The notes beneath the pieces were generated by a model. It did no database searches and had not been told where the DNA came from. It worked only from the letters and a program-made list of their open reading frames with translations. Positions 1 to 64,000 of a DNA stretch of 64,000 bases are shown here, piece after piece; within the stretch, counting starts at the first letter, position 1, and each line of letters opens with the position of its first letter. Location: NCBI GenBank assembly GCA_963785725.1, contig CAWAWS010000002.1, forward strand, positions 96,001 to 160,000, written 5' to 3'. Origin of the DNA: an uncultured delta proteobacterium. GTDB taxonomy: Bacteria; Myxococcota_A; Polyangia; Palsa-1104. The position numbers and the translations under genes were made by a program.

Positions 1-781
1 TCGAGCGCCTCGGGAATGTCCGAGAACTTCGCGTTGAACTCGTCGGGCGGCTGAATGTAGTAGCTCGGCGTGCGGTGCTCGAGACGGCCGGGATCGTTCA
101 GCGTCTTGCCCTGCTGAATCGCCATCAAGATGTTGTGCGACTTCCAGTCCGCCTTGGTTGACGTAGTGACAATCGCCGGTGGCGACGAGGCCGAGGCCGG
201 TCTCGCGCGACATCTTGCGCCAGGAGTCGTTGACCTGCTCCTGCTCGTCGAGGCCGTTGGGCTGCACCTCGAGGTAAAAGCAGTTGTCCTCGAAGAGCGA
301 CTTGTACTCGAGCGCCTTCTCTTTGGCCTTCTCGTAGCCTTCGCGCATCAGCGTCTGCGCCACCTCGCCGCCGAGGCAGGCCGACAAGCCGATGAGGCCC
401 TTCGAGTGATCCTTCAATAGCTGCTTATCGATGCGCGGGTGGTAATAGAAGCCTTCGAGAAAGCCCATCGAGTTGAGATAGGTGAGGTTTTTATAACCCT
501 CCATATCTTTGGCCAACAGGATGAGGTGGTAGTTCTTGCGCTCGGTCTTGTCCTGCCGCGACGTCGCCGAGATATAGGTCTCGCAGCCGAAGATCGGCTT
601 TACGCCCGCGTCTTTGGCGCGTTTGTAGAAGTCGACCATGCCGTACATGTTGCCGTGATCGGTGAGCGCGACCGAGGTCCATGCCCATCGACTTGACCGT
701 CTTGAACAGGTCGGCCAGACGGATGGCGCCGTCGAGCAGCGAATATTGGCTGTGCAGGTGCAGGTGCGTGAACTCGGCCAT
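1..781 (-). CDS. dnaE: DNA polymerase III alpha subunit, N-terminal PHP domain (runs off window; two apparent +1 frameshifts near 678 and 155)
   Basis: MAEFTHLHLHSQYSLLDGA start. Removing one base at ~678 gives VALTDHGNMYG...KPIFGCETY...YHLILLAK...GFYYHPRID...GLSACLGGE. Removing one at ~155 gives DCHYVNKADWKSHNILMAIQ. These are classic DnaE PHP motifs. Confidence 0.93.
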
Positions 782-939
782 GCTCACCCATGTACATGCC
801 CGGGTTGTGGACATGCGCTGGCAAAATCGCCTGTGATGTAAATCGTCAGCTGCGGCGGCAGATTATGAGCGAGCGTTCGCGTTTGACCACAGCGTAATGC
901 ACAGATTCTCAACAGCCCCGTTCGTGGTACCTTCTGGCC

Positions 940-2619
940 GTGACTTCGTGGCGTCTCGCGCCCCTGTTGATGGTGGCGCTGGCCGGCTGCGGCGGCAGTA
1001 AGTCGTCGCCCGTCGACGGCGGGCCGCCGTTGGCGCTCGACGTCTGGCCGCCCGACGGCGCCGGCGCGCAGCTCGGCTTGGCCTACGGCGCCGTCGACAA
1101 GCTGCAGGTGCGCTATCACACGGCCGATGACGCGTCCAAGCCGATCGCCGGCGCGGTCGTGCACTACTCGATCTTCATGGATCCCGCGGGCTCGACGCTG
1201 ACGTCGGATCACGGCGTGACCGATGACAACGGCATCGCCACGGTGACGTTGACGGCGGGCCAGGCCGAAGCCTCCTTCGTCGTCGCGGCGACGGCCACGA
1301 ACGCGGCCGAGGTCGATTTCGGCATCACCGTATCCAAGCTGGCGTTCGTGGAGCTCGACGTGCAGCTGGCCTGGTCGGGCACGGCCGCCGATACGACGCT
1401 GCGCGCGCAGCTGTACACGACGTCCAGCTGCGCCACGCTCTTGCCGACGCTGCCGACGCTGCCGATGGCGCTGCGCTCGATCGTGCAAGTGGGCTCGAAC
1501 GCGACGACGCTGAAGTTCATCAAGCTGGCGTCGGAGAGCTACGCGGTCGCGGCCAGCGCCGAGGACAAAGTGTCGGGACAGCTCGTCGGCTACGCCTGCG
1601 TCGACGTGGGCGCGGGCTTGGTGCCGCCGGGCACGACGTCGACGCTGCCGTTGACGCTGGCGCCGGTCGTGGCGTCGCCGCTCGGCAGCTATACGCTGAC
1701 GTCGCAGCTGACGCCGACGGCGGCGCGCGTCGCGGCGGTGCTGGCGCCGTGGAAGCCGCTCGGCTGCACGACGAACGCGGCGCAGCTGCTGCTCGACGCC
1801 ATCGAGGCGACCTCGCCGGCGCTGGCGACGCAGCTCGAGGCGCACCGCTCGCCCGCCGGCGCCGACGGCTGCCGGCCGACGACGAGCGCGCTCGACGGCC
1901 CGCTGCAGGCGCTCCTGACGACGCCGTCGGCGAGCGTCAAAGACCCGCCGGCGCTGCATCTCGGCGACATCTACGCCGACCTGCAGTCGATCGTCGGCGC
2001 GGCCACGCTGACGTCGACGCTGGCGGTGACCGCGGCGGGCGCGAGCAGCTTCGCCGCCGAGCACACGCTCGGGTCGCTGGCGCTGGCCGTCAACGCGCAG
2101 AGCCAGTCGTACGACCTCGTGCACTTGGGTGAGCCGATCATCGACGTCGCCAACATCCCGCTCGGCTATGACGGCACGACGCTGATGCTGGGCGAGCATG
2201 GCTTTACGCTCGGCTGGCCGGTCCTGTGGCTGCAAGGGCTGTCCGACCTGTCGATCGCCGTGCGCGTGCCGGCGCTGGCGACCGCGACGGCGCCGCTGTC
2301 GCCGACGGTGCCGCAGCTCATCGACGCCACCGTGGCCGCCGCCATGCGCAACGGCAAGAGCGACTGCGCCGCCGTCAGCGATCTCGTCTGCAGCATCGTC
2401 GGCGGCAGCTGCGACGTCACCGCCGCCTGCACGAGCGCCAAGAGCGCCATCGCCGCCGGCTTGGTCGCGCCGCTGGCGCCCGAGAGCGGCATCGACCTCG
2501 ACTGGACCGGCAGCGCCACCGTCGCCGCCGGCAGCGACTTGACGGTCGCGACGATCGGCGGCGGCGTGTGGATGTCCTCGTCGCTGGCCAGCGGCACCTT
2601 CACGGGAAAGCGCAACTGA
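940..2619 (+). CDS. Hypothetical lipoprotein with Ig-like (Big_1-type) N-terminal domain
   Basis: Signal peptide with lipobox LAG-C; TDDNGIATVTLTAG Ig-like motif; high GC3 codon bias; paired Cys. Confidence 0.75.
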   Translation: MTSWRLAPLLMVALAGCGGSKSSPVDGGPPLALDVWPPDGAGAQLGLAYGAVDKLQVRYHTADDASKPIAGAVVHYSIFMDPAGSTLTSDHGVTDDNGIATVTLTAGQAEASFVVAATATNAAEVDFGITVSKLAFVELDVQLAWSGTAADTTLRAQLYTTSSCATLLPTLPTLPMALRSIVQVGSNATTLKFIKLASESYAVAASAEDKVSGQLVGYACVDVGAGLVPPGTTSTLPLTLAPVVASPLGSYTLTSQLTPTAARVAAVLAPWKPLGCTTNAAQLLLDAIEATSPALATQLEAHRSPAGADGCRPTTSALDGPLQALLTTPSASVKDPPALHLGDIYADLQSIVGAATLTSTLAVTAAGASSFAAEHTLGSLALAVNAQSQSYDLVHLGEPIIDVANIPLGYDGTTLMLGEHGFTLGWPVLWLQGLSDLSIAVRVPALATATAPLSPTVPQLIDATVAAAMRNGKSDCAAVSDLVCSIVGGSCDVTAACTSAKSAIAAGLVAPLAPESGIDLDWTGSATVAAGSDLTVATIGGGVWMSSSLASGTFTGKRN

Positions 2620-3005
2620 TGGGCCACCCGACGCTCGACAATACCGGTCCGGCGCCGGTCATCGACGAGGACGATCAGCGCCCAGGCCCGGAAAAGCGGC
2701 GCCATCGACGCGTCGAAGTGGGCGTGCGCTGCTGGCTGACGAACGATCGCCACACCGTCTATTTGCGCTTGCACGATCTGTCGCTCGGCGGCCTGTCGGT
2801 GCGCGCGCACCTGCCGTTCATGCCGTCCGGCCGCGTCGACGTCGGCCTCGAGCTGCCGGGCGGCCGCAAAGTGCGCGCGCGCGGCGAGATCGTCTGGGTG
2901 CGCACGCACGACGGGGCGACGGCGGCGCCGGGCCCGCTCATGGGCGCGCGCTTCGTCGAGTTTACCGAAGGTGAGTCGGACCTGAATTCGCTGCTGGACG
3001 CTTAG
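2619..3005 (+). CDS. Stand-alone PilZ domain protein
   Basis: ATG overlaps upstream TGA (TGATG); EKRRHRR (RxxxR), DLSLGG (DxSxxG), GEIVWVR...MGARF. Confidence 0.85.
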   Translation: MGHPTLDNTGPAPVIDEDDQRPGPEKRRHRRVEVGVRCWLTNDRHTVYLRLHDLSLGGLSVRAHLPFMPSGRVDVGLELPGGRKVRARGEIVWVRTHDGATAAPGPLMGARFVEFTEGESDLNSLLDA

Positions 3006-5167
3006 AACTTGAAGGTGAGACCGGCGCGACCGTAGACCTGCGGATCCTGCGCCGGGAAGATCGAGGAGAACTTCGCCGTCAACGCCTGGCGCTGACCGAC
3101 GGGATCGCCTTCGAAGAGCAAGAAGATGTTCACGTTCTCCGTCACCGCGATCTCGAGCACCGCCTGCAGCATGAAGCGGCCACCGACGAAGCGCGTGCGC
3201 GGATCCTGCGACACGTTGGCCACGCTGGCCGGCGCCGGCAGCATCGCGCCGTTGGCGCCGGCCATGCCGTCGCGCGCTTTGCAGGCGTTCATCTCGTTGT
3301 GATAGGTGCTCGAGTCGCCGACGTCTTTGTCCTGCGCGCTGGCGTCGGCGCTGATGTCGCCGTAGGTCGGGCAGTTCTTGTCGCTGTAGACCTGCAAGTA
3401 CGGATGCGCCGTGAAGCGGACGATGTCGCCGAAGAGGAGCGAGATCGGCAGGCCGAGCTCGAAGATGAAGTCGTTGCGATGGGTGGGGCCGCCGCCGCCG
3501 CCGATGAAGGTGTCGACGCCGATGGCGACCGGGCCCGCCTGCACGAACTGCAGCTTGGCGTGCGCGCCGCCTTCGGTGAAGTAGCCGATCGTGCGCAGCT
3601 CGATGCCGGCGTCCATGCCGATCCAGTTCCAGCGAAACGCGCCGACGGTGAGGCGAATCTGACCGAAGGGCACGAAGCCGCCGGCGATGTCGGCCGTGAA
3701 GCGCGCCGGGTCGATGGCGACGGCGGAGAACGACGACATGCCGCGCATGCGCCGCGCCAGCTCTTCGCGCGAGTGGCCGTGATGCAGCGGCGCCAGGTCG
3801 GCGGCCAGGATCTTCTGCTCGCCGCCGTCGATGTGGAACGGCTGCTTGGCGTCGGAGAAGCCGGGCTGGCGCACCTCGATGAAGTGCTCGCCCGCCGGCA
3901 CGTTGTCCAGCTGCAGCGGCGTCTTGCCGACGATCTGTCCGTCGAGCATGACGGTGGCGCCGGCGACGTTGGACAAGATCTTGATCGATCCCGACGAGTT
4001 GAGCTCGGCCGACAGCGTCGTCGGCTGCGTGGGATCGAGGTCGACCTCGCGCTTCCACTCGGCGTAGCCGCGCGCGCGCACGCTGACGAAGTGCTTACCG
4101 GGCGCCATGTCGTTGTGATCGAACGGCGCCGGACCGGCCGACGCGCCGTCGATGAAGACCTCGGCGTTCGGCACCGGCGTCACGACGCGCAGCCGCGCCA
4201 TCTGCGGCACCGCCGGCTGCGCCGTCATGTCGGCGCGCACGACGCGCTGCTCGCCGGCGGCAATCGTGACGTCGAGCGGCTGCGGCGCGAAGCCTTTGGC
4301 ATGCACCTCGACGATGTGCTGCCCCGCCGGCACGTTCGGGATCGAGCTGTTGACGTTGCCCGCCAGCTGGCCGTCGATCCACACTTCGGCGCCGGGCTGG
4401 GCCGAGATGACGCGCAACGTGCCCGTCGGCGGCGCCGCCGGCGTCAGCTGCGCCTGCACTTTGAGCTGCTGGCTGCCGACGACGGTCACCACCTGCTTCC
4501 ACGACAGCGGATCCTTGCGCACCTCGACGTTGTGCTGCCCTTCGGTCAGGTCGCTCACCAAGGCCGGCGTCGTGTCGCGCTTCTGCCCGTCGACGTAGAC
4601 ATCGGCGCCCGGCACGTCCGACGTCACCAAGAGCGCGCCCTTCTTCACCGCCTGCTGCAGGTCGATCACCATCTGCCGCTGATCGCCTTCGCCGACGTCG
4701 GCCGTGTCGCTGTAGTCGTTGAACCCGGGCTTCGAAATCTTGATGGCGTGCTTGCCGGCCGACACCTCCACGCGCGCCGGCACGTTGCCGACCGGCGCGC
4801 CGTCGACGAACAGCTGCGCGCCGGTGGCCGCGTCGTTGCCGCTCGACGCGCGCACGTCGAGCACCGCCGGCCGCGCCTGCCGATCGAGCGTGAAGATGAA
4901 CCCTTCGGAGCGCGTCACCGTGATCGGCTTTTCGATCGTGCGAAAGCCGGGCAGCTCCAAGATGATCTTGTACGTGCCGCGCGGCAGCCGAATCGTCGCC
5001 GGCGTGTAGCCTTTGATGCCGGCCTCTTTGGCGTCGATGTAGATCGCCGCCTGCTGTGGCTGCGAGTCGATCTTGATGCGCATCTTGTGCGGCGACTGCG
5101 CGGCGGCGACTCCGCTCACGAGCATGACTAGGAAGGCGATAGGCGTCAGGCGAATCGGAGCTCGCAT
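3002..5167 (-). CDS. Secreted multi-PEGA domain protein with probable C-terminal outer-membrane beta-barrel
   Basis: Signal peptide MRAPIRLTPIAFLVMLVSGVAAA; about six repeats of S.P.GA.V.[IV]DG...TP...G.H.[VI].V...G[FY]; amphipathic strands ending AGLTFKF. Confidence 0.82.
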   Translation of the reverse strand: MRAPIRLTPIAFLVMLVSGVAAAQSPHKMRIKIDSQPQQAAIYIDAKEAGIKGYTPATIRLPRGTYKIILELPGFRTIEKPITVTRSEGFIFTLDRQARPAVLDVRASSGNDAATGAQLFVDGAPVGNVPARVEVSAGKHAIKISKPGFNDYSDTADVGEGDQRQMVIDLQQAVKKGALLVTSDVPGADVYVDGQKRDTTPALVSDLTEGQHNVEVRKDPLSWKQVVTVVGSQQLKVQAQLTPAAPPTGTLRVISAQPGAEVWIDGQLAGNVNSSIPNVPAGQHIVEVHAKGFAPQPLDVTIAAGEQRVVRADMTAQPAVPQMARLRVVTPVPNAEVFIDGASAGPAPFDHNDMAPGKHFVSVRARGYAEWKREVDLDPTQPTTLSAELNSSGSIKILSNVAGATVMLDGQIVGKTPLQLDNVPAGEHFIEVRQPGFSDAKQPFHIDGGEQKILAADLAPLHHGHSREELARRMRGMSSFSAVAIDPARFTADIAGGFVPFGQIRLTVGAFRWNWIGMDAGIELRTIGYFTEGGAHAKLQFVQAGPVAIGVDTFIGGGGGPTHRNDFIFELGLPISLLFGDIVRFTAHPYLQVYSDKNCPTYGDISADASAQDKDVGDSSTYHNEMNACKARDGMAGANGAMLPAPASVANVSQDPRTRFVGGRFMLQAVLEIAVTENVNIFLLFEGDPVGQRQALTAKFSSIFPAQDPQVYGRAGLTFKF

Positions 5168-5199
5168 GGGGCGAGCGTAGCCGACGGTGACGGTGAAGA

Positions 5200-6987
5200 T
5201 CAACCGGCGGTCGTAGCCGTGGTCGAGCGGCGCGCATGGCCGACCCAGCGCACGACCGAGGCGACGATGATGACCGCGGTACAGCCCATGAGCGAAATCG
5301 AGAGGCCGGCGTCGAGCCAGCCGGCGAAGGTGTGCAGCTTCAGGTAGTTGTTTACCGTCGACAAATAGGCGGCGGTGAGCGTCGTCGTGGCGATGAAGAC
5401 GAGCGGAATGACCGTGATGGGGGCGTAGCGCGCTTTGCCGGTGTTGATGAGCATCGTCGTGCCGACGCACAAGGCCGTCGTCGCCAGGAGCTGGTTGGCG
5501 ATGCCGAGCAGCGGCCACAAGGTCGAGATCGATCCCGTGCGCAGAAAGCCGCCCCAGCCGATGACCACGAGCGCCGAGGCGATGAGCGTGCCCGGCTGCC
5601 AATCGTGCCTTAAGAAGCGCGGCTCGACTTTACCGAGCAGCTCCTGCAGCAAGAAGCGGGCGACGCGCGTGCCGGCGTCGACGGTGGTCAAGATGAAGAC
5701 GGCCTCGAACATGACGATGAAGTGGTACCAATAGGCCAGCAGCGTCTTCATGCCGGGCAGGCCGCTGAAGATCTTGGCGATGCCGACGGCGAGCGAGACC
5801 GAGCCGGCGGTGCGACCGCGCAGATCCTCGCCGATGGCCTGCATCATCGCGTCGAGATCGACCGTCTGCAGGTGCATGAGCGCGAACTTGGCGGGCGAGA
5901 CGTTGATGGCGAAGTAGTCGGCTTTGTAGAGCGAGGCGGCGGCGATGAGCGACGTGACGCCGACCAAGCCCTCGACGAGCATGGCGCCGTAGCCGATGGC
6001 GCGCGCGTCCGACTCCTTGTCGATCATCTTGGGCGTCGTGCCCGAGGCGATGAGCGAGTGAAAGCCGGAGATGGCGCCGCAGGCGATGGTAATGAATACG
6101 AATGGGAATACTTTGCCGGGGATGATGGGACCTTTGCCGTGCACGAACTCGGTGACGGCGTCCATCTTCAGCTCGGGGTTCACGATCATGATGCCGACGA
6201 TGACGATGGCCAGCGTCCCCAATTTCATATAGGCCGACAAGTAATCGCGCGGCACGAGCAAGAGCCAAACCGGCAATACCGACGCCGCAAAACCGTATAT
6301 GCAAATCAGGTAAATCAACGAGTTTTGTGAATACTTGAAATAGTGCGCGAAGTCGGAGGCGGCGACGAAGCGGCCGCCCCACACGGCGACGAAGAGGCCG
6401 ATGACGCCGAGGATGGTGGCGTTGCGGATGGCGCCGTGGCCTTTGCCGCGCATGCCGAGGCCCATGACGAAGGCGATGGGGATGGTCATGCCGATGGTGA
6501 AGGTGGCCCACGCCGACTCGGCCAGGATGTTGACGACGGCGAAGCCCATGGCGGCGATGGCGACGATGACGGTGAAGAAGATGGCGATGGCGGCGACCGT
6601 GCCGGCGGCCGGGCTGATCTCCTCGCGCGCGATCTCGGCGAGCGACTTGCCGTCGCGGCGAATGGAGGCGGTCAGGATGACGAAGTCGTGCACGGCGCCG
6701 CCGAGCGTGACGCCGACGAGGATCCACAGAAGGCCGGGCAGGAAGCCGAACTGCGTCGCCAACACCGGGCCGATGAGCGGGCCGGCGCCGGTGATGGCCG
6801 CGAAGTGGTGGCCGAAGAGCACCCACTTGTTGGTGGCGACGAAGTCTTTGCCATCGGCGAGGCGATGGGCCGGCGTCGGTCGCGCGTCGTCGAGCGCCAG
6901 CACCTTGGCCGCGATGAACGCGGAGTAGAAGCGGTAGGCGATGGTCAGCACGCACAGCGTGACCACCATGATGGGCAGGGCGTGCAT
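5200..6987 (-). CDS. cstA: Carbon starvation protein A (peptide/pyruvate transporter)
   Basis: [62 protein letters not shown]; many TM helices. Confidence 0.95.
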
Positions 6988-7078
6988 GCGCGGGTTGTAA
7001 CACGAGGCCTCGTTGGGTTGCGATCAAGTCAACGAGGCGCCACACGGACGTCACGCTGGCGATGGTACGCGGCTGTTC

Positions 7079-8701
7079 ATGCGTCGATACGCGATGGCGA
7101 GCGCCCTCTTCGTCTGCGCCGGCTGGGTCACGGCCGGCTGCGGCGATCATCATGCGAGCGGCGGCGGCGCTGATCTGGCGACGGGCGCGGGCGGCAACGG
7201 CGGCGTCGACCTGGCGCTCGCGAACGGTGGCGACATGCCCGCGCCGGCTGCCGATGACATGAGCGTCGCCGACGACATGACGGCGCCCGTCGGACCCGGC
7301 GACGACATGACGCCGCCGGTCGCCGGTCCCGACATGACGCCGCTCGCGAGCCCCGACATGACGACGAGCGGCAGCGGCGCCATCGCCTGCCCCTACACGA
7401 CCACTACCGACGGGCAAGCGCACCTCCTGGCGACCTTCGTGCTGCCGCCGACCTCGATGAAGCTGATGGACACCTATCTGACCGACGCCCAGCTCGCGGA
7501 CGCGCTCACCAACGGCGCGTTGACGGTCACCGCGCCCAGCCTCGGCTCGGGGCTCGATTACGGCGGCGGCTGCCCGGGCACGTTCTTCGGTATCGGCGAT
7601 CGCGGCATCAACGGCGACAGCAACCAGACCAACGGCGTCAGCTTCCCGCTGCCCGCGTATACGCCGATGATCGCGACCTTCGACGCCAACGAGGACGCGA
7701 GCCTGGCCATCGACAGCGTCATCGATCTCGCCGACAGCGCCGGCACGCCCGCCACCGGCATCTGCAACGACACCAACGACGAAGTGCCCTACCTGACGGC
7801 GACGAGCACGACGCCGCTGCCGTACGACCAAGACGGCCTCGATCCCGAAGACGTCCGCAAGCTGCCGAGCGGCGACTTCCTCATCAGCGAAGAATACGCG
7901 ACCAGCATCGCGCTCATCGACGGCAAGACGGGCGCCGTCAAAGTGCGCTACACGCCGGCGAGCGAGGTCTTGCCGGCGGCGACATATCCGATCGCGCCCA
8001 TTTTGCCGGCGATTTACGCCAGCCGCCGGCTCAATAAAGGCTTCGAAGGGCTCGCCGTCACGCCCGACGGCCACACCGCCTACGCGATCCTGCAGACGCC
8101 GATGGGCGACGACTCGACGACCGAGTTCGCCGCCAGCTTGGTCAACCGCATCTTGCGCATCGATCACGTCGACGACCCGGCCAATGCCGTCGCGTCGGCC
8201 GAGTACATCGTCTTGCATCAGGCGGTGGCGACTGCGTTCCCGGCGCAGAAGACGAAGCAGAACAAAGTGTTCTTCAACTCGGCGACCTGGCTCGCCAACG
8301 ACAAGCTGCTCGTGCTCGAGCGCGCCAGCGGCAACAAAGCGCCGGAAACGGGACGGCTCTACCTCGTCGTCGTCGACGTGAGCGCGGCGACGAACATGCT
8401 GGCCGCGCCGGTGCCGGCGTACGAGTCGACGCTGTCGCCCGAGAGCCTCGCCAGCGGCAAAGGCTACGCCGCGCTCGGCATCACGCCGGCCGCGACGAGC
8501 TACGTCTTCGACAGCGACACGACGCCCGGCTTCATCACGACGCCGACCAACGGCTTGGTCTCGCCCGACAAGCTCGAGGGCCTCGCCATCATCAACAGCT
8601 CGACCGTCGCCATCGCCAACGACAACGACTTCGGCATCACCAACGCGAGCGACCCGTCGCGGCTGTGGATCCTGAAGCTCGCGCAGCCCTTGCCGCAATA
8701 A
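7079..8701 (+). CDS. Lipoprotein, esterase-like activity of phytase family (beta-propeller)
   Basis: Lipobox TAG-C; GDRG, GLDPEDV, ISEEY, RRLNKGFEGLA, LVLER, DKLEGLA, ANDNDFG motifs. Confidence 0.85.
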   Translation: MRRYAMASALFVCAGWVTAGCGDHHASGGGADLATGAGGNGGVDLALANGGDMPAPAADDMSVADDMTAPVGPGDDMTPPVAGPDMTPLASPDMTTSGSGAIACPYTTTTDGQAHLLATFVLPPTSMKLMDTYLTDAQLADALTNGALTVTAPSLGSGLDYGGGCPGTFFGIGDRGINGDSNQTNGVSFPLPAYTPMIATFDANEDASLAIDSVIDLADSAGTPATGICNDTNDEVPYLTATSTTPLPYDQDGLDPEDVRKLPSGDFLISEEYATSIALIDGKTGAVKVRYTPASEVLPAATYPIAPILPAIYASRRLNKGFEGLAVTPDGHTAYAILQTPMGDDSTTEFAASLVNRILRIDHVDDPANAVASAEYIVLHQAVATAFPAQKTKQNKVFFNSATWLANDKLLVLERASGNKAPETGRLYLVVVDVSAATNMLAAPVPAYESTLSPESLASGKGYAALGITPAATSYVFDSDTTPGFITTPTNGLVSPDKLEGLAIINSSTVAIANDNDFGITNASDPSRLWILKLAQPLPQ

Positions 8702-8764
8702 CTGCTACTCCGCTGGACGCGCCCGGCCACTTGCGAGCGGCGGCGCGTCCAGCGGTATTCCCTT

Positions 8765-10300
8765 TTAGACCGGCAACACCGCGCGCTTGCGCGGATACCG
8801 CGCCAGCCGCTTGCCGCGCGACGCCTCCAGCCGCCGCAACAGCTCCTCGCGCAGCTGATCGCCGACGATGATGCCGTCGATGTGCAGATCCGCCGCCAGC
8901 TTGTACAAGTCGACGTCCTGCCGATACTGCTCGCGCAGCTGCTCGACGAACGCCGGCCGCTCCGCTTCCGGCTTCTCTTGGATCTTGTTGTAGTACACCG
9001 CGTTCACCGCCGCTTCCGGCCCCATGACCGCGATCGACGCCTGCGGCAGCGCCAACGTCGCGTCGGGCTCGAAGCCGGGACCGCACATCGCGTAGAGGCC
9101 GGCGCCGTAGGCCTTGCGCAAGACCACGCAGAACTTGGGCACGCTGGCGTCGGCGACGGCGGAGATCATCTTGGCGCCGTGGCGAATGATGCCTTGGCGC
9201 TCGACCGCTTTGCCGATCATGAAGCCGGGCACGTCGGCCAAGAACACCAGCGGAATCTCGAACGCGTCGCACAGCCAGATGAAGCGCGCCGCCTTGTCCG
9301 CCGAGTCGACGAAGAGCACGCCGCCCTTCCACTTCGGCTGCGACGCCACGATGCCGACGACCTCGCCGTTCATCCGCGCGAAGCCGGTCACGAGCTCGCG
9401 CGCGAACAGCTTCTTGAGCTCGAAGAACGAGCCTTCGTCGACGATCGTCTCGATGACGTCGACGATGTTGAAGGCCTGGTTGTGATTGGCCGGCATGATC
9501 TCGTCGATGCGCTTGCCGGCGCGCGGCGCTTTGGGCGCGATGGCCTGCGGCTTCTCGCCCGCGCGCTGCGGCAGATACGCCAGATACGCGCGCGCCTTGT
9601 CGATGACCTCGAGCTCCGTCTTCGCCAACAGGTCGCCGCAGCCGGAGACCTCGCAGTGCATGCGCGCGCCGCCCATCTCCTCGAGCGTCACCTTCTCGCC
9701 GATGACCATCTCGGCCATGCGCGGCGAGCCGAGGTACATGGACGCGTTCTTCTCGACCATGAACACGACGTCGCAGAACGCCGGAATGTACGCGCCGCCC
9801 GCCGCCGACGGCCCGAACAAGAGGCAAATCTGCGGAATCGCGCCCGACAGATGCACCTGGTTGTTGAAGATGCGACCGGCGTGGCGACGCCCGGGAAACA
9901 TGTCGAGCTGATCGGTGATGCGCGCGCCCGCCGAGTCGACGAGGTAGATGAGCGGCACGCCGAGCCGCCCCGCCTGCTCCTGAATGCGCACGATCTTCTC
10001 GACGGTGCGCGCGCCCCACGAGCCGGCTTTGACGGTCGAGTCGTTGGCCATGACGGCGACGGTGCGGCCGTGAATCTTGCCCAATCCCGTGACGACGCCG
10101 TCGGCCGGCAGATCGGCCGCGCCGTTGTTCGCGAGCAGCCCGTCCTCGACGAAGTCGCGCCCGTCGTCGTCGAACAGGCGGCGCAAGCGCTCGCGCACGA
10201 ACAGCTTGCCCTCCTCGCGATTCTTGGCCTGATACTTCTCGGCGCCGCCGCGCTTGACCTGCTCGACGAGCGCTGCCAATTCCTCGGGCTTATGGGGCAT
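8765..10300 (-). CDS. Acyl-CoA carboxylase carboxyltransferase (beta) subunit, methylcrotonyl-CoA carboxylase-like
   Basis: DSAGARI, GPSAAGGAYIP, LEEMGGARMH, DVPGFMIG, RKAYGAG, VMGPEAA. Confidence 0.93.
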   Translation of the reverse strand: MPHKPEELAALVEQVKRGGAEKYQAKNREEGKLFVRERLRRLFDDDGRDFVEDGLLANNGAADLPADGVVTGLGKIHGRTVAVMANDSTVKAGSWGARTVEKIVRIQEQAGRLGVPLIYLVDSAGARITDQLDMFPGRRHAGRIFNNQVHLSGAIPQICLLFGPSAAGGAYIPAFCDVVFMVEKNASMYLGSPRMAEMVIGEKVTLEEMGGARMHCEVSGCGDLLAKTELEVIDKARAYLAYLPQRAGEKPQAIAPKAPRAGKRIDEIMPANHNQAFNIVDVIETIVDEGSFFELKKLFARELVTGFARMNGEVVGIVASQPKWKGGVLFVDSADKAARFIWLCDAFEIPLVFLADVPGFMIGKAVERQGIIRHGAKMISAVADASVPKFCVVLRKAYGAGLYAMCGPGFEPDATLALPQASIAVMGPEAAVNAVYYNKIQEKPEAERPAFVEQLREQYRQDVDLYKLAADLHIDGIIVGDQLREELLRRLEASRGKRLARYPRKRAVLPV

Positions 10301-10362
10301 GGGCCGCTTTTGTAGCCGCCGCTGGCACGCGCGTCAAATGCCGAAGTCGATGACGCGGGCGG

Positions 10363-11343
10363 CTAAAAGTCGATTTCGGTGCCGGCGTTGGCGTCGCGCG
10401 CGGCGCGATAACACAGCTCGGCGGCGACGAGGTCCTGCCACGCCAAGCCGACGGCGGCGAAGATGGTGATCTCGTCGGCGCTTTCGCGTCCGCGTTGACG
10501 GCCGGCCAAGACTTCGCCGAGCTCGGCGTGGATGACGCCGCCGTCGAAGTCGCCCGCGCGCGCGCCGACGTTGAGCGCGCCGTCGGTCAGCGCCAAGGCC
10601 CGATCGTCGACGATGACTTTGGCGGCGCGCACCAACTCCGGCGCCAGCTCCACCTTGCCCGGCTCGTCGGCGCCGAACGCCGAGACGTGCGCGCCGGCGG
10701 CGACGAGCGACAAGTCGAGAATGGGCGCGCGGCTCGTCGTCACCGCGATGACGATGTCGGCGCCGTCGCAGGCCGCGCGCGTCGACTCGGCGGCGCCGGC
10801 GTCTACGCCGAGGCTGCGCGTCAGCTCGCTGGCCAGCTGCGCCGAGCGCGTCGCCACCGGATCGTAGATGCGCACGCGCCCGAGCCGTCCGGTCGCCTGC
10901 AGCGCGCCCAAGTGCCACGTGCCTTGCACGCCGGCGCCGAGCAGCGCCACCGTCGACGCCTCCGGCCGCGCCAGCATCGTCACGCCGAGCGCGCCCGCCG
11001 CCGCCGTGCGCATCGCCGTCAACAGCGACGACTCGACGATGGCCCGCAGCGCGCCCGTCTCGCGCTCGATGAGCAGCACGGCGCCGCGCAAGAACGGCAA
11101 GCCCAGCGCCGGATTGGCCAGCGTCTTGGCGTTGACCTTGACCGTGTAGCAGTCGTAGCCCGAGAGCACGCCGGGAAAGTTGACGACGACCGTCGCGCCG
11201 TCGGCGATCTGCGCCCGCGCGCGCTGCGGCGCCGGCTGCATCGGCTCGGTCGAATGGCGAATGTAGGCATCGCCCATCGCCGACGCCAGCGCCGGCATCG
11301 CCAGGTGCCGCGCCACGTCCGCCCGCGACAGAAGCAGCGTCAC
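10363..11343 (-). CDS. Ornithine cyclodeaminase / mu-crystallin family protein
   Basis: LTAMRTAAAG, GAGVQG, GADEPGKVEL, AVGLAWQDL; GTG start overlaps greB stop (GTGA). Confidence 0.9.
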   Translation of the reverse strand: MTLLLSRADVARHLAMPALASAMGDAYIRHSTEPMQPAPQRARAQIADGATVVVNFPGVLSGYDCYTVKVNAKTLANPALGLPFLRGAVLLIERETGALRAIVESSLLTAMRTAAAGALGVTMLARPEASTVALLGAGVQGTWHLGALQATGRLGRVRIYDPVATRSAQLASELTRSLGVDAGAAESTRAACDGADIVIAVTTSRAPILDLSLVAAGAHVSAFGADEPGKVELAPELVRAAKVIVDDRALALTDGALNVGARAGDFDGGVIHAELGEVLAGRQRGRESADEITIFAAVGLAWQDLVAAELCYRAARDANAGTEIDF

Positions 11344-12128
11344 GGCTTCTTCGCCGGCTTGCCCGCCGTCTTGCTCGCCTGGGCCGCCTTGATCTGCGCC
11401 GTCCGCGAGCTCTCGACTGCTTTGACCACCTTCGGCTTCGGCACCGGCATCTTCGGCTTGGCCGCGACTTTGACCTTCGGCATTTTCTTCTTCGGCAGCG
11501 CCTTGAGCCGCGCCTGCGCATAGCGCTCGGCATCCTCGTCCGACTCGAACGGCTCGTCATCCTCGTCGTCGTCGGGAGCGACGGCGGCCGCGATCGGCGC
11601 CGCCTTGACGGTCAGCTCGATCGGCCGCGTCTCGTCCGCTTCGCCACGCTTGGCGCGCTGATAACGAATGTCGACGATCGTCAGCTCGCGCGACCCGGCG
11701 TGCCATTTGACGACGAAGCTCTCGTCGAGCTGCTTGCCGATGAGCGCGTGGCCGATGGGCGACTTCCAGGAAATGCGCCCGTGCTCCGCCTCCACCTCGT
11801 CGACGCCGACGATCTGATAGACGTGGCTCTCGCCTTCGTCGTCCTCGACCTCGACCCAGGCGCCGAAGAACACGCGATCTTTGCGCGACTGGTCGGCCTC
11901 GACGACCTGCACGAACTCGAGCCGCCGCTTCAAAAAGCCGAGGCGCCGATCGATCTCGCGCAGGCGGCGCTTGCCGTAAATATAGGCGGCATTCTCCGAG
12001 CGATCGCCTTCGGCGGCGGCGTCCGACACCTCGCGCACGATGCGCGGCCGCTCGACGACGGCCAGCTCCGTCAGCTCGTCGACGAGCCGCTTGTAACCAT
12101 CCGGCGTGATGTAATTCTTTTCCGCCAT
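11340..12128 (-). CDS. greB: Transcription elongation factor GreB with acidic then Lys/Pro-rich C-terminal extension
   Basis: NYITPDG, AAAEGDRSENAAYIYGKRRLREIDRR, VFFGAWV, IVGVDE, ISWKSPIGHALIGK. Confidence 0.93.
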   Translation of the reverse strand: MAEKNYITPDGYKRLVDELTELAVVERPRIVREVSDAAAEGDRSENAAYIYGKRRLREIDRRLGFLKRRLEFVQVVEADQSRKDRVFFGAWVEVEDDEGESHVYQIVGVDEVEAEHGRISWKSPIGHALIGKQLDESFVVKWHAGSRELTIVDIRYQRAKRGEADETRPIELTVKAAPIAAAVAPDDDEDDEPFESDEDAERYAQARLKALPKKKMPKVKVAAKPKMPVPKPKVVKAVESSRTAQIKAAQASKTAGKPAKKP

Positions 12129-12184
12129 TTGTCCGTTAGCTTTTATCCGAATTCTGCGTTAATGGCTAAAGGCTGGCGCCGACG

Positions 12185-13000
12185 ATGATGAGCCGCGACG
12201 ACATTCTCGATTCGCTGACCGAGCTCGGCTTCTCGACCAACGAGGCGCGCGCTTACAAGGGACTCTTGATGGAGAGCCCGGCCACCGGCTACGAAATCGC
12301 CCAGCGCGCCGGCATTCCGCGCTCCGCCATCTACGCGGTCTTGAAGCGCCTCGAAGACGACGGCCTCGTCGCCCGCGTCGAAGAGACGCCCGCTCGCTAC
12401 GCGCCGTTGCCGCCGTCGGATCTGCTCGGCGTGTTGCGCCGCCGTTTTCAGCATTCGCTCGAGGCGCTCGACGGCAGCCTGCGTCGCCTGCGCCCGCCGC
12501 CGCCGCCCGTCGATCTGTGGAACGTCACCGGCTACGCCGAGGTGCTCGATCGCGCCGAGTCGCTGATTCACACGGCCGAAAAATACATCTTTTGCAGCCT
12601 GTGGAAGCGCGAGTCGCTGCGGCTCAAGGCGGCCTTGGAAGCGGCGGCGCGCCGCAAGGTCAAGATCATCACCTTCAGCTTCTGCGCGCTCGACGACCTG
12701 CCGGGCAAAGTCTACAGCTATCGGCTCGACGAAGAGGACTTGGAGGCGTTCTGGCGCCACAAGCTCATCCTCGTCGTCGATCACGCCCGCACGTTGATGG
12801 GTGGCGCCGAGCTGGAGTCGTCGGAAGCGGTCGTCACCGGCCATCCGGCGATCACCGAAGTGGCGCTCAACAACATCGCGCTCGACGTGACGCTCTTCGG
12901 CCAACGGCAAAAAGTCGACACCACGCCGTCGATGGTCGAGATGCTCGGCGATCGCCTAGGCTCCCTAGACCCGCTCTTCAACAAAGCCAAAAAGTCCTAA
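12185..13000 (+). CDS. TrmB family transcriptional regulator
   Basis: LTELGFSTNEARAY...TGYEIAQRAGIPRSAIYAVLKRL wHTH; C-terminal effector domain (LILVVD). Confidence 0.9.
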   Translation: MMSRDDILDSLTELGFSTNEARAYKGLLMESPATGYEIAQRAGIPRSAIYAVLKRLEDDGLVARVEETPARYAPLPPSDLLGVLRRRFQHSLEALDGSLRRLRPPPPPVDLWNVTGYAEVLDRAESLIHTAEKYIFCSLWKRESLRLKAALEAAARRKVKIITFSFCALDDLPGKVYSYRLDEEDLEAFWRHKLILVVDHARTLMGGAELESSEAVVTGHPAITEVALNNIALDVTLFGQRQKVDTTPSMVEMLGDRLGSLDPLFNKAKKS

Positions 13001-13030
13001 CGTCGCAGCCCTAAACCGTCGCGCTCGCCG

Positions 13031-13154
13031 AGTAAAACGTCGTGAGCGGCGCAAGCGCAAGGCGGAGCGAGAAACGGAGCGGAGCGGGCTCTGTGCCCGT
13101 GAGCACCGTATCGCAGCGACAACGCCGCGATTGCGTCGCTCACGACGTTTTACT
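13031..13154. repeat. 124-bp MITE/REP-like element with 24-bp terminal inverted repeats
   Basis: AGTAAAACGTCGTGAGCGGCGCAA (13031-13054) vs TTGCGTCGCTCACGACGTTTTACT (13131-13154), 23/24 complementary; internal hairpin GCGGGC-TCTGT-GCCCGT; lies between convergent genes. Confidence 0.7.
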
Positions 13155-14034
13155 GTTTGATGGTGCCGGTGCCGCCGACGCTGCCGACGGTGCTGGTGCC
13201 GCCCGAGACGTCGATGGCGAAGCGCGCGGCGTTGGCGGTGGCGTAGATGGCGACGCGGCCGCCGCCGCCGCCGCCGCCGTTCTTGCCGGCGCCGCGACCG
13301 CCGCGGGCCAAGATCTGGCCGCCGCCGAACACCGTGTCGGCTTCGATGAGCACGCTGCCGCCGGCGCCGCCGCCGGCCGCGTCGCCGCTGCCGTCGAGGC
13401 CGTTGGCACTGATGAGCGTCAACAAGTTGAGCGAGCTGCAGGCCAGCTCGATGACACCGCCGCCGTTGCCGCCCGTGTCGCCGCCGCCGCCCGAGCCGGG
13501 CTCGCGCGGGTAGGCGCTGTCGCCGAAGGGCGCGCCGCCGCCGCAGACGCCGGGGTCGGCGCCGCCGCCGCCGTAGCCGCCGCCGGACGCGCCGGCGTCG
13601 TTGGCGCAGCCGCCGCCGGCGCCGACGCCGGTCTCGGCCAAGTCGCCGCCGCCGTTGGCCTGCAGCGTGCCCGCGATGCTGATGCTGTTGGCGCAGGCGA
13701 AGAACTGCGTGGCGTTGACGGTGGCGGTGATGGTCAGGCGATCGTACGCGTGGCAGCCGCTGACGCTGGCGCCCGACAAGTTGATGTCGCCCTCGTTGCT
13801 GGCCGGGACGCACGGCAGCTTGGCGCAGGCCGCCGGCAACACCGGGCCGCCGTCGACGAGGGTGACGCCGCCGTCGCCGACGATGCCGCTCAAATCGCCG
13901 TTGTCGCCGCTGAGATCTTGGCCGGGGACGAAGATGCCGCCGCCGTCACGGCCGAGGTCGCTGCCGCCGTACGGCAACGCGAAGACGTCGCTACAGCCGG
14001 CGCAAAAGAGCACGAGCGCCCAGCTGCGGCCCAT
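13150..14034 (-). CDS. Glycine-rich secreted lipoprotein
   Basis: MGRSWALVLFCAG-C lipobox; repeated GGGxGGxG / GSGGG / ISANG / GGGGGGRVAI glycine-rich domain. Confidence 0.8.
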   Translation of the reverse strand: MGRSWALVLFCAGCSDVFALPYGGSDLGRDGGGIFVPGQDLSGDNGDLSGIVGDGGVTLVDGGPVLPAACAKLPCVPASNEGDINLSGASVSGCHAYDRLTITATVNATQFFACANSISIAGTLQANGGGDLAETGVGAGGGCANDAGASGGGYGGGGADPGVCGGGAPFGDSAYPREPGSGGGGDTGGNGGGVIELACSSLNLLTLISANGLDGSGDAAGGGAGGSVLIEADTVFGGGQILARGGRGAGKNGGGGGGGRVAIYATANAARFAIDVSGGTSTVGSVGGTGTIKQ

Positions 14035-14036
14035 CG

Positions 14037-15929
14037 TCACTTGCCGAGACGCGCCGATCCGGTGGCGCCGAGACGTGCTTCGTCGGCATAGCGGCCGTGC
14101 GGCTGGACCTGCAAGTAGCGCTGGTAGGCGGTGTTCGCTTCGCCTTGGCGACCGAGCGCGTGCAGGCAGCGCGCGGCGCCGATGAGCGCCTGCTGCGCGC
14201 GCGGACCGTGACCGGCCGCGACCGCCTGCAAGTGCGGCACGGCGCCCGCGCAATCGCCGAGACGATCGCGGCGCGCGCCGGCGAGGAACAGATGCGCGTC
14301 ATCGGCGTGCGGCGCTGACGGGAAACGGCGCAGATAATCCTCGAGCGCTTCCAGGCCCGCGCGCGTATCGCCGCCCGACAGCAGCGACTCGCCGCGACGG
14401 AACGCGGCCTCTTCGGCGAAGATGCCGTGGGCGAAACGGCGCTCGCTCTCGCCGTACGCGACGGCAGCGCGCAGCGGATCGCCCATGTCGTGGCCGAACG
14501 TCTGCGCCAACAGGAACTGCGCCTGCTCGGCTTCGGGACCATCCGAGCGCGCGACGCCGATGAGCAGCGGCAGCGCGCGCTCGGGCCGATGCGCCAGCCG
14601 CTCCGCCTGCGCTTGCAGGAGCGCCGCGCGATCGAGCTGGACGCGGGGCGCGTGGCCGGCGCGCAGCAGCTGCAAACGCGAAATGGCGCGATCGTACGCG
14701 CCGGCAAGGACTTCGGCTCGGGCGCGACCGAGGGCGTCGCGCGCGGCTTGGTTGGCGTCGGCGCGCGGCTGTGCGCTCGGCGCCTCGGCCGCGTGCCCCG
14801 CGGTCGGTGGCGGCTCGTCGATCGACAGCTCGAGCATCTCGGCGCGGAACAGCGTCGGCGTGCCCGCGCCGACGTCGACGCGCTCTTCGACCGGCAGGTG
14901 CCCTTCGGCGCGCACGCGCACGGCGTGACTGCCCGGCGCCACCGCCAACGACAGCGGCGCGCGACCATAATCGACGCCATCGACGGCGACCGTGGCGTCG
15001 GCGACGTCGGCGAACACATCGAGGCTCTCGGTCGGTCCCGAGGCGAGCGTCATGTCGAGCGCGCTCAGGCGCAACGCCGACTCGGCCGACAGCGCGCCCG
15101 GCGCCGTCGCGCCCGCCGCGAGCTGCGTCCCGGCCGGCACTTCGATGATGCGACCGGCGACGGCCACCCGCACGCGGCCGCGATCGCAGGCGACCTGCGT
15201 GCCCGCGGCCGACGAATCGACGAAGAAGCGCGTCCCGTGCACGCTGACCCGCGCATCGGCCGTCGCCACGATGAGCTCGGCGCCCGCCGCCAACGGATCG
15301 ACGTCGAGGACGACCGTGCCGCGCTCGAGCGTCAGCTGGCGCAGCTTGGTCAGGCTCGTCGACAGCTGCACGCGCGCACCGGTGGCGCCGCCCTCGACGG
15401 CCACGCGCGCGCCGCCCCACGTCGCCAAGACGCGGCCTTGAGGCGCGATGGTGAGCCAGCCGCGCGTCGGCACGACCATCTTGGCTTCGGCCACGGCATG
15501 ATCGTCGCCCAATTCGACGTCGGCCACGCCCTGCCGCGCGGCGATGGCGAAGCCGACATTGTCGCCGCCGCTGGCCACGGCTTCGTGACCCGCGCGCTGC
15601 GGATGCTTGAACGCCATCATCAACGCGAAGCCCGCTAGCGCGCTGGCGCACGCCGCCAGCGTCAGCCGCGACCACACCGGCCGCCGCCGCTCGAGGCGCC
15701 GGCGCACCGCCGTGATGTCTGCTTGCCGCATGAACGGCGGCTCCGCCGGCGGCTCCAGCGCCTCATGCACCGCGTCGATGCGCGCCATGGCCCGGCGACA
15801 GCGCTGGCAGCCGTCGACGTGATCGCCGATCCAACCCGCAGCCTCGGGCAACAGACGGCCGGCGCGAAACGCGAACAGCGCCTCCTCGGTCGGACCGCCT
15901 ACGTGAACGACTGGCGCGCCCGCGCTCAT
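14037..15929 (-). CDS. Anti-sigma factor: zf-HC2 - TM - FecR - PEGA - TPR
   Basis: HVDGCQRC (HxxxCxxC), TM, LERG...VSVHGTRFFV...CDRGRVRV FecR motif, PEGA, C-terminal TPR (YLRRFPSAPHA; YLQVQPHGRYA); ATG overlaps ECF stop. Confidence 0.85.
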   Translation of the reverse strand: MSAGAPVVHVGGPTEEALFAFRAGRLLPEAAGWIGDHVDGCQRCRRAMARIDAVHEALEPPAEPPFMRQADITAVRRRLERRRPVWSRLTLAACASALAGFALMMAFKHPQRAGHEAVASGGDNVGFAIAARQGVADVELGDDHAVAEAKMVVPTRGWLTIAPQGRVLATWGGARVAVEGGATGARVQLSTSLTKLRQLTLERGTVVLDVDPLAAGAELIVATADARVSVHGTRFFVDSSAAGTQVACDRGRVRVAVAGRIIEVPAGTQLAAGATAPGALSAESALRLSALDMTLASGPTESLDVFADVADATVAVDGVDYGRAPLSLAVAPGSHAVRVRAEGHLPVEERVDVGAGTPTLFRAEMLELSIDEPPPTAGHAAEAPSAQPRADANQAARDALGRARAEVLAGAYDRAISRLQLLRAGHAPRVQLDRAALLQAQAERLAHRPERALPLLIGVARSDGPEAEQAQFLLAQTFGHDMGDPLRAAVAYGESERRFAHGIFAEEAAFRRGESLLSGGDTRAGLEALEDYLRRFPSAPHADDAHLFLAGARRDRLGDCAGAVPHLQAVAAGHGPRAQQALIGAARCLHALGRQGEANTAYQRYLQVQPHGRYADEARLGATGSARLGK

Positions 15930-16537
15930 TGCCGTCCCCCGTCGATCGGCTTCGTCATCAGCTTGCCGCGCGCCGTGCGCAGCCGCCGCTTCACCGTGCG
16001 CGTCGAGCAGTCGAGCACCGCCGCCACGTCTTCGAGCGGCAGATCTTCCACTTCGTGCAGCACGAACGCCGCCCGCTCCTCGGCGCCCAGTTGATCGAGC
16101 GCGGCGCGCGCCGACATGACCGCGCGGCCCCGATCGAGCAGCTCGTCGGGCGTCCGCGAGCCTTGCGGCAGCGTCGCCTCCTCGGCGTCGCGGCGGAACC
16201 AGCTGCGCACGCGATCGTAACGGCGCGCGCGCGCGACGACGCGGTGGCAGATGCCGAACACGAACGTCGAGACGCGCGAACGACCTTCGAAGCCATCGAT
16301 CGAGCGACACACCTGCTCGAGCGACGACTGCACCAAATCCTCGTGCTGCTCGCGATCGCGCGGCGTCGCCAGCCGATAGACGATGCGATAGATCGACGGA
16401 TAGAGCGCGGTCATGAGCAGGTTGAGCGCGGCCGGATCGCCGGCCCGATGCCGCTCGACCAGCGCGGCCAGCTGCGGCTCGGGATCGCCGGCCGCTAACG
16501 TCGCAGGGCGTTTTTGCGTTCTATCCACGAGCTGCAT
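15926..16537 (-). CDS. ECF RNA polymerase sigma factor
   Basis: EDLVQ...FEGRSRVSTFVFGI (region 2); RAAFVLHEVEDLPLEDVAAVLDCSTRTVKRRL (region 4); SD GGAGG. Confidence 0.92.
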   Translation of the reverse strand: MQLVDRTQKRPATLAAGDPEPQLAALVERHRAGDPAALNLLMTALYPSIYRIVYRLATPRDREQHEDLVQSSLEQVCRSIDGFEGRSRVSTFVFGICHRVVARARRYDRVRSWFRRDAEEATLPQGSRTPDELLDRGRAVMSARAALDQLGAEERAAFVLHEVEDLPLEDVAAVLDCSTRTVKRRLRTARGKLMTKPIDGGRQ

Positions 16538-16622
16538 GCCTCCAGTGAGTATCTCAGCGCACCAACAAGGGCCACGCTGCTGCCATCTCTGCGAGCGAGC
16601 GGAGTATAGCGAATTTCATACG

Positions 16623-17825
16623 TTATGGTGTGTCTTGTGCGTTCGATGTCGGCGCCCGTCGCAGGGTCGGTCGACCCCACGACAGCCCGAGCGTGATCTC
16701 GGCCACGGCGCGCGAAAACTCGGCCACCGTCGTCGGTCCCAGCGTCACTTTCTCGTCGGTGACGGCCAAGGTCACGTCGAGCCCGATGACCAGCGACAGC
16801 GCGCCCGCGAGCCGGAACGACAGCCGCGGCCCGATGACGAGCGCGAACGACGCCACGGCGTGCCGGCCGTCGCCGTGGGCGTCGGTGGAGAGGACGACGA
16901 GCGCCGGGCCGGCCGTGGCGTCGAACGCGACCGCGCCGCCGGAAACGCCGACGCCGGCGCGCGCGGCCAAGGCGGCGCGAAAGAAGCCGAGCGCGTGGCC
17001 GTCGAGCGTCTGGTCGGCCCCAGCCAGCGACAGCGTGCCGCCGAGCCGCAAGACCCCGCGCGTCCACAGGATCCGCGCCGCGCCACCATATAACGAAGGG
17101 TTGTCGGCGCCAAAGCCGACGATGGCGGTGGCGGCGGCGTCGAGCGACAGTCGCTCGGCCGGCGGCGCCGACGGCCGGCGGAGGCGAGCCGCCGCCTCGC
17201 GTTCGGCCGCCTCTTGCCGATCGGCCGTGCGCGCCAGCTGCTCCTGCCGCGAACGCTCGGCGGCGAGCCGCTTTTGCACGGCGTCTTCGTCCTCGTCTTG
17301 CGGGCGCGGCGGCGCCGTCACCGTCGGGTGCTCGGCGACGATCGGCGCCGGCGGCGGCGGCGGCACCGGCTGCGGCGGAATCGGCGCCGGCTGCGTCTCG
17401 GGCGGTGCCGCTTTGGGCGCGCCGTGCGGCGCCAGCACGTCGGGAAACTCGGCCGTCAAGACGTCGGAGACCAAGAGCGACAAGCTCTCCGCCAAATCCT
17501 CGGCGTCGCGATAGGGGATCTCCGCTCGTCGCTGCGCGCGCGTCTTGCCGGCGCCGCTGACTTCGACGAGGCAGCGGGCGATGTGCTTGTTGCCGACGAA
17601 GAGGCAGCTCGCCTGCGCCTCGGCGTCGGCCGGCGCGGTCACGGTCAGCGTCGAGCCGAGCTGGCGCAGGGCGACCGCGACGTGCGCCGCCGCCGCCGAC
17701 TGCAGCTGCGCCGGCCCGTGGCCGTCGACGTTGACGCCGCGCCAGCGCACCCGCGCGCCGCCCGTTTCGGCGGCGAAGCTGCTGCCGCCCACCACGAGGC
17801 AGGCGAGCATGAACCAGCGCCGCAC
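16623..17825 (-). CDS. Secreted hypothetical protein, Pro-rich linker and probable C-terminal beta-barrel
   Basis: Signal peptide MRRWFMLACLVVGGSSFA; poly-Pro and coiled-coil segments; alternating hydrophobic strands. Confidence 0.7.
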   Translation of the reverse strand: MRRWFMLACLVVGGSSFAAETGGARVRWRGVNVDGHGPAQLQSAAAAHVAVALRQLGSTLTVTAPADAEAQASCLFVGNKHIARCLVEVSGAGKTRAQRRAEIPYRDAEDLAESLSLLVSDVLTAEFPDVLAPHGAPKAAPPETQPAPIPPQPVPPPPPAPIVAEHPTVTAPPRPQDEDEDAVQKRLAAERSRQEQLARTADRQEAAEREAAARLRRPSAPPAERLSLDAAATAIVGFGADNPSLYGGAARILWTRGVLRLGGTLSLAGADQTLDGHALGFFRAALAARAGVGVSGGAVAFDATAGPALVVLSTDAHGDGRHAVASFALVIGPRLSFRLAGALSLVIGLDVTLAVTDEKVTLGPTTVAEFSRAVAEITLGLSWGRPTLRRAPTSNAQDTP

Positions 17826-17864
17826 GCGCGCACGATAGCATGTCGTCGGTGCTACATTGCGCCC

Positions 17865-18914
17865 GTGCGCGCCCTTCCCTGCCTGCTCCTCCTGATATTA
17901 TTCGCTCGTCCCGCTTTCGCCGATGACCTCGTCATGCACTCCGAGCGCAACCTGGCGCCCGAGCAGTGCTTGCAGCTGCCGGCGGCCGACGTCGCCACGC
18001 GCTGCCCGGGCATGGGCGGTCGTCTCCTCTTCGTCGGCGGGACGCGCTACGCCATCGTCGAGCGCTACGAGCCCAAGCGTTCCACTTCGTGGTGCGACGA
18101 AGGCGACGGCCACTGGCGCTGCCGCCGCGTCGTCGTCCTCGACCGCGAATTGCGCGGCGCGCGGCGACGAAATCCGCAAGCCTACGTGACCGCCGGCGAG
18201 CTCTTGCGCCTCGTCGCCACCGCGCCGTCGTTCAAGGTCGGCGACGAGCTGGGCGCGCTCTTCGCCGGCGCCGAACGCCGCCGCAGCTGCATCGAGTCGC
18301 CGAAGATCGGCTGCGCCATCGAGGCCGCGCGGCTCAAAGTCTACGGACCGACGGGCGCGCCGCTCATCAAGCGGCGGCTGTGGCTCGTCGAGGATGCCGA
18401 TGGACCGCTCTTGCAGTGCGCCGATCAGACGCTGACCCGCTGCGACGCGCTCGATGCCGCCGGCTGGTTGGCGCTGGCCATCACACTGCGGCCGTCGTCG
18501 CAGGCGCCGGCCGGCCCGCCACCCGAGATCGACGTGCCCGACGTGCGCGCCGACCAGCGCAAGCTGCCGCCCGGCGACGTGCTCGCCGCCGCCGATGCCG
18601 CCGACACGCCCGCCGGCGCGCTCGATCCCTACGTCAAGCCGAAGTCGACGCGGTCGTTGCCGAGCGCGCCCTCGCGCGCCGACGCCGCCAAGCTGGCCCA
18701 GGCGCTCGACCAGCACGGCCGCGCCTGCCTCGAAGCCGACCGCTCCACCGTCGAGCTCACGCTCACCGGCGACGGCAACGTCATGGCGCTCGCCGTCGAC
18801 GGCGCCGGCCAGGGAGGGCCGCACGACTGCCTCTTGGCCACGGCGCGCAAGCTGCCGCTGCCGCGCTTTGCCAGCGCCACCTGGCGAATGACGGCCCTCG
18901 TTCGCAAGAAGTAG
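17865..18914 (+). CDS. Secreted Cys-rich hypothetical protein with C-terminal TonB_C/AgmX-PglI-like domain
   Basis: GTG start; signal peptide ending AFA; C-terminus RACL...VELTLTGDGNV...DCLLATARKLPLPRF. Confidence 0.65.
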   Translation: MRALPCLLLLILFARPAFADDLVMHSERNLAPEQCLQLPAADVATRCPGMGGRLLFVGGTRYAIVERYEPKRSTSWCDEGDGHWRCRRVVVLDRELRGARRRNPQAYVTAGELLRLVATAPSFKVGDELGALFAGAERRRSCIESPKIGCAIEAARLKVYGPTGAPLIKRRLWLVEDADGPLLQCADQTLTRCDALDAAGWLALAITLRPSSQAPAGPPPEIDVPDVRADQRKLPPGDVLAAADAADTPAGALDPYVKPKSTRSLPSAPSRADAAKLAQALDQHGRACLEADRSTVELTLTGDGNVMALAVDGAGQGGPHDCLLATARKLPLPRFASATWRMTALVRKK

Positions 18915-18974
18915 CCGTTTTTGCGTCATTTCCTGCGAGCCGAAGCACCCCACGTCGTGCTATAGGAGACGGCC

Positions 18975-19316
18975 ATGGCCGAGAAGCTTGCGCAGGGTCA
19001 GGAGAAATTTGGCGCCGACGAGCGCAAATGGCGCGATGTCGGTGCCGGGTTGAGCGTGCTCGACTTGAACGAGGAGAACGGACGGCGGCTCCAGCTCGTC
19101 CGCATCACGCCCAACGGCCGCATGCTGGCGCACAAGCACGTCGGCACCGAGGTCATGTACGTCGTGCGTGGCTCGCTCACCGTCGACGGCGCGCGCCTGA
19201 AGGCCGGCGATGTCCTCGTCGCGCCGCCCAACACGGTGCACCGCGAGACGTGGAGCGCCGAGGGCTGCGAGCTGGTCCTCGAGTGCTCGCCCGACGACGA
19301 GCTGCTCCGCTCCTAA
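18975..19316 (+). CDS. Cupin domain protein (ChrR-like)
   Basis: AHKHVGTEVMYVVRGSL...LKAGD...PPNTVH; SD AGGAG. Confidence 0.85.
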   Translation: MAEKLAQGQEKFGADERKWRDVGAGLSVLDLNEENGRRLQLVRITPNGRMLAHKHVGTEVMYVVRGSLTVDGARLKAGDVLVAPPNTVHRETWSAEGCELVLECSPDDELLRS

Positions 19317-19587
19317 CTTCCTGCGACTCATGGCGATTGCCGAGCGTCGACCGTTGGCGTCGACGCTTGGTCGCGCCGTTACGACGAAGGCGCGCGCGAG
19401 CAGAGATAGGCTCGCCGTTGCCAGTGACGCCGATTGCAGCTCGGCGCCGAGCGACGGCGGCCTGCCGGTCCAGGCGCTCGTGTGATCGCGTGAGGTTGCG
19501 CGCAGCCCGCGAAGCCGAGCGCGAAGGAAAGCAAGGCGGTGAGCTATCAACCGCTGAATGACAGCGACCTTCTCGCAACGAGACGAG

Positions 19588-20391
19588 TTAGATGCACTTG
19601 CCGACGCAGGGCGGATTCGGAATCGTGGGCGGCAGAACGCAATGGCCTGCGCCCGTGTCGGAAGAACAGTACAGCCTGCCGTTGCACTGACCGCAGCTGT
19701 GCGGGATGTTGCAATCATCGACGACCTCACCGCAGTTGGCCGTTCCGCACCAGTCTGCTTTGGTCGTCTCTTTGGGGATGCACTGGTAGCTCGCGAGCTT
19801 GGCGAAATCCCCCGGGTCGAGAGTGATGTCCAAGCCGGGCTCGTTGCCGCCGGTGCCGAGCGGGACGTCGACGCTGCCGACCTGTCCGACGCCCTCGTCG
19901 CCGCCCTGAACCGGGAGCGCCGCCGGGATGATGCCACCGCCCGACGGCGCCGGTGTCGGCGCCGCCGGAACGAACGGGATCGTTCCCGGCATCGTCTGGA
20001 AGTAGCTCAGCTGTGCCGGCGCCAGCGAACAGTACCAGAGCTTGTCCGCGAACACCTGGGCCGGCGTCGCCTTTAGATCCGTGGCATACGCAAAGTCGGT
20101 ACTCTGCGCGAAGCCGATGGCCAGAAGGTTGAAGATACCGGTGTCCGGGTCGGCCGGAGTCGGCGTCGTGACGAGGTAGCCGGCCGTTCCGAGGTCCGCC
20201 CACGGGTTGTCGGAGCAATTGTAGACGCCGTTCGCTTCCCACATGATCGTGCAGAGCGGATTCTCGGCGGTGTTGCAGTCCGGAACGCCTCCTCCTCCCC
20301 TCACGATAACTGCAGAAGTGCTGCTACTCGTGGGCGAAACGGCACAGCCGGCAGCAACGAAAAAGACGAGGACGCTAGCGAAGGCGCGCAT
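19588..20391 (-). CDS. Cys-rich secreted lipoprotein (paralog A of tandem pair)
   Basis: SD AGGAG; lipobox AAG-C; NPWADLGTAGYLV; Cys-rich C-terminal domain; ends PPCVGKCI*. Confidence 0.75.
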   Translation of the reverse strand: MRAFASVLVFFVAAGCAVSPTSSSTSAVIVRGGGGVPDCNTAENPLCTIMWEANGVYNCSDNPWADLGTAGYLVTTPTPADPDTGIFNLLAIGFAQSTDFAYATDLKATPAQVFADKLWYCSLAPAQLSYFQTMPGTIPFVPAAPTPAPSGGGIIPAALPVQGGDEGVGQVGSVDVPLGTGGNEPGLDITLDPGDFAKLASYQCIPKETTKADWCGTANCGEVVDDCNIPHSCGQCNGRLYCSSDTGAGHCVLPPTIPNPPCVGKCI

Positions 20392-20426
20392 GGTTCTCCT
20401 GAGCGGACGAATGTGCGACAGGACAT

Positions 20427-20442
20427 AGCAAGTCTGTTGCCG
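20427..20442 (-). promoter_or_regulatory. Putative sigma54 -24/-12 promoter for 19588-20391
   Basis: Minus strand CGGCAACAGACTTGCT = GG-N10-GC with TTGC; IHF-like CAAcgacTTA at 20462-20471. Confidence 0.7.
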
Positions 20443-20479
20443 ATCACAGCGCCAAGCGGCACAACGACTTACGCGCGAC

Positions 20480-20501
20480 CTGTAGCTGACTGAGCTACGG
20501 A
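20480..20501. promoter_or_regulatory. Palindromic operator/UAS, copy 1 (GTAGCT-N5-AGCTAC)
   Basis: CTGTAGCTGACTGAGCTACGGA; 18/22 identical to 21412-21433 and at the same offset from a sigma54 promoter. Confidence 0.6.
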
Positions 20502-20726
20502 AATCGGAGAGCTGGCTGACGAAACAGCCTCGCGGTTATCGGTGAAAACGAGCGGTTCACTACAGCTCGATGACGACACACGGGAGACGAATTTGCCGCT
20601 GCTGGGCGGCTCGCTTCGTCGACGGAATCGGGCCGATTGAGCGGTGGCGACGAGGCGAAGGAGCTGCGTGCGGAGAATCGAGCGAGCGGCGCACCGCGTG
20701 GTTTTGCGCGCGTTAGGATGTCGTCG

Positions 20727-21275
20727 TCAGATGCAGTCGCCGTGGCAGGTTATTGGCGGCGTCGTGACTGGCGGCGTCGTGACGGTCGGCGTCGCGCGAC
20801 ATGCGGCCAACGGCGCTAGCGAGGCCGGGCCGTCGCAGACGATCTTGCACGGATTGTTGCCCGTGCCGTCGATGGGCACGAGACCGCCGCCGCCGACCTG
20901 TCCGATCTGGACGCTGATCTGCGACCTGCAGCTGGCGGGAAGCGCCGCCGGACAGGAGAGCGAGTACGCCAGATATTGCTTCAGCGCGGCGCAGTCGGTG
21001 ACGAACGGCTGCCACGACGCCGGCTTCGTCAGCGTCGCGTCGTAGCCGAAGAGGACAAAGCCGCTTCCCGACGGTACCGGAACGATATAGCCCGGCGCTT
21101 GACCGGCCCAAGGGTTGTACGCCGGATCCGTAATCACCGGCGCTTCCTCGCAGGTGTCGACGCAGGAAATCGCCGTGTCGGCGGCGGTCGTCGAGCCTTC
21201 GGGCGCGCTTTCCGGCGGCAAACAACCGATGACGGCGAAAGCGAACGTGGACAGCGTCAGCAGGCGAAGGCGCAT
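20727..21275 (-). CDS. Cys-rich secreted lipoprotein (paralog B of tandem pair)
   Basis: SD GGAGG; lipobox VIG-C; NPWAGQAPGYIV; ends PPITCHGDCI*. Confidence 0.75.
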   Translation of the reverse strand: MRLRLLTLSTFAFAVIGCLPPESAPEGSTTAADTAISCVDTCEEAPVITDPAYNPWAGQAPGYIVPVPSGSGFVLFGYDATLTKPASWQPFVTDCAALKQYLAYSLSCPAALPASCRSQISVQIGQVGGGGLVPIDGTGNNPCKIVCDGPASLAPLAACRATPTVTTPPVTTPPITCHGDCI

Positions 21276-21357
21276 CGTTCCTCCGAATTCGTTGGGCGAC
21301 AACGCGTGCGCTGGATCAAACGAGCGAATCCAGCTGCAGCAGCGTGTGCGCTGGCAA

Positions 21358-21373
21358 AGCAAGACCGCGGCCA
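21358..21373 (-). promoter_or_regulatory. Putative sigma54 -24/-12 promoter for 20727-21275
   Basis: Minus strand TGGCCGCGGTCTTGCT = GG-N10-GC with TTGC. Confidence 0.7.
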
Positions 21374-21411
21374 CGACGCGCACCGCGCCGTTTCAGCTGC
21401 TTGCCGGATTG

Positions 21412-21433
21412 CTGTGGCTGCGCGAGCTACGGA
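21412..21433. promoter_or_regulatory. Palindromic operator/UAS, copy 2
   Basis: CTGTGGCTGCGCGAGCTACGGA; matches 20480-20501 at 18/22. Confidence 0.6.
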
Positions 21434-21446
21434 TTCCGACGGCGGT

Positions 21447-24141
21447 CTACTGAAACAGGAGGACGTAGCGGGTCCAGCTTCTAGCGTCTTTTTGTAGCCG
21501 CGCCAGCCGCTCGTCGCGCAGCGCCACCGGCGGCGATTCGCCGTGCGCGATGCGCGCGAGCACGGCGTCGAAGAAGGCGCCGGCGTTGGCGTCGGGGATC
21601 GCCTCCGACGACGCGAAGACCGCGCGCGCGCCGGCGACGATGAGCGCCATCGGCAAGCCCCACGGCTCGTGCAGATAGGGCGCGGCGCGGCCGGCGTTGC
21701 AAGCCGCGAGGACGACGAGCGGGCGATTGCGCAGCGGCTGCTTCTCGAGATCGGCGGCCGTGAGCGCGAAGTTTCCCGCGGCGTCGGGCGAGAGCGCCAG
21801 GAGCCACGTGTCCGACAAGTCGAGATCGATGAGGCCGTGGGCGTTGAACTCAATCTCGCCGGCGTCGCCGAGCTCGGCCAGCGCGCGTTTCGGCGTGGCG
21901 TCGGCGCCGGCGAGCGTGCGCACGCCGTCGGCGCGCGTCGTCCACGGAAACAGCCGCGGCAGGCTCAGCGTCGGCGGCGGCAAGACGTCGGTGACGACGA
22001 GGCGCGGCGCGGCCGGGGACGGATTCGCCTTCGGCGGCGCGTCAGGCGCGTGACCGAGCCGATAGCTCCAGGCGATGTCCGGCGGCAAGAGCTCGGGCCG
22101 ACCGTTCACCGGCGCCAGCGCGTACACGGCCACTTCGGGGCACGTCGCCAACACCGCACGCACCGCCGGCGGCACCAGCTGCGCGGCGTCGATCGCGGGG
22201 TTGGTGCGCACCTCGTAGTGACCGACGGCGGCGCCGCCGGCGGCGCGCGCGGCGACGACGAGGCGCGCGTCGTCGAGGGCGACGCCGAGCGCGCAGCCCT
22301 GCCCTGCCTTGGCTTCGGCTTCCTGCGCCAGCGTGTCGAGCGCGCCGTCGAAGTCGCCACGGCGACCGGCGTCGACGGCGAGCATTTGATAGGCGAAGGT
22401 GCGCGCTTTTTTGGCGTCGGCGTCGAGGCCGGCGCGCGCGGGCGTCATCGCCGGCGCCAGCAGCTTCATCGCCGCCGGCCGATCGCTGCGCAACGACAAG
22501 CGCGCCAACATGACGTCGGCCAGCCGTTGCTGGCTCGGCGTCAGCGACGGACGCGCCGCTTGCAGCTCGGCGGGCACGGTCTTGGCTTGCGGCGTGTCGC
22601 GACCGGCCAAGTAGAGGCTCGTCACCAAATCCGTGTTCAACAGCGCCACCGAATGATCGCACGCGGGCGTCTCCGCCAATTCGCGCGCGGCGCCGTCGAA
22701 ATCGAGCTTGAAGACGTCCTCGACGCCGAAGGCGAGGTGCGACGTGCGATGACCGACGCAGCTCTCGGGAGCGCGCAGCATGCCTTCGGTCAAATAGGCG
22801 CGCATGAGCGAGAAGTCGTTGCGATAGCGCGCGACTTGGCCGAGGAGAAAGATGACGATGGTCTCGGCGAAGCGCGGCACCAGGCCGGCGCGTCGGCTCG
22901 AGGCGATGGTGGCGAGCGCCCAGCGCCGGGAGACGCTGGTGCGATGGCGCTCTTGCTCGTTACTGGCGAGCTGCTTCTCCATGTCGGCGCAGCGATAGTC
23001 GAGGTGGTGCTGATTGCAGGCGTCGACGGCGGCGGTGAGCTCGGTGACGGCAGCGTCGAAGTCGCCGCGCGCGGCGGCGACGGCGGCTTCGCTCTGCGCC
23101 AGCCTGGCCTGCCACCACGGATCGCCGTTGCGCGCGACGAGCTGACGCAGGAGCGCGAGCATCGGCCGGGCTCGTGCGGTTGAAGAGGACGAGGCTGCCG
23201 AGCATGAGGTCGTCGGCGTGCGCCTTGGTGATGGCCGCGAAGAATTCGGCCAGCTCGGCCGGCGGCACCGCCGGCGGCGACGTCGGCATCAGCATGTAGC
23301 GCGCGTAACGCGGACCGAGCGTGGCGCGCGCCGCGGGCGCCTCCTTGGCGATGCGATCGATCCACGTCGCCAGCGTCGCGTCGCCGAAGATGCCGTCGAG
23401 CTTCACGGCCAAGGGACGCAGCTCCTGCAGCCGCTGCACCGACTGCGCCGAACGCGCGGCGTGGTAGAAATAGTGGCGCACCATGCTCGGCGCGCGCCGC
23501 ACGACGTCGTCGCCCGGCAGCGGCCCGCCGGTGATCATCGGCTTGGCGGCGGCGATGTCGGCGGCGGTGCTCTTGAGGCGCGCGCTCCAGCCGTCCTTGA
23601 GCGCCGCCGAACGGGCGCGCGCTTCGTCGGCCCAGCCCGGCTCGGCGAGCGCGGCGACCGCGTCGAACGACTGCGCGGCGGCGAGCGGCAGCTCCAGCGC
23701 CACCAAGGCCAGCGCCCGATTCCAGAGCGCGCGTGAATGCTTCGGCGCGTGCGCGAGGACGGCGTCGAGCTGCTCCAGCGCTTCGTCGACGTTGCCGCGC
23801 ATCAGCGTCGCGAGCGCGCGGTCGGCGGCGACGTCGTCGGACTTGGGCGCGCGCTCGAGCGCTTCGGCGGCGCGCCCGAGATCGCCGGCCACGAGCGACG
23901 CCGCGCCCACGCCGTGCCAATCGCCGGCGTCGGACAGGCGCGCCACCGCCGCCAGCGGCACCGACTCGCGCGCGTCCTTGTGGTCGGCGAGGCCTCCATC
24001 GAGCGGGCGCCAACGATCGAGCGCGGCGTAGCTGAGCCGAGCCGCGAGCGCGCGTTTGGGCGCCGTCACGAGCGGCTCGTCGCGATGACAGCTCGCGAGG
24101 CACAGCGAGATTGCGGCAGCGAGCGTCACGAAGCGCAGCAT
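21447..24141 (-). CDS. Lipoprotein TPR-CHAT (caspase-fold) protease, ~897 aa, one apparent +1 frameshift near 23165
   Basis: N-terminal lipobox LAS-C; TPR (ALWNRALAL...GWADEAR); after the shift ...GDPWW; C-terminal CHAT with EFNAHG and VVLAAC (His/Cys dyad), GLPMALIVAGARAV, ALRDER. Confidence 0.82.
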
Positions 24142-24205
24142 GTGCGCTATGAATCGTTCGTTCCGCCGCCCAAAATCAAGCGGCGATTGTGTTTACGAAG
24201 ATCGG

Positions 24206-25096
24206 CTACAGCGCCGCGCGGACTTTGCGCTCTTCTTCGCTGAGCTCGTAGATGCGCTTCAACAACGCGTCGGCGATGCGCTTGTGCGACGAGAGGCGGT
24301 TGCCGAACTTCTTGAACGGCGACAGATCGATGGGCTCGCCGAAGACGGCGATGACGCGCTTGGTGCCGGCGAAGTTGCCTTTGACGTCGGCGACGATGTC
24401 GTTCGAGAGGCCGTGGATGAACGCGGGCACGACGATCGGCCACGCGTCCATGACCAGCTTGCCGACGCCCGGCTGTGCCGGCAGCGGCTGATAGGGATCG
24501 TCGTTCTTGTTGCGCGTGCCTTCCGGATGAAACCCGACGAGCACCTGGCCTTTGTGCAGCTCGGCGACGACGCGCTCGAGCGCCCACTTGTTGAAGTCGG
24601 CCTTCTGCGGCTCGCGAAAGAACGGCGGAAACATGCGCCCGCCGCCGATGAACAGGTTCACGAGCACGCCGAGCGCGCTTTGATAGAAGAAATCGGCGCG
24701 CACCGGACACAACACCGGCTGACGCAGCGGCGTGTGACGATGCAAGAGCAGCATCAACATGTAGAGATCGAAGAAGCTGCGATGGTTCGAGACGAGGACG
24801 ATGCCGTCCGAGTACTTCAAGCCCTGCAGCCGCTCGAGACCGACGGGAATCATCATGTTGCGCGAGCCGACGGTCATCCAGCCGGCGCCGATGGTGCGCA
24901 GCCAGCGCTCGGTCAGCGGCAGCGCGCGCCGATGCAGGAAATCCATGGCGCGGAAGGCGGTGCGCTCGAACGGCGCCAACAATTCGATCGGCGGCGCGAG
25001 CGAGAGCGCTGCGTCGTCGTGCGGCGGCTGCGTGATCGGCGTCTTCGTCGTCGGCATCGGGCTGGCCGGCATCTCGAATTCCAAAGTAGCCTTCAA
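24206..25096 (-). CDS. Lysophospholipid/glycerol-phosphate acyltransferase (PlsC family); start may be 25072
   Basis: SNHRSFFD (HX4D), FHPEGTR. Confidence 0.9.
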   Translation of the reverse strand: MKATLEFEMPASPMPTTKTPITQPPHDDAALSLAPPIELLAPFERTAFRAMDFLHRRALPLTERWLRTIGAGWMTVGSRNMMIPVGLERLQGLKYSDGIVLVSNHRSFFDLYMLMLLLHRHTPLRQPVLCPVRADFFYQSALGVLVNLFIGGGRMFPPFFREPQKADFNKWALERVVAELHKGQVLVGFHPEGTRNKNDDPYQPLPAQPGVGKLVMDAWPIVVPAFIHGLSNDIVADVKGNFAGTKRVIAVFGEPIDLSPFKKFGNRLSSHKRIADALLKRIYELSEEERKVRAAL

Positions 25097-25253
25097 TTAA
25101 CCAAACGGTCAACCCAGAAAGCGCAGCGAAAGCGTGGCCATTTCTCGGGTAACGATCGCGCGCTCGGTGGCATCGGCGGCGACCGTCACGCGCGCGGTCG
25201 GACCAATCGGGCGCTTGTGCGGACGGTGAGAAAGTGCAATACGCATTGGGAAG

Positions 25254-25943
25254 ATGGCCTCGGCCCATGCGATGAATGCGCGACGATCGGCGGCGTTTTA
25301 CGACGTCGACGGCACGCTCATCAAGACCAACATCGTGCACGCGTTCGGCTGGTATGCGCGGCATCAGCCGACGCTGACGGGATCGATCGTCAAGTCGGCC
25401 AAGACGCTCTTGTCGACGCCGGTCTTCGCGGTCGCCGACAAGCTGTCGCGCAAAGTGTTCAATCAGCTCTTCTATGGTTATTACGCGGGCGAGCCGGAAG
25501 ATCGGCTGATCGTGCTCGCCGAAGAGCTCTTCGAAGACACGATCAAGCCGAGCATCTTTCCGCGGGCGCGCGATCTCATCGAGCAGTCGCGGCGCGCCGG
25601 CTGTCGCCAGGTGTTGGTGTCGGGCGGGCTCGACTTCACCGTTAGACCGCTGGCGCGCTATTTGGGCGTCGACGACTTCATTACCAATACCCTCGAGTTC
25701 GAGAACGGCTATGCCACAGGCCATCTCGGTAAGCCGTTCGTAGCCGGCGCGACTAAAGCGGTCATCATGCGCGACTACGCGGCCAAGCATGATATCGACC
25801 TAGCCGCTTCTTACGCCTATTCCGATTCGTACTCCGACTATCCAATGCTCGCCGTGGTCGGCCATCCGACTGCGGTAAACCCCGATTGGAGACTGAAAGC
25901 GACCGCTCGTTCTTACGACTGGCCAGTCCTAGACTTGCGGTAA
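25254..25943 (+). CDS. HAD-IB family hydrolase (positional equivalent of myxobacterial elbB)
   Basis: [33 protein letters not shown]. Confidence 0.9.
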
Positions 25944-26042
25944 CTGACAGACAACTGCCCTGCGGGCCGTATTGGCAGCAAGGGGCAATCATTCTGCGAG
26001 CCCGATCAGGCTCAAGGAATGGGAAAGCCAGGAACTATAAAG

Positions 26043-27656
26043 ATGCGCGCAATTCGTCCACGTAGCCGTGGCGCCGCTGATGAGAGCGTCGTCACCATCG
26101 ACACCGACTCCGCACCCCGCATTCTCTTTTACGGCGAAGACTTCCTCTGCGAGGATCTGCCGGTCGGCACGCGCGTGATCTATCCGCGTGCGCCGCTCGC
26201 CGGCCTGCCCAATGTGCGCGCGGCGATTCGCTATGCGCTGCACCATCCCGAAGGCGACATGGAGCCGCTGCACGCGCTCTTGACGCCGGGGATGAAGGTG
26301 ACGATCGCCGTCGACGACGTGTCGCTGCCCTTGCCGCCGATGAAGCGGCCCGACGTGCGCGAGGTGATCCTCGACATCGTCCTCGAGATGCTCGCCGACC
26401 ACGGCGTCGACGACATTCACATCATCATCGCGACCTCGCTGCACCGCCGCATGCACGACTGGGAAGTCAAGCGCATGGTCGGCGACAAGGTCTACAACGC
26501 TTACTGGCCCGATAAGCTTTACAACCACGACGCCTGCGATCCCGACGGGATGGTCACGCTCGGCAAGACGCGCCACGGCGAAGTCGTCGAGACCAACAAG
26601 CGCGCCGCCGACAGCGACCTCGTCATTTACGTCAACATCAACTTAGTGCCGATGGACGGCGGGCATAAGTCGGTCGGCGTCGGGCTTTGCGGTTACGAGT
26701 CGCTCAAGGCGCATCACACGCCGAAAGCGATCGTCAATTCGAACTCGTTCATGGATCCGGATAACTCGGAGCTCGCGCATTCGGTGCATCGCATCGGGCG
26801 TGTGTGCGAGCAGCACATGAAAGTGTTCCATATCGAGACCGCGCTCAACTCCAAGATGTTCGATGGACCGTTGTCGTTCTTGATGAAGAACGAAGACGAC
26901 TTCACCGAAATGGACCGACTGACATTCGAAGGTTTGCAGTGGACACTAAAGCGCACTCCTCGTGCGCTGCGCCGTGAAATCTTCATGCGCGTGCCGTCGC
27001 CTTATGAAGTCATCGCCGTGCACGCGGGCTCGGCCGAACCGACGCACGCCAAAGTGTTGGCGAAGAATTACGAGCAATATGCGGTTCCCGTCGAAGGCCA
27101 GGCGGATATCCTGATCTCGGGTATTCCGTATATCTCGCCTTACAACGTCAATTCAAAGGCGCTCAATCCCTTGCTCGTGCAGGTGATGGCGCTTGGTTAT
27201 TTCTTTCATATGTATCGCCATAAGCCGCTGCTCAAAGAAGGCGGTGTCTTGATCGTGACGCATCCCTGTTCCGATCAGTTCGATCCGGTGCATCACCCGT
27301 CGTATATCGAGTTCTTCAATCGACTGCTGCCGGAAACGCGCGACGCGTACACGTTGGAAAAGAAGTATCAGGACGAGTTCGCGTTCAATCCGTCCTATGT
27401 CGAGATGTATCGCCGCGGCAACGCCTATCACGGCGCGCATCCGTTCTTCATGTGGTATTGGGGCCAGAAAGGCCGCGAGCATTGCGGCAAGATCATCGTC
27501 GTCGGCAGCGATAACGCCACCGTGCCCAAGCTGCTCGGCTGGGAGCGCGCCGAGACGCTGGCCGAAGCGATCGCCATGGGCCGCTCGCACATGGGCCGCT
27601 CGGCGCAGATCACGATGTTGCATCACCCGCCCATCGTCATCAGCGACGTTCGCTAA
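26043..27656 (+). CDS. Lactate racemase (LarA/DUF2088) domain protein (positional equivalent of elbC); alternative start 26019
   Basis: VTIAVDD, IATSLHR, YNHDA, DGGHKSV; SD AGGA upstream. Confidence 0.8.
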
Positions 27657-27665
27657 GGAGCGTCC

Positions 27666-30600
27666 ATGCTGCAAAAGGCACAACTGCCGCCGCTCGACGT
27701 CGGCGAGACGCTCGCGGGCAAGCGCATTCTCTTCGTCGGCGCCACTGGCTTCGTCGGCAAAGTGGCGCTCTCGATGTTCCTCTGTCGCTATCCGGCGCTG
27801 GGCAAGCTGTTCGTGCTCGTGCGTCCGGGCGCCGGCTCGTCGTCGGACGACCGCTTCTTCACGAAAATAGCGGCGTCGCCGACGTTCGATCCGATTCGCG
27901 AGCGCTGGGGCGAAGGCACCGACGCGTTCCTGCGCGAAAAATGCGTGCCGCTGGCCGGCGACGTCTCGCGACCCTTATTGAACTTCAATGAGGAGACCTT
28001 AGCGAAGATCGGCAAGCTCGACGCCATCATCAACTGCGCGGGATTGGTGTCATTCAATCCGTCGTTGGAGACCGCACTACGCATCAACGTCTTAGGGCCG
28101 AAGCATGTGCTGGAAGTGGCGCGGCGCACCGGCGCGTCGGTGGTGCACATCTCGACCTGCTTCGTGGCCGGCAATCGCGACGGCGAAGTGTGGGAAGACG
28201 AGCCGCTGGTCGGCTATTTCCCGCGTAAAGATCGCGGCCACGGCGCGCAGACCGACACCTTGCGCGACGACGACTTCTCGGTCGAGCTCGAGATCGCCGA
28301 CTGCCAGCGCATCATCGATCAAATCAAGAGCCGCGCCGACGACCGCGCGCACGTCTCCGAGTTCCGCGATCGCGGCGCCGCGCGGCTCAAGAGCGAAGGC
28401 CGCGACGCCGACGACGAGCGCACGCTCAAAATCGCCGTCCAGCGCGAGCGCAAAGTGTGGGTGGCCGAGAAGCTCACCGATCTCGGCATGGAGCGCGCGC
28501 AACATTGGGGCTGGCCCAACACGTACACGTACACGAAGTCGCTCGGCGATCAGGTGTGCGCGCAAGCGGGCGACGTGCGCGCCTGCATCGTGCGGCCGGC
28601 GATCGTCGAATCGTCGGTGCGCTATCCGTTCGAAGGCTGGAACGAGGGCTTCACGACGTCGGCGCCGCTGGCGTTCATGAGCATCAAAGGCCATCGCACC
28701 TATCCGGCCGGCGACAAGGCGACGCTCGACATCATCCCCGTCGACATGGTGGCCGCGGGGCTCATCATGGCGACGGCGGCGACCATCGCGGGGCAGAACG
28801 AGCTCGTCTATCAGCTCGGCTCGTCGGACGTGAACCCGCTGTACATGAAGCGCGCCGTCGAGCTGCTCGGCCTGCACAAGCGCCGCTATTTCCAAGAGCG
28901 CAACGACAAGGACGAAGGCTCGAAGCTCCTCAACATCGTGCTGTCGCGGATGGAGCCGGTCGCCGTCTCGCGCGAGCGTTACGAGAGCGCGTCGGCGCCG
29001 CTGTGGCTGTCGCTGGCCGAGCGCGCGACCAAGCTGATCGACGACTACACGCCGCGCTGGGGCGCGCCGCGTTTGGCCGGCATGGCCGAGCACATGAAGA
29101 CGCGCCTTGGCCAAGTCTCACAGGTGGCCAAGCAGACGAACGAGCTGTTTCAGCTGTTCATGCCGTTCATCTACGAGCGCGAATACGTCTTCCGCTGCGA
29201 CAACATTCGCGCGCTCTATGCGCGCTTGACGCCGGCCGATCAGGCGCTCCTGCGCTGGGATCCCGAGCAGCTGAGCTGGCGCCATTACTGGCTCGACATT
29301 CACATGCGCGCCCTCGAGAAGTGGGTCTTCCCCAACCTCGAGGAGGAGTTCAAGCAGCGTCCGAAGGCGGTCTACACCTATCGCGATCTGCTCGAGATGT
29401 TCGACGCGACGACGAAGCACCATCGTCATCGCACCGCCATGCGCCTCTTGCCGCATCCCGACAGCTTGTCGGAGCCGCATCGCTACACCTACGCCGACCT
29501 GCAGGACATGGCCGATCGCGTCGCCGCGATGCTGCGCGAGCGCGGCGTCATCCCCGGCGACAAGGTCATGCTGCTCGCCGAGAATCGGCCCGAGTGGGGC
29601 ATCACCTACTTCGGCATTTTGAAGGCGGGCGCGGTCGTGGTGCCGGTCGATTGGCAGTCGACGGCGGACGAAGTGCAGAACCTCGTCGGCTGGGCGCGCG
29701 CCAAAGCGATCGTCCTCAGCGACAAAGTGCGCGACCGGCTGAGCGCGTTCAACGGCGAATTCGCCGCGGCGCAGATCATCCGCTTCGACGATCTCTTGCA
29801 CGAAGAGCCCAAAGTCTCGGCGGCGGCGCTCGTGCATCATCCGAAGGCGGACGACCTCGCGTCGCTCATTTTCACGTCGGGAACGACGGGGCGGCCCAAG
29901 GGCGTCATGCTGTCGCATCGCAACTTCTCGTCGCTGTTGTCGAAGCTCGCGGGCGTGTTCGACATCGACAAGCACGACGGTCTCTTGTCGGTCTTGCCGC
30001 TGCATCACACCTTCGAGTTCACGGCGGGCCTGCTCATGCCGCTCATGCGCGGCGCGCAGATCACCTATCTCGACGAAGTCGACGCCGACGCGCTCACGCA
30101 CGCCTTCGAGAGCGGCAACATCACCGGCATGGTCGGCGTGCCCGCGCTGTGGCAGCTGTTCCAGCGCAAGATCGAGAAGTCGGTCGCCGACTCGGGGCCG
30201 TGGGCCAAGCGCATCTTCGACCTGCTCATCGACGCCAACCGCAAGCTGCGCGATCGCGTGCCGCCGGCGCTCGACAGCTTGATGCTGCTCAACTGGGGAC
30301 GCCTCTTCTTCTGGCCGGTGCATCAGAAGTTCGGCGGACGGCTGCGCCTGCTCATCTCGGGCGGCTCGGCGCTGCCGACCGACACGATGAAGACGCTGCG
30401 CGGCCTCGGCTTCAACCTGTTCGAAGGCTACGGCTTGACCGAAGCCTCGCCGGTGTTGACGGTCAATCGACCGGGCACGCGCCTTCTGCCCGGCGCCGTC
30501 GGTGAGCCGCTGCCGGGCATCGACGTGCGCATCGACAACCCCGATGCGCGCGGTGTCGGCGAGGTCGTGGCCTCGGGACCGAACGTCATGCTCGGCTACT

Positions 30601-32157
30601 TCGAGAACCCCGAGGCGACCAAAGAGGTCATCGGCGGCGACGGCTGGCTGCACACCGGCGATCTCGGCCGCTTCGACGACGAAGGCCGCTTGTACATCGT
30701 CGGCCGCAAGAAGGAGATGATCCTCGGACCGTCGGGCGAGAACGTCTATCCCGACGAGCTCGAGGACGCCTACCGCGAGTCGCCGTACATCAAGGAGCTG
30801 TCGATCGTCGGCTTGCCGGCGGAGAGCGGCGGCGAAACGGTGGCGATGATGCTCGTGCCCGAGTACGAGCCGTCGGGCGAAGAGCTGTCGCGCGAGGTGA
30901 TTCGCGAGCGCGTGATGGAGCACGTCAAAGGCGTGTCGGCGAAGCTGCCGCTCTACAAACGCGTCAAGCTCGTGCATTTGACCGACGTCGAGCTGCCGAA
31001 GACGGCGACGCGCAAGGTGAAGCGCAAGCTCGTCGTCGAGGAGATGCAGAAGCTCGAGCGGCTGAAAAAGCGCGCCGAAGAGACGCGCAAGACGGCCGCC
31101 GCATCCGGTGAGGGCGACGACGTCTGGATTCTCGCGCTGGTGGCGACGGTGGCCAATAAGCCGCGCGACAAGGTCTACGGCGCCGCGCGCATGGAAGAGC
31201 TCGGCTTCGACTCGCTCATGTACACCGAGCTCGGCGTGGCGCTGGAGGCGGCGGGCGTGGCCGTGCCCGACGCCGGCAACACCGACTTGACCGGCGTCGA
31301 GACCGTCGACGACCTGGCCAAGCTGGTGCGCGCGTGGGGCTACGCCGACAAGAAGCCCAAGAAGAAGACGAAGGCGCTCAAGGCGGCCGAGGACAACGAC
31401 GACGCCAACGAGATCCACGTGCCCGAGATGGTGGCGACGATGGGCCGGCAAGCGCTGACGTGGGGCCAGCGCGCGCTCTACGAGCGGCTGTTCGAGACGA
31501 CGGTGACGGGACGCGCGAACATCCCGGGAAACACCAGCTTCCTCGTCGCGGCCAATCACGCGAGCCACCTCGACATGGGCCTCGTCAAGCACGCGCTCGG
31601 CGATTGGGGCGCGCACCTCGTGGCGCTGGCGGCGAAGGATTACTTCTTCGAGGATCCGATCAAGCGCGCCTACTTCGAGAACTTCACGAACTTGGTGCCG
31701 ATGGATCGCCACGGCTCGCTTGCGCGAATCCTTGCGCCTCGCCTCCGAGGTCATGAAGCAGGGCTACATTTTGCTGATCTTCCCCGAGGGAACGCGGTCG
31801 ACCAACGGCGTGATGGTCGACTTCAAGCCGTCGATTGGCTACCTGTCGCTGGCCAACAAAGTGGACGTGCTGCCGATGTATCTCGACGGCACGTTCGGCG
31901 CGCTGCCCAAAGGCAGCGTGCTGCCGAAGCATCGCGAGATCGCGGCGCACATCGGGCCGCTCATCACCTACGAGCAGCTGAAGAAGGCGACCGAAGGCAT
32001 GCCCAAAGCGGACTCTTATCGCGAGGCGTCGCGGCTCGTCGAGCTGGCGGTGCGCAAGCTGGCGCCGCAGGGCAGCGTCAACCGCGGCCCGGCGGCGGCG
32101 CCGTCGACGGGCAAGCTCACCGCCGAGAGCGTCATGGCGCCGGAGGCGAGCGAATGA
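27666..32157 (+). CDS. elbD: Multifunctional ether-lipid enzyme: fatty acyl-CoA reductase - acyl-CoA synthetase - ACP - acyltransferase; +1 frameshift at ~31720
   Basis: GATGFVGK and [10 protein letters not shown] (FAR); [24 protein letters not shown] (A domain); LGFDSL (ACP); NHASHLD then, in the shifted frame, IFPEGTRS (AT). Same architecture as Myxococcus xanthus ElbD; SD AAGGAG. Confidence 0.9.
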
Positions 32158-33194
32158 GCGTCGAAATCGTTCGGGCACCGGGCGCCAAGCAGCGCGTGCT
32201 CGTCACCGGCGGCACCGGCTTCTTGGGCCGCTGGGTCGTCGACGAGCTCGTCCGCGCCGGCCACGGCGTGCGCGTCTTGGCGCGCGGCAGCTCGCCCACG
32301 TTGAGCGAGCGCGGCGCCGAAGTCGTCATCGGCGACGTCGTCCGCGACATCGACCCGAGCGAGCATCCCGACGCCGTCACGCTGGCGCAGGCGCTCGAAG
32401 GCTGCCACGCCCTGTTCCACCTGGCCGGCTTCGTATCGCGCGATCCCGGCGACGGGCAGCGCATGATGCGCGTGCACATCGAAGGCACGCGGCGCATTCT
32501 CCAGGCGGCGAAGGCGGCCGGCGTGCGCCGCGTCGTGCTCGCGTCGACGTCGGGCACCATCGCCGTGTCGCGCGAGCCCGAAGTCCTCGACGAGCGCGCG
32601 CCGACGCCGACCGAGATCGTCAGCGGCTGGCCCTATTATTTGTCCAAGATCTACCAAGAGCGGCTGGCGCTCGATCTCGGCGCGTCGCTCGGCCTCGAGG
32701 TCGTCGTCGTCAATCCGACGTTGCTGCTCGGTCCCGGCGACGAGCGGCAGTCGTCGACCGGCGACGTCAAGCGCTTCTTGCGCCGCGAGATTCCGGTCGT
32801 GCCCGAAGGCGGCGTCAGCTTCGTCGACGCGCGCGACGCCGCCCTGGCGACCGTGGCCGCGCTCGAGCACGGCCGCGCCGGCGAGCGCTACTTGCTCGGC
32901 GGCCCCAACTGGACCTGCGCCGAATATTTCGGCCGCCTGCAGCGCGCGTCCAAAGTGCGCGCGCCGCTCTTGAAGCTGCCGCGCAAGCTGCAGCTGCGCG
33001 CCGCCTCGTTCATCGAGCACGCCTACAAGGCGCTCGACCGGCAGCCGCCCATCGAGCGCATCTCGGTCGAGATGGCCGACGTCTATTGGTGGTGCGACTC
33101 GTCGAAGGCCGAGCGCGAATTGGGGTTCGTCGCGCGCGATCCGGGCGAGACGCTCGACGACACCATCCGCGACTTGCGCACCCGCATGATCTGA
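32154..33194 (+). CDS. NAD-dependent epimerase/dehydratase (positional equivalent of elbE)
   Basis: ATGA overlap with elb[28 protein letters not shown]. Confidence 0.9.
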
Positions 33195-33220
33195 TTCGGC
33201 AGCGGTGCTAAGTTAACGAA

Positions 33221-33427
33221 ATGCAGCGCTCGCCGCTCCTGACCGTCACCGTGCACTGCCCGCATTTCGATCGGCCGGTGCAAGCGCAGCGCAATGTCGC
33301 CATCGACCGGCTGTGCGCGTGCAGCGACAGCGCGCTCTGCCGCGATGACTCCAATCCGCCACCGGCCGGCGAGCACGCCCGACCGTTCCCGCACGGCTGC
33401 CCCGTCTTCCCGTCGCTGGCCAAGTAA
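33221..33427 (+). CDS. Small Cys/His-rich hypothetical protein
   Basis: 68 aa, 5 Cys (HCPH, CACSDSALC, HGCP); genome-typical codons; TGcTAAGTT -10 box 6 nt upstream. Confidence 0.6.
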   Translation: MQRSPLLTVTVHCPHFDRPVQAQRNVAIDRLCACSDSALCRDDSNPPPAGEHARPFPHGCPVFPSLAK

Positions 33428-33448
33428 ACAGCCGTTTACAAGCGCGCC

Positions 33449-33931
33449 ATGATCGTCATCGTCATGGGTCCGAGCGGCGCCGGCAAGAGCACCGTCGGAC
33501 GCGCGCTGGCCGCCACGCTCGGCTGGGAATTCCTCGAAGGCGACGACTATCACCCGCCCGCCAACGTCGCCAAGATGCAGCGCGGCCAGCCGCTCGACGA
33601 CGTCGACCGCGCGCCGTGGCTGGCGCGCCTCGTGAGCGAGATTCGCGTCCGCCTCGACGCCAACCGCGACGCCGTCCTGGCCTGCTCGGCGTTGAAGCGG
33701 GCCTATCAGCGGCAGCTCGTCGTCGACGATCGGGTGCGGCTGGTGAATCTGCGGGCGTCGCCGGCGCTGCTGGCCGAGCGGCTGGCGGCGCGCCAGGGTC
33801 ACTTCATGCCGCCGTCGCTGCTGGCGTCACAGCTGCAAACACTGGAGCCGCCCGAGCACGCCCTCGACGTCGACGCCGGCCAGCCGCTCGCCGACCTCGT
33901 GGGCCAGCTGCAGCAGGCACTAAAGTCTTAG
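33449..33931 (+). CDS. gntK: Gluconokinase (GntK/IdnK type)
   Basis: MGPSGAGKS, EGDDYHPPANVAKM..GQPLDD.DR.PWL, LACSALK, GHFMP..LL.SQ..TLE. Confidence 0.93.
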   Translation: MIVIVMGPSGAGKSTVGRALAATLGWEFLEGDDYHPPANVAKMQRGQPLDDVDRAPWLARLVSEIRVRLDANRDAVLACSALKRAYQRQLVVDDRVRLVNLRASPALLAERLAARQGHFMPPSLLASQLQTLEPPEHALDVDAGQPLADLVGQLQQALKS

Positions 33932-33937
33932 TCGCAG

Positions 33938-34805
33938 CTAGGCTTCGAGGAACGCGCGCAGCTCGCGGGCCAGCGCTTCCGGCTGATGCCGCTGCATCAT
34001 GTGGCCGGCGCCGGCGATCGTGACCTTCTTGGCCACCGGCAGATTCGCCTCACGCCGCGCCTGCTCCTCCGGCGCGTGCCGAAGCTGCGACTCGCCGCCC
34101 TCGACGAGCAGCGTCGGCGCCTTGACCCGCTGCCAAAAGCTGCGCGCGATGTCGAGGCTGAAAGCCGTAGGGCCCGGGCGTCGCGTGCAGCGGATCGTGC
34201 TTGAACCGCAGTCGACCGCCGAGCGCCGGCGCCGTGCCCTGCTCCGCCAGCCGCAGCGCCAACGGCCGCGCCAACAGCGGATCGTGCGCCATCAGCCGCT
34301 CCGCCGCCTCCTCGACCGACGCGTAGCTGCGCGGCGCCCGCTCGCGCGCCGACTTCCACGCCGCCAGCCACGTGTTGACGCGCTCGGGCATGGTCCCCGT
34401 CGACTCGGGCGGCCCCAATCCCTCGAGCAGCGCCAGCTTGTGCACGCGATCGGGATAGGCGCCCGCGTAATAGGCCGCGACGCTGCCGCCCATCGAATGG
34501 CCGACGATCGACAGCGTTCCCGTCGTCGTCAGCCCGATGAGCTCGTGCACGTCGGCCAGATAGTCGACGAAGTGGTAATAGCCGCCGGCGCCGACCCAGT
34601 CGCTGTCGCCGTGGCCGCGCAGGTCGGGCGCGACCAGCCTGAGCCCGCCGGCGCCGAGGCCCGCGTCGACGACCGCTTCCCAGCTCCAGGCGTGGTCGAG
34701 GAAGCCGTGCAGCAGCAAAACCGTGTGCTCGGCGTCGGCGCGGCCCCACTCGAGCACGTGATAAGCGAGGCCGGTCGGAAGCTGCAGCTTGCGGGACGCA
34801 GGCAT
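33938..34805 (-). CDS. Alpha/beta fold hydrolase; +1 frameshift at ~34162
   Basis: LLHGFLD, DLRGHGDS, VGHSMGG; corrected C-terminus ...PTLLVEGGES...AGHMMQRHQPEALARELRAFLEA*. Confidence 0.88.
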
Positions 34806-34827
34806 CTTCCTTTACTAGTTATCAGGA

Positions 34828-35277
34828 ATGCCAACCGCGCGCGAGGAAGCGCAGCAAATCCTGACACTCGTGCGTGGCGAGGCGCTGGCCGCCTACGATC
34901 TCGTCGAGCGCCAACTGAGCGTGCTCGTCATGCGGACGCAGGTCATGTTGTCGCTCTCCGGCATCGTCGTCACCGTCACCGGCTTCTCCGGCCGCGCCAT
35001 CGCCGACACCAGCCAAGTGGCCCGCCTGTCGATCTCGGCCGGCATCCTCGTCGTGCTGGCGTCGGCGGCGGTGGCCATCGGCGGCGTGCTCAAGCTGCGC
35101 TGGATGACGCAAGAGCTGGGCAGCGACGACATCGTCGACATGCTGGCGCGCACCATCGTCGCGCGCGATAAAAAGGCGCGCTTCCTGGCGCTGTCGCTGA
35201 CGCTGTTCATCGTCGGCTTCGGGCTTTACTGTTTCGCCATCGCGCAGCTGCTGATGGCGGCGCGGCCGACGACCTAG
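34828..35277 (+). CDS. Hypothetical membrane protein (3 TM)
   Basis: Three hydrophobic segments; codon bias; abuts yaeQ. Confidence 0.7.
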   Translation: MPTAREEAQQILTLVRGEALAAYDLVERQLSVLVMRTQVMLSLSGIVVTVTGFSGRAIADTSQVARLSISAGILVVLASAAVAIGGVLKLRWMTQELGSDDIVDMLARTIVARDKKARFLALSLTLFIVGFGLYCFAIAQLLMAARPTT

Positions 35278-35835
35278 ATGGCGCTGCAGCCGACGCGCTA
35301 CGAGTTTCGCCTGACGCTGTCGCACGTCGATCGCGGGCTGGAAGCGGCCGAGACGCTCATCGCCGCGCGCCATCCGTCGGAGACGCAGCGCCACCTGACG
35401 TTGCGCATCTTGGCCTGGTGCCTCTTGCACGAGGAGGGTCTGCAGTTCGGCCCCGGCCTCTCGACGCCCGACACGGCCGACTTGTGGACGCACGACCTGA
35501 CCGGCCGGCTCACCAACTGGGTCGAATGCGGCACCATCCCCGGCGAGCGGCTGCGCAAGGCGCTCTTGCATCACACGGGCGCGCATAGCCACGTCGTGAC
35601 CGACGACGCCGAGGACGCGCGCGTCCTACTCGAGGAGCTCGCCGTCAAGAGCTGGCCGCGCGGCACGCCGGCGCCGATCGTGTGGACGATCGATCGCGCG
35701 CTCGTCGCCGACTTGGCCGCGCGTGAAGATCGCCGGCAGCGCTGGAGCGTCACCGTCGTCGGCGACCACTTCTACCTCGACGTCGACGGCAAAGCGCTCG
35801 ACGGCCCGATCGCACAGCAGGCGCTGAATACTTAG
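35278..35835 (+). CDS. yaeQ: YaeQ family protein
   Basis: L..VDRG, ARHPSET, R.LAWCL, F..GLS.PD..DLW..DL.G....W.E.G. Confidence 0.88.
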   Translation: MALQPTRYEFRLTLSHVDRGLEAAETLIAARHPSETQRHLTLRILAWCLLHEEGLQFGPGLSTPDTADLWTHDLTGRLTNWVECGTIPGERLRKALLHHTGAHSHVVTDDAEDARVLLEELAVKSWPRGTPAPIVWTIDRALVADLAAREDRRQRWSVTVVGDHFYLDVDGKALDGPIAQQALNT

Positions 35836-35847
35836 CGGCGGTGGCCG

Positions 35848-36423
35848 TTACGGCGAGTATTGCGCCCAGGGCAGCCAGAACGTGCACACGACCGGGCTGT
35901 TGACGTCGCCGGCCATGAAGTAGCCGTAGACGTGCGCGCTGTCGACCGCGCTGAGCACGAGCGTGTCGCCGTCGCAGTCGCTGCCGTTGCACAGGCCGTT
36001 GCCGTCCGGCGTCGACACGCTCTCGGCGCCTTGCGGATAGACGACGCCGTCGGGCGTGGCCGCGCCCACTTCGGCCGAGAACGTGTACGAGCCGGCGGCG
36101 ATGCTGGTGCCGCTGCCGAAGCGGCTGAGCGACAAGCTGCAGTTGGCGCTGTCGACGGTGGCGTTGAGCGTGAACGTGCCGCCGCTCAAGGCGCCGGTGT
36201 CATCATACGAGTTGATCAGCGTCGCCGTGCCCGACGGCACGCCGGGCCCGTAATGCACGTTCTGCGCGACGGTGACCTCCAGCTGCGGCGACGTCCAGGC
36301 CGTCGTGGTCGTCGTCGTGCCGCCGTCGGCGTTGTTCTGGAACAGCTGACAGCCGGGCAGCAGCGCCAGCGACAAGATGCTCGCGCCCGTCAGTCCAATG
36401 AACGAGGCCAACCGGTGTTGCAT
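35848..36423 (-). CDS. Hypothetical lipoprotein
   Basis: Lipobox LPG-C; Thr run; beta-rich with paired Cys. Confidence 0.7.
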   Translation of the reverse strand: MQHRLASFIGLTGASILSLALLPGCQLFQNNADGGTTTTTTAWTSPQLEVTVAQNVHYGPGVPSGTATLINSYDDTGALSGGTFTLNATVDSANCSLSLSRFGSGTSIAAGSYTFSAEVGAATPDGVVYPQGAESVSTPDGNGLCNGSDCDGDTLVLSAVDSAHVYGYFMAGDVNSPVVCTFWLPWAQYSP

Positions 36424-36522
36424 GCCCGAACGCTAGCACGCCGAACGAACCGATCAGCACCCTTTACACAGTCTTAAACATTCGCATTCAGTGACATATT
36501 GGCATTCGCTCGCGTCGCCTCG

Positions 36523-36552
36523 TTGACATGTGACTCCATATTGAGTTACTAC
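36523..36552 (+). promoter_or_regulatory. Putative sigma70 promoter with overlapping palindrome upstream of GH13 pair
   Basis: TTGACA-18nt-TACTAC; GTGACTC-N6-GAGTTAC imperfect inverted repeat in the spacer. Confidence 0.45.
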
Positions 36553-36579
36553 GCGTCGTCGACGGCGAGGTCCCTTTCG

Positions 36580-38820
36580 TTGGCGTGGTTTCGCAGCGCG
36601 TTCCTGTTCGTGCTCGCCGTCGCGTGCGTCGGCTGCGGCGGCGCGTCGTCGGCGCGATGTCCGCTGACGGTGTGGTACCAGCCGTCGGCTTCAGCGGCCG
36701 CCGTGCCCGATGCGCTGGTGGGCTCGTGGGACCAATGGGCGCGGCCCGGCTTGCGCAGCTTTCGCAGCGTCACCGCCGCCGACGGCACCGAGTGGCGCAC
36801 GGCGACGATCGATCTGCCGCCCGGCACGTACCAATATGCCATCGTCGTCGGCGGCGCCGTCGTGCTCGACGCGCTCAATCCGCGCACGGCGTTCGTGACC
36901 GGCGACGGCGGCCTCTTCGGCGACGAAGTGTCGGAGGTGGAGCTGGCCGACTGTCGCGCGCCGACGCTCGCCGCCGTGTCCGCTGCCGCCGACGGTGACG
37001 CGCTCGTCGTCGCGGCCGATTTTCAGCCGGGCGCCGACGCGGTCGGGCTCGACGAAGGCTCGCTCGCCGCCGCCGTCACGCGCGGCGGCGCGGCCGTGGC
37101 GACCGCGGTGGCGCTGGCGCACGCGAGCGGCAGCGACGGCGTCGTGCATGTCACGGCGCGCGCACCGAGCCTGGCCGCCGGCAAATACACGCTGACCTTG
37201 ACCGCGCGCGATCGTCGCGGCCGCGCGCTCTCGGCCGCCGCCAGCGCGTTCGTCGCCACCGCCAACGCCGCCGCCGCCGCGCGCGGCGACGCCCTCGTCT
37301 ACCAAGTCATGATCGACCGCTTTGCCGGCCCCAACGGCGCGCTGGCGCCGCCGGCGTCACCCGGCGATCGCGCCGGCGGCACGCTCGACGGCGTCCGCGC
37401 CGCGCTCGACGCCGGCTACTTCGACGCGCTCGGCGTGACCACGCTGTGGCTGTCACCGGTCTACACCAATCCGACGATGGCCGAGCCGGGAACGGGCGGT
37501 CACCCCGTCGTCGCGTATCACGGCTATTGGCCCGACGCGCCGCGCACGGTCGATCCCTTGCTCGGCGGCGACGACGCCCTCGACGCGCTCATCGCCGACG
37601 CGCACGGCCGCGGCGTCCGCGTCATCCTCGACGTCGTCCCCAACCACGTCTTCGCCGACCACCCCTACTACGCCGAGCATTCGCGGCAGAACGTCGCCAT
37701 CGATCCCAACCCGACGGCGACGAGCGATCCCGGCACCATCAGCTGGTTCAACGACGGCCCCGGCCATTGCGTCTGCGGCGATCCCGGCTGCGATTGGGGC
37801 GCGAACATGGAGACCTGCTGGTTCGCCTCCTATTTGCCCGATCTCAACTGGCGCCATCCCGACGTGCTCGTCGCCGCGCCGGCGGATCTGGCGTGGTGGA
37901 TGACGCGCTTCGATCTCGACGGTCTGCGCCTCGATGCCGTGCCGATGATGCCGCGGGCCGCGACGCGCCACATCATGCACGCCGTCGGCAGCCTCATGTA
38001 TCGCGCGCCGATGGATCAGCTCGTCGTCGGCGAAATCTACACCGGCGCCGGCGACGCCGGCCGCGCGCAGATTCGCTACTACCTCGGCAGCGAGCTCGAC
38101 GGCCTCGACAGCGCCTTCGACTTCCCGCTCATGTGGTCGCTGCGCGACAACGTCGCGCACGGCGCGGCCAGCGGCTTCGCCGAGGTCGAGCAAGAGGTGG
38201 CCGCCGGCGCGGTCGCGTGGGCCGGCTCGGGCGCGACCATCGCGCACATGATCGGCAACCACGACACGACGCGCTTCGTGTCCGAGGCCAACGACGACGC
38301 CGACGGCGATCCGTGGTCGGCGCCACCGCCGCAGCCGACCGCGGTCACGCCGTATCGCATGCAGCTCTTGGCGTTGGCGTTCGTGCTGACGCTGCCGGGC
38401 ATTCCCGTCATTTACTATGGCGACGAAGTGGGCCTGGCCGGCGCCGGCGACCCCGACTCCCGCCGCGTCATGCCCGATCCGTCGACGCTGGCGCCGGCGC
38501 AGTCGCAGCTCTTGGCGACGGTGCAGCAGCTCGGCCGCGCGCGCCGCTGTTCGCCGGCCTTGCGCGGCAGCCGCACGGTCGCGCTCGCCGACGCCGACCA
38601 CGACGTCGCGCTCCTGCAGTCGGAAGCGGGCGCGAGCGCGATCGTCGTCCTCTCGCGCGCCGCCAACGACGCCACGCTCGACGTGCCCGGCCTGCCCGCC
38701 GGCCACTATCGCGACCTCCTGTCGACCGCCACGCTCGTTTCCGACGGCACCCACGCCACCGTCACCGCCGCTGCGCAGTCCGCCGCCCTCTATTTCCCGG
38801 AGAACGACTCATGTCTATGA
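36580..38820 (+). CDS. GH13 alpha-amylase family lipoprotein with N-terminal CBM48/Ig-like domains
   Basis: TTG start after GAGG; lipobox CVG-C; YHGYWP, DVVPNH, GLRLDAV, VGEI, GNHD, YYGDE. Confidence 0.9.
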   Translation: MAWFRSAFLFVLAVACVGCGGASSARCPLTVWYQPSASAAAVPDALVGSWDQWARPGLRSFRSVTAADGTEWRTATIDLPPGTYQYAIVVGGAVVLDALNPRTAFVTGDGGLFGDEVSEVELADCRAPTLAAVSAAADGDALVVAADFQPGADAVGLDEGSLAAAVTRGGAAVATAVALAHASGSDGVVHVTARAPSLAAGKYTLTLTARDRRGRALSAAASAFVATANAAAAARGDALVYQVMIDRFAGPNGALAPPASPGDRAGGTLDGVRAALDAGYFDALGVTTLWLSPVYTNPTMAEPGTGGHPVVAYHGYWPDAPRTVDPLLGGDDALDALIADAHGRGVRVILDVVPNHVFADHPYYAEHSRQNVAIDPNPTATSDPGTISWFNDGPGHCVCGDPGCDWGANMETCWFASYLPDLNWRHPDVLVAAPADLAWWMTRFDLDGLRLDAVPMMPRAATRHIMHAVGSLMYRAPMDQLVVGEIYTGAGDAGRAQIRYYLGSELDGLDSAFDFPLMWSLRDNVAHGAASGFAEVEQEVAAGAVAWAGSGATIAHMIGNHDTTRFVSEANDDADGDPWSAPPPQPTAVTPYRMQLLALAFVLTLPGIPVIYYGDEVGLAGAGDPDSRRVMPDPSTLAPAQSQLLATVQQLGRARRCSPALRGSRTVALADADHDVALLQSEAGASAIVVLSRAANDATLDVPGLPAGHYRDLLSTATLVSDGTHATVTAAAQSAALYFPENDSCL

Positions 38821-40922
38821 CGCGGCTTCTTCATCTGTCGTTCTTGGCATTGCTGACGCCCTCGATGATCGCAGGCTGCGGCTCAGGCACGACCGATCCG
38901 ATCCCGACTCCGCCGTCGAACCCGTTCAACCCGGGCAATCCGACGACGAGCGGCTACGGCTCGGGCGCGGGCTCGGGCGGCAGCGCCGGCGGCGGCGGCT
39001 CGAGCGTGCCCGTCGGCCCGCCGCAGTGTGATCCGTCGCTGCGCCGCTGTCCGCACACGTTCACGTACGCCGGCTCGTCGACGCTGCCGCTCACCGGCAA
39101 AGAGTCGTCGGTGACGCTCATCGGCGACTATCGCGCGGATTCGTGGACGAACGGCGACGCCATGACGCTCGCCGCCGGCACCTGGTCCGTCACCGTCGCC
39201 GTGCCTTACGACGCGCAGACGACCTACAAATTCCACATCGCCTACAGCGACGGCACCGCCGACGCTTACGTGCCCGATCCGAACAATCCCGTGACCATCC
39301 CCGACGGCTTCGGCGGCCTCAACTCGATCTATATGGGCACCACCTGCGACACGTGGACCTGCGCGTCGACGCAGATCGCCTGCGCGCAGGCGCCGCTCGC
39401 CGCCGGCTCGTTCGACTGGCGCGACGCCGTCATCTATTGGGCCTTCATCGACCGCTTCGCCAACGGCAACCCGGCGAACGACAAACCGATCGTCGACAGC
39501 CGCCTGCAGACGGCCACCAACTGGCAAGGCGGCGATTGGGCCGGCCTGACCGCCAAAGTCACGAGCGGCTACTTCGCGGCGCTCGGCGTCAACGCCATCT
39601 GGATCTCGGTGCCCGTCGACAACGCCGAATCGGTCGGCCAAGGCACCGAAGGCGACACCAATTGGTACACCGGCTATCACGGCTATTGGCCACGCGACTT
39701 GACGATCACCGAATCGCGCTTCGGCAGCGACGCCGACTTGAAGGCGCTCATCGCCGCCGCGCACGCCGCCGGCATCAAGATCATCGTCGACTACGCCATG
39801 AACCACGTGCATCAAGACTCGCCCATCTGGCAGGCGCACGAGACCGACGGCTGGTTCAACCCGCTCATGCAAAACGGCGAGACCTGCGTGTGCAACGGCA
39901 TCGCCAACGACGCCTGCAACTACGACGGCAGCCTCGGCAAGTCGTGCTGGTTCGCCGACTACCTGCCCGACTGGAACTTCTTGAACGCCGACGCGCGCGC
40001 TTACGTCGTCGACAACGCGGTCTCGTGGATCACCAATTACGGCTTCGACGGCTTTCGCCTCGACGCCATCAAGCAGATCGAGCCGATCTGGCTGAGCGAC
40101 TTCCGCGCCGCGCTGCTGGCGAAAGTGGAAGCGACGACGCAGCAGCACATCTACTTGGTCGGCGAGACGTTCTCGGGCGATCGCGATCTCATCAAGTCGT
40201 TCGTCTCGCCGTGCACGATGCTCGACGGCCAGTTCGACTTCCCGCTGCGCGCGCAGCTCGACCAAAACGTCCTCATGCGCCAGGGCGCGATGACCGACCT
40301 CGTCAGCTTCATGGACTCGAACACCGGCTATTACGGCACCAGCGTCATGTCGACGTTCCTCGGCAACCACGATGTCCCGCGCTCGATCCACTTCGCCGAG
40401 GACACGCCCGAGTGGACCGACGTTTGGGCCGACGGCAAAGATCGCAACTTCGCCAACCAGCCGGTGCAGCCGACGGCGCAGAATCCCTACGATCGCATGG
40501 CGACGGCGTTCGCGATCTTGATGACGAACCAAGGCGCGCCGATGATTTACTACGGCGACGAAGTGGGCTTGGCGGGCGCGGGCGATCCCGACAATCGCCG
40601 CTTCATGCCGGCGCCGTCGACGTATTCGGCGGTGCAGCAGTCGCTGCTCGCGAAGATGCAGAAGCTGGGCGCGATTCGCGCGGCGCACACGGCGCTCAGG
40701 CGCGGCGATCGCACGACCTTGTCGAGCGACGCCGACAGCTGGGTCTATCGCATGGCCGACGGCAGCGACACCGTCTACGTCGCGGTCAATCGCAGCGACG
40801 CGGCCAAGACCGTCGGCGGCTTGCCGGCGAGCGCGCTCACCGATCAAATGACCGGCAATGCGTTGGCCGGCCCGTCGGTCACGGTGCCGGCGCGCGGCGT
40901 GCTCGTCTTGACCGCGCCCTAG
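38811..40922 (+). CDS. GH13 alpha-amylase family lipoprotein
   Basis: Lipobox IAG-C; CBM48-like domain; GGDWAG, YHGYWP, DYAMNH, GFRLDAIK, VGET, GNHD, YYGDE. Confidence 0.92.
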   Translation: MSMTRLLHLSFLALLTPSMIAGCGSGTTDPIPTPPSNPFNPGNPTTSGYGSGAGSGGSAGGGGSSVPVGPPQCDPSLRRCPHTFTYAGSSTLPLTGKESSVTLIGDYRADSWTNGDAMTLAAGTWSVTVAVPYDAQTTYKFHIAYSDGTADAYVPDPNNPVTIPDGFGGLNSIYMGTTCDTWTCASTQIACAQAPLAAGSFDWRDAVIYWAFIDRFANGNPANDKPIVDSRLQTATNWQGGDWAGLTAKVTSGYFAALGVNAIWISVPVDNAESVGQGTEGDTNWYTGYHGYWPRDLTITESRFGSDADLKALIAAAHAAGIKIIVDYAMNHVHQDSPIWQAHETDGWFNPLMQNGETCVCNGIANDACNYDGSLGKSCWFADYLPDWNFLNADARAYVVDNAVSWITNYGFDGFRLDAIKQIEPIWLSDFRAALLAKVEATTQQHIYLVGETFSGDRDLIKSFVSPCTMLDGQFDFPLRAQLDQNVLMRQGAMTDLVSFMDSNTGYYGTSVMSTFLGNHDVPRSIHFAEDTPEWTDVWADGKDRNFANQPVQPTAQNPYDRMATAFAILMTNQGAPMIYYGDEVGLAGAGDPDNRRFMPAPSTYSAVQQSLLAKMQKLGAIRAAHTALRRGDRTTLSSDADSWVYRMADGSDTVYVAVNRSDAAKTVGGLPASALTDQMTGNALAGPSVTVPARGVLVLTAP

Positions 40923-40959
40923 CTGTACCGCTGCAGTCGATGCTGCTAGTGTACCGGCC

Positions 40960-41655
40960 ATGCCGACACTCGCCGGGCGCGTTTATGTCGTCACCGGAGC
41001 CAGCGGCGCCATCGCCACACCGATCGTCCGCGCGTTGGCCGCGGCCGGCACCAAGCTGGCGCTCGTCGATCGCACGGCGCACGCCGAGCCCGCCCAAAGC
41101 CTAGGCGCGCTGGCGATTGCCGCCGACCTCGCGACGACGGCCGGCGCCCAGCAGATGGCGTCCACGGTCGTCGACCGCTTCGGCCACATCGACGGGCTCA
41201 TCCACACCGTCGGCGCCTTCGCCATGGGCCACGTCGTCGACAGCGACGCGCAGCTCTACGATCGCATGTTCGACGCCAACGTCCGCAGCCTCTTCAACGT
41301 CTTGCAGGCCGTCGTCCCCGGCATGCTCGCGCGCGGCGACGGCTTCGTGTGCGGCTTCTCGTCCGAGCCCGGCTGGACCGGCCGCGCGCCCGGCTCGGCG
41401 CTCTACGGCGCCGCGAAATCGGCCGCCACGTCGTTGTTGCGCTCGCTCGATGCCGAGGTGCGTAACAGCCAGCTCGGCGTGTGCATCGTATTTCCGATGG
41501 GCGTCGTCGATACTCCCGCCAACCGTCGCGATATGCCCGGGGCCGATCCGAAAACGTGGATCGATCCCGAGGAGATCGCCGCGTCGATCGTGCATGCGGC
41601 GACGCGCAGCCCGCGCGGAAGGCTCTCCGACCTCCCCATCCATCCCCCGAGGTAA
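40960..41655 (+). CDS. Short-chain dehydrogenase/reductase
   Basis: VTGASGAIA, YGAAKSA, PMGVVDTPANR. Confidence 0.88.
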   Translation: MPTLAGRVYVVTGASGAIATPIVRALAAAGTKLALVDRTAHAEPAQSLGALAIAADLATTAGAQQMASTVVDRFGHIDGLIHTVGAFAMGHVVDSDAQLYDRMFDANVRSLFNVLQAVVPGMLARGDGFVCGFSSEPGWTGRAPGSALYGAAKSAATSLLRSLDAEVRNSQLGVCIVFPMGVVDTPANRRDMPGADPKTWIDPEEIAASIVHAATRSPRGRLSDLPIHPPR

Positions 41656-41671
41656 ACTGTACCGTGATGGC

Positions 41672-42355
41672 ATGATGCGCTCCGTTTCGCTTGTCTTATT
41701 GTTGTCCGTGGCAGTCGGTGGTCGCGCTTTCGCTCAGGAATCGGCCGCGCCGCCAAGCACGCCCGCGCCGGCGGCGGCGCCGAGTGACGGCAGCACCGCC
41801 GCCGCGCCCGCCGCCAAAGGCAGCGACCTCGACTTCAACCTCTTCGGCGACGAGAAGAAGAAGTCACCGCTCGACGAAGCGCGCGAAGCCGATCGACTGG
41901 CGCGGCTCGAGCGCGCCGTGCGCTTGCGCCGCAAGCTGCTCATCGCGCACCAGATCCTCGGCTTCGCCACGCTCGCCGCCGTCGCTGCCACCGACGTCCT
42001 CGGCCAGCTCAACTACGACGACAAGTACACCAAGTCGGGCAGCGACACCGGCAAGTTCTACAACACGCACGAGGATCTCGGCATCATCACCACCGCGCTC
42101 TTCGCGACGACGGGCGTGCTCGCGCTGGTGGCGCCCAATCCCTATCCGAAGCCGATCAAATTCGACGCCGCGCTCGTGCACAAAGCGTCGATGGCGGCGG
42201 CGGCGGCCTGCTTGCTCCTGCAGATCGTGCTCGGCCCGATTACCGCCTCACGCGACGGCAAGGCCGATCAGCGCGACCTCGTCGTCACGCACCTCGTGTC
42301 CGGTTACGCCATGTTCGCGTTCATGTCGGCTGGAACCTTGGCTTACGTCTTTTAA
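41672..42355 (+). CDS. Membrane protein with signal peptide and four His-bearing TM helices (cytochrome b561-like)
   Basis: Signal peptide ending AFA; AHQILG, THEDLG, VHKASM, THLVSGY, each at the start of a hydrophobic helix. Confidence 0.6.
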   Translation: MMRSVSLVLLLSVAVGGRAFAQESAAPPSTPAPAAAPSDGSTAAAPAAKGSDLDFNLFGDEKKKSPLDEAREADRLARLERAVRLRRKLLIAHQILGFATLAAVAATDVLGQLNYDDKYTKSGSDTGKFYNTHEDLGIITTALFATTGVLALVAPNPYPKPIKFDAALVHKASMAAAAACLLLQIVLGPITASRDGKADQRDLVVTHLVSGYAMFAFMSAGTLAYVF

Positions 42356-42364
42356 GGAATAACC

Positions 42365-43258
42365 ATGAGCCTCACTCGTCGAGACTTTTTGCAAACGACC
42401 GCGGCCGGCGGTGTCGCGCTCACCGTCGTCGGCGCCGGCGGCTGCGGCAACCCCGTCAACTCCGCGCCCGTCGCCGACGTCGATGTCGACGACGATCCGA
42501 CGTCGCTCAACTACGGCACCGTGCAGCTGACGGTCGCGCGCTATCCGCAGCTGGCGGTCGTCGGCGGCGCGCTCACGCTGCAGCTGCAGAAGCTCGATCT
42601 CACCGATCAAAATCGCACCTACGCGCTGCCGCCCGACGAAACGATCCTCATCGTGCAGTATTCGAGCGGGCTGTTCGCGGCGATGCAGTCGAGCTGCCCA
42701 CACGCCGGCTGCGCGCTCGGCTACTCGGCGAAAGATCAGCTCATCGAGTGCCCTTGCCATTCGTCGCGCTTTCGCGTCATCACCGATCCCAACGACTCGG
42801 CCGATTGCGCGGGCGGCGTCGTGCATCCGCCGGCGCGCGCCGGCCTCACCGTCTACACCGTCACCTTCGACGGCGCCGTCGCCACGATCGATCTGAAGGC
42901 GCCGATCGCCTGCAACGACGCCTTCCCCGCCGCCGTCGACAACGTCGTCACCTTGCCGTTCGCGACGTTCCCGAACCTCGGCATGACGGGCGGCTCGGCC
43001 ATCGGTCAGCCCAGCGGCTTCGGCGACACGATCGCCGTCGTGCGCATCAGCGCCACCGACGCCAGCGCCTGCTCCGCCATCTGCACGCATCGCGGCTGCA
43101 CCGTCGGCTACGACGACAAGAAGGGCGACCTCTTGTGCCCGTGCCACGGCTCGGTGTTCGGCACCGACGGCCACGTCATCACCGGCCCGGCGACGCTGCC
43201 GCTGCAGAAGTACACGGCCGCCGTCACGGCGACCGGCATCACCATCACCCTCGCGTAA
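42365..43258 (+). CDS. Tat-exported protein with two Rieske [2Fe-2S] domains
   Basis: LTRRDFL twin-Arg; CPHAGC...CPCHSS and CTHRGC...CPCHGS...GPA; SD AAGGA. Confidence 0.88.
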   Translation: MSLTRRDFLQTTAAGGVALTVVGAGGCGNPVNSAPVADVDVDDDPTSLNYGTVQLTVARYPQLAVVGGALTLQLQKLDLTDQNRTYALPPDETILIVQYSSGLFAAMQSSCPHAGCALGYSAKDQLIECPCHSSRFRVITDPNDSADCAGGVVHPPARAGLTVYTVTFDGAVATIDLKAPIACNDAFPAAVDNVVTLPFATFPNLGMTGGSAIGQPSGFGDTIAVVRISATDASACSAICTHRGCTVGYDDKKGDLLCPCHGSVFGTDGHVITGPATLPLQKYTAAVTATGITITLA

Positions 43259-43265
43259 ATAATCG

Positions 43266-43487
43266 TCAGTTGTTGGGAAACAGCGGGTCGTCGATCGCCG
43301 CATCGGCATGATCGACCGGCGGCAGCTCGCGCGTCTTGCCGCGACCGAGCGCCGCTCTCCAGCGCACCGGATCGCGACCGCGCAGGCGCAGCTTGACGTC
43401 GACGGCGGCGCCCTCCTCGAGCCCCAGCTTCACCGCGAGCTTCACGCGCGCCAGCTTGCCCAGGCTGAAGTCGACCTTGAGCTTCAC
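43266..43487 (-). CDS. Small hypothetical protein
   Basis: GTG overlaps upstream TGA (GTGA); 73 aa VKLKVDFSLGK...; typical codon usage. Confidence 0.5.
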   Translation of the reverse strand: MKLKVDFSLGKLARVKLAVKLGLEEGAAVDVKLRLRGRDPVRWRAALGRGKTRELPPVDHADAAIDDPLFPNN

Positions 43488-45031
43488 GCGCGCACGTCCG
43501 CGAGCACGCGGTTGGCGGCGTTGTGGCCGGCGGCGCCGATGACGCTGCCCGCCGGATGACAGCCGGCCGAGCACGAGTACAACCCCTCGATCGGCGTCGC
43601 ATACGGCAGTCGATCGGCGAAGCCGAAGCCGTTGTCGACGTGGTGAATGTGCCCGCGCGTAATCCCGAAGTGCGACTCGATCTTCTGCGGATGCAGCGCG
43701 AACGTATCGACCACGAGATCGCTCGTCCCCGGCGCGAACCGATCGCAGATCGAGAGCAGCTGCTTGACGTATTTCGCCTCTTCCGCCTCCCACGACGAGC
43801 CTTTGATCTCGTACGGCACCCACTGCACGAACAGCGCCGAGTTGTGATTGCCCGCGTCGTCTTTGAGCGAGGGATCGACCGTCGTGTGGATGTACCACTC
43901 GATCGTCGGGAACGGATCGAGCTCGCCGCGCTGCACCATCGCGAAGCCCTCTTTGATGTGCCGCATGACGTCCTTCTCGTCGGGCAAGAGGTGAATCGTC
44001 GGGCCGAACTGACCGCGATCTTCGGGCAAGCACGTAAACCGCGGCAGGCCGCGCAGCGCCAAGTTGACCTTGAACGTCGAGCCCGGCCGCGCGTAACTGT
44101 CGAGCCGCGCGTTGTACTCCGCCGGCAGCTGCGCTTGCCCGACGAGCTGGCGCATGCGGAACGGATCGGCGTTGCACACGACGACGTCGGCCGCGATCTC
44201 CTCGCCCGTCGCCAGCACGACGCCGGTGACGCGGCCGCCGTCGATGCGCAGCCGCTCGACGCGGCGGTTGCACTCGATCGTCGCGCCGTGTTTCTGCGCG
44301 GCCTCGGCGAACAGGCGCGTGACGGTGCCCATCCCGCCTTTGACGATCATCCACGTGCCGTCGCTGCCGGGCAGTCGACACATGTTGTGGATGAGGAAGT
44401 TCATGCCCGTGCCGGGCGTATCCCACGAGCCGTACAAGCCGCTGAACCCGTCGGTGACGGCGTACATCGCGCGCACGAGATCGCTCTTGAACCCGAAGCG
44501 GTCGATGTAGTCGCCGACCGGTTTACGACAGAGGTCGACGAAGATCTGCCGCAGCGGCGCGCGCACGAAGCGCTCGGCCGTCTCCTCGATCGACAGCGGC
44601 TCTTGCAGCCACGTCGGCCCGATGTCGTCGCGCAGCGCGGCCAATTCCGCCGTCATCGCCTGATTCGCGCGCCAATCGGCCTCGCTGAAGAAGTCGATGA
44701 ACTGCCGCTTCATCGCCGCCTGATCGCTGCCGAACAAGAGATAGCGCGTGTCGGTCGTCGGCAAAAAATAGTGCGGATCGCGGCGCATGACCGGAATCTC
44801 GACGCCCGTCGCCTGCATGATCTCCGGCGGCATGAGCCCGAGCAAATAGGCGCCCGTCGAAGTCGCCAGGCCCGGCGCTTTGGCGAACGGCCGCTCGGTG
44901 CGCACGGCGCCGCCGATGACCGGCTGATCCTCGAGCACGCGCACCGACAGCCCGCGCTTGGCCAACATCACCGCCGCGACGAGCCCGTTATGCCCCGCGC
45001 CCACCACCACCGCCGACACTTTCTTGCCCAT
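43484..45031 (-). CDS. FAD-dependent oxidoreductase, phytoene dehydrogenase-like (COG1233)
   Basis: VVGAGHNGLVAA, IGGAV.TE, GGMG, TPIEGLYSCSAGCHPAG.V.GAAG.NAA. Confidence 0.92.
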   Translation of the reverse strand: MGKKVSAVVVGAGHNGLVAAVMLAKRGLSVRVLEDQPVIGGAVRTERPFAKAPGLATSTGAYLLGLMPPEIMQATGVEIPVMRRDPHYFLPTTDTRYLLFGSDQAAMKRQFIDFFSEADWRANQAMTAELAALRDDIGPTWLQEPLSIEETAERFVRAPLRQIFVDLCRKPVGDYIDRFGFKSDLVRAMYAVTDGFSGLYGSWDTPGTGMNFLIHNMCRLPGSDGTWMIVKGGMGTVTRLFAEAAQKHGATIECNRRVERLRIDGGRVTGVVLATGEEIAADVVVCNADPFRMRQLVGQAQLPAEYNARLDSYARPGSTFKVNLALRGLPRFTCLPEDRGQFGPTIHLLPDEKDVMRHIKEGFAMVQRGELDPFPTIEWYIHTTVDPSLKDDAGNHNSALFVQWVPYEIKGSSWEAEEAKYVKQLLSICDRFAPGTSDLVVDTFALHPQKIESHFGITRGHIHHVDNGFGFADRLPYATPIEGLYSCSAGCHPAGSVIGAAGHNAANRVLADVRA

Positions 45032-45138
45032 GATCGAGGCATATCACGATGCGAGCGCCATCGCATCGATTCGCTACTTCGTTGGAAACAATACGGCAAT
45101 CGAAACGGCGGCGCGCTGCGGATATAGTGGACGTCGGC

Positions 45139-45867
45139 ATGGGTCGACATCGCGGCGCGCATCCCGAAGATCTGCGCCTGTTCGACAAGACGCAGTGGAA
45201 GCGCATGCGTCCGGCGGCCGAGGAGATCGTGTGGCTGCTCGGGCGCGGCTATCCGCTGGCGACGGCCACCGAGGTCGTCGGCAACCACCATCAGCTCGAG
45301 GCGCGCCAGCGCATCGCGCTCGGCCGCGCGCTGTGCTCGCCCGAGCAGCGCAAGAAGCGCTCGACGCGCATCATCGAGCGCACCGACGCGCGCGGCCGCA
45401 CCTTGCTCGTCGACGGCTTCAACCTCATCATCACGCTCGAGGTCGCGCTCTCGGGCGGGCTCATCCTCGACTGCGTCGACGGCACCGTGCGCGACTTGGC
45501 CGGTCTCGGCGGCAGCTATCGCACCGTCGACGAGACCGAAGGCGCGCTCGATCTCATCGGCCGCGAATTGGCCGCGCTCGGCCCGGCGCGCGTGCGCATC
45601 TTCTTGGACGCGCCCGTCTCCAACTCCGGCCGTCTACGCACGCGCATCGACGAGGTCGCCAGCCGCTGGCCGTTCCCCGTCGACTGCGAGACCGTGCCCA
45701 ACCCGGACGCGATCTTGGCGCGCGCCGACAACGTCGTCACGTCCGACTCGGTCGTGCTCGACCGCTGCGGCTCGTGGCTCAACCTGGCCCGCTTCGTCGT
45801 CGACCGCCACCTCGCCGCCGCCTGGCGCTCGGGCGCGATCGTCTCGGCCAACGTCTTCGAGCTCTAG
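45139..45867 (+). CDS. DUF434-type protein with PIN/NYN-like motifs
   Basis: LLGRGY..., VGNHHQL..RQR; LVDGFNLIITLE; DG..RDLAG; LDAPVSNSG; VVTSD. Confidence 0.78.
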   Translation: MGRHRGAHPEDLRLFDKTQWKRMRPAAEEIVWLLGRGYPLATATEVVGNHHQLEARQRIALGRALCSPEQRKKRSTRIIERTDARGRTLLVDGFNLIITLEVALSGGLILDCVDGTVRDLAGLGGSYRTVDETEGALDLIGRELAALGPARVRIFLDAPVSNSGRLRTRIDEVASRWPFPVDCETVPNPDAILARADNVVTSDSVVLDRCGSWLNLARFVVDRHLAAAWRSGAIVSANVFEL

Positions 45868-46463
45868 AATTTACGCGGTGCGTGAAGCTCGGCGCGCACC
45901 TCTTCGACCGGCCGGCCGCGCCAGAACTTCGAGTAATTGGCGTGCGACGACAACGTCCGCGGATCCATGCGATCGATGCACAAGACGCCGTGCAGGTGAT
46001 CGATCTCGTGCTGCAAGATGCGCGCATGCCAGCCGCGCGCCTCGATGACGACGTCTTCGCCGCGCTCGTTCAGCGCCTCGACGCGCACGCCGACCGCGCG
46101 CGGCACCAGCGCCAGCCAGCCGTCGACCGACAGACAGCCCTCGTGAAACTCGATCGGCGCGCCCGGCAACAGCGTCAACGCCGGGTTGATGATGACGTGG
46201 AACGGCACCACGTCGCGCTTGCGCTCGGCCAGCTCCTCGGCGCTGGCGTTCGCCTGATACTCCGGCGCATCCTCGACGACGGCCAGCTGCAGCCCGAGCC
46301 CGATCTGCGGCGCCGCCAACCCGACGCCGGGCGCCGCGCGCATCGTCTCCTTCATGTCTTCGATGAGCTGCTGAATCTCGGTCGAGCGGATCTCGTCCAG
46401 CGACAGCGGCCGCGACGGCACGCGCAGCACCGGATCGCCCGCCTGCACGATCGGCAAGATCAC
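45864..46463 (-). CDS. def: Peptide deformylase
   Basis: GVGLAAPQIG, EGCLS, ARILQHEIDHL.G; GTGA overlap with upstream gene. Confidence 0.95.
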   Translation of the reverse strand: MILPIVQAGDPVLRVPSRPLSLDEIRSTEIQQLIEDMKETMRAAPGVGLAAPQIGLGLQLAVVEDAPEYQANASAEELAERKRDVVPFHVIINPALTLLPGAPIEFHEGCLSVDGWLALVPRAVGVRVEALNERGEDVVIEARGWHARILQHEIDHLHGVLCIDRMDPRTLSSHANYSKFWRGRPVEEVRAELHAPRKF

Positions 46464-47215
46464 GACGCGAAACCCTCGGCGCGGCTCTCGTCGACGGCGT
46501 CGAGCGACAGGTCGAGCCCACCCTCCGGCGGCGCGATGCCGATCGACGCCATCGGCGGGAACTGAAGGCCGCACGCTTTGACCGCCGGCTTGATGTCGTC
46601 GATGAAGTCCTGCATGACCGGCCCGGGATCGCGCTTCTTCAGCCCGACCTCGATCGCGTAGCGCGCACCGTCGGTGCCCGGCCGGCCGAACGACAACAGC
46701 CCCTGCCGCAACCACTTGTCGAAGTGCGCCTGCTTGACGGCATCGAACTGCCCCGTCCGCGTCAGCTCGACGACGATGCGCTCGCCCAGCGCCTGATGCC
46801 CTTTTTCCTCTTTGATGATCTTGTGAATCGTCTTTTGGTAGGGCTCGAACGAGCACTCTTCGTACTCTTTGAGCTGCCAAAAGCCGCCGCGATCGTAGAG
46901 AAACTGCGCCATCGCCAGCTCGTACCAAGACTGCGCGAACGCGATCGGCTTGTCCGCCAGCCGCGCCTGCACGACCGGCTCCACCGACTCGCCGGTGAAC
47001 GTCGCGTACATCTTGACGACGTCCTCGTAATGCTCCATCTCCTCGCGGATGTGCCAGCTCATGAACTTGAGCCACTTCAGCTCGGGCACGTACTGCAGCC
47101 CGAAGCCGAACATCTGCGCCGCCGCCAGCTCGCGGTACGCTTGCGACTGCATCATTTGCACGACCACGCCGTAGTAGCGCTCGTCGAGCTCCGCGCGCGT
47201 CTTGTACGTCTTCAT
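46460..47215 (-). CDS. Ferritin-like di-iron protein (PaaA/PaaC/BoxB-like fold)
   Basis: RELAA, EEMEH, LYDRGG, EEKGH: E / ExxH / D / ExxH carboxylate-His pattern. Confidence 0.78.
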   Translation of the reverse strand: MKTYKTRAELDERYYGVVVQMMQSQAYRELAAAQMFGFGLQYVPELKWLKFMSWHIREEMEHYEDVVKMYATFTGESVEPVVQARLADKPIAFAQSWYELAMAQFLYDRGGFWQLKEYEECSFEPYQKTIHKIIKEEKGHQALGERIVVELTRTGQFDAVKQAHFDKWLRQGLLSFGRPGTDGARYAIEVGLKKRDPGPVMQDFIDDIKPAVKACGLQFPPMASIGIAPPEGGLDLSLDAVDESRAEGFAS

Positions 47216-47365
47216 CGAGCGATCGATACCACAACCGCGCCCCGTCGCCGACTGCGAACCGCGCTACGGGCCGCCCTTGACTCGTCGGCCGCCGTTCCTA
47301 CTTCAGTCGTAGCGAATTCTGTCGGGAATTCTTCAGCTTCGATGTAGTCGAGGGGGAGGGCTCAG

Positions 47366-49423
47366 TTGAGCGAAGCAAGCGGCGCCGGCGACGATACGGG
47401 ACGAGCCGGCGAAGACGGGCCGCCGGCGGCCATCCTCGTCGTCGACGACTACGCGGCCAACCTCTTGGCCGTCGAGGCGGTGCTGGCGCCGCTCGGCCAC
47501 CGCATCGTGCGCGCGACGTCGGGCGAAGACGCGCTCCGAGCCGTCCTGCGCCAGGACTTCGCGCTCATCATCCTCGACGTGCAGATGCCGGGCATGGACG
47601 GCTTTCAGACGGCGTCGCTCATCAAGACCCGCGAACGCTCGCGCCACATCCCCATCATCTTTTTGACGGCGATCAACAAAGACGCGGCCCAGGTCTTCGC
47701 CGGCTACCAGCATGGCGCCGTCGACTACCTCTTGAAGCCGTTCGATCCGACGATCTTGCGGCGCAAAGCGCAGGTGCTCGTCGAGCTCTGGCAGCGCAGC
47801 GAACGCCTACGGCTGCGCGAAGTTGCGCTGGCGCAGCAAGAGCGCGCCCGGCTGACCGAGGAGTCCGAGGCGCGCTATCACCGGCTCATCGAGTCGATGC
47901 CGCAGTGCGTGCTGGCGATGCGTCGCGACGGCGAGCTCTACTATTGCAACCAGGTCTGGACGCGCTTCAGCGGCCTGTCGGCGCGCGCCACCGGTGCGCA
48001 TTTTTGGGACATCGTGCACGCCGACGATCGCGAGCCGCTGCGCGCGGCCTGGCACGAGGCGCTGGCGCACGAGCGGCCGCTCTTGACCGAGGCGCGCCTC
48101 GTGCGCGCGGCCGACGGCGTGCCGCGCTGGCATCAGCTGCAGCTGGTGCCGCAGCGCGAGCGCGACACAGTGCGCGGCTGGATCGTCACCGGCAGCGACA
48201 TCGACGACGAGCGGCAGGCGCGCAGCGCCATCGAGCAGGCCAGCCGCGCCAAGGACGAGTTCTTGGCCACGCTGTCGCACGAGCTGCGCAATCCGCTCAA
48301 CGCGATCTTGGGCTGGTCGCGCATGCTGCGCGCCGGCAAGCTCGACGAGGCGCAGGCGTTGCGCGCGACCGAGACCATCGAGCGCAACGCCGAGATGCAA
48401 GCGGCGCTCATCGAGGACATGCTCGACGTGTCGCGGATCATCACCGGCAAGCTGCTGCTCGACGTGCGCCCGGTCGATCTGAAGGCGGTGCTGCACGCGG
48501 CGTTCGAGACGGTGCGCATGGCGGCCGAGGCGCGCCAGCTCGACGTCCAGCTCAGCGTCGACGCCGACGTGCCGCGCGCGACCGGCGACGCGGCGCGGCT
48601 GCAGCAGGTGGTGTGGAATCTCTTGTCGAACGCCATCAAGTTCACGCCGCGCGGCGGGCGCGTCACGGCGCACCTGCGGCGCCAAGGCGCGCACGTCGAG
48701 CTGGCCGTGGCCGACAGCGGGCAAGGCATCGCCGCCGACTTCTTGCCGCACGTCTTCGAGCGCTTTCGGCAGGCCGATTCATCGTCGACGCGCGGTCATG
48801 GCGGCCTCGGTCTCGGCTTGGCGATCGTGCGCCATCTGGTCGAGCTGCATGGCGGATCAGTGGCGGTCGCGTCGGCCGGCGAAGGCCAGGGCGCGACCTT
48901 CACCGTGCGGCTGCCGCTGCGCGCGCCGGCGCCGGCCGCGCTCGACCCCGACGCCGCCAGTAGTGCCGACGAGCTTCACGCCGATGCGCGGCGGCCCGAC
49001 GTGCGCGACCGGCGCGAATTGGCGGGTGTGCGCGTGCTCATCGTCGACGACGAGCCGGACGCGCGCGAGCTGCTCGCCGCCGTCCTCGAGCTGCACGGCG
49101 CCGACGTCAGCCTTGCCGCGACCGCCGACGAGGCGCTCGACCTCGTCGCCGCCGCGCGACCGGACGTCATCGTCAGCGACATCGGCATGCCCGGGACCGA
49201 CGGCTACGAGCTCATCCGCCGCGTGCGCGCGCTCGACGGCGCGCACGGCGGCGCGACGCCGGCGGCGGCGCTGACCGGCTTCGCCCGACCCGAAGACGGC
49301 CGGCGCGCCACCGCCAGCGGCTTCGACGCGCACCTCGCCAAGCCCGTCGACGCCGGCGAGCTCGTCGCCACCGTGCACGAGCTCGCGCGCCGCGACCCGA
49401 CGCTGCGCTACGCCGCGTCCTAA
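47366..49423 (+). CDS. Cytoplasmic hybrid histidine kinase REC-PAS-HisKA-HATPase-REC
   Basis: ILVVDD..LDVQMP; PAS; FLATLSHELRNPL; NLLSNAIKF, DSGQG, GLGLG; C-terminal VSDIGMP. Confidence 0.95.
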   Translation: MSEASGAGDDTGRAGEDGPPAAILVVDDYAANLLAVEAVLAPLGHRIVRATSGEDALRAVLRQDFALIILDVQMPGMDGFQTASLIKTRERSRHIPIIFLTAINKDAAQVFAGYQHGAVDYLLKPFDPTILRRKAQVLVELWQRSERLRLREVALAQQERARLTEESEARYHRLIESMPQCVLAMRRDGELYYCNQVWTRFSGLSARATGAHFWDIVHADDREPLRAAWHEALAHERPLLTEARLVRAADGVPRWHQLQLVPQRERDTVRGWIVTGSDIDDERQARSAIEQASRAKDEFLATLSHELRNPLNAILGWSRMLRAGKLDEAQALRATETIERNAEMQAALIEDMLDVSRIITGKLLLDVRPVDLKAVLHAAFETVRMAAEARQLDVQLSVDADVPRATGDAARLQQVVWNLLSNAIKFTPRGGRVTAHLRRQGAHVELAVADSGQGIAADFLPHVFERFRQADSSSTRGHGGLGLGLAIVRHLVELHGGSVAVASAGEGQGATFTVRLPLRAPAPAALDPDAASSADELHADARRPDVRDRRELAGVRVLIVDDEPDARELLAAVLELHGADVSLAATADEALDLVAAARPDVIVSDIGMPGTDGYELIRRVRALDGAHGGATPAAALTGFARPEDGRRATASGFDAHLAKPVDAGELVATVHELARRDPTLRYAAS

Positions 49424-49504
49424 TCGCGACGACGCGCGCTTGCCGACGCGGCGTCGCGATCGCCCGGCCATCGTTCGTCGACGGCCGCGTCACCCGCAGC
49501 GGCG

Positions 49505-49663
49505 CTAGCTGCGGCGGCGCTCGTCTTCGTCGGGCTCGCCGGCCTCGATCTCCACCGGCGGCGGCACGATCTCGCCCAGCTCCTCGGTCGTGCCTTTGAT
49601 GCGGACGTGCTCGCTGCCGCGCCGCACCGTCATGCGTTCGTTGTCTTCGTCTTGGTTGGCCAT
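49505..49663 (-). CDS. Small acidic hypothetical protein (52 aa, below ORF-track cutoff)
   Basis: MANQDEDNERMTVRRGSEHVRIKGTTEELGEIVPPPVEIEAGEPDEDERRRS*; strong GC3 bias. Confidence 0.5.
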   Translation of the reverse strand: MANQDEDNERMTVRRGSEHVRIKGTTEELGEIVPPPVEIEAGEPDEDERRRS

Positions 49664-49681
49664 GCGACGCAAAAGTAGGCG

Positions 49682-51445
49682 TCAGTGGCGAGCGAGCAAG
49701 CCGTCGATCACCTGCTGAGCGATGGGGTGATAGCTGTCGCGATGACGGGCCAACAGCGTGACCGCCAACGGCCGCGTCGCCGCCGTCGCCGCCAACGCGC
49801 CGTACAGCGGCCGCAGATACTTCATGCGGCCGACGCGACCGAGCAGCTCGCCGACGCGCGGCAAGACGCTCGTCACCCCCGACGCCAGCGCCACCAGCAG
49901 CCACGCCACGAGGACCTCGTCGTTACGGCTCGCCGTCAGCGCGTACAGCCGATCGAGCTCGTCGAGCAGCGCCGTCGGCGTCGGTCGCGGCAGCGCCTCC
50001 AAGTAGAGCGTCCACTCGGTCGGGCCCCACGTCGCGACCAGCTCCGCCGGCGGCAACGTCGCGCCCAGGGCCTCGATCGTCGCCAGCGTGCGCGAATGCG
50101 GCCGCGGCGCCGACGGCGGCAGCCCGACGCCCTCGAGCCACGCCGCGCCGTCGACGCTCGCGAGCGCGCCCGGCAGCTCGCGCTCGCACAGCCGGCGAAA
50201 GTCGGCATCGTCGACGGCGCCGAAGCGCAGCTCGGTCACCCACGCGCGTAAGAAGCGGTCGAACGCCGGCCGTCCCACCGCCTCCTCGAGCGCGCGCAAG
50301 AACAGGTAGCCCTTCTCGTAGGGAATCTGCGAGAAGCTCTCGTCGGGATCGATGCCGGCAAGCTGCGTGCGCAGCTTGCGTCAGCTCGGGCCGGTCGCGG
50401 AACCGATCGAGCGCGTTCTTCGAGCGTCGCGCCGGCCGAGCGCCGCCTGCAGCGCGCACGCGTCCGCGCCCCACAGCGCCTCGACGATGCGCCGCTCGGC
50501 GAAGACGGTGAAGCCCTCGTTGAGCCAGAAGTGCTCGGCCTAGGCGTTCGTCACGAGGTTGCCGGTCCACGAGTGCGCCAGCTCGTGCGCGACGACGCTG
50601 ACGAGCGAGCGATCGCCCGCGAGCAGCGTCGGCGTCAGGAACGTCAGCCGCGGATTCTCCATGCCGCCGTAAGGAAACGAAGGCGGCATCGTCAGGATGT
50701 CGAAGCGCTCCCAGTCGTAAGGGCCGAACAGCGACTCGGCCGTCGTCAGCATGGCGTCGACGCCGGCGAACTCCCACGCCGCGGCGTCGAGCGTGGCCGG
50801 CTCGGCCCACACGCGCGAGCGCGGCCCGACCTCGCGCGACGCGAGCTCCCCGACGGCAAACGCGAGCAGATACGGCGGAATCGGCTGCGGCATCGTCCAG
50901 CGCTCGACCGCGCGCCCGGTCGCGGCCTGCGCGTCGCGGCCGTCGTGACGCGCCGCCATGAGCGCGCGCAGCGGCGCGGGCACGTCGAGCGTCGCCGTGT
51001 ACGTGATGCGCGAGCGCGGCGTGTCGTGCACCGGCACGATCGAGCGCGCGTGGATCGCCTGGCACTGCGAGAACAGAAACGGCTGCGCGCCGCCCGCCGT
51101 CTGCGCCGGCGTCAGCCACTGCAGCGCCGACGCCGACGGCGCCGTGCGATAGCGAATCGTCACCGAATCCGCGCCCTTCGGCAGCTGCACGCGCAAACGC
51201 GAGCCCACGATCGGCTCCGCCTCGGCCAGCGTCCACGGAAGCGGCTGACCGCCCGACTCCACCGCGTCGATCCTCAGCTCGCGCGTGTCGAGATCGAGCG
51301 GGCCCGCTTGGACCGTCGGCGCGCCGAGCTGCAGCGTCGCCGTGCAGTCGAGCGTGCGCGTGGCGAAGTCGACGCGTGCAGCCCAGTCGAGCGCCGTCAC
51401 CTGCGGCTGCGTGTCGTCGGCGTACGAATGCGGGTCGCGCCTCAT
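49682..51445 (-). CDS. M1 family Zn aminopeptidase (leukotriene A4 hydrolase-like); in-frame TAG at 50540 and three +1 insertions at ~50378-50428
   Basis: RDPHSY, FSQCQAIHARS, PYGGMENP, HELAHSW.GN.VTNA, WLNEGF, PYEKG, VGRMKYLRPLY. Confidence 0.88.
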
Positions 51446-51590
51446 GCGCTCACTTTCGCATCGCCGCCGCCGCGACGCCAATGTCCCGGACGCGCCGCGG
51501 CCCACGCGATCGAAAGATCACGAAGGCAGCGGCGCTTGTTGTCCTATTCGGTGCTACGAAGCGCTACGAAAACGCGGAAAAACGCGAAGC

Positions 51591-52220
51591 TCAGTCGGCC
51601 GCGCCGACGAGGCCGAGATCGAGCTTCTTGGCGTTGGCGAAGCGCGCCGCGACATCGTCCCAGTTGAAGACGTTCCAGATCGCGTCGAAGAACTTCGCCT
51701 TCTCATTCACGTACTGCAGATAGAACGCGTGCTCCCAGGCGTCGATGACGAGCAGCGGCACCGAGCCCTGCGCCGTCTCCGACTGGTGGTCGTGGATCTG
51801 CGTCGTGATGAGCCGCTTCGAGATCGGATCCCAGGCCAGCGCCGCCCAGCCCGAGCCCATGATCGTCATCGCCGACTGCGTCAGCTGCGCCTTGAACCCG
51901 TCGAACGAGTTGAAGTGCTGATCGATCGCCGTGCCCAGCTCGCCCGCCGGCTTGCCGCCCTTTTGCGGCGCCAGGTTCTGCCAGAACAAGGAGTGCAGCA
52001 CGTGCCCCGACAGATGGAAACCGAGCTGCTTCTCGAGCAGCGCGATCTTGGCGAAGTCGTTCTTGGACCGCGCCTCTTCCAGCCCCTCGAGCGCCTTGTT
52101 GGCGCCCGTGACGTAGGCGGCATGGTGCTTGTCGTGGTGGAGCTGCATGATCTTGGCGCTGATATGCGGCTCCAGCGCGCCGTAGTCGTACTTCAGCTCG
52201 GGGAGAGTGTATTTGGACAT
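51591..52220 (-). CDS. sod: Fe/Mn superoxide dismutase
   Basis: [32 protein letters not shown]. Confidence 0.96.
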
Positions 52221-52276
52221 GGCCGCCATCATAAACTCCTCGGCGGCGCTGGCAAGGCCTCACGGCGTCCGAGGGC

Positions 52277-53299
52277 TTACTTGCAGTAGCCGATCTCGGT
52301 CGTGGTCCCGACGGTGCCGGCGTAGAGCTTGGTCGGCTGCGAGTGGCAGGTCTGCGTGCCCGTGCATTCGGTCCCGCCCGAGACGTGGCACTGCTTGTAG
52401 CAAGTGGCCGAGAACGTGCCGGCGATGCAGGCGTAGCCGGCAGCGCACAACGTCGGATCGCCGATGTCGGCGCCGGTGCCGGTGCAGTCGACCTTCTGCG
52501 TGCCCGAGGCCGTGACCGGCGCCATGCAGTAGCTCGAGCCGTCGGTGTTGCCGAAGCAGTTCACGCCCGCGCCACACGCGGTGTAGCCGCTGGCGCTCGA
52601 CTGCGGGTTCGTCGGATCGCAGTACGACAAGCAGATCGAGAAGCCGGGGATGGGCGTGGCGACGCCGGTCGAGCTGTTGACCGAGTCGACGGCGACGCAG
52701 TCGCGATGCGCGCCGCCGCAGTCGGCGTCGACGCTGCAGAACGGCGAGCACACGCCGTCGACGCACGACGAGCCGGCGACGCAGACGCCGTCGCCGTTGG
52801 CGCCGGTCTGATTCGGATCGCAGCTGCCCCACAAGCCGACGGTGCCGACGGCCTCGCATTGGGCGGCGCCGGTCTTGGTGTTCTCGACGTTGCAGTTCTG
52901 ATTCGCCGCGCAGCCGCACTGCGGGAAGACGTTGCACGTGCTGCCCGAGATCGTCGGCGTGCACACCGCCTTGGCCATATCCGGCGGAATCGGCTGCGTC
53001 ATGTCGATCGGCTTGGCCAGGTCCGGCGGCACGATCGGATTGGCCATATCCGGCGGCGGAGGCGGCGGCGTCGTCACCGACAGATCGGCGCCCGGCTCGG
53101 GCGGCTTCGCCAGATCTTGCGGCGACGCGCTCAAATCATCGCCCGGCTGCGGATCGGGCGGCGGCAACAAGTCAGGCCCGCCGACGCCGCCGGTGCCGAA
53201 CGACAGGTCGGGACCTTTGTCGATTCCGATGCCGCCCGGCGGTGCAGCGGCGGCGCAGCCGAGGGTGGCGAGCAATGCACACAACGCGGCAATTTTCAC
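52277..53299 (-). CDS. Cys-rich lipoprotein with Pro/Asp repeat tether
   Basis: GTG start after GGAGA; lipobox TLG-C; PD[LM][AS] repeats; more than 20 Cys in the C-terminal half. Confidence 0.8.
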   Translation of the reverse strand: MKIAALCALLATLGCAAAAPPGGIGIDKGPDLSFGTGGVGGPDLLPPPDPQPGDDLSASPQDLAKPPEPGADLSVTTPPPPPPDMANPIVPPDLAKPIDMTQPIPPDMAKAVCTPTISGSTCNVFPQCGCAANQNCNVENTKTGAAQCEAVGTVGLWGSCDPNQTGANGDGVCVAGSSCVDGVCSPFCSVDADCGGAHRDCVAVDSVNSSTGVATPIPGFSICLSYCDPTNPQSSASGYTACGAGVNCFGNTDGSSYCMAPVTASGTQKVDCTGTGADIGDPTLCAAGYACIAGTFSATCYKQCHVSGGTECTGTQTCHSQPTKLYAGTVGTTTEIGYCK

Positions 53300-53497
53300 G
53301 AAGTCTCTCCCACAACTGCCCACATCTTGCGCGAGCGTAGCAGAAGCGACACGCCGATGTCGCCTCGCGGCAGAGCGCGACCCTGCTCGTAAATATGCGA
53401 ATTACCTAGAAACAGAGAAGAAATATGGTGTGCCGACGAACGAAAAGGACGAAACGAAGGGCGGGCGACGAACGATTGCGCTACGTCACAGCGGCGT

Positions 53498-54025
53498 TCA
53501 GAGCCGTTCGATCAGCGAATCGCCGAGGCCCGACTGATCGATCTTGCCGAGCCAGATGCGCCAGGTCGCCTTCATGAAGTCGTCGCCGGGGACGCTGACC
53601 GTGCCGCCGGGGCCGGTGATCGTCGTCGCTTTCTTGCCGGCGTCGTAGCGAATCGTGACCTCGTCGCCCTCTTTGCAGTCGCGGCTGAGCGCGTTGACGA
53701 AGCTGTCGATCTTGCCGGCGTCGCCGTAACCGTTGGCGGCGTAGGCCTCGCGCAGCGCCTCTTGCATCTTGGACGCGCCGACGTTGCGCAGCATCTTCCA
53801 GGTGAAGCGCTTGTCGATGTCGGCGTCGATGACCGCCTGCTTCGACTTCTGCGGCGGCAGCTCCTTCATGTAGTGCCCGATCTCGTAGACCTTGATCTTC
53901 ACGAAGGCGATCTTCTTGACGCGAATCCCTTCACCGGTGTGAAAGAAGCCGTCGGAGTCACGCTCGAGTCCGAGCGCGGGCGACGACAACAGCGCGACGG
54001 CGGCGAGAGCCAACAAAGTACGCAT
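53498..54025 (-). CDS. Secreted chalcone isomerase-like protein
   Basis: Signal peptide; GEGIRVKK..F..VY.IG.Y; F..A..RIWLG; SD GGAGG. Confidence 0.82.
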   Translation of the reverse strand: MRTLLALAAVALLSSPALGLERDSDGFFHTGEGIRVKKIAFVKIKVYEIGHYMKELPPQKSKQAVIDADIDKRFTWKMLRNVGASKMQEALREAYAANGYGDAGKIDSFVNALSRDCKEGDEVTIRYDAGKKATTITGPGGTVSVPGDDFMKATWRIWLGKIDQSGLGDSLIERL

Positions 54026-54110
54026 GCAGAACCTCCGCGGCGGAGCCTACAAGCCGAAGCGCGGCCAGACAACCCGCTATCGTCGGTGTTCCGGCCCTTA
54101 CAAATGTTAC

Positions 54111-54152
54111 ATCGGCAACTATTGCACACCGCTTATGTGCACTTTTGCCGAT
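54111..54152. promoter_or_regulatory. Imperfect inverted repeat in the divergent promoter region
   Basis: ATCGGCAA-ctat-TGCACA-ccgctta-TGTGCA-ctt-TTGCCGAT. Confidence 0.5.
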
Positions 54153-54372
54153 CGGGTGCGCACGAGTCGGTCCCTATGTGCACGTGGAAACTGACCTCCA
54201 CGCAGCGCTTGCCGAGTCGAGAGGACAATATTTGCCCATTTGTGGAAAACCCGGTGTGTCGAAATGTGACATGGAACTTGTTTTCCTCTGCGCACGCGCG
54301 ACCGGCCCGTCGAGACGCTTGTCCGCCGCGGAGTTCGGCGAATGCGCGACTTTTGGCGGTCGCTCGACGAGC

Positions 54373-54388
54373 AGGCATGGCAGCTGCA
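54373..54388 (+). promoter_or_regulatory. Putative sigma54 promoter for the RpoH-like sigma gene
   Basis: AGGCATGGCAGCTGCA = GG-N10-GC about 28 nt before ATG; TGT-N11-ACA palindrome at 54255-54271. Confidence 0.55.
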
Positions 54389-54416
54389 CAAGGGGGCCAG
54401 CCAGAAGGAGAACGCC

Positions 54417-55274
54417 ATGGCCCTCTCTACGACGCCCTCCACCGCTACGCTGAGCCAGCCCGCCGAACAGGAGCTTTCGCGCCTGTGGATGCAGGAGAAC
54501 GACATCGACGCGCTCGGCCAGCTCATTCATGCGCACCTCGGTCTCGTCATCAAGATCGCGACCGAGTTCCGCAACTCCGGTCCCTCGATGGAGGACCTCA
54601 TTCAAGAGGGTCACGTGGGCTTGACGATCGCGGCCCGCCGCTTCGATCCGTCGAAGGCCACGCGCCTGGCGACCTATGCCACCTACTGGATTCGCGCCTG
54701 CATGATGGAGTTCGTCGTGCGCTCGCATGGCCCCGTGCGTATCGGCACGACGCGCTCGCAGCGCAAGATCTTCTTCGGCCTCGGCCGCGCGCGGCGCCGG
54801 CTCGAGCGCGAAGGGCGCAACGTCTCGGCGGACCAGCTGGCGTCGATCCTGGGCGTGCCCACGGACGACGTGGAGTCGATGGCGACGCGCTTGTCGGGCC
54901 ATGACGTGTCGCTCGACGCGCCGCGCAGCCAAGACGACGAGCGCAAGCCGGGCACGATGCTGGCCAGCGAAGGCCCGACGCAAGAAGACCTGTTCGCCGA
55001 CGGGCAGGAAGAGAGCTCGCGCAAGTCGCTGCTGCACGAGGCCTTGAAGCAGCTCGATCCGCGCGAACGTGCCATCTTGAAGGCGCGCCACATGAGCTCG
55101 CGCCCGATGACCTTGGGGACGCTGGGCAAGAAGTTCGGCATCAGCCGCGAGCGCGTCCGCCAGCTCGAGCTGCGCGCGGTGGCCAAGCTGCGCGCATACT
55201 GCAACGGTGAGGGCGGCCTCGGCGACTCGCGCCGCGACTTCTTCAGCGCCAACGACTCGGCGTTGGCCGCTTGA
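54417..55274 (+). CDS. RpoH (sigma32)-family sigma factor, myxobacterial SigB/C/E-like
   Basis: DLIQEG, RFDP..TRLATYA.YWIRA, RpoH box QRKIFFGL, GISRERVRQLE; SD AAGGAG. Confidence 0.9.
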   Translation: MALSTTPSTATLSQPAEQELSRLWMQENDIDALGQLIHAHLGLVIKIATEFRNSGPSMEDLIQEGHVGLTIAARRFDPSKATRLATYATYWIRACMMEFVVRSHGPVRIGTTRSQRKIFFGLGRARRRLEREGRNVSADQLASILGVPTDDVESMATRLSGHDVSLDAPRSQDDERKPGTMLASEGPTQEDLFADGQEESSRKSLLHEALKQLDPRERAILKARHMSSRPMTLGTLGKKFGISRERVRQLELRAVAKLRAYCNGEGGLGDSRRDFFSANDSALAA

Positions 55275-55288
55275 GCCTGGAGGCACTC

Positions 55289-57022
55289 GTGAGTGACGCC
55301 CTTTCGATCCTGATCGTCGACGATGATCCGAGCAACCTCGAGTACCTGAGCGCGCTCGTCGAAGCGCTCGGTTACGACGCGGAGACGGCTGGCAGCGGCC
55401 AGGCCGCGCTCGCCCGTTTGGCGCAGCCGCCGCGGCCCGATCTCGTCGTCATCGACGTGATCATGCCCGAGCTCGACGGCGTGGAGACGCTGCGTCGCTA
55501 TCGCGCCGGCGGCGGCAAGGCGCCGGTTATCATGTGCTCGGCGCTCGACGAGGCCGACACCGTCGTGCGCGCCATGCGCGCGGGCGCCACCGACTACGTC
55601 ACGAAGCCCTTCAACCCCGACGAGCTGCGCGAAATTCTCGAGCGCGCCGCCGGTTCCAGCGGCAAAGCCGCCGCGCTGCCGACGCCGAAGCAGGGCGATC
55701 GTCCGTCGCTCGGGCTGTCGCCGTCGATGCGCGCCATCGACGAGCTCATCGAGCGCATCGCCGACGCCGACGTGCCCGTGCTCTTGACCGGCGAATCGGG
55801 CGTCGGCAAAGACGTCGTCGCCCGCGAGATCCACGCGCGCTCGGCCCGCGCCGGGCGCGTGTTCGTCAAGATCAACTGCGCCGCCCTCCCCGCCGAGCTG
55901 CTCGAGTCGGAATTGTTCGGCCACGAGCGTGGCTCGTTCACCGGCGCCGCCAAGACCAAGCCGGGCCAGTTCGAGCTCGCCGACGGCGGCACGCTCTTCC
56001 TCGACGAGATCGGCGAGATGCCGGTGTCGATGCAGGCCAAGCTCCTGCAGGCCTTGCAAGACGGCGAGTTCTATCGCGTCGGCGGGCAGAAGAAGATCAA
56101 AGTCGACACCCGCGTCATCGTCGCGACCAACGTCGATCTCGGCAAGGCCATGGCGCGCGGCACCTTCCGCGAGGATCTGTACTACCGCTTGAACGTCGTC
56201 GAAGTGGCGATTCCGCCGCTGCGCGAGCGTCGCGACGACATCCCGCGACTGCTCGAGCACTTCCTCGACAAGTACGGCAAGCGCTATCAGCGGCCGATGG
56301 ACGCGGTGCCGCCCGAGGTCTTCCAGCGCCTCATCGCCTACGATTATCCGGGCAACATTCGCGAGCTCGAGAACTTGGTGCGCCGGCTCATCGTGCTGCG
56401 CGATCCGCGCTACATCTTGGGCGAGCTGCAGACGCGGCCGGCCAATGCGCCCGCGCCGAGCGCCATCGACGCGGCGGCGTCGCCGTCGAGCGGGCAGCTC
56501 CTGCCATTCCCGAACGACGGCGCGGCCTATCAGAACCCGTCGTTCACGCGGCCGAGCCCGCCGCAGCAGCCGCCGAGCGGCCCGACCCAGCCGATGACGT
56601 ACGGCTACGCGCCCGGGCCGGCGCCGGGAACGCAGCCCGGCCTCATGACGGTCAGCGTGCCCTACGAGACGCCGACGGCACCGCCGGGCCAGATCGACGA
56701 CGAATACCGCATCGACCTGAAGGAGCTCGGACGCAAAGCGGCCAACGCCGCCGAGCGCGAAGCCATCGTCATCATGCTGCGCCACACCGGCGGCAACAAG
56801 CGCGAGGCGGCCGAGCGCCTGGGCATCAGCTACAAGGCGATTCTGTACAAGATCCGCGAGTTCGGCATCGGGCGCCCGCGCAATCGGCGCCCTAATCCCG
56901 CGCCGGTGCCGGTCGCCGCCAGCGCGGTCAGCACCGACGAGACCCCCGACGACGACGAGCTCGACGACGGCCCCGGGACGATCGCTGGCACGACGGATGC
57001 TGCTCTAGGTTCCATTGGATAA
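55289..57022 (+). CDS. Sigma54-dependent response regulator (REC-AAA+-HTH) with long Pro/Gln-rich linker
   Basis: REC; GESGVGKD, ESELFGHERGSFTGA, LFLDEIG, REDLYYRL, PGNIRELEN; Fis HTH; SD GGAGG. Confidence 0.94.
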   Translation: MSDALSILIVDDDPSNLEYLSALVEALGYDAETAGSGQAALARLAQPPRPDLVVIDVIMPELDGVETLRRYRAGGGKAPVIMCSALDEADTVVRAMRAGATDYVTKPFNPDELREILERAAGSSGKAAALPTPKQGDRPSLGLSPSMRAIDELIERIADADVPVLLTGESGVGKDVVAREIHARSARAGRVFVKINCAALPAELLESELFGHERGSFTGAAKTKPGQFELADGGTLFLDEIGEMPVSMQAKLLQALQDGEFYRVGGQKKIKVDTRVIVATNVDLGKAMARGTFREDLYYRLNVVEVAIPPLRERRDDIPRLLEHFLDKYGKRYQRPMDAVPPEVFQRLIAYDYPGNIRELENLVRRLIVLRDPRYILGELQTRPANAPAPSAIDAAASPSSGQLLPFPNDGAAYQNPSFTRPSPPQQPPSGPTQPMTYGYAPGPAPGTQPGLMTVSVPYETPTAPPGQIDDEYRIDLKELGRKAANAAEREAIVIMLRHTGGNKREAAERLGISYKAILYKIREFGIGRPRNRRPNPAPVPVAASAVSTDETPDDDELDDGPGTIAGTTDAALGSIG

Positions 57023-57039
57023 TCTTTGGAGCGAGCGAC

Positions 57040-57291
57040 ATGGCCAAGGCTACGAAGCAGCGCATCCGTCACCGTGAACCGATGAAACTGATGGCCGCGG
57101 CATACACCGACGCGGTCCGCGACATCCTCGCCAGCGACGGTCACTTCCACCTCGCCGGCCACGGTCGGCACGACGGTGGCTGGGCGTTCGACGGCGCGCG
57201 CTGGACGCGCGTGCATCACCTCGACGACGGCCCGAGCCCCCACGCGCCCGTCGCACGCGAGTCGTTCGACGACGTGGCGGCCGCCGGCTGA
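57040..57291 (+). CDS. Small His-rich hypothetical protein
   Basis: SD GGAG; 83 aa; codon bias. Confidence 0.55.
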   Translation: MAKATKQRIRHREPMKLMAAAYTDAVRDILASDGHFHLAGHGRHDGGWAFDGARWTRVHHLDDGPSPHAPVARESFDDVAAAG

Positions 57292-57311
57292 CTTGGGCTA
57301 AGCTGCGACCA

Positions 57312-57563
57312 ATGGCCGACGAAGACGAGTACAAGCTGCCCAAGCCGGCGCCGAAAGAGATCGACGAAAAGCTCCATCTGCAGCTGCGTCATCTCGCCGA
57401 AGACGCCGTCTTGCGCGGCGCGCCCAACGGCGACGAGCGCTGCGACAACTGCCTCTACTACATCGAGCCCGACGAGAAGCTGGCCTATTGCTGGCATCCG
57501 AAGCTGCGCATCCTCGTCGGTGCGGCGTGGTGGTGCCAGTGGTGGGAGAAGATCGAAGACTAA
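57312..57563 (+). CDS. HiPIP-like 4Fe-4S protein lacking a signal peptide
   Basis: ERCDNCLYY-x9-YC...VGAAWWCQWW, matching HiPIP Cys and aromatic spacing. Confidence 0.68.
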   Translation: MADEDEYKLPKPAPKEIDEKLHLQLRHLAEDAVLRGAPNGDERCDNCLYYIEPDEKLAYCWHPKLRILVGAAWWCQWWEKIED

Positions 57564-57687
57564 ACCGTGTCTCTTGGCTGGTGATCCATCGCGAGATCCA
57601 GCGTCCTGCGCCGGCTCCTCGCCCATGCGATACTGCTTAGTTCGCGGCGCGAACCAATGCCGTTCGTAGCGCGAACTAATTGGGGCG

Positions 57688-59295
<1,608 letters not shown>

Positions 59296-59328
59296 CCACA
59301 CGCACACTACCACAACTGGGTAGAGGTT

Positions 59329-60117
59329 TCACGCGACGGGTAACTCCGCGCAAATTTGGGTGCCGCGCTTGTCTTTTTCCGGCGGCGGCCCGTAGCGGAA
59401 GGTGCCGCCGATGGCGCGGATGCGCTCCTGCATGCCGACCAAGCCGAAGTGGCCGTCGCGCGTCGCTTCCGGCGCCGAGGGATCGTAGCGAATGCCGCGT
59501 CCGTCGTCGGTGACGGTGACGACGAGCTGGTTCTGCCCGCGCGTCAGCGACACGTGCGCCGCCGTCGCGTTGGCGTGGCGAACGACGTTGTTGAGCGCCT
59601 CTTGCACCAGCCGATAGCAGGCGATCACCGAGTCGGCGGGCAGCGAATCGACGTCGCCTTCGACGCGGCAGTCGATGGCGATGTGCGCGTGCTTGGCCAT
59701 GCGGGCGCCGAGCGCGCGAACCGCCTCGGCGAGGCCCAGCTCGTCGAGAATCGCCGGCCGAAGCTCGTGCGAGACGCGGCGCATCTCGGTCTGGCACTGC
59801 GCCGCCAGCGCGCGCACGTCCTCGACGCGCGCTTTCATCTCGCCCGGCGCCGCTTCGTGCAGCATCTGCAGCTCGATGTTCACCGCCGTCATGATCTGCC
59901 CGACGCCGTCGTGGAGCTCGCGCGAGATCCGGCTGCGCTGATCCTCCTCGGCGCGAATCAGCTCGACGGCAAAGGCGTGCAGCTTGGAGTTCCGCTCGGC
60001 GAGCTTCTCTTCCAAACGGCGGTTACGGCGGGACAGACGCAATGTGAGGTAGATCACACTTGCGTTCCCACACAGGAGCATCAGGGCCACGGCGGCGGCT
60101 GCATGTCCCCACGTCAC
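59329..60117 (-). CDS. Sensor histidine kinase (HisKA_3) with a single N-terminal TM
   Basis: RISRELHDGVGQ, LRP..LD.LGL, QEALNNVVRHA, DDGRG, GL.GM.ER. Confidence 0.92.
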   Translation of the reverse strand: MTWGHAAAAVALMLLCGNASVIYLTLRLSRRNRRLEEKLAERNSKLHAFAVELIRAEEDQRSRISRELHDGVGQIMTAVNIELQMLHEAAPGEMKARVEDVRALAAQCQTEMRRVSHELRPAILDELGLAEAVRALGARMAKHAHIAIDCRVEGDVDSLPADSVIACYRLVQEALNNVVRHANATAAHVSLTRGQNQLVVTVTDDGRGIRYDPSAPEATRDGHFGLVGMQERIRAIGGTFRYGPPPEKDKRGTQICAELPVA

Positions 60118-60154
60118 GCTGTAAGTGTAATCTTAAAGTGCTAAGGTAGGAAAC

Positions 60155-60775
60155 ATGCGAACGCGGGTTCTCTTAGTTGAAGATCACACGGTCGTGCGCC
60201 AAGGGTTGCGCGCGCTGCTCGGCGCCTCGGCCGATCTCGAGGTCATTGGCGAGGCTGCCGACGGTATCGAGGCCGTGCGGCTGACGACGGAGCTCAAGCC
60301 CGACGTCGTTGTGATGGATCTCTCGCTCCCCGAATTACACGGCACCGAAGCGATCAAACGCATCCGGGAACAATCCGACGCCAAAATCGTCGTGCTCTCG
60401 ATGCACTCGTCGCCGGCCGTCGTGCAGCGGGCGCGCGAAGCGGGATGTCACGGCTACGTCGTCAAGGGCGCCGATGTCAGCGAGCTGGCGCGTGCCATTC
60501 GCGGCGCGCTCACCGGTCAGCCCTATTATTCGTCGGAGGTGCTCGACGCCGCGTCGGCATCCAATCCGATCGATCGCTTGAGCGGTCGTGAGCGCGAGGT
60601 CTTGCAGCTCATCGCCGAGGGCAACACCAACAAGTCGATCGCGCAGCGGCTCGGCATCAGCGTGCACACGGTCAACGCGCACCGCGTGAGCTTGATGTCG
60701 AAGCTGGATCTACACGACGCCCAGGGCTTGACCCGCTTCGCCATTCGTCACGGGCTGGTAGACACCAACCGCTGA
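60155..60775 (+). CDS. NarL/LuxR family response regulator
   Basis: LVEDH, VVMDLSLP, LSGREREVLQLIAEG.TNK.IA. Confidence 0.95.
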   Translation: MRTRVLLVEDHTVVRQGLRALLGASADLEVIGEAADGIEAVRLTTELKPDVVVMDLSLPELHGTEAIKRIREQSDAKIVVLSMHSSPAVVQRAREAGCHGYVVKGADVSELARAIRGALTGQPYYSSEVLDAASASNPIDRLSGREREVLQLIAEGNTNKSIAQRLGISVHTVNAHRVSLMSKLDLHDAQGLTRFAIRHGLVDTNR

Positions 60776-60843
60776 TGTAGCAGGTTCGCGTCCAGAAAGT
60801 TTTCGTCACTACGCAAACTTTACTGCGCGTTTCCTGCTGAATC

Positions 60844-60893
60844 GGACGTAAGTCGCGTAACAACGTGACTTACGTCCCGGCAAGCCGCTTGCA
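60844..60893 (+). promoter_or_regulatory. 14-bp inverted repeat plus sigma54 promoter upstream of the minor pilin cluster
   Basis: GGACGTAAGTCGCG-TAACAA-CGTGACTTACGTCC (60844-60877), then CGGCAAGCCGCTTGCA (GG-N10-GC, 60878-60893). Confidence 0.65.
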
Positions 60894-60908
60894 CAGGCGA
60901 GCGGCACC

Positions 60909-61682
60909 GTGACGAATTCACGCCCTCCTCGTCGGCGACGACGCGACCGCGGCTTCTCGCTGCTCGTCGTCTTCATGCTCATCATCGTCATGGTCGGCGC
61001 CGCGGCGACGGTCATGCTCTCGACGCAGCAAGATCTCTCCGTCGCCGGCCAGGATCGCGAGGCGCTCGAGTCGTTCTATGCCGCCGAATATGCGGTGGCG
61101 CAGGCCAAAGACTACATCGCGTCGCTGACGACGGTCTTTTGGGGCGGCGCGGGGCCGGGTTGGACGCCGCTGTTGTCGTCGGGAATCGTGCAGCTCTGCG
61201 CGCCCAAGGGCGTCGCGTCGCCGCCGACGGCGCCGGGCACGCAGCTGCAGGCCACGAACCCCTACAACAACGCCTGGTCGATTCCGACGCCAGCAACGGG
61301 CACCAACGTGTTCGCGATCGGCACCAACAGCGTGCAGTGGGCCTGGTGCGTGCACAACGACGCCGAGGACATCAACTACATCGACTCGACGAAGGACACC
61401 GGCGGCGTCACCGGCGACAACAACGACGCCAACGACGCCTACCACCAGATCGTCATCGAGGGTTACGGGCAGATCGTGCCGACGGGCGTGACCAATCCCG
61501 TGCCGCTGGCCAAGGCGCACGTCACCGTCTACATCGGACCGCCCGGCAATGCTCCGACGGTGGCCGACAGCTGCTACCAGCAGCCGGGCGGCTGCGGCAC
61601 CAAGACCGGCAACGGCGGCGCCTCGGAGCAGAACATCACCGTCATCAACAACGGGGCTTCGACTACCGTGAGGGGGTTGTAA
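60909..61682 (+). CDS. pilX: PilX-like minor pilin
   Basis: Basic leader, RG|FSLLVVFML (class III signal without Glu5), FYAAEYAV..A, IVIEGYG. Confidence 0.8.
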   Translation: MTNSRPPRRRRRDRGFSLLVVFMLIIVMVGAAATVMLSTQQDLSVAGQDREALESFYAAEYAVAQAKDYIASLTTVFWGGAGPGWTPLLSSGIVQLCAPKGVASPPTAPGTQLQATNPYNNAWSIPTPATGTNVFAIGTNSVQWAWCVHNDAEDINYIDSTKDTGGVTGDNNDANDAYHQIVIEGYGQIVPTGVTNPVPLAKAHVTVYIGPPGNAPTVADSCYQQPGGCGTKTGNGGASEQNITVINNGASTTVRGL

Positions 61683-62128
61683 TGCGTCATTTGCTCGCGC
61701 TCGTCGTGATCGCGTGGGCCGTGCCGGCGCTGGCCGACGCGCGCGGAACGTCGGTCTATCAGGATCATTGCGCGCGCTGCCACGTCGTCGGACAGGGCGC
61801 GCCGCTGCGCGACAAGCCGAAGACGTTCATCGACATCACGCTCGCGGCCAAGCAGCACGATCGCAAGTGGCTGCTGTCGTTCATGCAGAAGCCGACGAGC
61901 GAAAAGGCCGACTCGGCGTGCCGCACGAAGCTGAGCGAGAAGGACGCGGACGACGTCTATCGCTTCCTCAAGAAGCTGTTGAAGGCGCCGCCGCCGGCGG
62001 ATCCGAACGCCGCGGCGGCGCCGCCCAACGCGATGCGGCTGAGCACCGGCAAACTGACGGCGGAGACGCCATGGCAGACGGCAGCGCCACCGCCCGCGCT
62101 CAAGCCGACGGGGATGGTGCATCGATGA
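61682..62128 (+). CDS. tfcP: TfcP-like c-type cytochrome with probable His/Cys ligation
   Basis: Signal peptide ending ALA; CARCH; WL..F..KP...ADSAC (Cys at the usual Met position); Pro-rich tail; between pilX and pilY1. Confidence 0.72.
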   Translation: MRHLLALVVIAWAVPALADARGTSVYQDHCARCHVVGQGAPLRDKPKTFIDITLAAKQHDRKWLLSFMQKPTSEKADSACRTKLSEKDADDVYRFLKKLLKAPPPADPNAAAAPPNAMRLSTGKLTAETPWQTAAPPPALKPTGMVHR

Positions 62129-64000
62129 GCCGCGTCATTAAGCTGGGCCTCGGTCTGATCATGTTGGCGCTGGCGCTGTTCGGCGTGCGTCGGGAGCTGC
62201 GCGTGCACGCCTTCGTCGGCGCCGCCGGCGCCAGCTGCATCGGCAACATCAACCGCCTGACCAACCCGAGCGGCTTTTCGTCGACCGACTTCTCGTCGTC
62301 GACATCGGTCGTCGTGCCGTCGAGCACGGGGGCGATCTCGCTCGACACGAACCAGGTGCCGCTCAATCCGCAGCAGATCGTCCTGCCGTTCGCGCAGGAC
62401 GTCGACGTCAAGTACGTGTATCGCAACGCCGGCGCTTCGCACATGCTCGGTTGGTTCTATTACGACCAGCTGAAGACGGGCAGCAAGCCCTTCGTCATCA
62501 CCACCAACGGCGTCGACTCGCTCGCCGACTGGGACAACGACGGCATCCCCGACTGGTTCCAGACAGCGAAAGGCACGTCGCGGCCGCAGGACGGACTGTG
62601 GCACATCACCGGCAGCAACACCGTCCCCGATCTGGCCAACAGCGGCTACACGTACAAAGATCAGACGAGCTTCTATTACGGCCACGTTCCGCACGTACTC
62701 GAGCTCCTCTCGGGCGTCGCCAACTCGACGGTCGCCGCCGACCACGCGCAAGACTTCATCTTCAAGATTTGCGACGACGACACCGACACGGCGTCGTGGC
62801 CGAGCGGCGCCGGCTACACACCTACCGCCGACGTCATCGGCTCGACCACCGTCGTCAGCACCAACAACCCGACCGGCACCAACCCCGACGGCATCCCCGA
62901 CTACGACGTCAACAACGACGGCATCGCCGGCAACGAGGCGGACCGCGCGTACGATCTCGGCACCGTGCAGGGCAACCGCGAGATCGTCTTCTTCGCGGTT
63001 ACGTCTTACAGCTCGAATCTGCATCGCGCCGGCCTCGGCCTCACCGGCTCTGGCTCCGACATTCAGACCGACAGCCAGCCGTGGTTCACCAAGAACCTGC
63101 TCAACCCCGATCGCGGCGGCTACGCGCCGGGCACGGTGTTGCAGAAGCAGGCCATCGGTTGCTCGCGCGACGACAGCGTGTGCTATCTCGCGCAGGGTGC
63201 GACGCTCGGCTGGCTCGACGCGACGACCATCTCGCGCCTCAACACTGCGCCCTACAACTATTTGCACCTCGATAACACCGTCAACACGATCGCCGTCGGA
63301 TCCGATGGCTCGGTGCCCCACTTCGTCGTCAACGCGCCGTCGACCGACCCCAACCGTTGGATCATGGCGCTCGACGATCAGCCCGAATATCCCGGCGCTT
63401 CCGACTCGGACTACAACGACGTCGTCTTCTTGATCGAGCGCACCAACGGCGGTCTCGTCGTCTCGCAGAACCAGGTCAAGTCGACCGACATTCCCACGGG
63501 CTCGACGGCCAACGACTACATGATCTCGAAGATTCGCCTGCGTTTCTCGGCCACCTATCCGCTGCCGGGCTGCACCGCCGCCGCCAACGCCAACATCCAG
63601 TTCTACTGGAGCGTCGACAACGTCAACTGGTATCCGGCCGGCTTCCCGACCGCGGCCACGTCGGGCGACATCACGATCGACGTGCTCTCGCTCGGCATCA
63701 TCGGCCATCAGGTCTATTGGAAGGCCAACTTCATCTCGTCGTCGCAGTACTGCCAGCCGGTGCTCAACAGCATGAACGTCGGCTACGAGGCCCTGCAGCA
63801 CGGCGAATACAAGTTCGACTCGCCGGTGCCGGCGGCCAACGTCGTCTTCTCGGGCAGCCTCGAGACGTCGAGCTCGCAGTGGACGGTCACGCGCAACGAC
63901 TACCGCTCGCGCGGCCACTTCTACTCGTCGCAGCTGTTCAACCCGACGACGCTGCAGGATTCGTCGATCGTCAATTGGGACTCGGGCACGGTCATGAACT
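62125..64000 (+). CDS. pilY1: PilY1-like adhesin with DUF4114 region (runs off window)
   Basis: ATGA overlap; MSRVIKLGLGLIMLAL...; IVLPFAQDV.VKYVYRNAGASHMLGWFYYD; DWDNDGIPD and DVNNDG Ca-type motifs; SDSDYNDVVFLIE. Confidence 0.75.
   Translation, partial: MSRVIKLGLGLIMLALALFGVRRELRVHAFVGAAGASCIGNINRLTNPSGFSSTDFSSSTSVVVPSSTGAISLDTNQVPLNPQQIVLPFAQDVDVKYVYRNAGASHMLGWFYYDQLKTGSKPFVITTNGVDSLADWDNDGIPDWFQTAKGTSRPQDGLWHITGSNTVPDLANSGYTYKDQTSFYYGHVPHVLELLSGVANSTVAADHAQDFIFKICDDDTDTASWPSGAGYTPTADVIGSTTVVSTNNPTGTNPDGIPDYDVNNDGIAGNEADRAYDLGTVQGNREIVFFAVTSYSSNLHRAGLGLTGSGSDIQTDSQPWFTKNLLNPDRGGYAPGTVLQKQAIGCSRDDSVCYLAQGATLGWLDATTISRLNTAPYNYLHLDNTVNTIAVGSDGSVPHFVVNAPSTDPNRWIMALDDQPEYPGASDSDYNDVVFLIERTNGGLVVSQNQVKSTDIPTGSTANDYMISKIRLRFSATYPLPGCTAAANANIQFYWSVDNVNWYPAGFPTAATSGDITIDVLSLGIIGHQVYWKANFISSSQYCQPVLNSMNVGYEALQHGEYKFDSPVPAANVVFSGSLETSSSQWTVTRNDYRSRGHFYSSQLFNPTTLQDSSIVNWDSGTVMN

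Follow-up and report, generated by a model that had tools for sequence, protein, structure and literature searches.

A lipoprotein-anchored DdvA-like TPR-CHAT gene and two paralogous Cys-rich lipoprotein genes form a candidate envelope module in an uncultured delta proteobacterium

Within a 64,000-nucleotide stretch (hereafter, the window) of the genome of an uncultured delta proteobacterium, a soil myxobacterium, ORF calls on the minus strand at 19588–24141 identified three co-directional genes, which encode a predicted lipoprotein-anchored, DdvA-like scaffold/TPR-CHAT protein of ~897 amino acids (CHAT gene, 21447–24141) followed by two small Cys-rich lipoproteins, lipo1 (182 amino acids, 20727–21275) and lipo2 (267 amino acids, 19588–20391). 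Third-position GC was 0.80–0.92 across all genes of the trio. The best explanation that we can offer for this arrangement, that the two lipoproteins are partners of the tethered CHAT protein, is plausible but unproven, and we assign it a probability of roughly 45%; it is proposed by analogy with a nearly obligate CHAT–lipoprotein gene pair found elsewhere in Myxococcota. The sequence-only reading had described three co-oriented genes, a lipoprotein-signal TPR-CHAT with a His/Cys dyad, and two secreted lipoproteins that are distant paralogs, and each of these elements was recovered in our analysis.

The CHAT gene product begins with the lipoprotein signal peptide MLRFVTLAAAISLCLASC (24088–24141, minus strand), in which the lipobox LASC places the predicted lipidated residue at Cys18. 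A lipobox was also present in each of the four closest orthologs (P0009, P0010, P0011, and P0012; 881–902 amino acids, 64–78% identical). Pfam searches returned a CHAT match of 53.8 bits in the C part (cut-off, 24 bits) and weak TPR matches in the N part. The codons for the catalytic His (IEFNAHGLIDL, 21837–21839, minus strand) and catalytic Cys (VVLAACNAGRA, 21699–21701, minus strand) align to H862 and C907 of DdvA, respectively, and both residues are kept without exception in the 17 homologs that were aligned. The C part matched residues 431–991 of the 991-residue DdvA chain (PDB 8rot_B/8rw5; query residues 10–571, E = 6.1e-57), and the intact ortholog P0009 matched nearly the whole of the same chain (residues 3–902 to 83–991 of 8rot_B, E = 4.4e-85). 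Judged from these alignments, the mature protein is homologous over its whole length to the scaffold/TPR-CHAT region that DdvA carries in the periplasm. It had also been claimed that the CHAT protein is extracytoplasmic, which agrees with the lipoboxes here and in the four closest orthologs and with the more distant homologs, zf-HC2 anti-sigma factors whose CHAT part is placed outside the membrane; PF13490 was found in 9 of 22 of these, and in two other genomes (G010 and G060) a zf-HC2 motif opens the homologous CHAT gene, which lies 3′ of a gene for an ECF sigma factor.

DdvA of Myxococcus xanthus (MXAN_7288; ECF sigma factor DdvS) is described as a periplasmic TPR-CHAT with a cryo-EM structure (PDB 8rot, 8rw5; PMC11506125, PMC6061681). 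The statement that characterised TPR-CHATs are cytoplasmic is therefore outdated, and the label 'undescribed system' does not suit a CHAT protein whose homology to the already characterised DdvA spans the whole periplasmic region. The resemblance may extend to the downstream gene: in the ddvS–ddvA operon the next gene, MXAN_7287, is described as encoding 'a protein of unknown function' (PMC11506125, Figure 1 legend; PMC6061681, Table 1), and in relatives the gene in this position encodes a small lipoprotein. There are also clear differences. Whereas DdvA is a transmembrane anti-sigma factor, the CHAT protein of the window has neither the zinc anti-sigma domain nor the membrane helix, which are replaced by the 18-residue signal peptide. 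The gene 5′ of it is an acyltransferase gene rather than a cognate ECF sigma gene, and CBASS or CRISPR genes were absent from the 20 neighbouring ORFs scanned (8.7–35 kb of the window). The downstream lipoproteins here also belong to a different sequence family and have sigma-54-type promoters. The anti-sigma-free architecture is shared with P0009–P0012 and with a paralog in the same genome (C24:214126–215829), none of which is characterised; the paralog is anchored in the membrane at its N terminus, and the gene after it encodes a 117-amino-acid lipoprotein.

As assembled, the CHAT gene runs through two reading frames (24141–23161, then 23159–21447), a split accounted for by a single extra base at 23160. 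When orthologs were compared with the window by tblastn, the frame switched between 23168 and 23179, and the reading 'SPAD|LALLRQLVARNGD' across 23160 agreed with the orthologs. A genuine extra base would make the CHAT gene of this strain a pseudogene and leave the lipoproteins as the sole functional products. The base is present in the window sequence, the ortholog P0012 likewise loses its frame immediately ahead of the catalytic His, and none of the sequencing runs that we found came from the source sample. Nevertheless, exactly one letter was absent at this position in two contigs of one soil run (X1) and one contig of another (X5), which come from related strains ~95–98% identical to the window rather than from the source sample's own reads; both halves of the gene retained coding-type composition (third-position GC of 0.89 and 0.92), the gene showed no further breaks, and rpoN and at least three enhancer-binding-protein (EBP) genes were split in the same assembly, pointing to indel errors. 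Since the related contigs lack the base and the assembly has broken rpoN as well, a mistake in the assembly is likely and decay of the locus improbable, in which case the CHAT protein would be made whole and exported.

The two lipoproteins are tandem paralogs within a very small family, which we call A4. Lipo1 has the lipobox VIGC, 11 Cys residues, and the C terminus PPITCHGDCI; its ATG start, at MRLRLL, is the same as that of its homologs, and it had no match in Pfam or NCBIfam. Lipo2, with the lipobox AAGC, 15 Cys residues, and the C terminus NPPCVGKCI, resembles lipo1 with an added Cys-rich module. Although the two proteins matched each other with an E value of only 3e-4 in pairwise BLASTP, they aligned colinearly with their homologs (nine sequences in total, 24 invariant columns). 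The added module (CG..CG...D.C.....CG.C.....C.....C; 19639–19749, minus strand), which is not in Pfam, corresponds to profile positions ~165–220, which were matched repeatedly; larger proteins from other organisms carry it in tandem copies (P0041, P0043, P0045, P0047, and others), and module-only matches were found in 38 of the 400 genomes sampled from the class. Full-length A4 members were found in none of these 400 genomes, 36 of which contain a DdvA-like CHAT, so that A4 is no general partner of DdvA-like CHATs.

Both lipoprotein genes have the control regions that the sequence-only reading had proposed, each with its own sigma-54-type −24/−12 promoter and a shared palindromic site. The putative promoters, on the minus strand, are TGGCCGCGGTCTTGCT / TGGCCGCGGTCTTGCTT for lipo1 (21357–21373) and CGGCAACAGACTTGCT / CGGCAACAGACTTGCTA for lipo2 (20426–20442). 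The motif alone is not rare, with three matches to the loose pattern GGC-N7-TTGCT in the window against 2.2 expected, two of which lie 83 and 36 nt 5′ of the lipo1 and lipo2 start codons, respectively. Farther upstream, both genes have the element CCGTAGCTC-N3-CAGCYACAG, with the palindromic core GTAGCT-N5-AGCYAC: CCGTAGCTCGCGCAGCCACAG, an imperfect palindrome and putative EBP site 60 nt upstream of the −24 GG of lipo1 (21412–21432, minus strand), and CCGTAGCTCAGTCAGCTACAG, with a perfect GTAGCT-N5-AGCTAC palindrome 59 nt upstream of the −24 GG of lipo2 (20480–20500, minus strand). At 0–1 mismatch these were the only two copies in the 8.9-Mb genome; since the two sites themselves supplied the pattern, the window statistic of the element is circular. 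The palindrome and promoter together make up a duplicated control region. The genome encodes rpoN and about 68 EBP genes, and one EBP may bind the palindrome and switch on lipo1 and lipo2 together.

The trio is one insert in a variable spot bordered by two conserved genes: upstream, an acyltransferase gene (24206–25096, minus strand; Pfam match, orthologs in G001–G004 and G010), and downstream, convergent with lipo2, a ChrR-type cupin gene (18975–19316, plus strand) supported by Pfam, orthologs, and synteny. The spacing between these genes is 20 nt in G010 and 4.9 kb here, where it holds the trio; within the same genus it is 1.4 kb in G003, 3.4 kb in G004, and 2.9 kb in G002. None of the trio's genes was found in the four same-genus genomes. 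Beyond the cupin gene, 3 kb from the trio, lies an ECF pair (14037–16537), which raises the idea that the tethered CHAT protein acts on the zinc-type anti-sigma factor of this pair as a two-protein version of DdvA/DdvS. The ECF sigma gene (15926–16537) and the nearby FecR/PEGA/TPR anti-sigma-like gene are indeed on the same strand. However, two opposite-strand genes separate the pair from the trio, and the block of genes for the cupin, a secreted protein, an unknown protein, the ECF sigma factor, and the anti-sigma factor is kept in G010, G003, and G004 without a CHAT or A4 gene, which makes this split switch very improbable. In G010 and G004 the block extends as far as a gene for a Gly-rich lipoprotein; in G003 the contig breaks off inside the gene for the anti-sigma factor.

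The case for partnership between the CHAT protein and its neighbours comes from other DdvA-like loci. A co-directional lipoprotein gene follows the CHAT gene in 14 of 27 evaluated loci, compared with a crude background of 14% in this genome. A profile of a small CHAT-linked lipoprotein (A8/A9) gave 31 matches in 29 of the 121 genomes of one family, and of the 30 matches with loci, 28 lie 15–195 nt 3′ of a DdvA-like CHAT gene; the other two are a second tandem copy behind the same CHAT gene (G180) and a weak, non-adjacent match. A DdvA-like CHAT gene followed by a small lipoprotein gene is thus a conserved, undescribed, and nearly obligate pair in other Myxococcota, which supports, but by analogy only, the general idea of CHAT–lipoprotein coupling.

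The three genes might instead be neighbours by accident, with the CHAT lipoprotein and the two sigma-54-controlled lipoproteins serving separate envelope functions and lipo1 and lipo2 answering their own EBP without touching the CHAT protein. We consider this possible, if doubtful. Each of the two lipoprotein genes has a promoter to itself, the upstream element is private to them, and they start 171 and 335 nt from their preceding genes, a spacing that counts against partnership given that A8-type genes start 15–195 nt after the CHAT match; so does the break in the CHAT gene, in this assembly as in P0012. No homology was detected between A4 and A8/A9 (hhalign probability 1.9% and 1.0%, E = 0.026 and 0.056; reversed controls, 0.76 and 0.15), and with signal peptides included the alignment was confined to them. 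Moreover, 15.5% of this genome's crude genes are lipoprotein-like by a permissive lipobox pattern, none of the 36 other genomes with a DdvA-like CHAT yielded an A4 member, and because sister genomes carry unrelated genes at this spot (for an M23-type peptidase in G003; for a membrane protein and a glycosyltransferase in G004), the genes of the trio could have arrived separately. Set against chance adjacency, the position, size, and lipobox of lipo1 and lipo2 are those of the nearly obligate partner encoded downstream of DdvA-like genes, a tandem lipoprotein pair exists behind one DdvA-like CHAT locus, and the four same-genus genomes lack every member of the trio. In addition, a CHAT ortholog and a lipo2 homolog are probably on one contig in a more distant relative: P0012 (78% identical) and P0002 (58% identical) are each recorded on a 19,994-bp contig, an equality of size that does not prove that the contig is the same. 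Against partnership, the contigs that carry two of the closest CHAT orthologs, P0009 (on 32 kb) and P0011 (on 113 kb), had no size match among those of the lipo1 or lipo2 homologs found in a word-based search.

Under the partnership reading, lipo1 and lipo2 would be periplasmic partners of the tethered TPR-CHAT, serving as ligand, regulator, or substrate. Comparable systems are separase–securin and craspase (Cas7-11–Csx29, substrate Csx30), in which the TPR-CHAT protease either is controlled by a partner bound along its TPR region or cuts that partner (PMC11506125); these share the TPR-CHAT (caspase-fold) architecture but are cytoplasmic, monomeric, and controlled by RNA or the cell cycle. The sequence-only reading likewise reasoned from a partner encoded next door. 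The TPR/scaffold part may bind one or both lipoproteins and thereby set the caspase-like site to cut in trans, either within the partner or, as has been suggested for DdvA, in the membrane-proximal linker of the CHAT protein itself. Because the CHAT protein has no anti-sigma domain, the output would not be a sigma factor set free directly but envelope proteins that are released or processed.

The interval 19588–24141 is filled by three co-directional minus-strand genes, as the sequence-only reading had stated: a TPR-CHAT gene (21447–24141), followed by lipo1 (20727–21275) and lipo2 (19588–20391). Their third-position GC content (0.80–0.92) is of the coding type. The host assembly (G000; 8.9 Mb, 47 contigs, ~70% GC, with the window at positions 96001–160000 of contig C2) has an acyltransferase gene (24206–25096, minus strand; assigned with Pfam) upstream of the CHAT gene, and two genes convergent with the trio downstream of lipo2, a cupin gene (18975–19316) and a gene for a secreted protein. 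The distance between the acyltransferase and cupin genes is 4.9 kb in the window, where the trio occupies it; 1.4, 3.4 and 2.9 kb in the same-genus genomes G003, G004 and G002, respectively; and 20 nt, an empty spot, in G010, a genome of the same family and another genus. In G003 the spot carries a gene for an M23-type peptidase; in G004 it carries genes for a membrane protein and a GT2 glycosyltransferase. The acyltransferase–cupin interval (within 18975–25096; compared with extracted loci L072–L075) is thus a variable spot, in which we saw no repeats or mobility genes; nor were flanking direct or inverted repeats pointing to a mobile element found around the trio. Searches of the four same-genus genomes (53–99% complete) retrieved none of the trio genes. 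Outside the host, a CHAT ortholog (P0012, 78% identical) and a lipo2 homolog (P0002, 58% identical) are both recorded on a 19,994-bp contig, and the equal size suggests that it is one and the same contig. The P0012 reading frame is lost just before the catalytic His, by a further assembly error or by decay in parallel.

The CHAT gene occupies two frames in the assembly, and three orthologs from other genomes span both ORFs. Relative to these orthologs, the frame switch falls between 23168 and 23179: reading 'SPAD' (GAT, 23163–23161), skipping the G at 23160 and continuing with 'LALLRQLVARNGD' gives the ortholog sequence without a gap. Contigs of related strains from two public soil runs have exactly one letter fewer at 23160, the base being missing in two contigs of run X1 and one of run X5 (~98% identity). 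Moreover, rpoN is split into two frames in the same assembly, and at least three genes for sigma-54 activators (enhancer-binding proteins) are split within one domain (C20:359480–359960, C22:202381–202883, C4:65440–65935 and C13:19413–19911 for rpoN and the activator genes). Because related contigs lack the base and these other genes are also split, the frameshift at 23160 is probably an assembly error. The splits suggest that indel errors occur throughout the assembly, and frameshifts in this genome should therefore not be called pseudogenes without read support.

The frame-corrected protein has ~897 residues, compared with 881–902 in the four closest orthologs (64–78% identity). It begins with MLRFVTLAAAISLCLASC, which comprises an 18-residue lipoprotein signal with the lipobox LASC, and this signal peptide is its only hydrophobic stretch. 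Pfam gives weak TPR matches in the N-terminal part and a CHAT match (PF12770) in the C-terminal part of 53.8 bits, against a cut-off of 24. The codons of the predicted catalytic His (21837–21839, minus strand) and Cys (21699–21701, minus strand) were verified, and both residues are unchanged in all 17 aligned homologs. The description of this gene product as a TPR-CHAT protein with a lipoprotein signal and a His/Cys dyad therefore held, and by domain and dyad it fits the caspase-fold His/Cys peptidases of the Pfam CHAT family.

The same reading had taken the characterized TPR-CHAT proteins to be cytoplasmic, which is outdated, since DdvA of Myxococcus xanthus is a periplasmic TPR-CHAT protein and a homolog of the window protein. 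To our knowledge, DdvA is the only periplasmic TPR-CHAT protein that has been studied. A search of PDB sequences returned a single match, DdvA (8rot_B/8rw5, 991 residues), to which the C-terminal part of the window CHAT protein aligned with an E value of 6.1e-57 (residues 10–571 against 431–991) and the intact ortholog P0009 with an E value of 4.4e-85 (3–902 against 83–991). The alignment places the dyad on DdvA H862 and C907, and the CHAT region aligns without a large insertion to that of DdvA, which lacks the three-helix motif of separase and craspase. On these alignments, the counterpart of the mature lipoprotein is the stretch of DdvA that runs from immediately behind the membrane helix to the C-terminus, the scaffold/TPR-CHAT region of the lipoprotein being homologous to DdvA residues ~95–991. 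According to the available text of the DdvA papers, DdvA is a single-pass anti-sigma factor (PMC11506125, PMC6061681) that is proposed to cleave its membrane-proximal linker in trans once a signal arrives; its authors call this signal unknown and think that it may be a periplasmic protein (PMC11506125).

Unlike DdvA, the window protein has no zf-HC2 match (PF13490) in its N-terminal part by Pfam; a lipoprotein signal replaces both the zinc anti-sigma domain and the membrane helix. The gene also has the acyltransferase gene upstream, in place of the cognate ECF sigma gene of the DdvA arrangement. A lipobox stands at the start of all four closest orthologs (P0009–P0012), whereas the homologs in G010 and G060 (43–44% identity) have a zf-HC2 motif at the start and are preceded by an ECF sigma gene. 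Overall, PF13490 was found in 9 of 22 CHAT homologs at E ≤ 1e-20. A second paralog without the zinc anti-sigma domain (C24, 38% identity) is encoded in the host genome and has a membrane anchor. The association that characterizes craspase (type III-E Csx29), with Cas7-11/gRAMP and Csx30, Csx31 and RpoE, was not seen among the 20 ORFs scanned from ~8,700 to ~35,000, none of which had a Cas-type domain. The label of an undescribed system accordingly does not suit the CHAT protein, which appears from its sequence to be a lipoprotein-anchored member of the already known DdvA kind that lacks the zinc anti-sigma domain; what is new here is this form, not the kind.

The ECF sigma gene nearest to the CHAT gene (15926–16537) lies in a minus-strand block (13150–17810) with genes for a secreted protein with a Pro-rich linker (16623–17810), a zinc-type anti-sigma factor with FecR, PEGA and TPR parts (14037–~15900) and a Gly-rich lipoprotein (13150–~14030). 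This block is syntenic in G010, G003 and G004, where the trio is missing. Because this backbone is conserved without the trio, the ECF sigma/anti-sigma pair (14037–16537) is not tied to it. On the other side, the region 25254–33194, of lower GC content (0.56–0.65), encodes a HAD hydrolase, a LarA_N-domain protein and an 1842-residue multidomain protein with two reductase domains and AMP-binding, carrier and acyltransferase domains, which we take to resemble the myxobacterial ether-lipid enzyme ElbD.

The two genes behind the CHAT gene encode Cys-rich proteins, lipo1 (182 residues, 11 Cys, lipobox VIGC), which begins 171 nt after the CHAT stop codon, and then lipo2 (267 residues, 15 Cys, lipobox AAGC), so that by their lipoboxes all three products of the trio are predicted lipoproteins. 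Direct comparison of lipo1 with lipo2 gave an E value of 3e-4 at best, and neither retrieved the other in searches of the host genome at E ≤ 0.01. Together with their homologs they are colinear, with 24 invariant columns in nine sequences, which bears out the earlier view of them as distant paralogs. In an alignment of 21 members of their family (A4) the lipobox Cys is nearly invariant, and the motifs are NPW, GY.V, GQVG..VP..GGN.P and a C-terminal PP..C.G.CI.

A4 is a tiny family. A word-based search of 5.8 billion proteins returned two relatives of lipo2 and five of lipo1, and when 1.84 billion representatives were searched exhaustively with a profile, 39 matches came up at E ≤ 1e-3: 17 near-full-length proteins (182–265 residues), 2 fragments and 20 that match no more than a ~45-residue Cys-rich module, repeated copies of which occur in larger proteins. 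A search for lipo2 in 60 relatives was negative, and 400 sampled genomes of the class yielded module matches and no full-length member. Neither A4 nor the alignment A7 matched Pfam or NCBIfam, the ESM Atlas gave lipo2 no score above 0.77, and fold searches with lipo1 and lipo2 returned no informative match. The module (CG..CG...D.CG....CG.C.....C...G.C), for which Pfam has no model, is present in a single copy in lipo2 (19639–19749) and in some other A4 members, and larger secreted proteins from other organisms carry 3–7 copies of it in tandem; it occurs in proteins P0041, P0043, P0045, P0047–P0050 and P0053.

Sigma-54 promoters have the consensus TGGCAC-N5-TTGCW, with the GG and GC elements 12 nt apart. 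Sites of this −24/−12 type lie 83 nt before the ATG of lipo1 (TGGCCGCGGTCTTGCT) and 36 nt before that of lipo2 (CGGCAACAGACTTGCT), both with fitting GG/GC spacing and a match to 9 of 12 consensus positions; the loose form of the motif is not rare in the window. Against an expectation of 2.2, it was observed there three times, which gives the motif alone little weight. Additionally, an element CCGTAGCTC-N3-CAGCYACAG with a palindromic core lies 60 and 59 nt upstream of the GG of lipo1 and lipo2, respectively; its two copies are identical at 18 of 21 positions, and from this element to the end of the promoter the upstream regions of the two genes can be aligned with a single gap. A whole-genome scan found no further copy with fewer than two mismatches, and at ≤3 mismatches the palindrome had 31 genomic sites compared with 272 for a control pattern, so it is not enriched elsewhere. 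The sigma-54-type sites and, at a fitting distance from them, the shared palindromic site reported earlier are thus present as putative elements, and we infer that one activator may co-regulate both genes. The genome carries rpoN and about 68 activator genes. The nearest in the window, and the only one seen there, lies at 55271–57022, 34 kb from the lipoprotein promoters; its product is an NtrC-type response regulator in which a sigma-54 interaction domain is combined with HTH_8. A scan of 19300–25400 gave no sigma-70-like promoter and two terminator-like sites, fewer than the shuffled controls gave.

DdvA-like CHAT genes in other genomes are also followed by lipoprotein genes. A CHAT match at E ≤ 1e-60 was present in 36 of 400 genomes of the class (a count that takes in G331), and a co-directional lipoprotein gene follows 14 of the 27 DdvA-like loci evaluated, which exclude one further locus; with the same permissive lipobox pattern, the background of lipoprotein-like co-directional downstream neighbors in the host genome is 14%. 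Eleven of the 14 are small (168–216 residues) and start within ~75 nt, and an iterated HMM search united nine of these in one family (A8/A9), with 0 of 960 shuffled decoys matched at E ≤ 10. The lipoproteins downstream of the CHAT genes of G010 and G070 fall outside this family, and that of G010 is not related to A4. A profile of the nine A8 members found 31 matches in 29 of the 121 genomes of one myxobacterial family (f17). Among the 30 with extracted loci (L102–L131; for example, L107 1501–2004 and 2225–2695), 28 follow a DdvA-like CHAT gene at a distance of 15–195 nt, another stands in tandem with one of these as the second copy behind the same CHAT gene (G180), and the weakest is not adjacent to a CHAT gene; the 31st lies 35 nt after a CHAT match. 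In this family the A8 gene is almost always found behind a DdvA-like gene; the counts come from related genomes and are hence not independent. The A8 proteins, which are absent from Pfam, have 165–216 residues, with a lipobox in 26 of 26 extracted members, and are only 17–28% identical, so the adjacency is old. The A8 lipoprotein is a candidate for a partner or co-sensor role alongside DdvA-type proteins. The ddvS–ddvA operon of M. xanthus continues, in the available text, with 'a protein of unknown function' (MXAN_7287; PMC11506125, PMC6061681); the text supplements of PMC11506125, as far as available, mention neither a lipoprotein nor MXAN_7287. Our literature search found no paper describing a pair of a DdvA-like CHAT protein and a small lipoprotein.

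The genes lipo1 and lipo2 resemble the A8 genes in position, size, lipobox and co-direction behind a DdvA-like CHAT gene, and by this analogy it is plausible, at a probability of roughly 0.45, that their products are partners of the CHAT protein. The main rival, an accidental neighborhood of the CHAT protein and the lipoproteins, is a real possibility that we do not favor; it draws on the lipoprotein genes having their own promoters and on the absence of A4 from 36 other sampled genomes with DdvA-like CHATs. Sequence homology of lipo1 and lipo2 to A8/A9 was not detectable with hhalign or a 30-member HMM: hhalign gave probabilities of 1.9% and 1.0%, little above reversed controls, for A4 against A8 and A9; the HMM of 30 A8 members gave an E value of 32 for both proteins; and when signal peptides were kept, the alignment of A4 with A8 was confined to them. 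The two AlphaFold models compared on the partner question (pLDDT 64 and 73.5) have the same order of elements, in which the two helices are separated by a Gly-rich loop of low confidence, and their lists of the top 50 structural neighbors have eight entries in common, all with weak scores. Complex prediction with the C-terminal part of CHAT and mature lipo1 scored 0.00, which speaks neither for nor against partnership.

A more specific version of partnership, also by analogy, strikes us as unlikely: that lipo1 and lipo2 would belong, as extremely diverged members, to a general group of partner lipoproteins whose role is to gate separase-like TPR-CHATs of the periplasm in the manner of securin, and that they would be supplied through sigma-54. 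The most conserved motif of lipo1 and lipo2, GQVG..V..GGGN.P, lies in a loop predicted to be disordered, which could serve as a pseudo-substrate or cleavage site. A sigma-54 activator would then supply the partner on demand, and a transcriptional signal would thereby lead to proteolysis in the envelope. In that case, the conserved gene after ddvA would provide the co-sensor still missing from the DdvA/DdvS antiphage switch.

For the DdvA kind as a whole, the sequences indicate that the periplasmic TPR-CHAT module also occurs on a lipid anchor with no anti-sigma part attached; its output there would have to be something other than the release of a sigma factor. The window trio appears to add a variant with duplicate candidate partners under putative sigma-54 control. 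Of more general reach is a by-product of the analysis, namely that DdvA-like genes are followed nearly obligately by a small lipoprotein gene, whose product offers a concrete candidate partner for DdvA that is approachable in M. xanthus.

Follow-up and report, generated by a model that had tools for sequence, protein, structure and literature searches.

The putative lipoproteins encoded by ORF A and ORF B, which lie on the minus strand of the 64,000-nt stretch of DNA analyzed here (the window, to which all positions refer), are best explained as anciently diverged paralogs within a single undescribed family of bacterial lipoproteins that are small and disulfide-rich, with a probability of roughly 0.8. 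The features on which this reading draws are collected in Table 1.

Table 1. Positions of the genes, protein motifs and upstream elements in the window.
Feature	Position	Strand	Description or basis
ORF A (P0001)	19588..20391	minus	267-aa lipoprotein, long form with Cys-rich module
ORF A signal peptide and lipobox	20344..20391	minus	residues 1-16 (...VAAG-C16); read from sequence
ORF A NPW motif	20200..20208	minus	N62 P63 W64; family alignment
ORF A GQVG motif	19876..19887	minus	G169-G172, opens Gly-rich loop; family alignment
ORF A 8-Cys module	19639..19782	minus	residues 204-251; alignments
ORF A tail (Pro-rich linker, CVGKCI ending)	19591..19632	minus	residues 254-267; sequence, alignment
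Dyad upstream of ORF A	20480..20501	minus	22 nt, TCCGTAGCT-N5-AGCTACAG; ~90-100 nt before the start of ORF A
ORF B (P0002)	20727..21275 (from its ATG)	minus	182-aa lipoprotein, short form without Cys-rich module
ORF B signal peptide and lipobox	21222..21275	minus	residues 1-18 (...AVIG-C18); read from sequence
ORF B NPW motif	21108..21116	minus	N54 P55 W56; alignments
ORF B GQVG motif	20892..20903	minus	G125-G128; alignments
ORF B tail (Pro/Thr-rich linker, CHGDCI ending)	20730..20771	minus	residues 169-182; sequence, alignment
Dyad copy upstream of ORF B	21412..21433	minus	~140-150 nt before the start of ORF B, 14 nt past the CHAT stop codon
CHAT-domain ORF	21447..23162	minus	571 aa as listed; Pfam PF12770, E 2.5e-14
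TPR lipoprotein ORF	22960..24141	minus	lipobox LASC; coding signal ends near 23180

Judged from their sequences, both ORFs are real lipoprotein genes: each start codon is preceded by a strong ribosome-binding site (AGGAGAA-cc-ATG for ORF A and GGAGGAA-cg-ATG for ORF B), their GC3 values (0.81 and 0.83, respectively) are well above GC1 and GC2, and intact orthologs were found down to 42–58% identity. Orthologs of ORF A share 96% and 58% identity with it, the latter being P0004, while relatives of ORF B share 97, 73, 74, 42 and 48%. Inspected by eye, the N-termini show the basic n-region and hydrophobic core of a signal peptide, closed by a lipobox of the type [LVI..][ASTVI][GAS]-C, in ORF A (MR-AFASVLVFFV-AAG-C16) as well as in ORF B (MRLR-LLTLSTFAFA-VIG-C18), where G17 and C18 are invariant within the B clade. 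Further, the GC3 values rank at the 18th (ORF A) and 28th (ORF B) percentiles among all genes of the genome and fall in its lower third; they are low-normal and no outliers, and a foreign-DNA origin of the two genes was rejected. The host is a soil myxobacterium.

AlphaFold models of the two proteins were of poor quality, with a mean pLDDT of 50 for ORF A and of 63 for ORF B, only residues 35–120 of the latter reaching 72–84. The GQVG region scored under 50 in the ORF A model, as did residues 120–134 of ORF B. The most conserved motif of the family is consequently placed by the models in an unstructured stretch, and a processing or modification site would also be expected to look like this. 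Fold searches with the ORF B model yielded a best E of 1.4 with Foldseek and a best Z of 3.3 with VIA, where the absence of a match does not equal a new fold. The complex prediction for mature A with mature B gave no verdict, at a score of 0.02 and a mark of 0.32.

ORF A, ORF B and the CHAT and TPR ORFs lie together in one hypervariable slot: the segment from 19316 to 24200 has no counterpart in four congeners, which hold other genes between the same flanking genes. The CHAT ORF, whose domain is that of a caspase-like peptidase, is located upstream of ORF B, on the same strand and 171 nt away. Since the coding signal of the TPR ORF ends where the CHAT frame takes over, the former is probably the N-terminal part of a TPR-CHAT gene, and from the sequence a frameshift in this assembly has probably split a single TPR-CHAT lipoprotein gene into the two ORFs; a 1-base difference was observed at position 23160 in two contigs of run X1. 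The two dyad copies (dyad family D4) are identical in 18 of their 22 bases. A search of 19200–21600 yielded neither a sigma-70-like promoter nor an intrinsic terminator, and Rfam gave no match at E ≤ 0.1 within 18500–25000.

Two functional proposals of the original prediction, namely that the Gly-rich GQVG segment is a protease recognition loop and the C-terminal motif a sorting tag, were retained solely because a TPR-CHAT lipoprotein gene adjoins, in a slot that is filled differently in the congeners. ORF A and ORF B would then be dedicated substrates or partners of TPR-CHAT, either cleaved or transferred at the GQVG loop or recognized through their C-x-G-x-C-[IVQ] ending, which would serve as a processing tag, a possibility that we consider unlikely. 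It draws on the position of the CHAT-domain gene directly upstream of ORF B and on the same strand, on the variable slot shared by all four ORFs, and on the lipobox of the TPR ORF, which probably belongs to the same gene as CHAT; if TPR-CHAT is one lipobox gene, the predicted peptidase would share a compartment with the two lipoproteins. Moreover, GQVG is the best-conserved motif, yet is modelled as unstructured, and other clan CD peptidases, e.g., PorU and GPI8, are C-terminal signal transpeptidases. However, the CHAT adjacency was seen only within this lineage, namely in the genome itself and in a near-identical strain (a 4886-base contig and the contigs of run X1), and the tail is carried by only two to three proteins of the genome. 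Also, the shared dyad lies in a separate upstream region in front of each of the two genes, which therefore need not belong to a CHAT operon. That the four ORFs constitute a single envelope system, in which a lipid-anchored TPR-CHAT peptidase would serve two lipoprotein clients processed or transferred at GQVG or tagged at the tail, is a quite unlikely extension of this idea. If true, it would represent an extracytoplasmic caspase-type maturation or sorting pathway, none of which, to our knowledge, has been described in bacteria.

The main reading, ancient paralogy, agrees with the original prediction, which had described ORF A and ORF B as cryptic paralogs. A profile constructed from 13 third-party relatives, which leaves out both the A and the B clade, matched ORF A at E 1.4e-21 (model positions 1–214) and ORF B at E 5.1e-19 (model positions 2–166), and these were ranks 1 and 2 among 76,241 ORFs of the genome. 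The ORF B match lies outside the Cys module, while all remaining genome matches fall within model positions ~130–229, which comprise the Cys module and the tail. Each of the 13 relatives showed a full-length match (E 1e-9 to 1e-34) in a search of 1.84 billion proteins; their selection is not fully independent, because they were first gathered with a profile that included ORF A and ORF B. Intermediate sequences also connect both proteins: P0004, the ortholog of ORF A, and P0009, a long-form relative of ORF B, matched end to end by BLASTP (E 6e-7), and ORF A itself matched P0008 at E 0.006. In line with this, profile-profile comparison of the ORF A and ORF B alignments by hhalign gave an E of 6.2e-5 and a probability of 65%.

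Comparisons restricted to the pair or to its subfamilies would suit a different explanation, according to which two unrelated Gly/Pro/Cys-rich secreted proteins have short motifs in common through chance or composition. ORF A and ORF B share an identity of about 27–30%, and the best direct BLASTP match between them (E 0.32) is not significant. Neither did the subfamily profiles show cross-detection (E 360 for the A profile on ORF B and E 79 for the short-B profile on ORF A), nor did searches of their own genome with ORF A or ORF B as the query recover the partner protein. As these pairwise and subfamily-profile comparisons failed, the link between ORF A and ORF B is made only through intermediates and the third-party profile. 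Nevertheless, we regard a fortuitous likeness as very improbable. The third-party profile covers the whole N-domain of both proteins at 1e-19 to 1e-21 and, outside the Cys module, matches no other ORF in the same GC-rich genome; the intermediates align over their full length; and the scores of the mature chains (Smith-Waterman z 3.8, semi-global z 3.4) were each reached by 2 of 500 shuffles, the pairwise score thus exceeding the other 498. On sequence evidence, the homology of the two proteins is genuine, though very remote.

A full-length match to the profile of members other than themselves defines membership in the family, and it was found for ORF A as well as for ORF B. The common plan begins with a lipoprotein signal peptide with its lipobox Cys, followed by a short Ser/Thr/Ala/Pro tether and a domain of ~110–130 residues with the motifs C...[ND]PW...G[YFH][IVL]...G.D.T...W...Y..LPGT.PF.C...GQ[VI]G...G.G. 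Next come a short helix (L..L) and a self-contained 8-Cys module of ~45 residues that not every member has; a Pro-rich linker follows, and the chain ends with the Cys pair C-x-G-x-C-[IVQ]. In an alignment of 23 sequences, P63, W64, G71, G93, G169, Q170, G172, C262 and C266 (ORF A numbering) were invariant or at least 90% conserved: W64 and G169 were invariant, P63, Q170 and G172 at least 90% conserved. The G-C of the lipobox (G15 and C16 in ORF A) was likewise at least 90% conserved in these sequences, and G264 was invariant in an alignment of nine. All four colinear motif pairs listed in the original prediction share columns in the family alignments, and the constraint it had supposed for them is apparent, as they are the best-conserved columns in a family that is otherwise 23–35% identical.

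The family is rare. Among 1.84 billion representatives, the joint profile retrieved 39 proteins at E ≤ 1e-3, comprising 17 full-length members (182–265 aa), two fragments and 20 multi-repeat proteins that match the Cys module alone. The N-domain profile found no member in whole-genome searches of 41 other genomes of the same order, nor in a 400-genome sample of the phylum, where one weak match was confined to the signal-peptide region, and in 400 genomes of the class the joint profile gave Cys-module matches only. Locus searches for relatives found none in genome contigs (alignment A2, P0019) or metagenome contigs (alignment A5), and the sole locus match, obtained with alignment A8, was a signal-peptide look-alike and no family member. 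With regard to named families, neither protein matched Pfam or NCBIfam at E ≤ 1, apart from a zf-MYND match that was judged to be due to chance, and a PADLOC scan assigned no family to them. The family profile matched no PDB sequence at E ≤ 1, and the ESM Atlas returned only unnamed clusters with scores of 0.76–0.79, which is below the level of meaning. The family was not found in a full-text literature search of limited extent, from which we do not claim its absence from print. By sequence criteria, the NPW/GQVG lipoproteins are a small, rare and so far unnamed family.

A tree built from 24 rows kept the A clade (4 rows, SH-aLRT 96) apart from the B clade (6 rows, 99), which grouped with P0010, P0011 and P0014 (support 91). 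As ORF A and ORF B fall into separate clades, their duplication is old. One copy of the 8-Cys module is present in ORF A, with the pattern C..C.G..NCG..VDDC.....CG.C......C.......C, and in 20 of the 24 family rows; it is missing only in the four short-B rows, the sisters of which, P0008 and P0009, carry it. The alignments thereby indicate that the ORF B lineage has lost a ~45-residue module that ORF A keeps. Since the mature chains contain 14 (ORF A), 10 (ORF B) and 18 (P0008) Cys, the module amounts to exactly 8 Cys. A widespread form of it, C.P..C......CG...DGCG....CG.C..G..C..G.C, occurs in several copies per protein in 20 of the 39 joint-profile matches, and the module was also detected in other proteins of the same genome. 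In contrast to these otherwise unrelated multi-repeat secreted proteins, ORF A has one copy and ORF B none. No Pfam, NCBIfam or PDB sequence match to the module was obtained in the proteins scanned; it is therefore a lead and not a named family.

The C-terminal motif pointed out in the original prediction is real, and its canonical form C-x-G-x-C-[IVQ] is found in 13 of the 24 family rows. The other 11 comprise one row with the deviant C-R-G-C-R (P0007), one in which the motif is absent and nine with a long ending. These nine form a single clade (support 97), sister to the carriers of the short motif, with the four-Cys ending C-[PGA]-[KR]-G-x-[YF]...C-x-C-x-x-G-[LV]-P-[QI]. From the alignment, the short ending C-x-G-x-C-[IVQ] was passed on by descent within a single clade. 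The proposal of a genome-wide sorting tag on many cargo proteins did not hold in a scan of endings across the genome, where C.G.C. closed 14 of 76,125 stop-to-stop ORFs and only three carriers were credible genes, namely ORF A, ORF B and, on contig C20, a lipoprotein with a Cys module. This rarity, together with the four-Cys replacement in the sister clade, fits better with a small structural disulfide element than with a tag, a reading of the tail that rests on the alignment and on the rarity in the genome.

The same two Cys might instead be the target of a RiPP-type post-translational modification, comparable to that of CPxCGxG endings by the ChrH-family MNIO. One report (PMC13056109) describes precursors with lipoprotein signals and proteins over 30 kDa with a modified C-terminal two-Cys motif, including some from Myxococcota, and the genome encodes three MNIO (PF05114). 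ORF A and ORF B likewise combine a lipoprotein signal with a conserved two-Cys motif at the extreme C-terminus. However, their motif is C-x-G-x-C-[IVQ] and not C-P-x-C-G-x-G, and the sister clade swaps this ending for a four-Cys one. Further, according to that report, MNIO substrates are encoded within the same gene cluster as the enzyme, whereas all three PF05114 genes are located on contigs C14, C36 and C39 and ORF A and ORF B on C2. Neither protein thus presents a CPxCGxG ending with a PF05114 gene in its cluster, and, compared to the lipoproteins described there, both are much larger and folded and contain many other cysteines. We give this explanation very little credence.

Under the preferred reading, ORF A and ORF B would be exported proteins with a lipid anchor on the first Cys, and, with an even number of Cys in each mature chain, their disulfide bonding would be complete. 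The N-domain may serve as a binding head, with the invariant NPW and the Gly-rich GQVG loop region as its putative functional surface. The terminal C-x-G-x-C would not be a sorting signal but a small structural disulfide staple, shortened from the sister clade's four-Cys ending. The two genes, with a dyad element upstream of both, are probably co-regulated. Since they sit with the TPR-CHAT gene in a strain-variable slot, their products would be accessory rather than core envelope proteins.

If this reading is right, the already large Cys-rich envelope set of myxobacteria gains a family of disulfide-rich lipoproteins that is small and rare and has no name yet. The pair would also provide a clean case of domain loss, in which one paralog dropped the 8-Cys module and kept the terminal Cys pair. 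Missing from the curated libraries are the NPW/GQVG N-domain and the widespread 8-Cys module, for which the scans gave no Pfam or NCBIfam model, and the practical value of the finding lies in annotation and in the choice of targets for structural work. By itself the family opens no long-standing question, unless the link with the neighbouring CHAT peptidase proves real.

Two known groups of Myxococcota proteins resemble ORF A and ORF B in part. The MYXO-CTERM sorting tag (TIGR03901) likewise forms the C-terminus of envelope proteins in this phylum and contains a conserved Cys; as described in PMC11980579, dozens of proteins per genome carry it, and further parts follow its signature motif. In contrast, the chains of ORF A and ORF B stop one residue past the last Cys, their ending is found on only two to three proteins, and no NCBIfam match to TIGR03901 was obtained for either at E ≤ 1. 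The TraA-type (TIGR04201) and MopE-like (PF11617) Cys-rich proteins are likewise lipid-anchored, exported and disulfide-rich, belong to Myxococcota and are built from small modular Cys units. Neither model matched ORF A or ORF B at E ≤ 1, nor any of eight relatives and module-bearing proteins at E ≤ 0.1. Unlike those proteins, ORF A and ORF B are short (182–267 aa), carry at most one module and possess a distinct, non-repeat NPW/GQVG N-domain.

The two minus-strand lipoprotein genes, ORF A (P0001) and ORF B (P0002), are separated by 335 nt, and each has a strong Shine-Dalgarno sequence directly 5' of its ATG; for ORF B, an alternative, longer GTG start at 21383 also appears in the ORF listing. 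Their codon-position GC matches the pattern of the genome's real genes (source assembly of 8.9 Mb in 47 contigs, GC 0.679; 0.60–0.74 per 2 kb in the window). Intact relatives were found at identities down to 58% for ORF A and 42–48% for ORF B, one relative being labelled Polyangia bacterium. Both N-termini are basic, followed by a hydrophobic signal peptide and a lipobox (AAG-C16 in A, VIG-C18 in B).

Features around ORFs A and B, in window coordinates
Feature	Position	Strand	Remarks
ECF sigma factor gene	15926–16537		beyond cupin gene and signal-peptide ORFs
Signal-peptide ORF	16623–17825	minus	without any family
Signal-peptide ORF	about 17862–18914	plus	without any family
ChrR-type cupin gene	18975–19316		downstream of A, convergent
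ORF A	19588–20391	minus	267 aa
Dyad element, A copy	20480–20501	minus	about 90–100 nt upstream of A start
ORF B	20727–21275 (from ATG)	minus	182 aa
Dyad element, B copy	21412–21433	minus	about 140–150 nt upstream of B start
CHAT-domain ORF	21447–23162	minus	upstream of B; PF12770, E 2.5e-14
TPR lipoprotein ORF	22960–24141	minus	upstream of B

The kinship of A and B, described as cryptic paralogs in the original prediction, is barely visible by direct comparison. The best BLASTP E-value between them was 0.32, own-genome searches with either protein did not retrieve the other at E ≤ 10, and profiles built only from the A clade or only from short B-clade sequences gave the other paralog E-values of 360 and 79, respectively. 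In a shuffle test with the mature sequences, z was 3.8 for local and 3.4 for semi-global alignment, each score being reached by 2 of 500 shuffles. The two proteins are linked by intermediates: P0008 and P0009, relatives of B, are longer and carry the Cys-rich segment of A before the same ending, P0004 (A clade) aligned with P0009 from residue 1 to the last (BLASTP E 6e-7), and P0001 matched P0008 at E 0.006. The cleanest test was a third-party profile built on 13 of the relatives retrieved with a joint profile (below), all A-clade and B-clade sequences being excluded; it was used to search the genome's 76,241 stop-to-stop ORFs (minimum length 60 aa). It ranked ORF A first (E 1.4e-21, model positions 1–214) and ORF B second (E 5.1e-19, positions 2–166, Cys module excluded), the remaining matches being limited to positions of about 130–229, which comprise the Cys module and tail. 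In line with this, hhalign of two small alignments gave an E-value of 6.2e-5 (probability 65%), and the four motif pairs originally proposed occupy the same columns in A and B, which are the best-conserved columns of the family. The original observation of paralogous genes with conserved motifs is thus confirmed.

With a joint profile, 39 proteins were retrieved at E ≤ 1e-3 from a set of 1.84 billion representatives. These comprise 17 full-length members (182–265 aa), 2 fragments and 20 multi-repeat proteins that match the Cys-rich segment only. No members were detected in roughly 840 other genomes, all others being metagenome proteins; the family is rare and undescribed in the searched libraries. 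Its members share a signal peptide and lipobox followed by a Ser/Thr/Ala/Pro tether; one invariant Cys, mostly within a C-x(2-7)-C pair; [ND]PW, G[YFH][IVL], a strand with G-x-D-x-T at its end, W and Y-x-x-L-P-G-T-[IL]-P-[FY]-x-C; GQ[VI]G and a Gly-rich stretch up to G-G-[NGD]; a short L-x-x-L helix; the 8-Cys module (20 of 24 rows); and a Pro-rich linker before the ending. Cysteines of the mature proteins are even in number (14 in A, 10 in B and 18 in P0008, the last two differing by exactly the 8 of the module), consistent with export and with disulfide units that are each self-contained.

In a quick maximum-likelihood tree of the 24 rows, the A clade (P0001, P0003, P0004, P0012) and the B clade (P0002, P0005–P0009) obtained SH-aLRT values of 96 and 99, the latter joining P0010, P0011 and P0014 (SH-aLRT 91). 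Since A and B are not mutual closest relatives, the duplication is old. The module is absent from four short-B rows only and is carried by their sisters P0008 and P0009, so it was lost in the lineage of B. In ORF A it spans residues 204–251. The module (general pattern C.P..C......CG...DGCG....CG.C..G..C..G.C, about 45 residues) is repeated 2–7 times in many secreted proteins (P0021–P0045; own-genome contigs C6, C42, C17, C27, C39 and C20), including low-GC proteins with archaeal-pilin-like N-termini, and in the scanned proteins it matched nothing in Pfam, NCBIfam or the PDB sequences.

Positions 19316–24200 have no counterpart in four same-genus genomes, which retain the flanking cupin and acyltransferase genes. 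Gene content between these flanks differs between the window genome and three of the four congeners (loci L027, L028, L029); in the fourth, G166, the flanks sit on separate short contigs. As read from translations, G236 carries a glycosyltransferase-like protein and a small membrane protein there, and G103 a secreted protein with an M23-peptidase-like motif at its end; G271 has other ORFs. The interval thus looks like a hypervariable accessory slot. On its cupin side, 15926–19316 may constitute an envelope-stress regulatory unit. Elsewhere in the window, a plus-strand gene (27666–33194), preceded by a lower-GC stretch (0.60–0.63, 24–28 kb), encodes a 1842-aa enzyme with fatty-acyl reductase-like, AMP-binding, carrier protein, acyltransferase and epimerase domains.

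Upstream of both paralogs lies a 22-nt element, TCCGTAGCT-N5-AGC[CT]ACAG, whose copies are the same at 18 of 22 bases; the copy in front of A forms a 6-bp dyad. Across the 8.9 Mb genome, no more than four sites match the element's core, GTAGCT-N5-AGCYAC, the third (contig C10, near 4692) being about 80 nt 5' of a gene pair for a secreted TPR protein and a lipoprotein. As the A and B proteins have diverged so far, the element looks like a candidate shared operator rather than a duplication remnant.

The TPR and CHAT ORFs overlap by 203 nt. The native gene probably encodes a single TPR-CHAT lipoprotein of about 900 aa, because the GC3 signal shifts from the TPR into the CHAT frame near 23180 and at 23160 one base is missing from two contigs of the soil metagenome run X1, a difference that by arithmetic places both ORFs in one frame. 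The window copy would be frameshifted by either an assembly error or a real mutation. The B-CHAT junction recurs in X1 contigs at about 98.6% identity; these share their lineage with P0003 and P0005 and hence provide no independent support. Neighbourhoods of more distant family members were sought among genome and metagenome contigs, and none was retrieved. That A and B are clients of the neighbouring CHAT protein appears improbable. Our best guess is that they are putative lipid-anchored, disulfide-stabilised binding proteins in which the NPW and GQVG region would serve as working surface. AlphaFold models (23 and 26 aligned sequences for A and B) had mean pLDDT values of 50 and 63, respectively, with residues 35–120 of B at 72–84 and its GQVG loop below 50. 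Both place a beta-hairpin after NPW...GY.V, followed by short helices, but neither is strong enough for a comparison. Fold searches with the B model gave no match, a result made weakly informative by the low model quality.

The ending C-x-G-x-C-[IVQ] is canonical in 13 of the 24 family rows and deviant in P0007 (C-R-G-C-R). Nine rows, forming one clade (SH-aLRT 97), carry a long ending, C-[PGA]-[KR]-G-x-[YF]-x-[DNS]-x-[DN]-x-C-x-C-x-x-G-[LV]-P-[QI], and P0015 has neither. A C.G.C. ending occurs in 14 of the genome's 76,125 ORFs, 11 of these being Arg-rich or otherwise non-coding-looking frames; the expected number among 7,565 coding-like ORFs is 0.07. The third credible protein besides A and B is a 410-aa Cys-rich lipoprotein (contig C20, 67033–68265, plus strand; L033 1034–2266), in which the last 8-Cys module is followed by C-K-C-I-G-L-C-M, and the N-terminal part is unrelated to the family. 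A two-module ORF in another genome (L009) ends in C-Y-G-T-C-M. The proposal that the motif is a sorting tag was not borne out, since the ending accompanies the Cys module in few proteins rather than marking many cargo proteins; neither MYXO-CTERM nor another sorting domain was found for A and B. We infer a structural role for it, as a small disulfide element that is a short version of the long ending. A paper on MNIO enzymes (PF05114), PMC13056109, describes lipoproteins with a modified C-terminal CPxCGxG; in contrast, the motif of A and B is a different one, and the three MNIO genes of this genome lie on other contigs.
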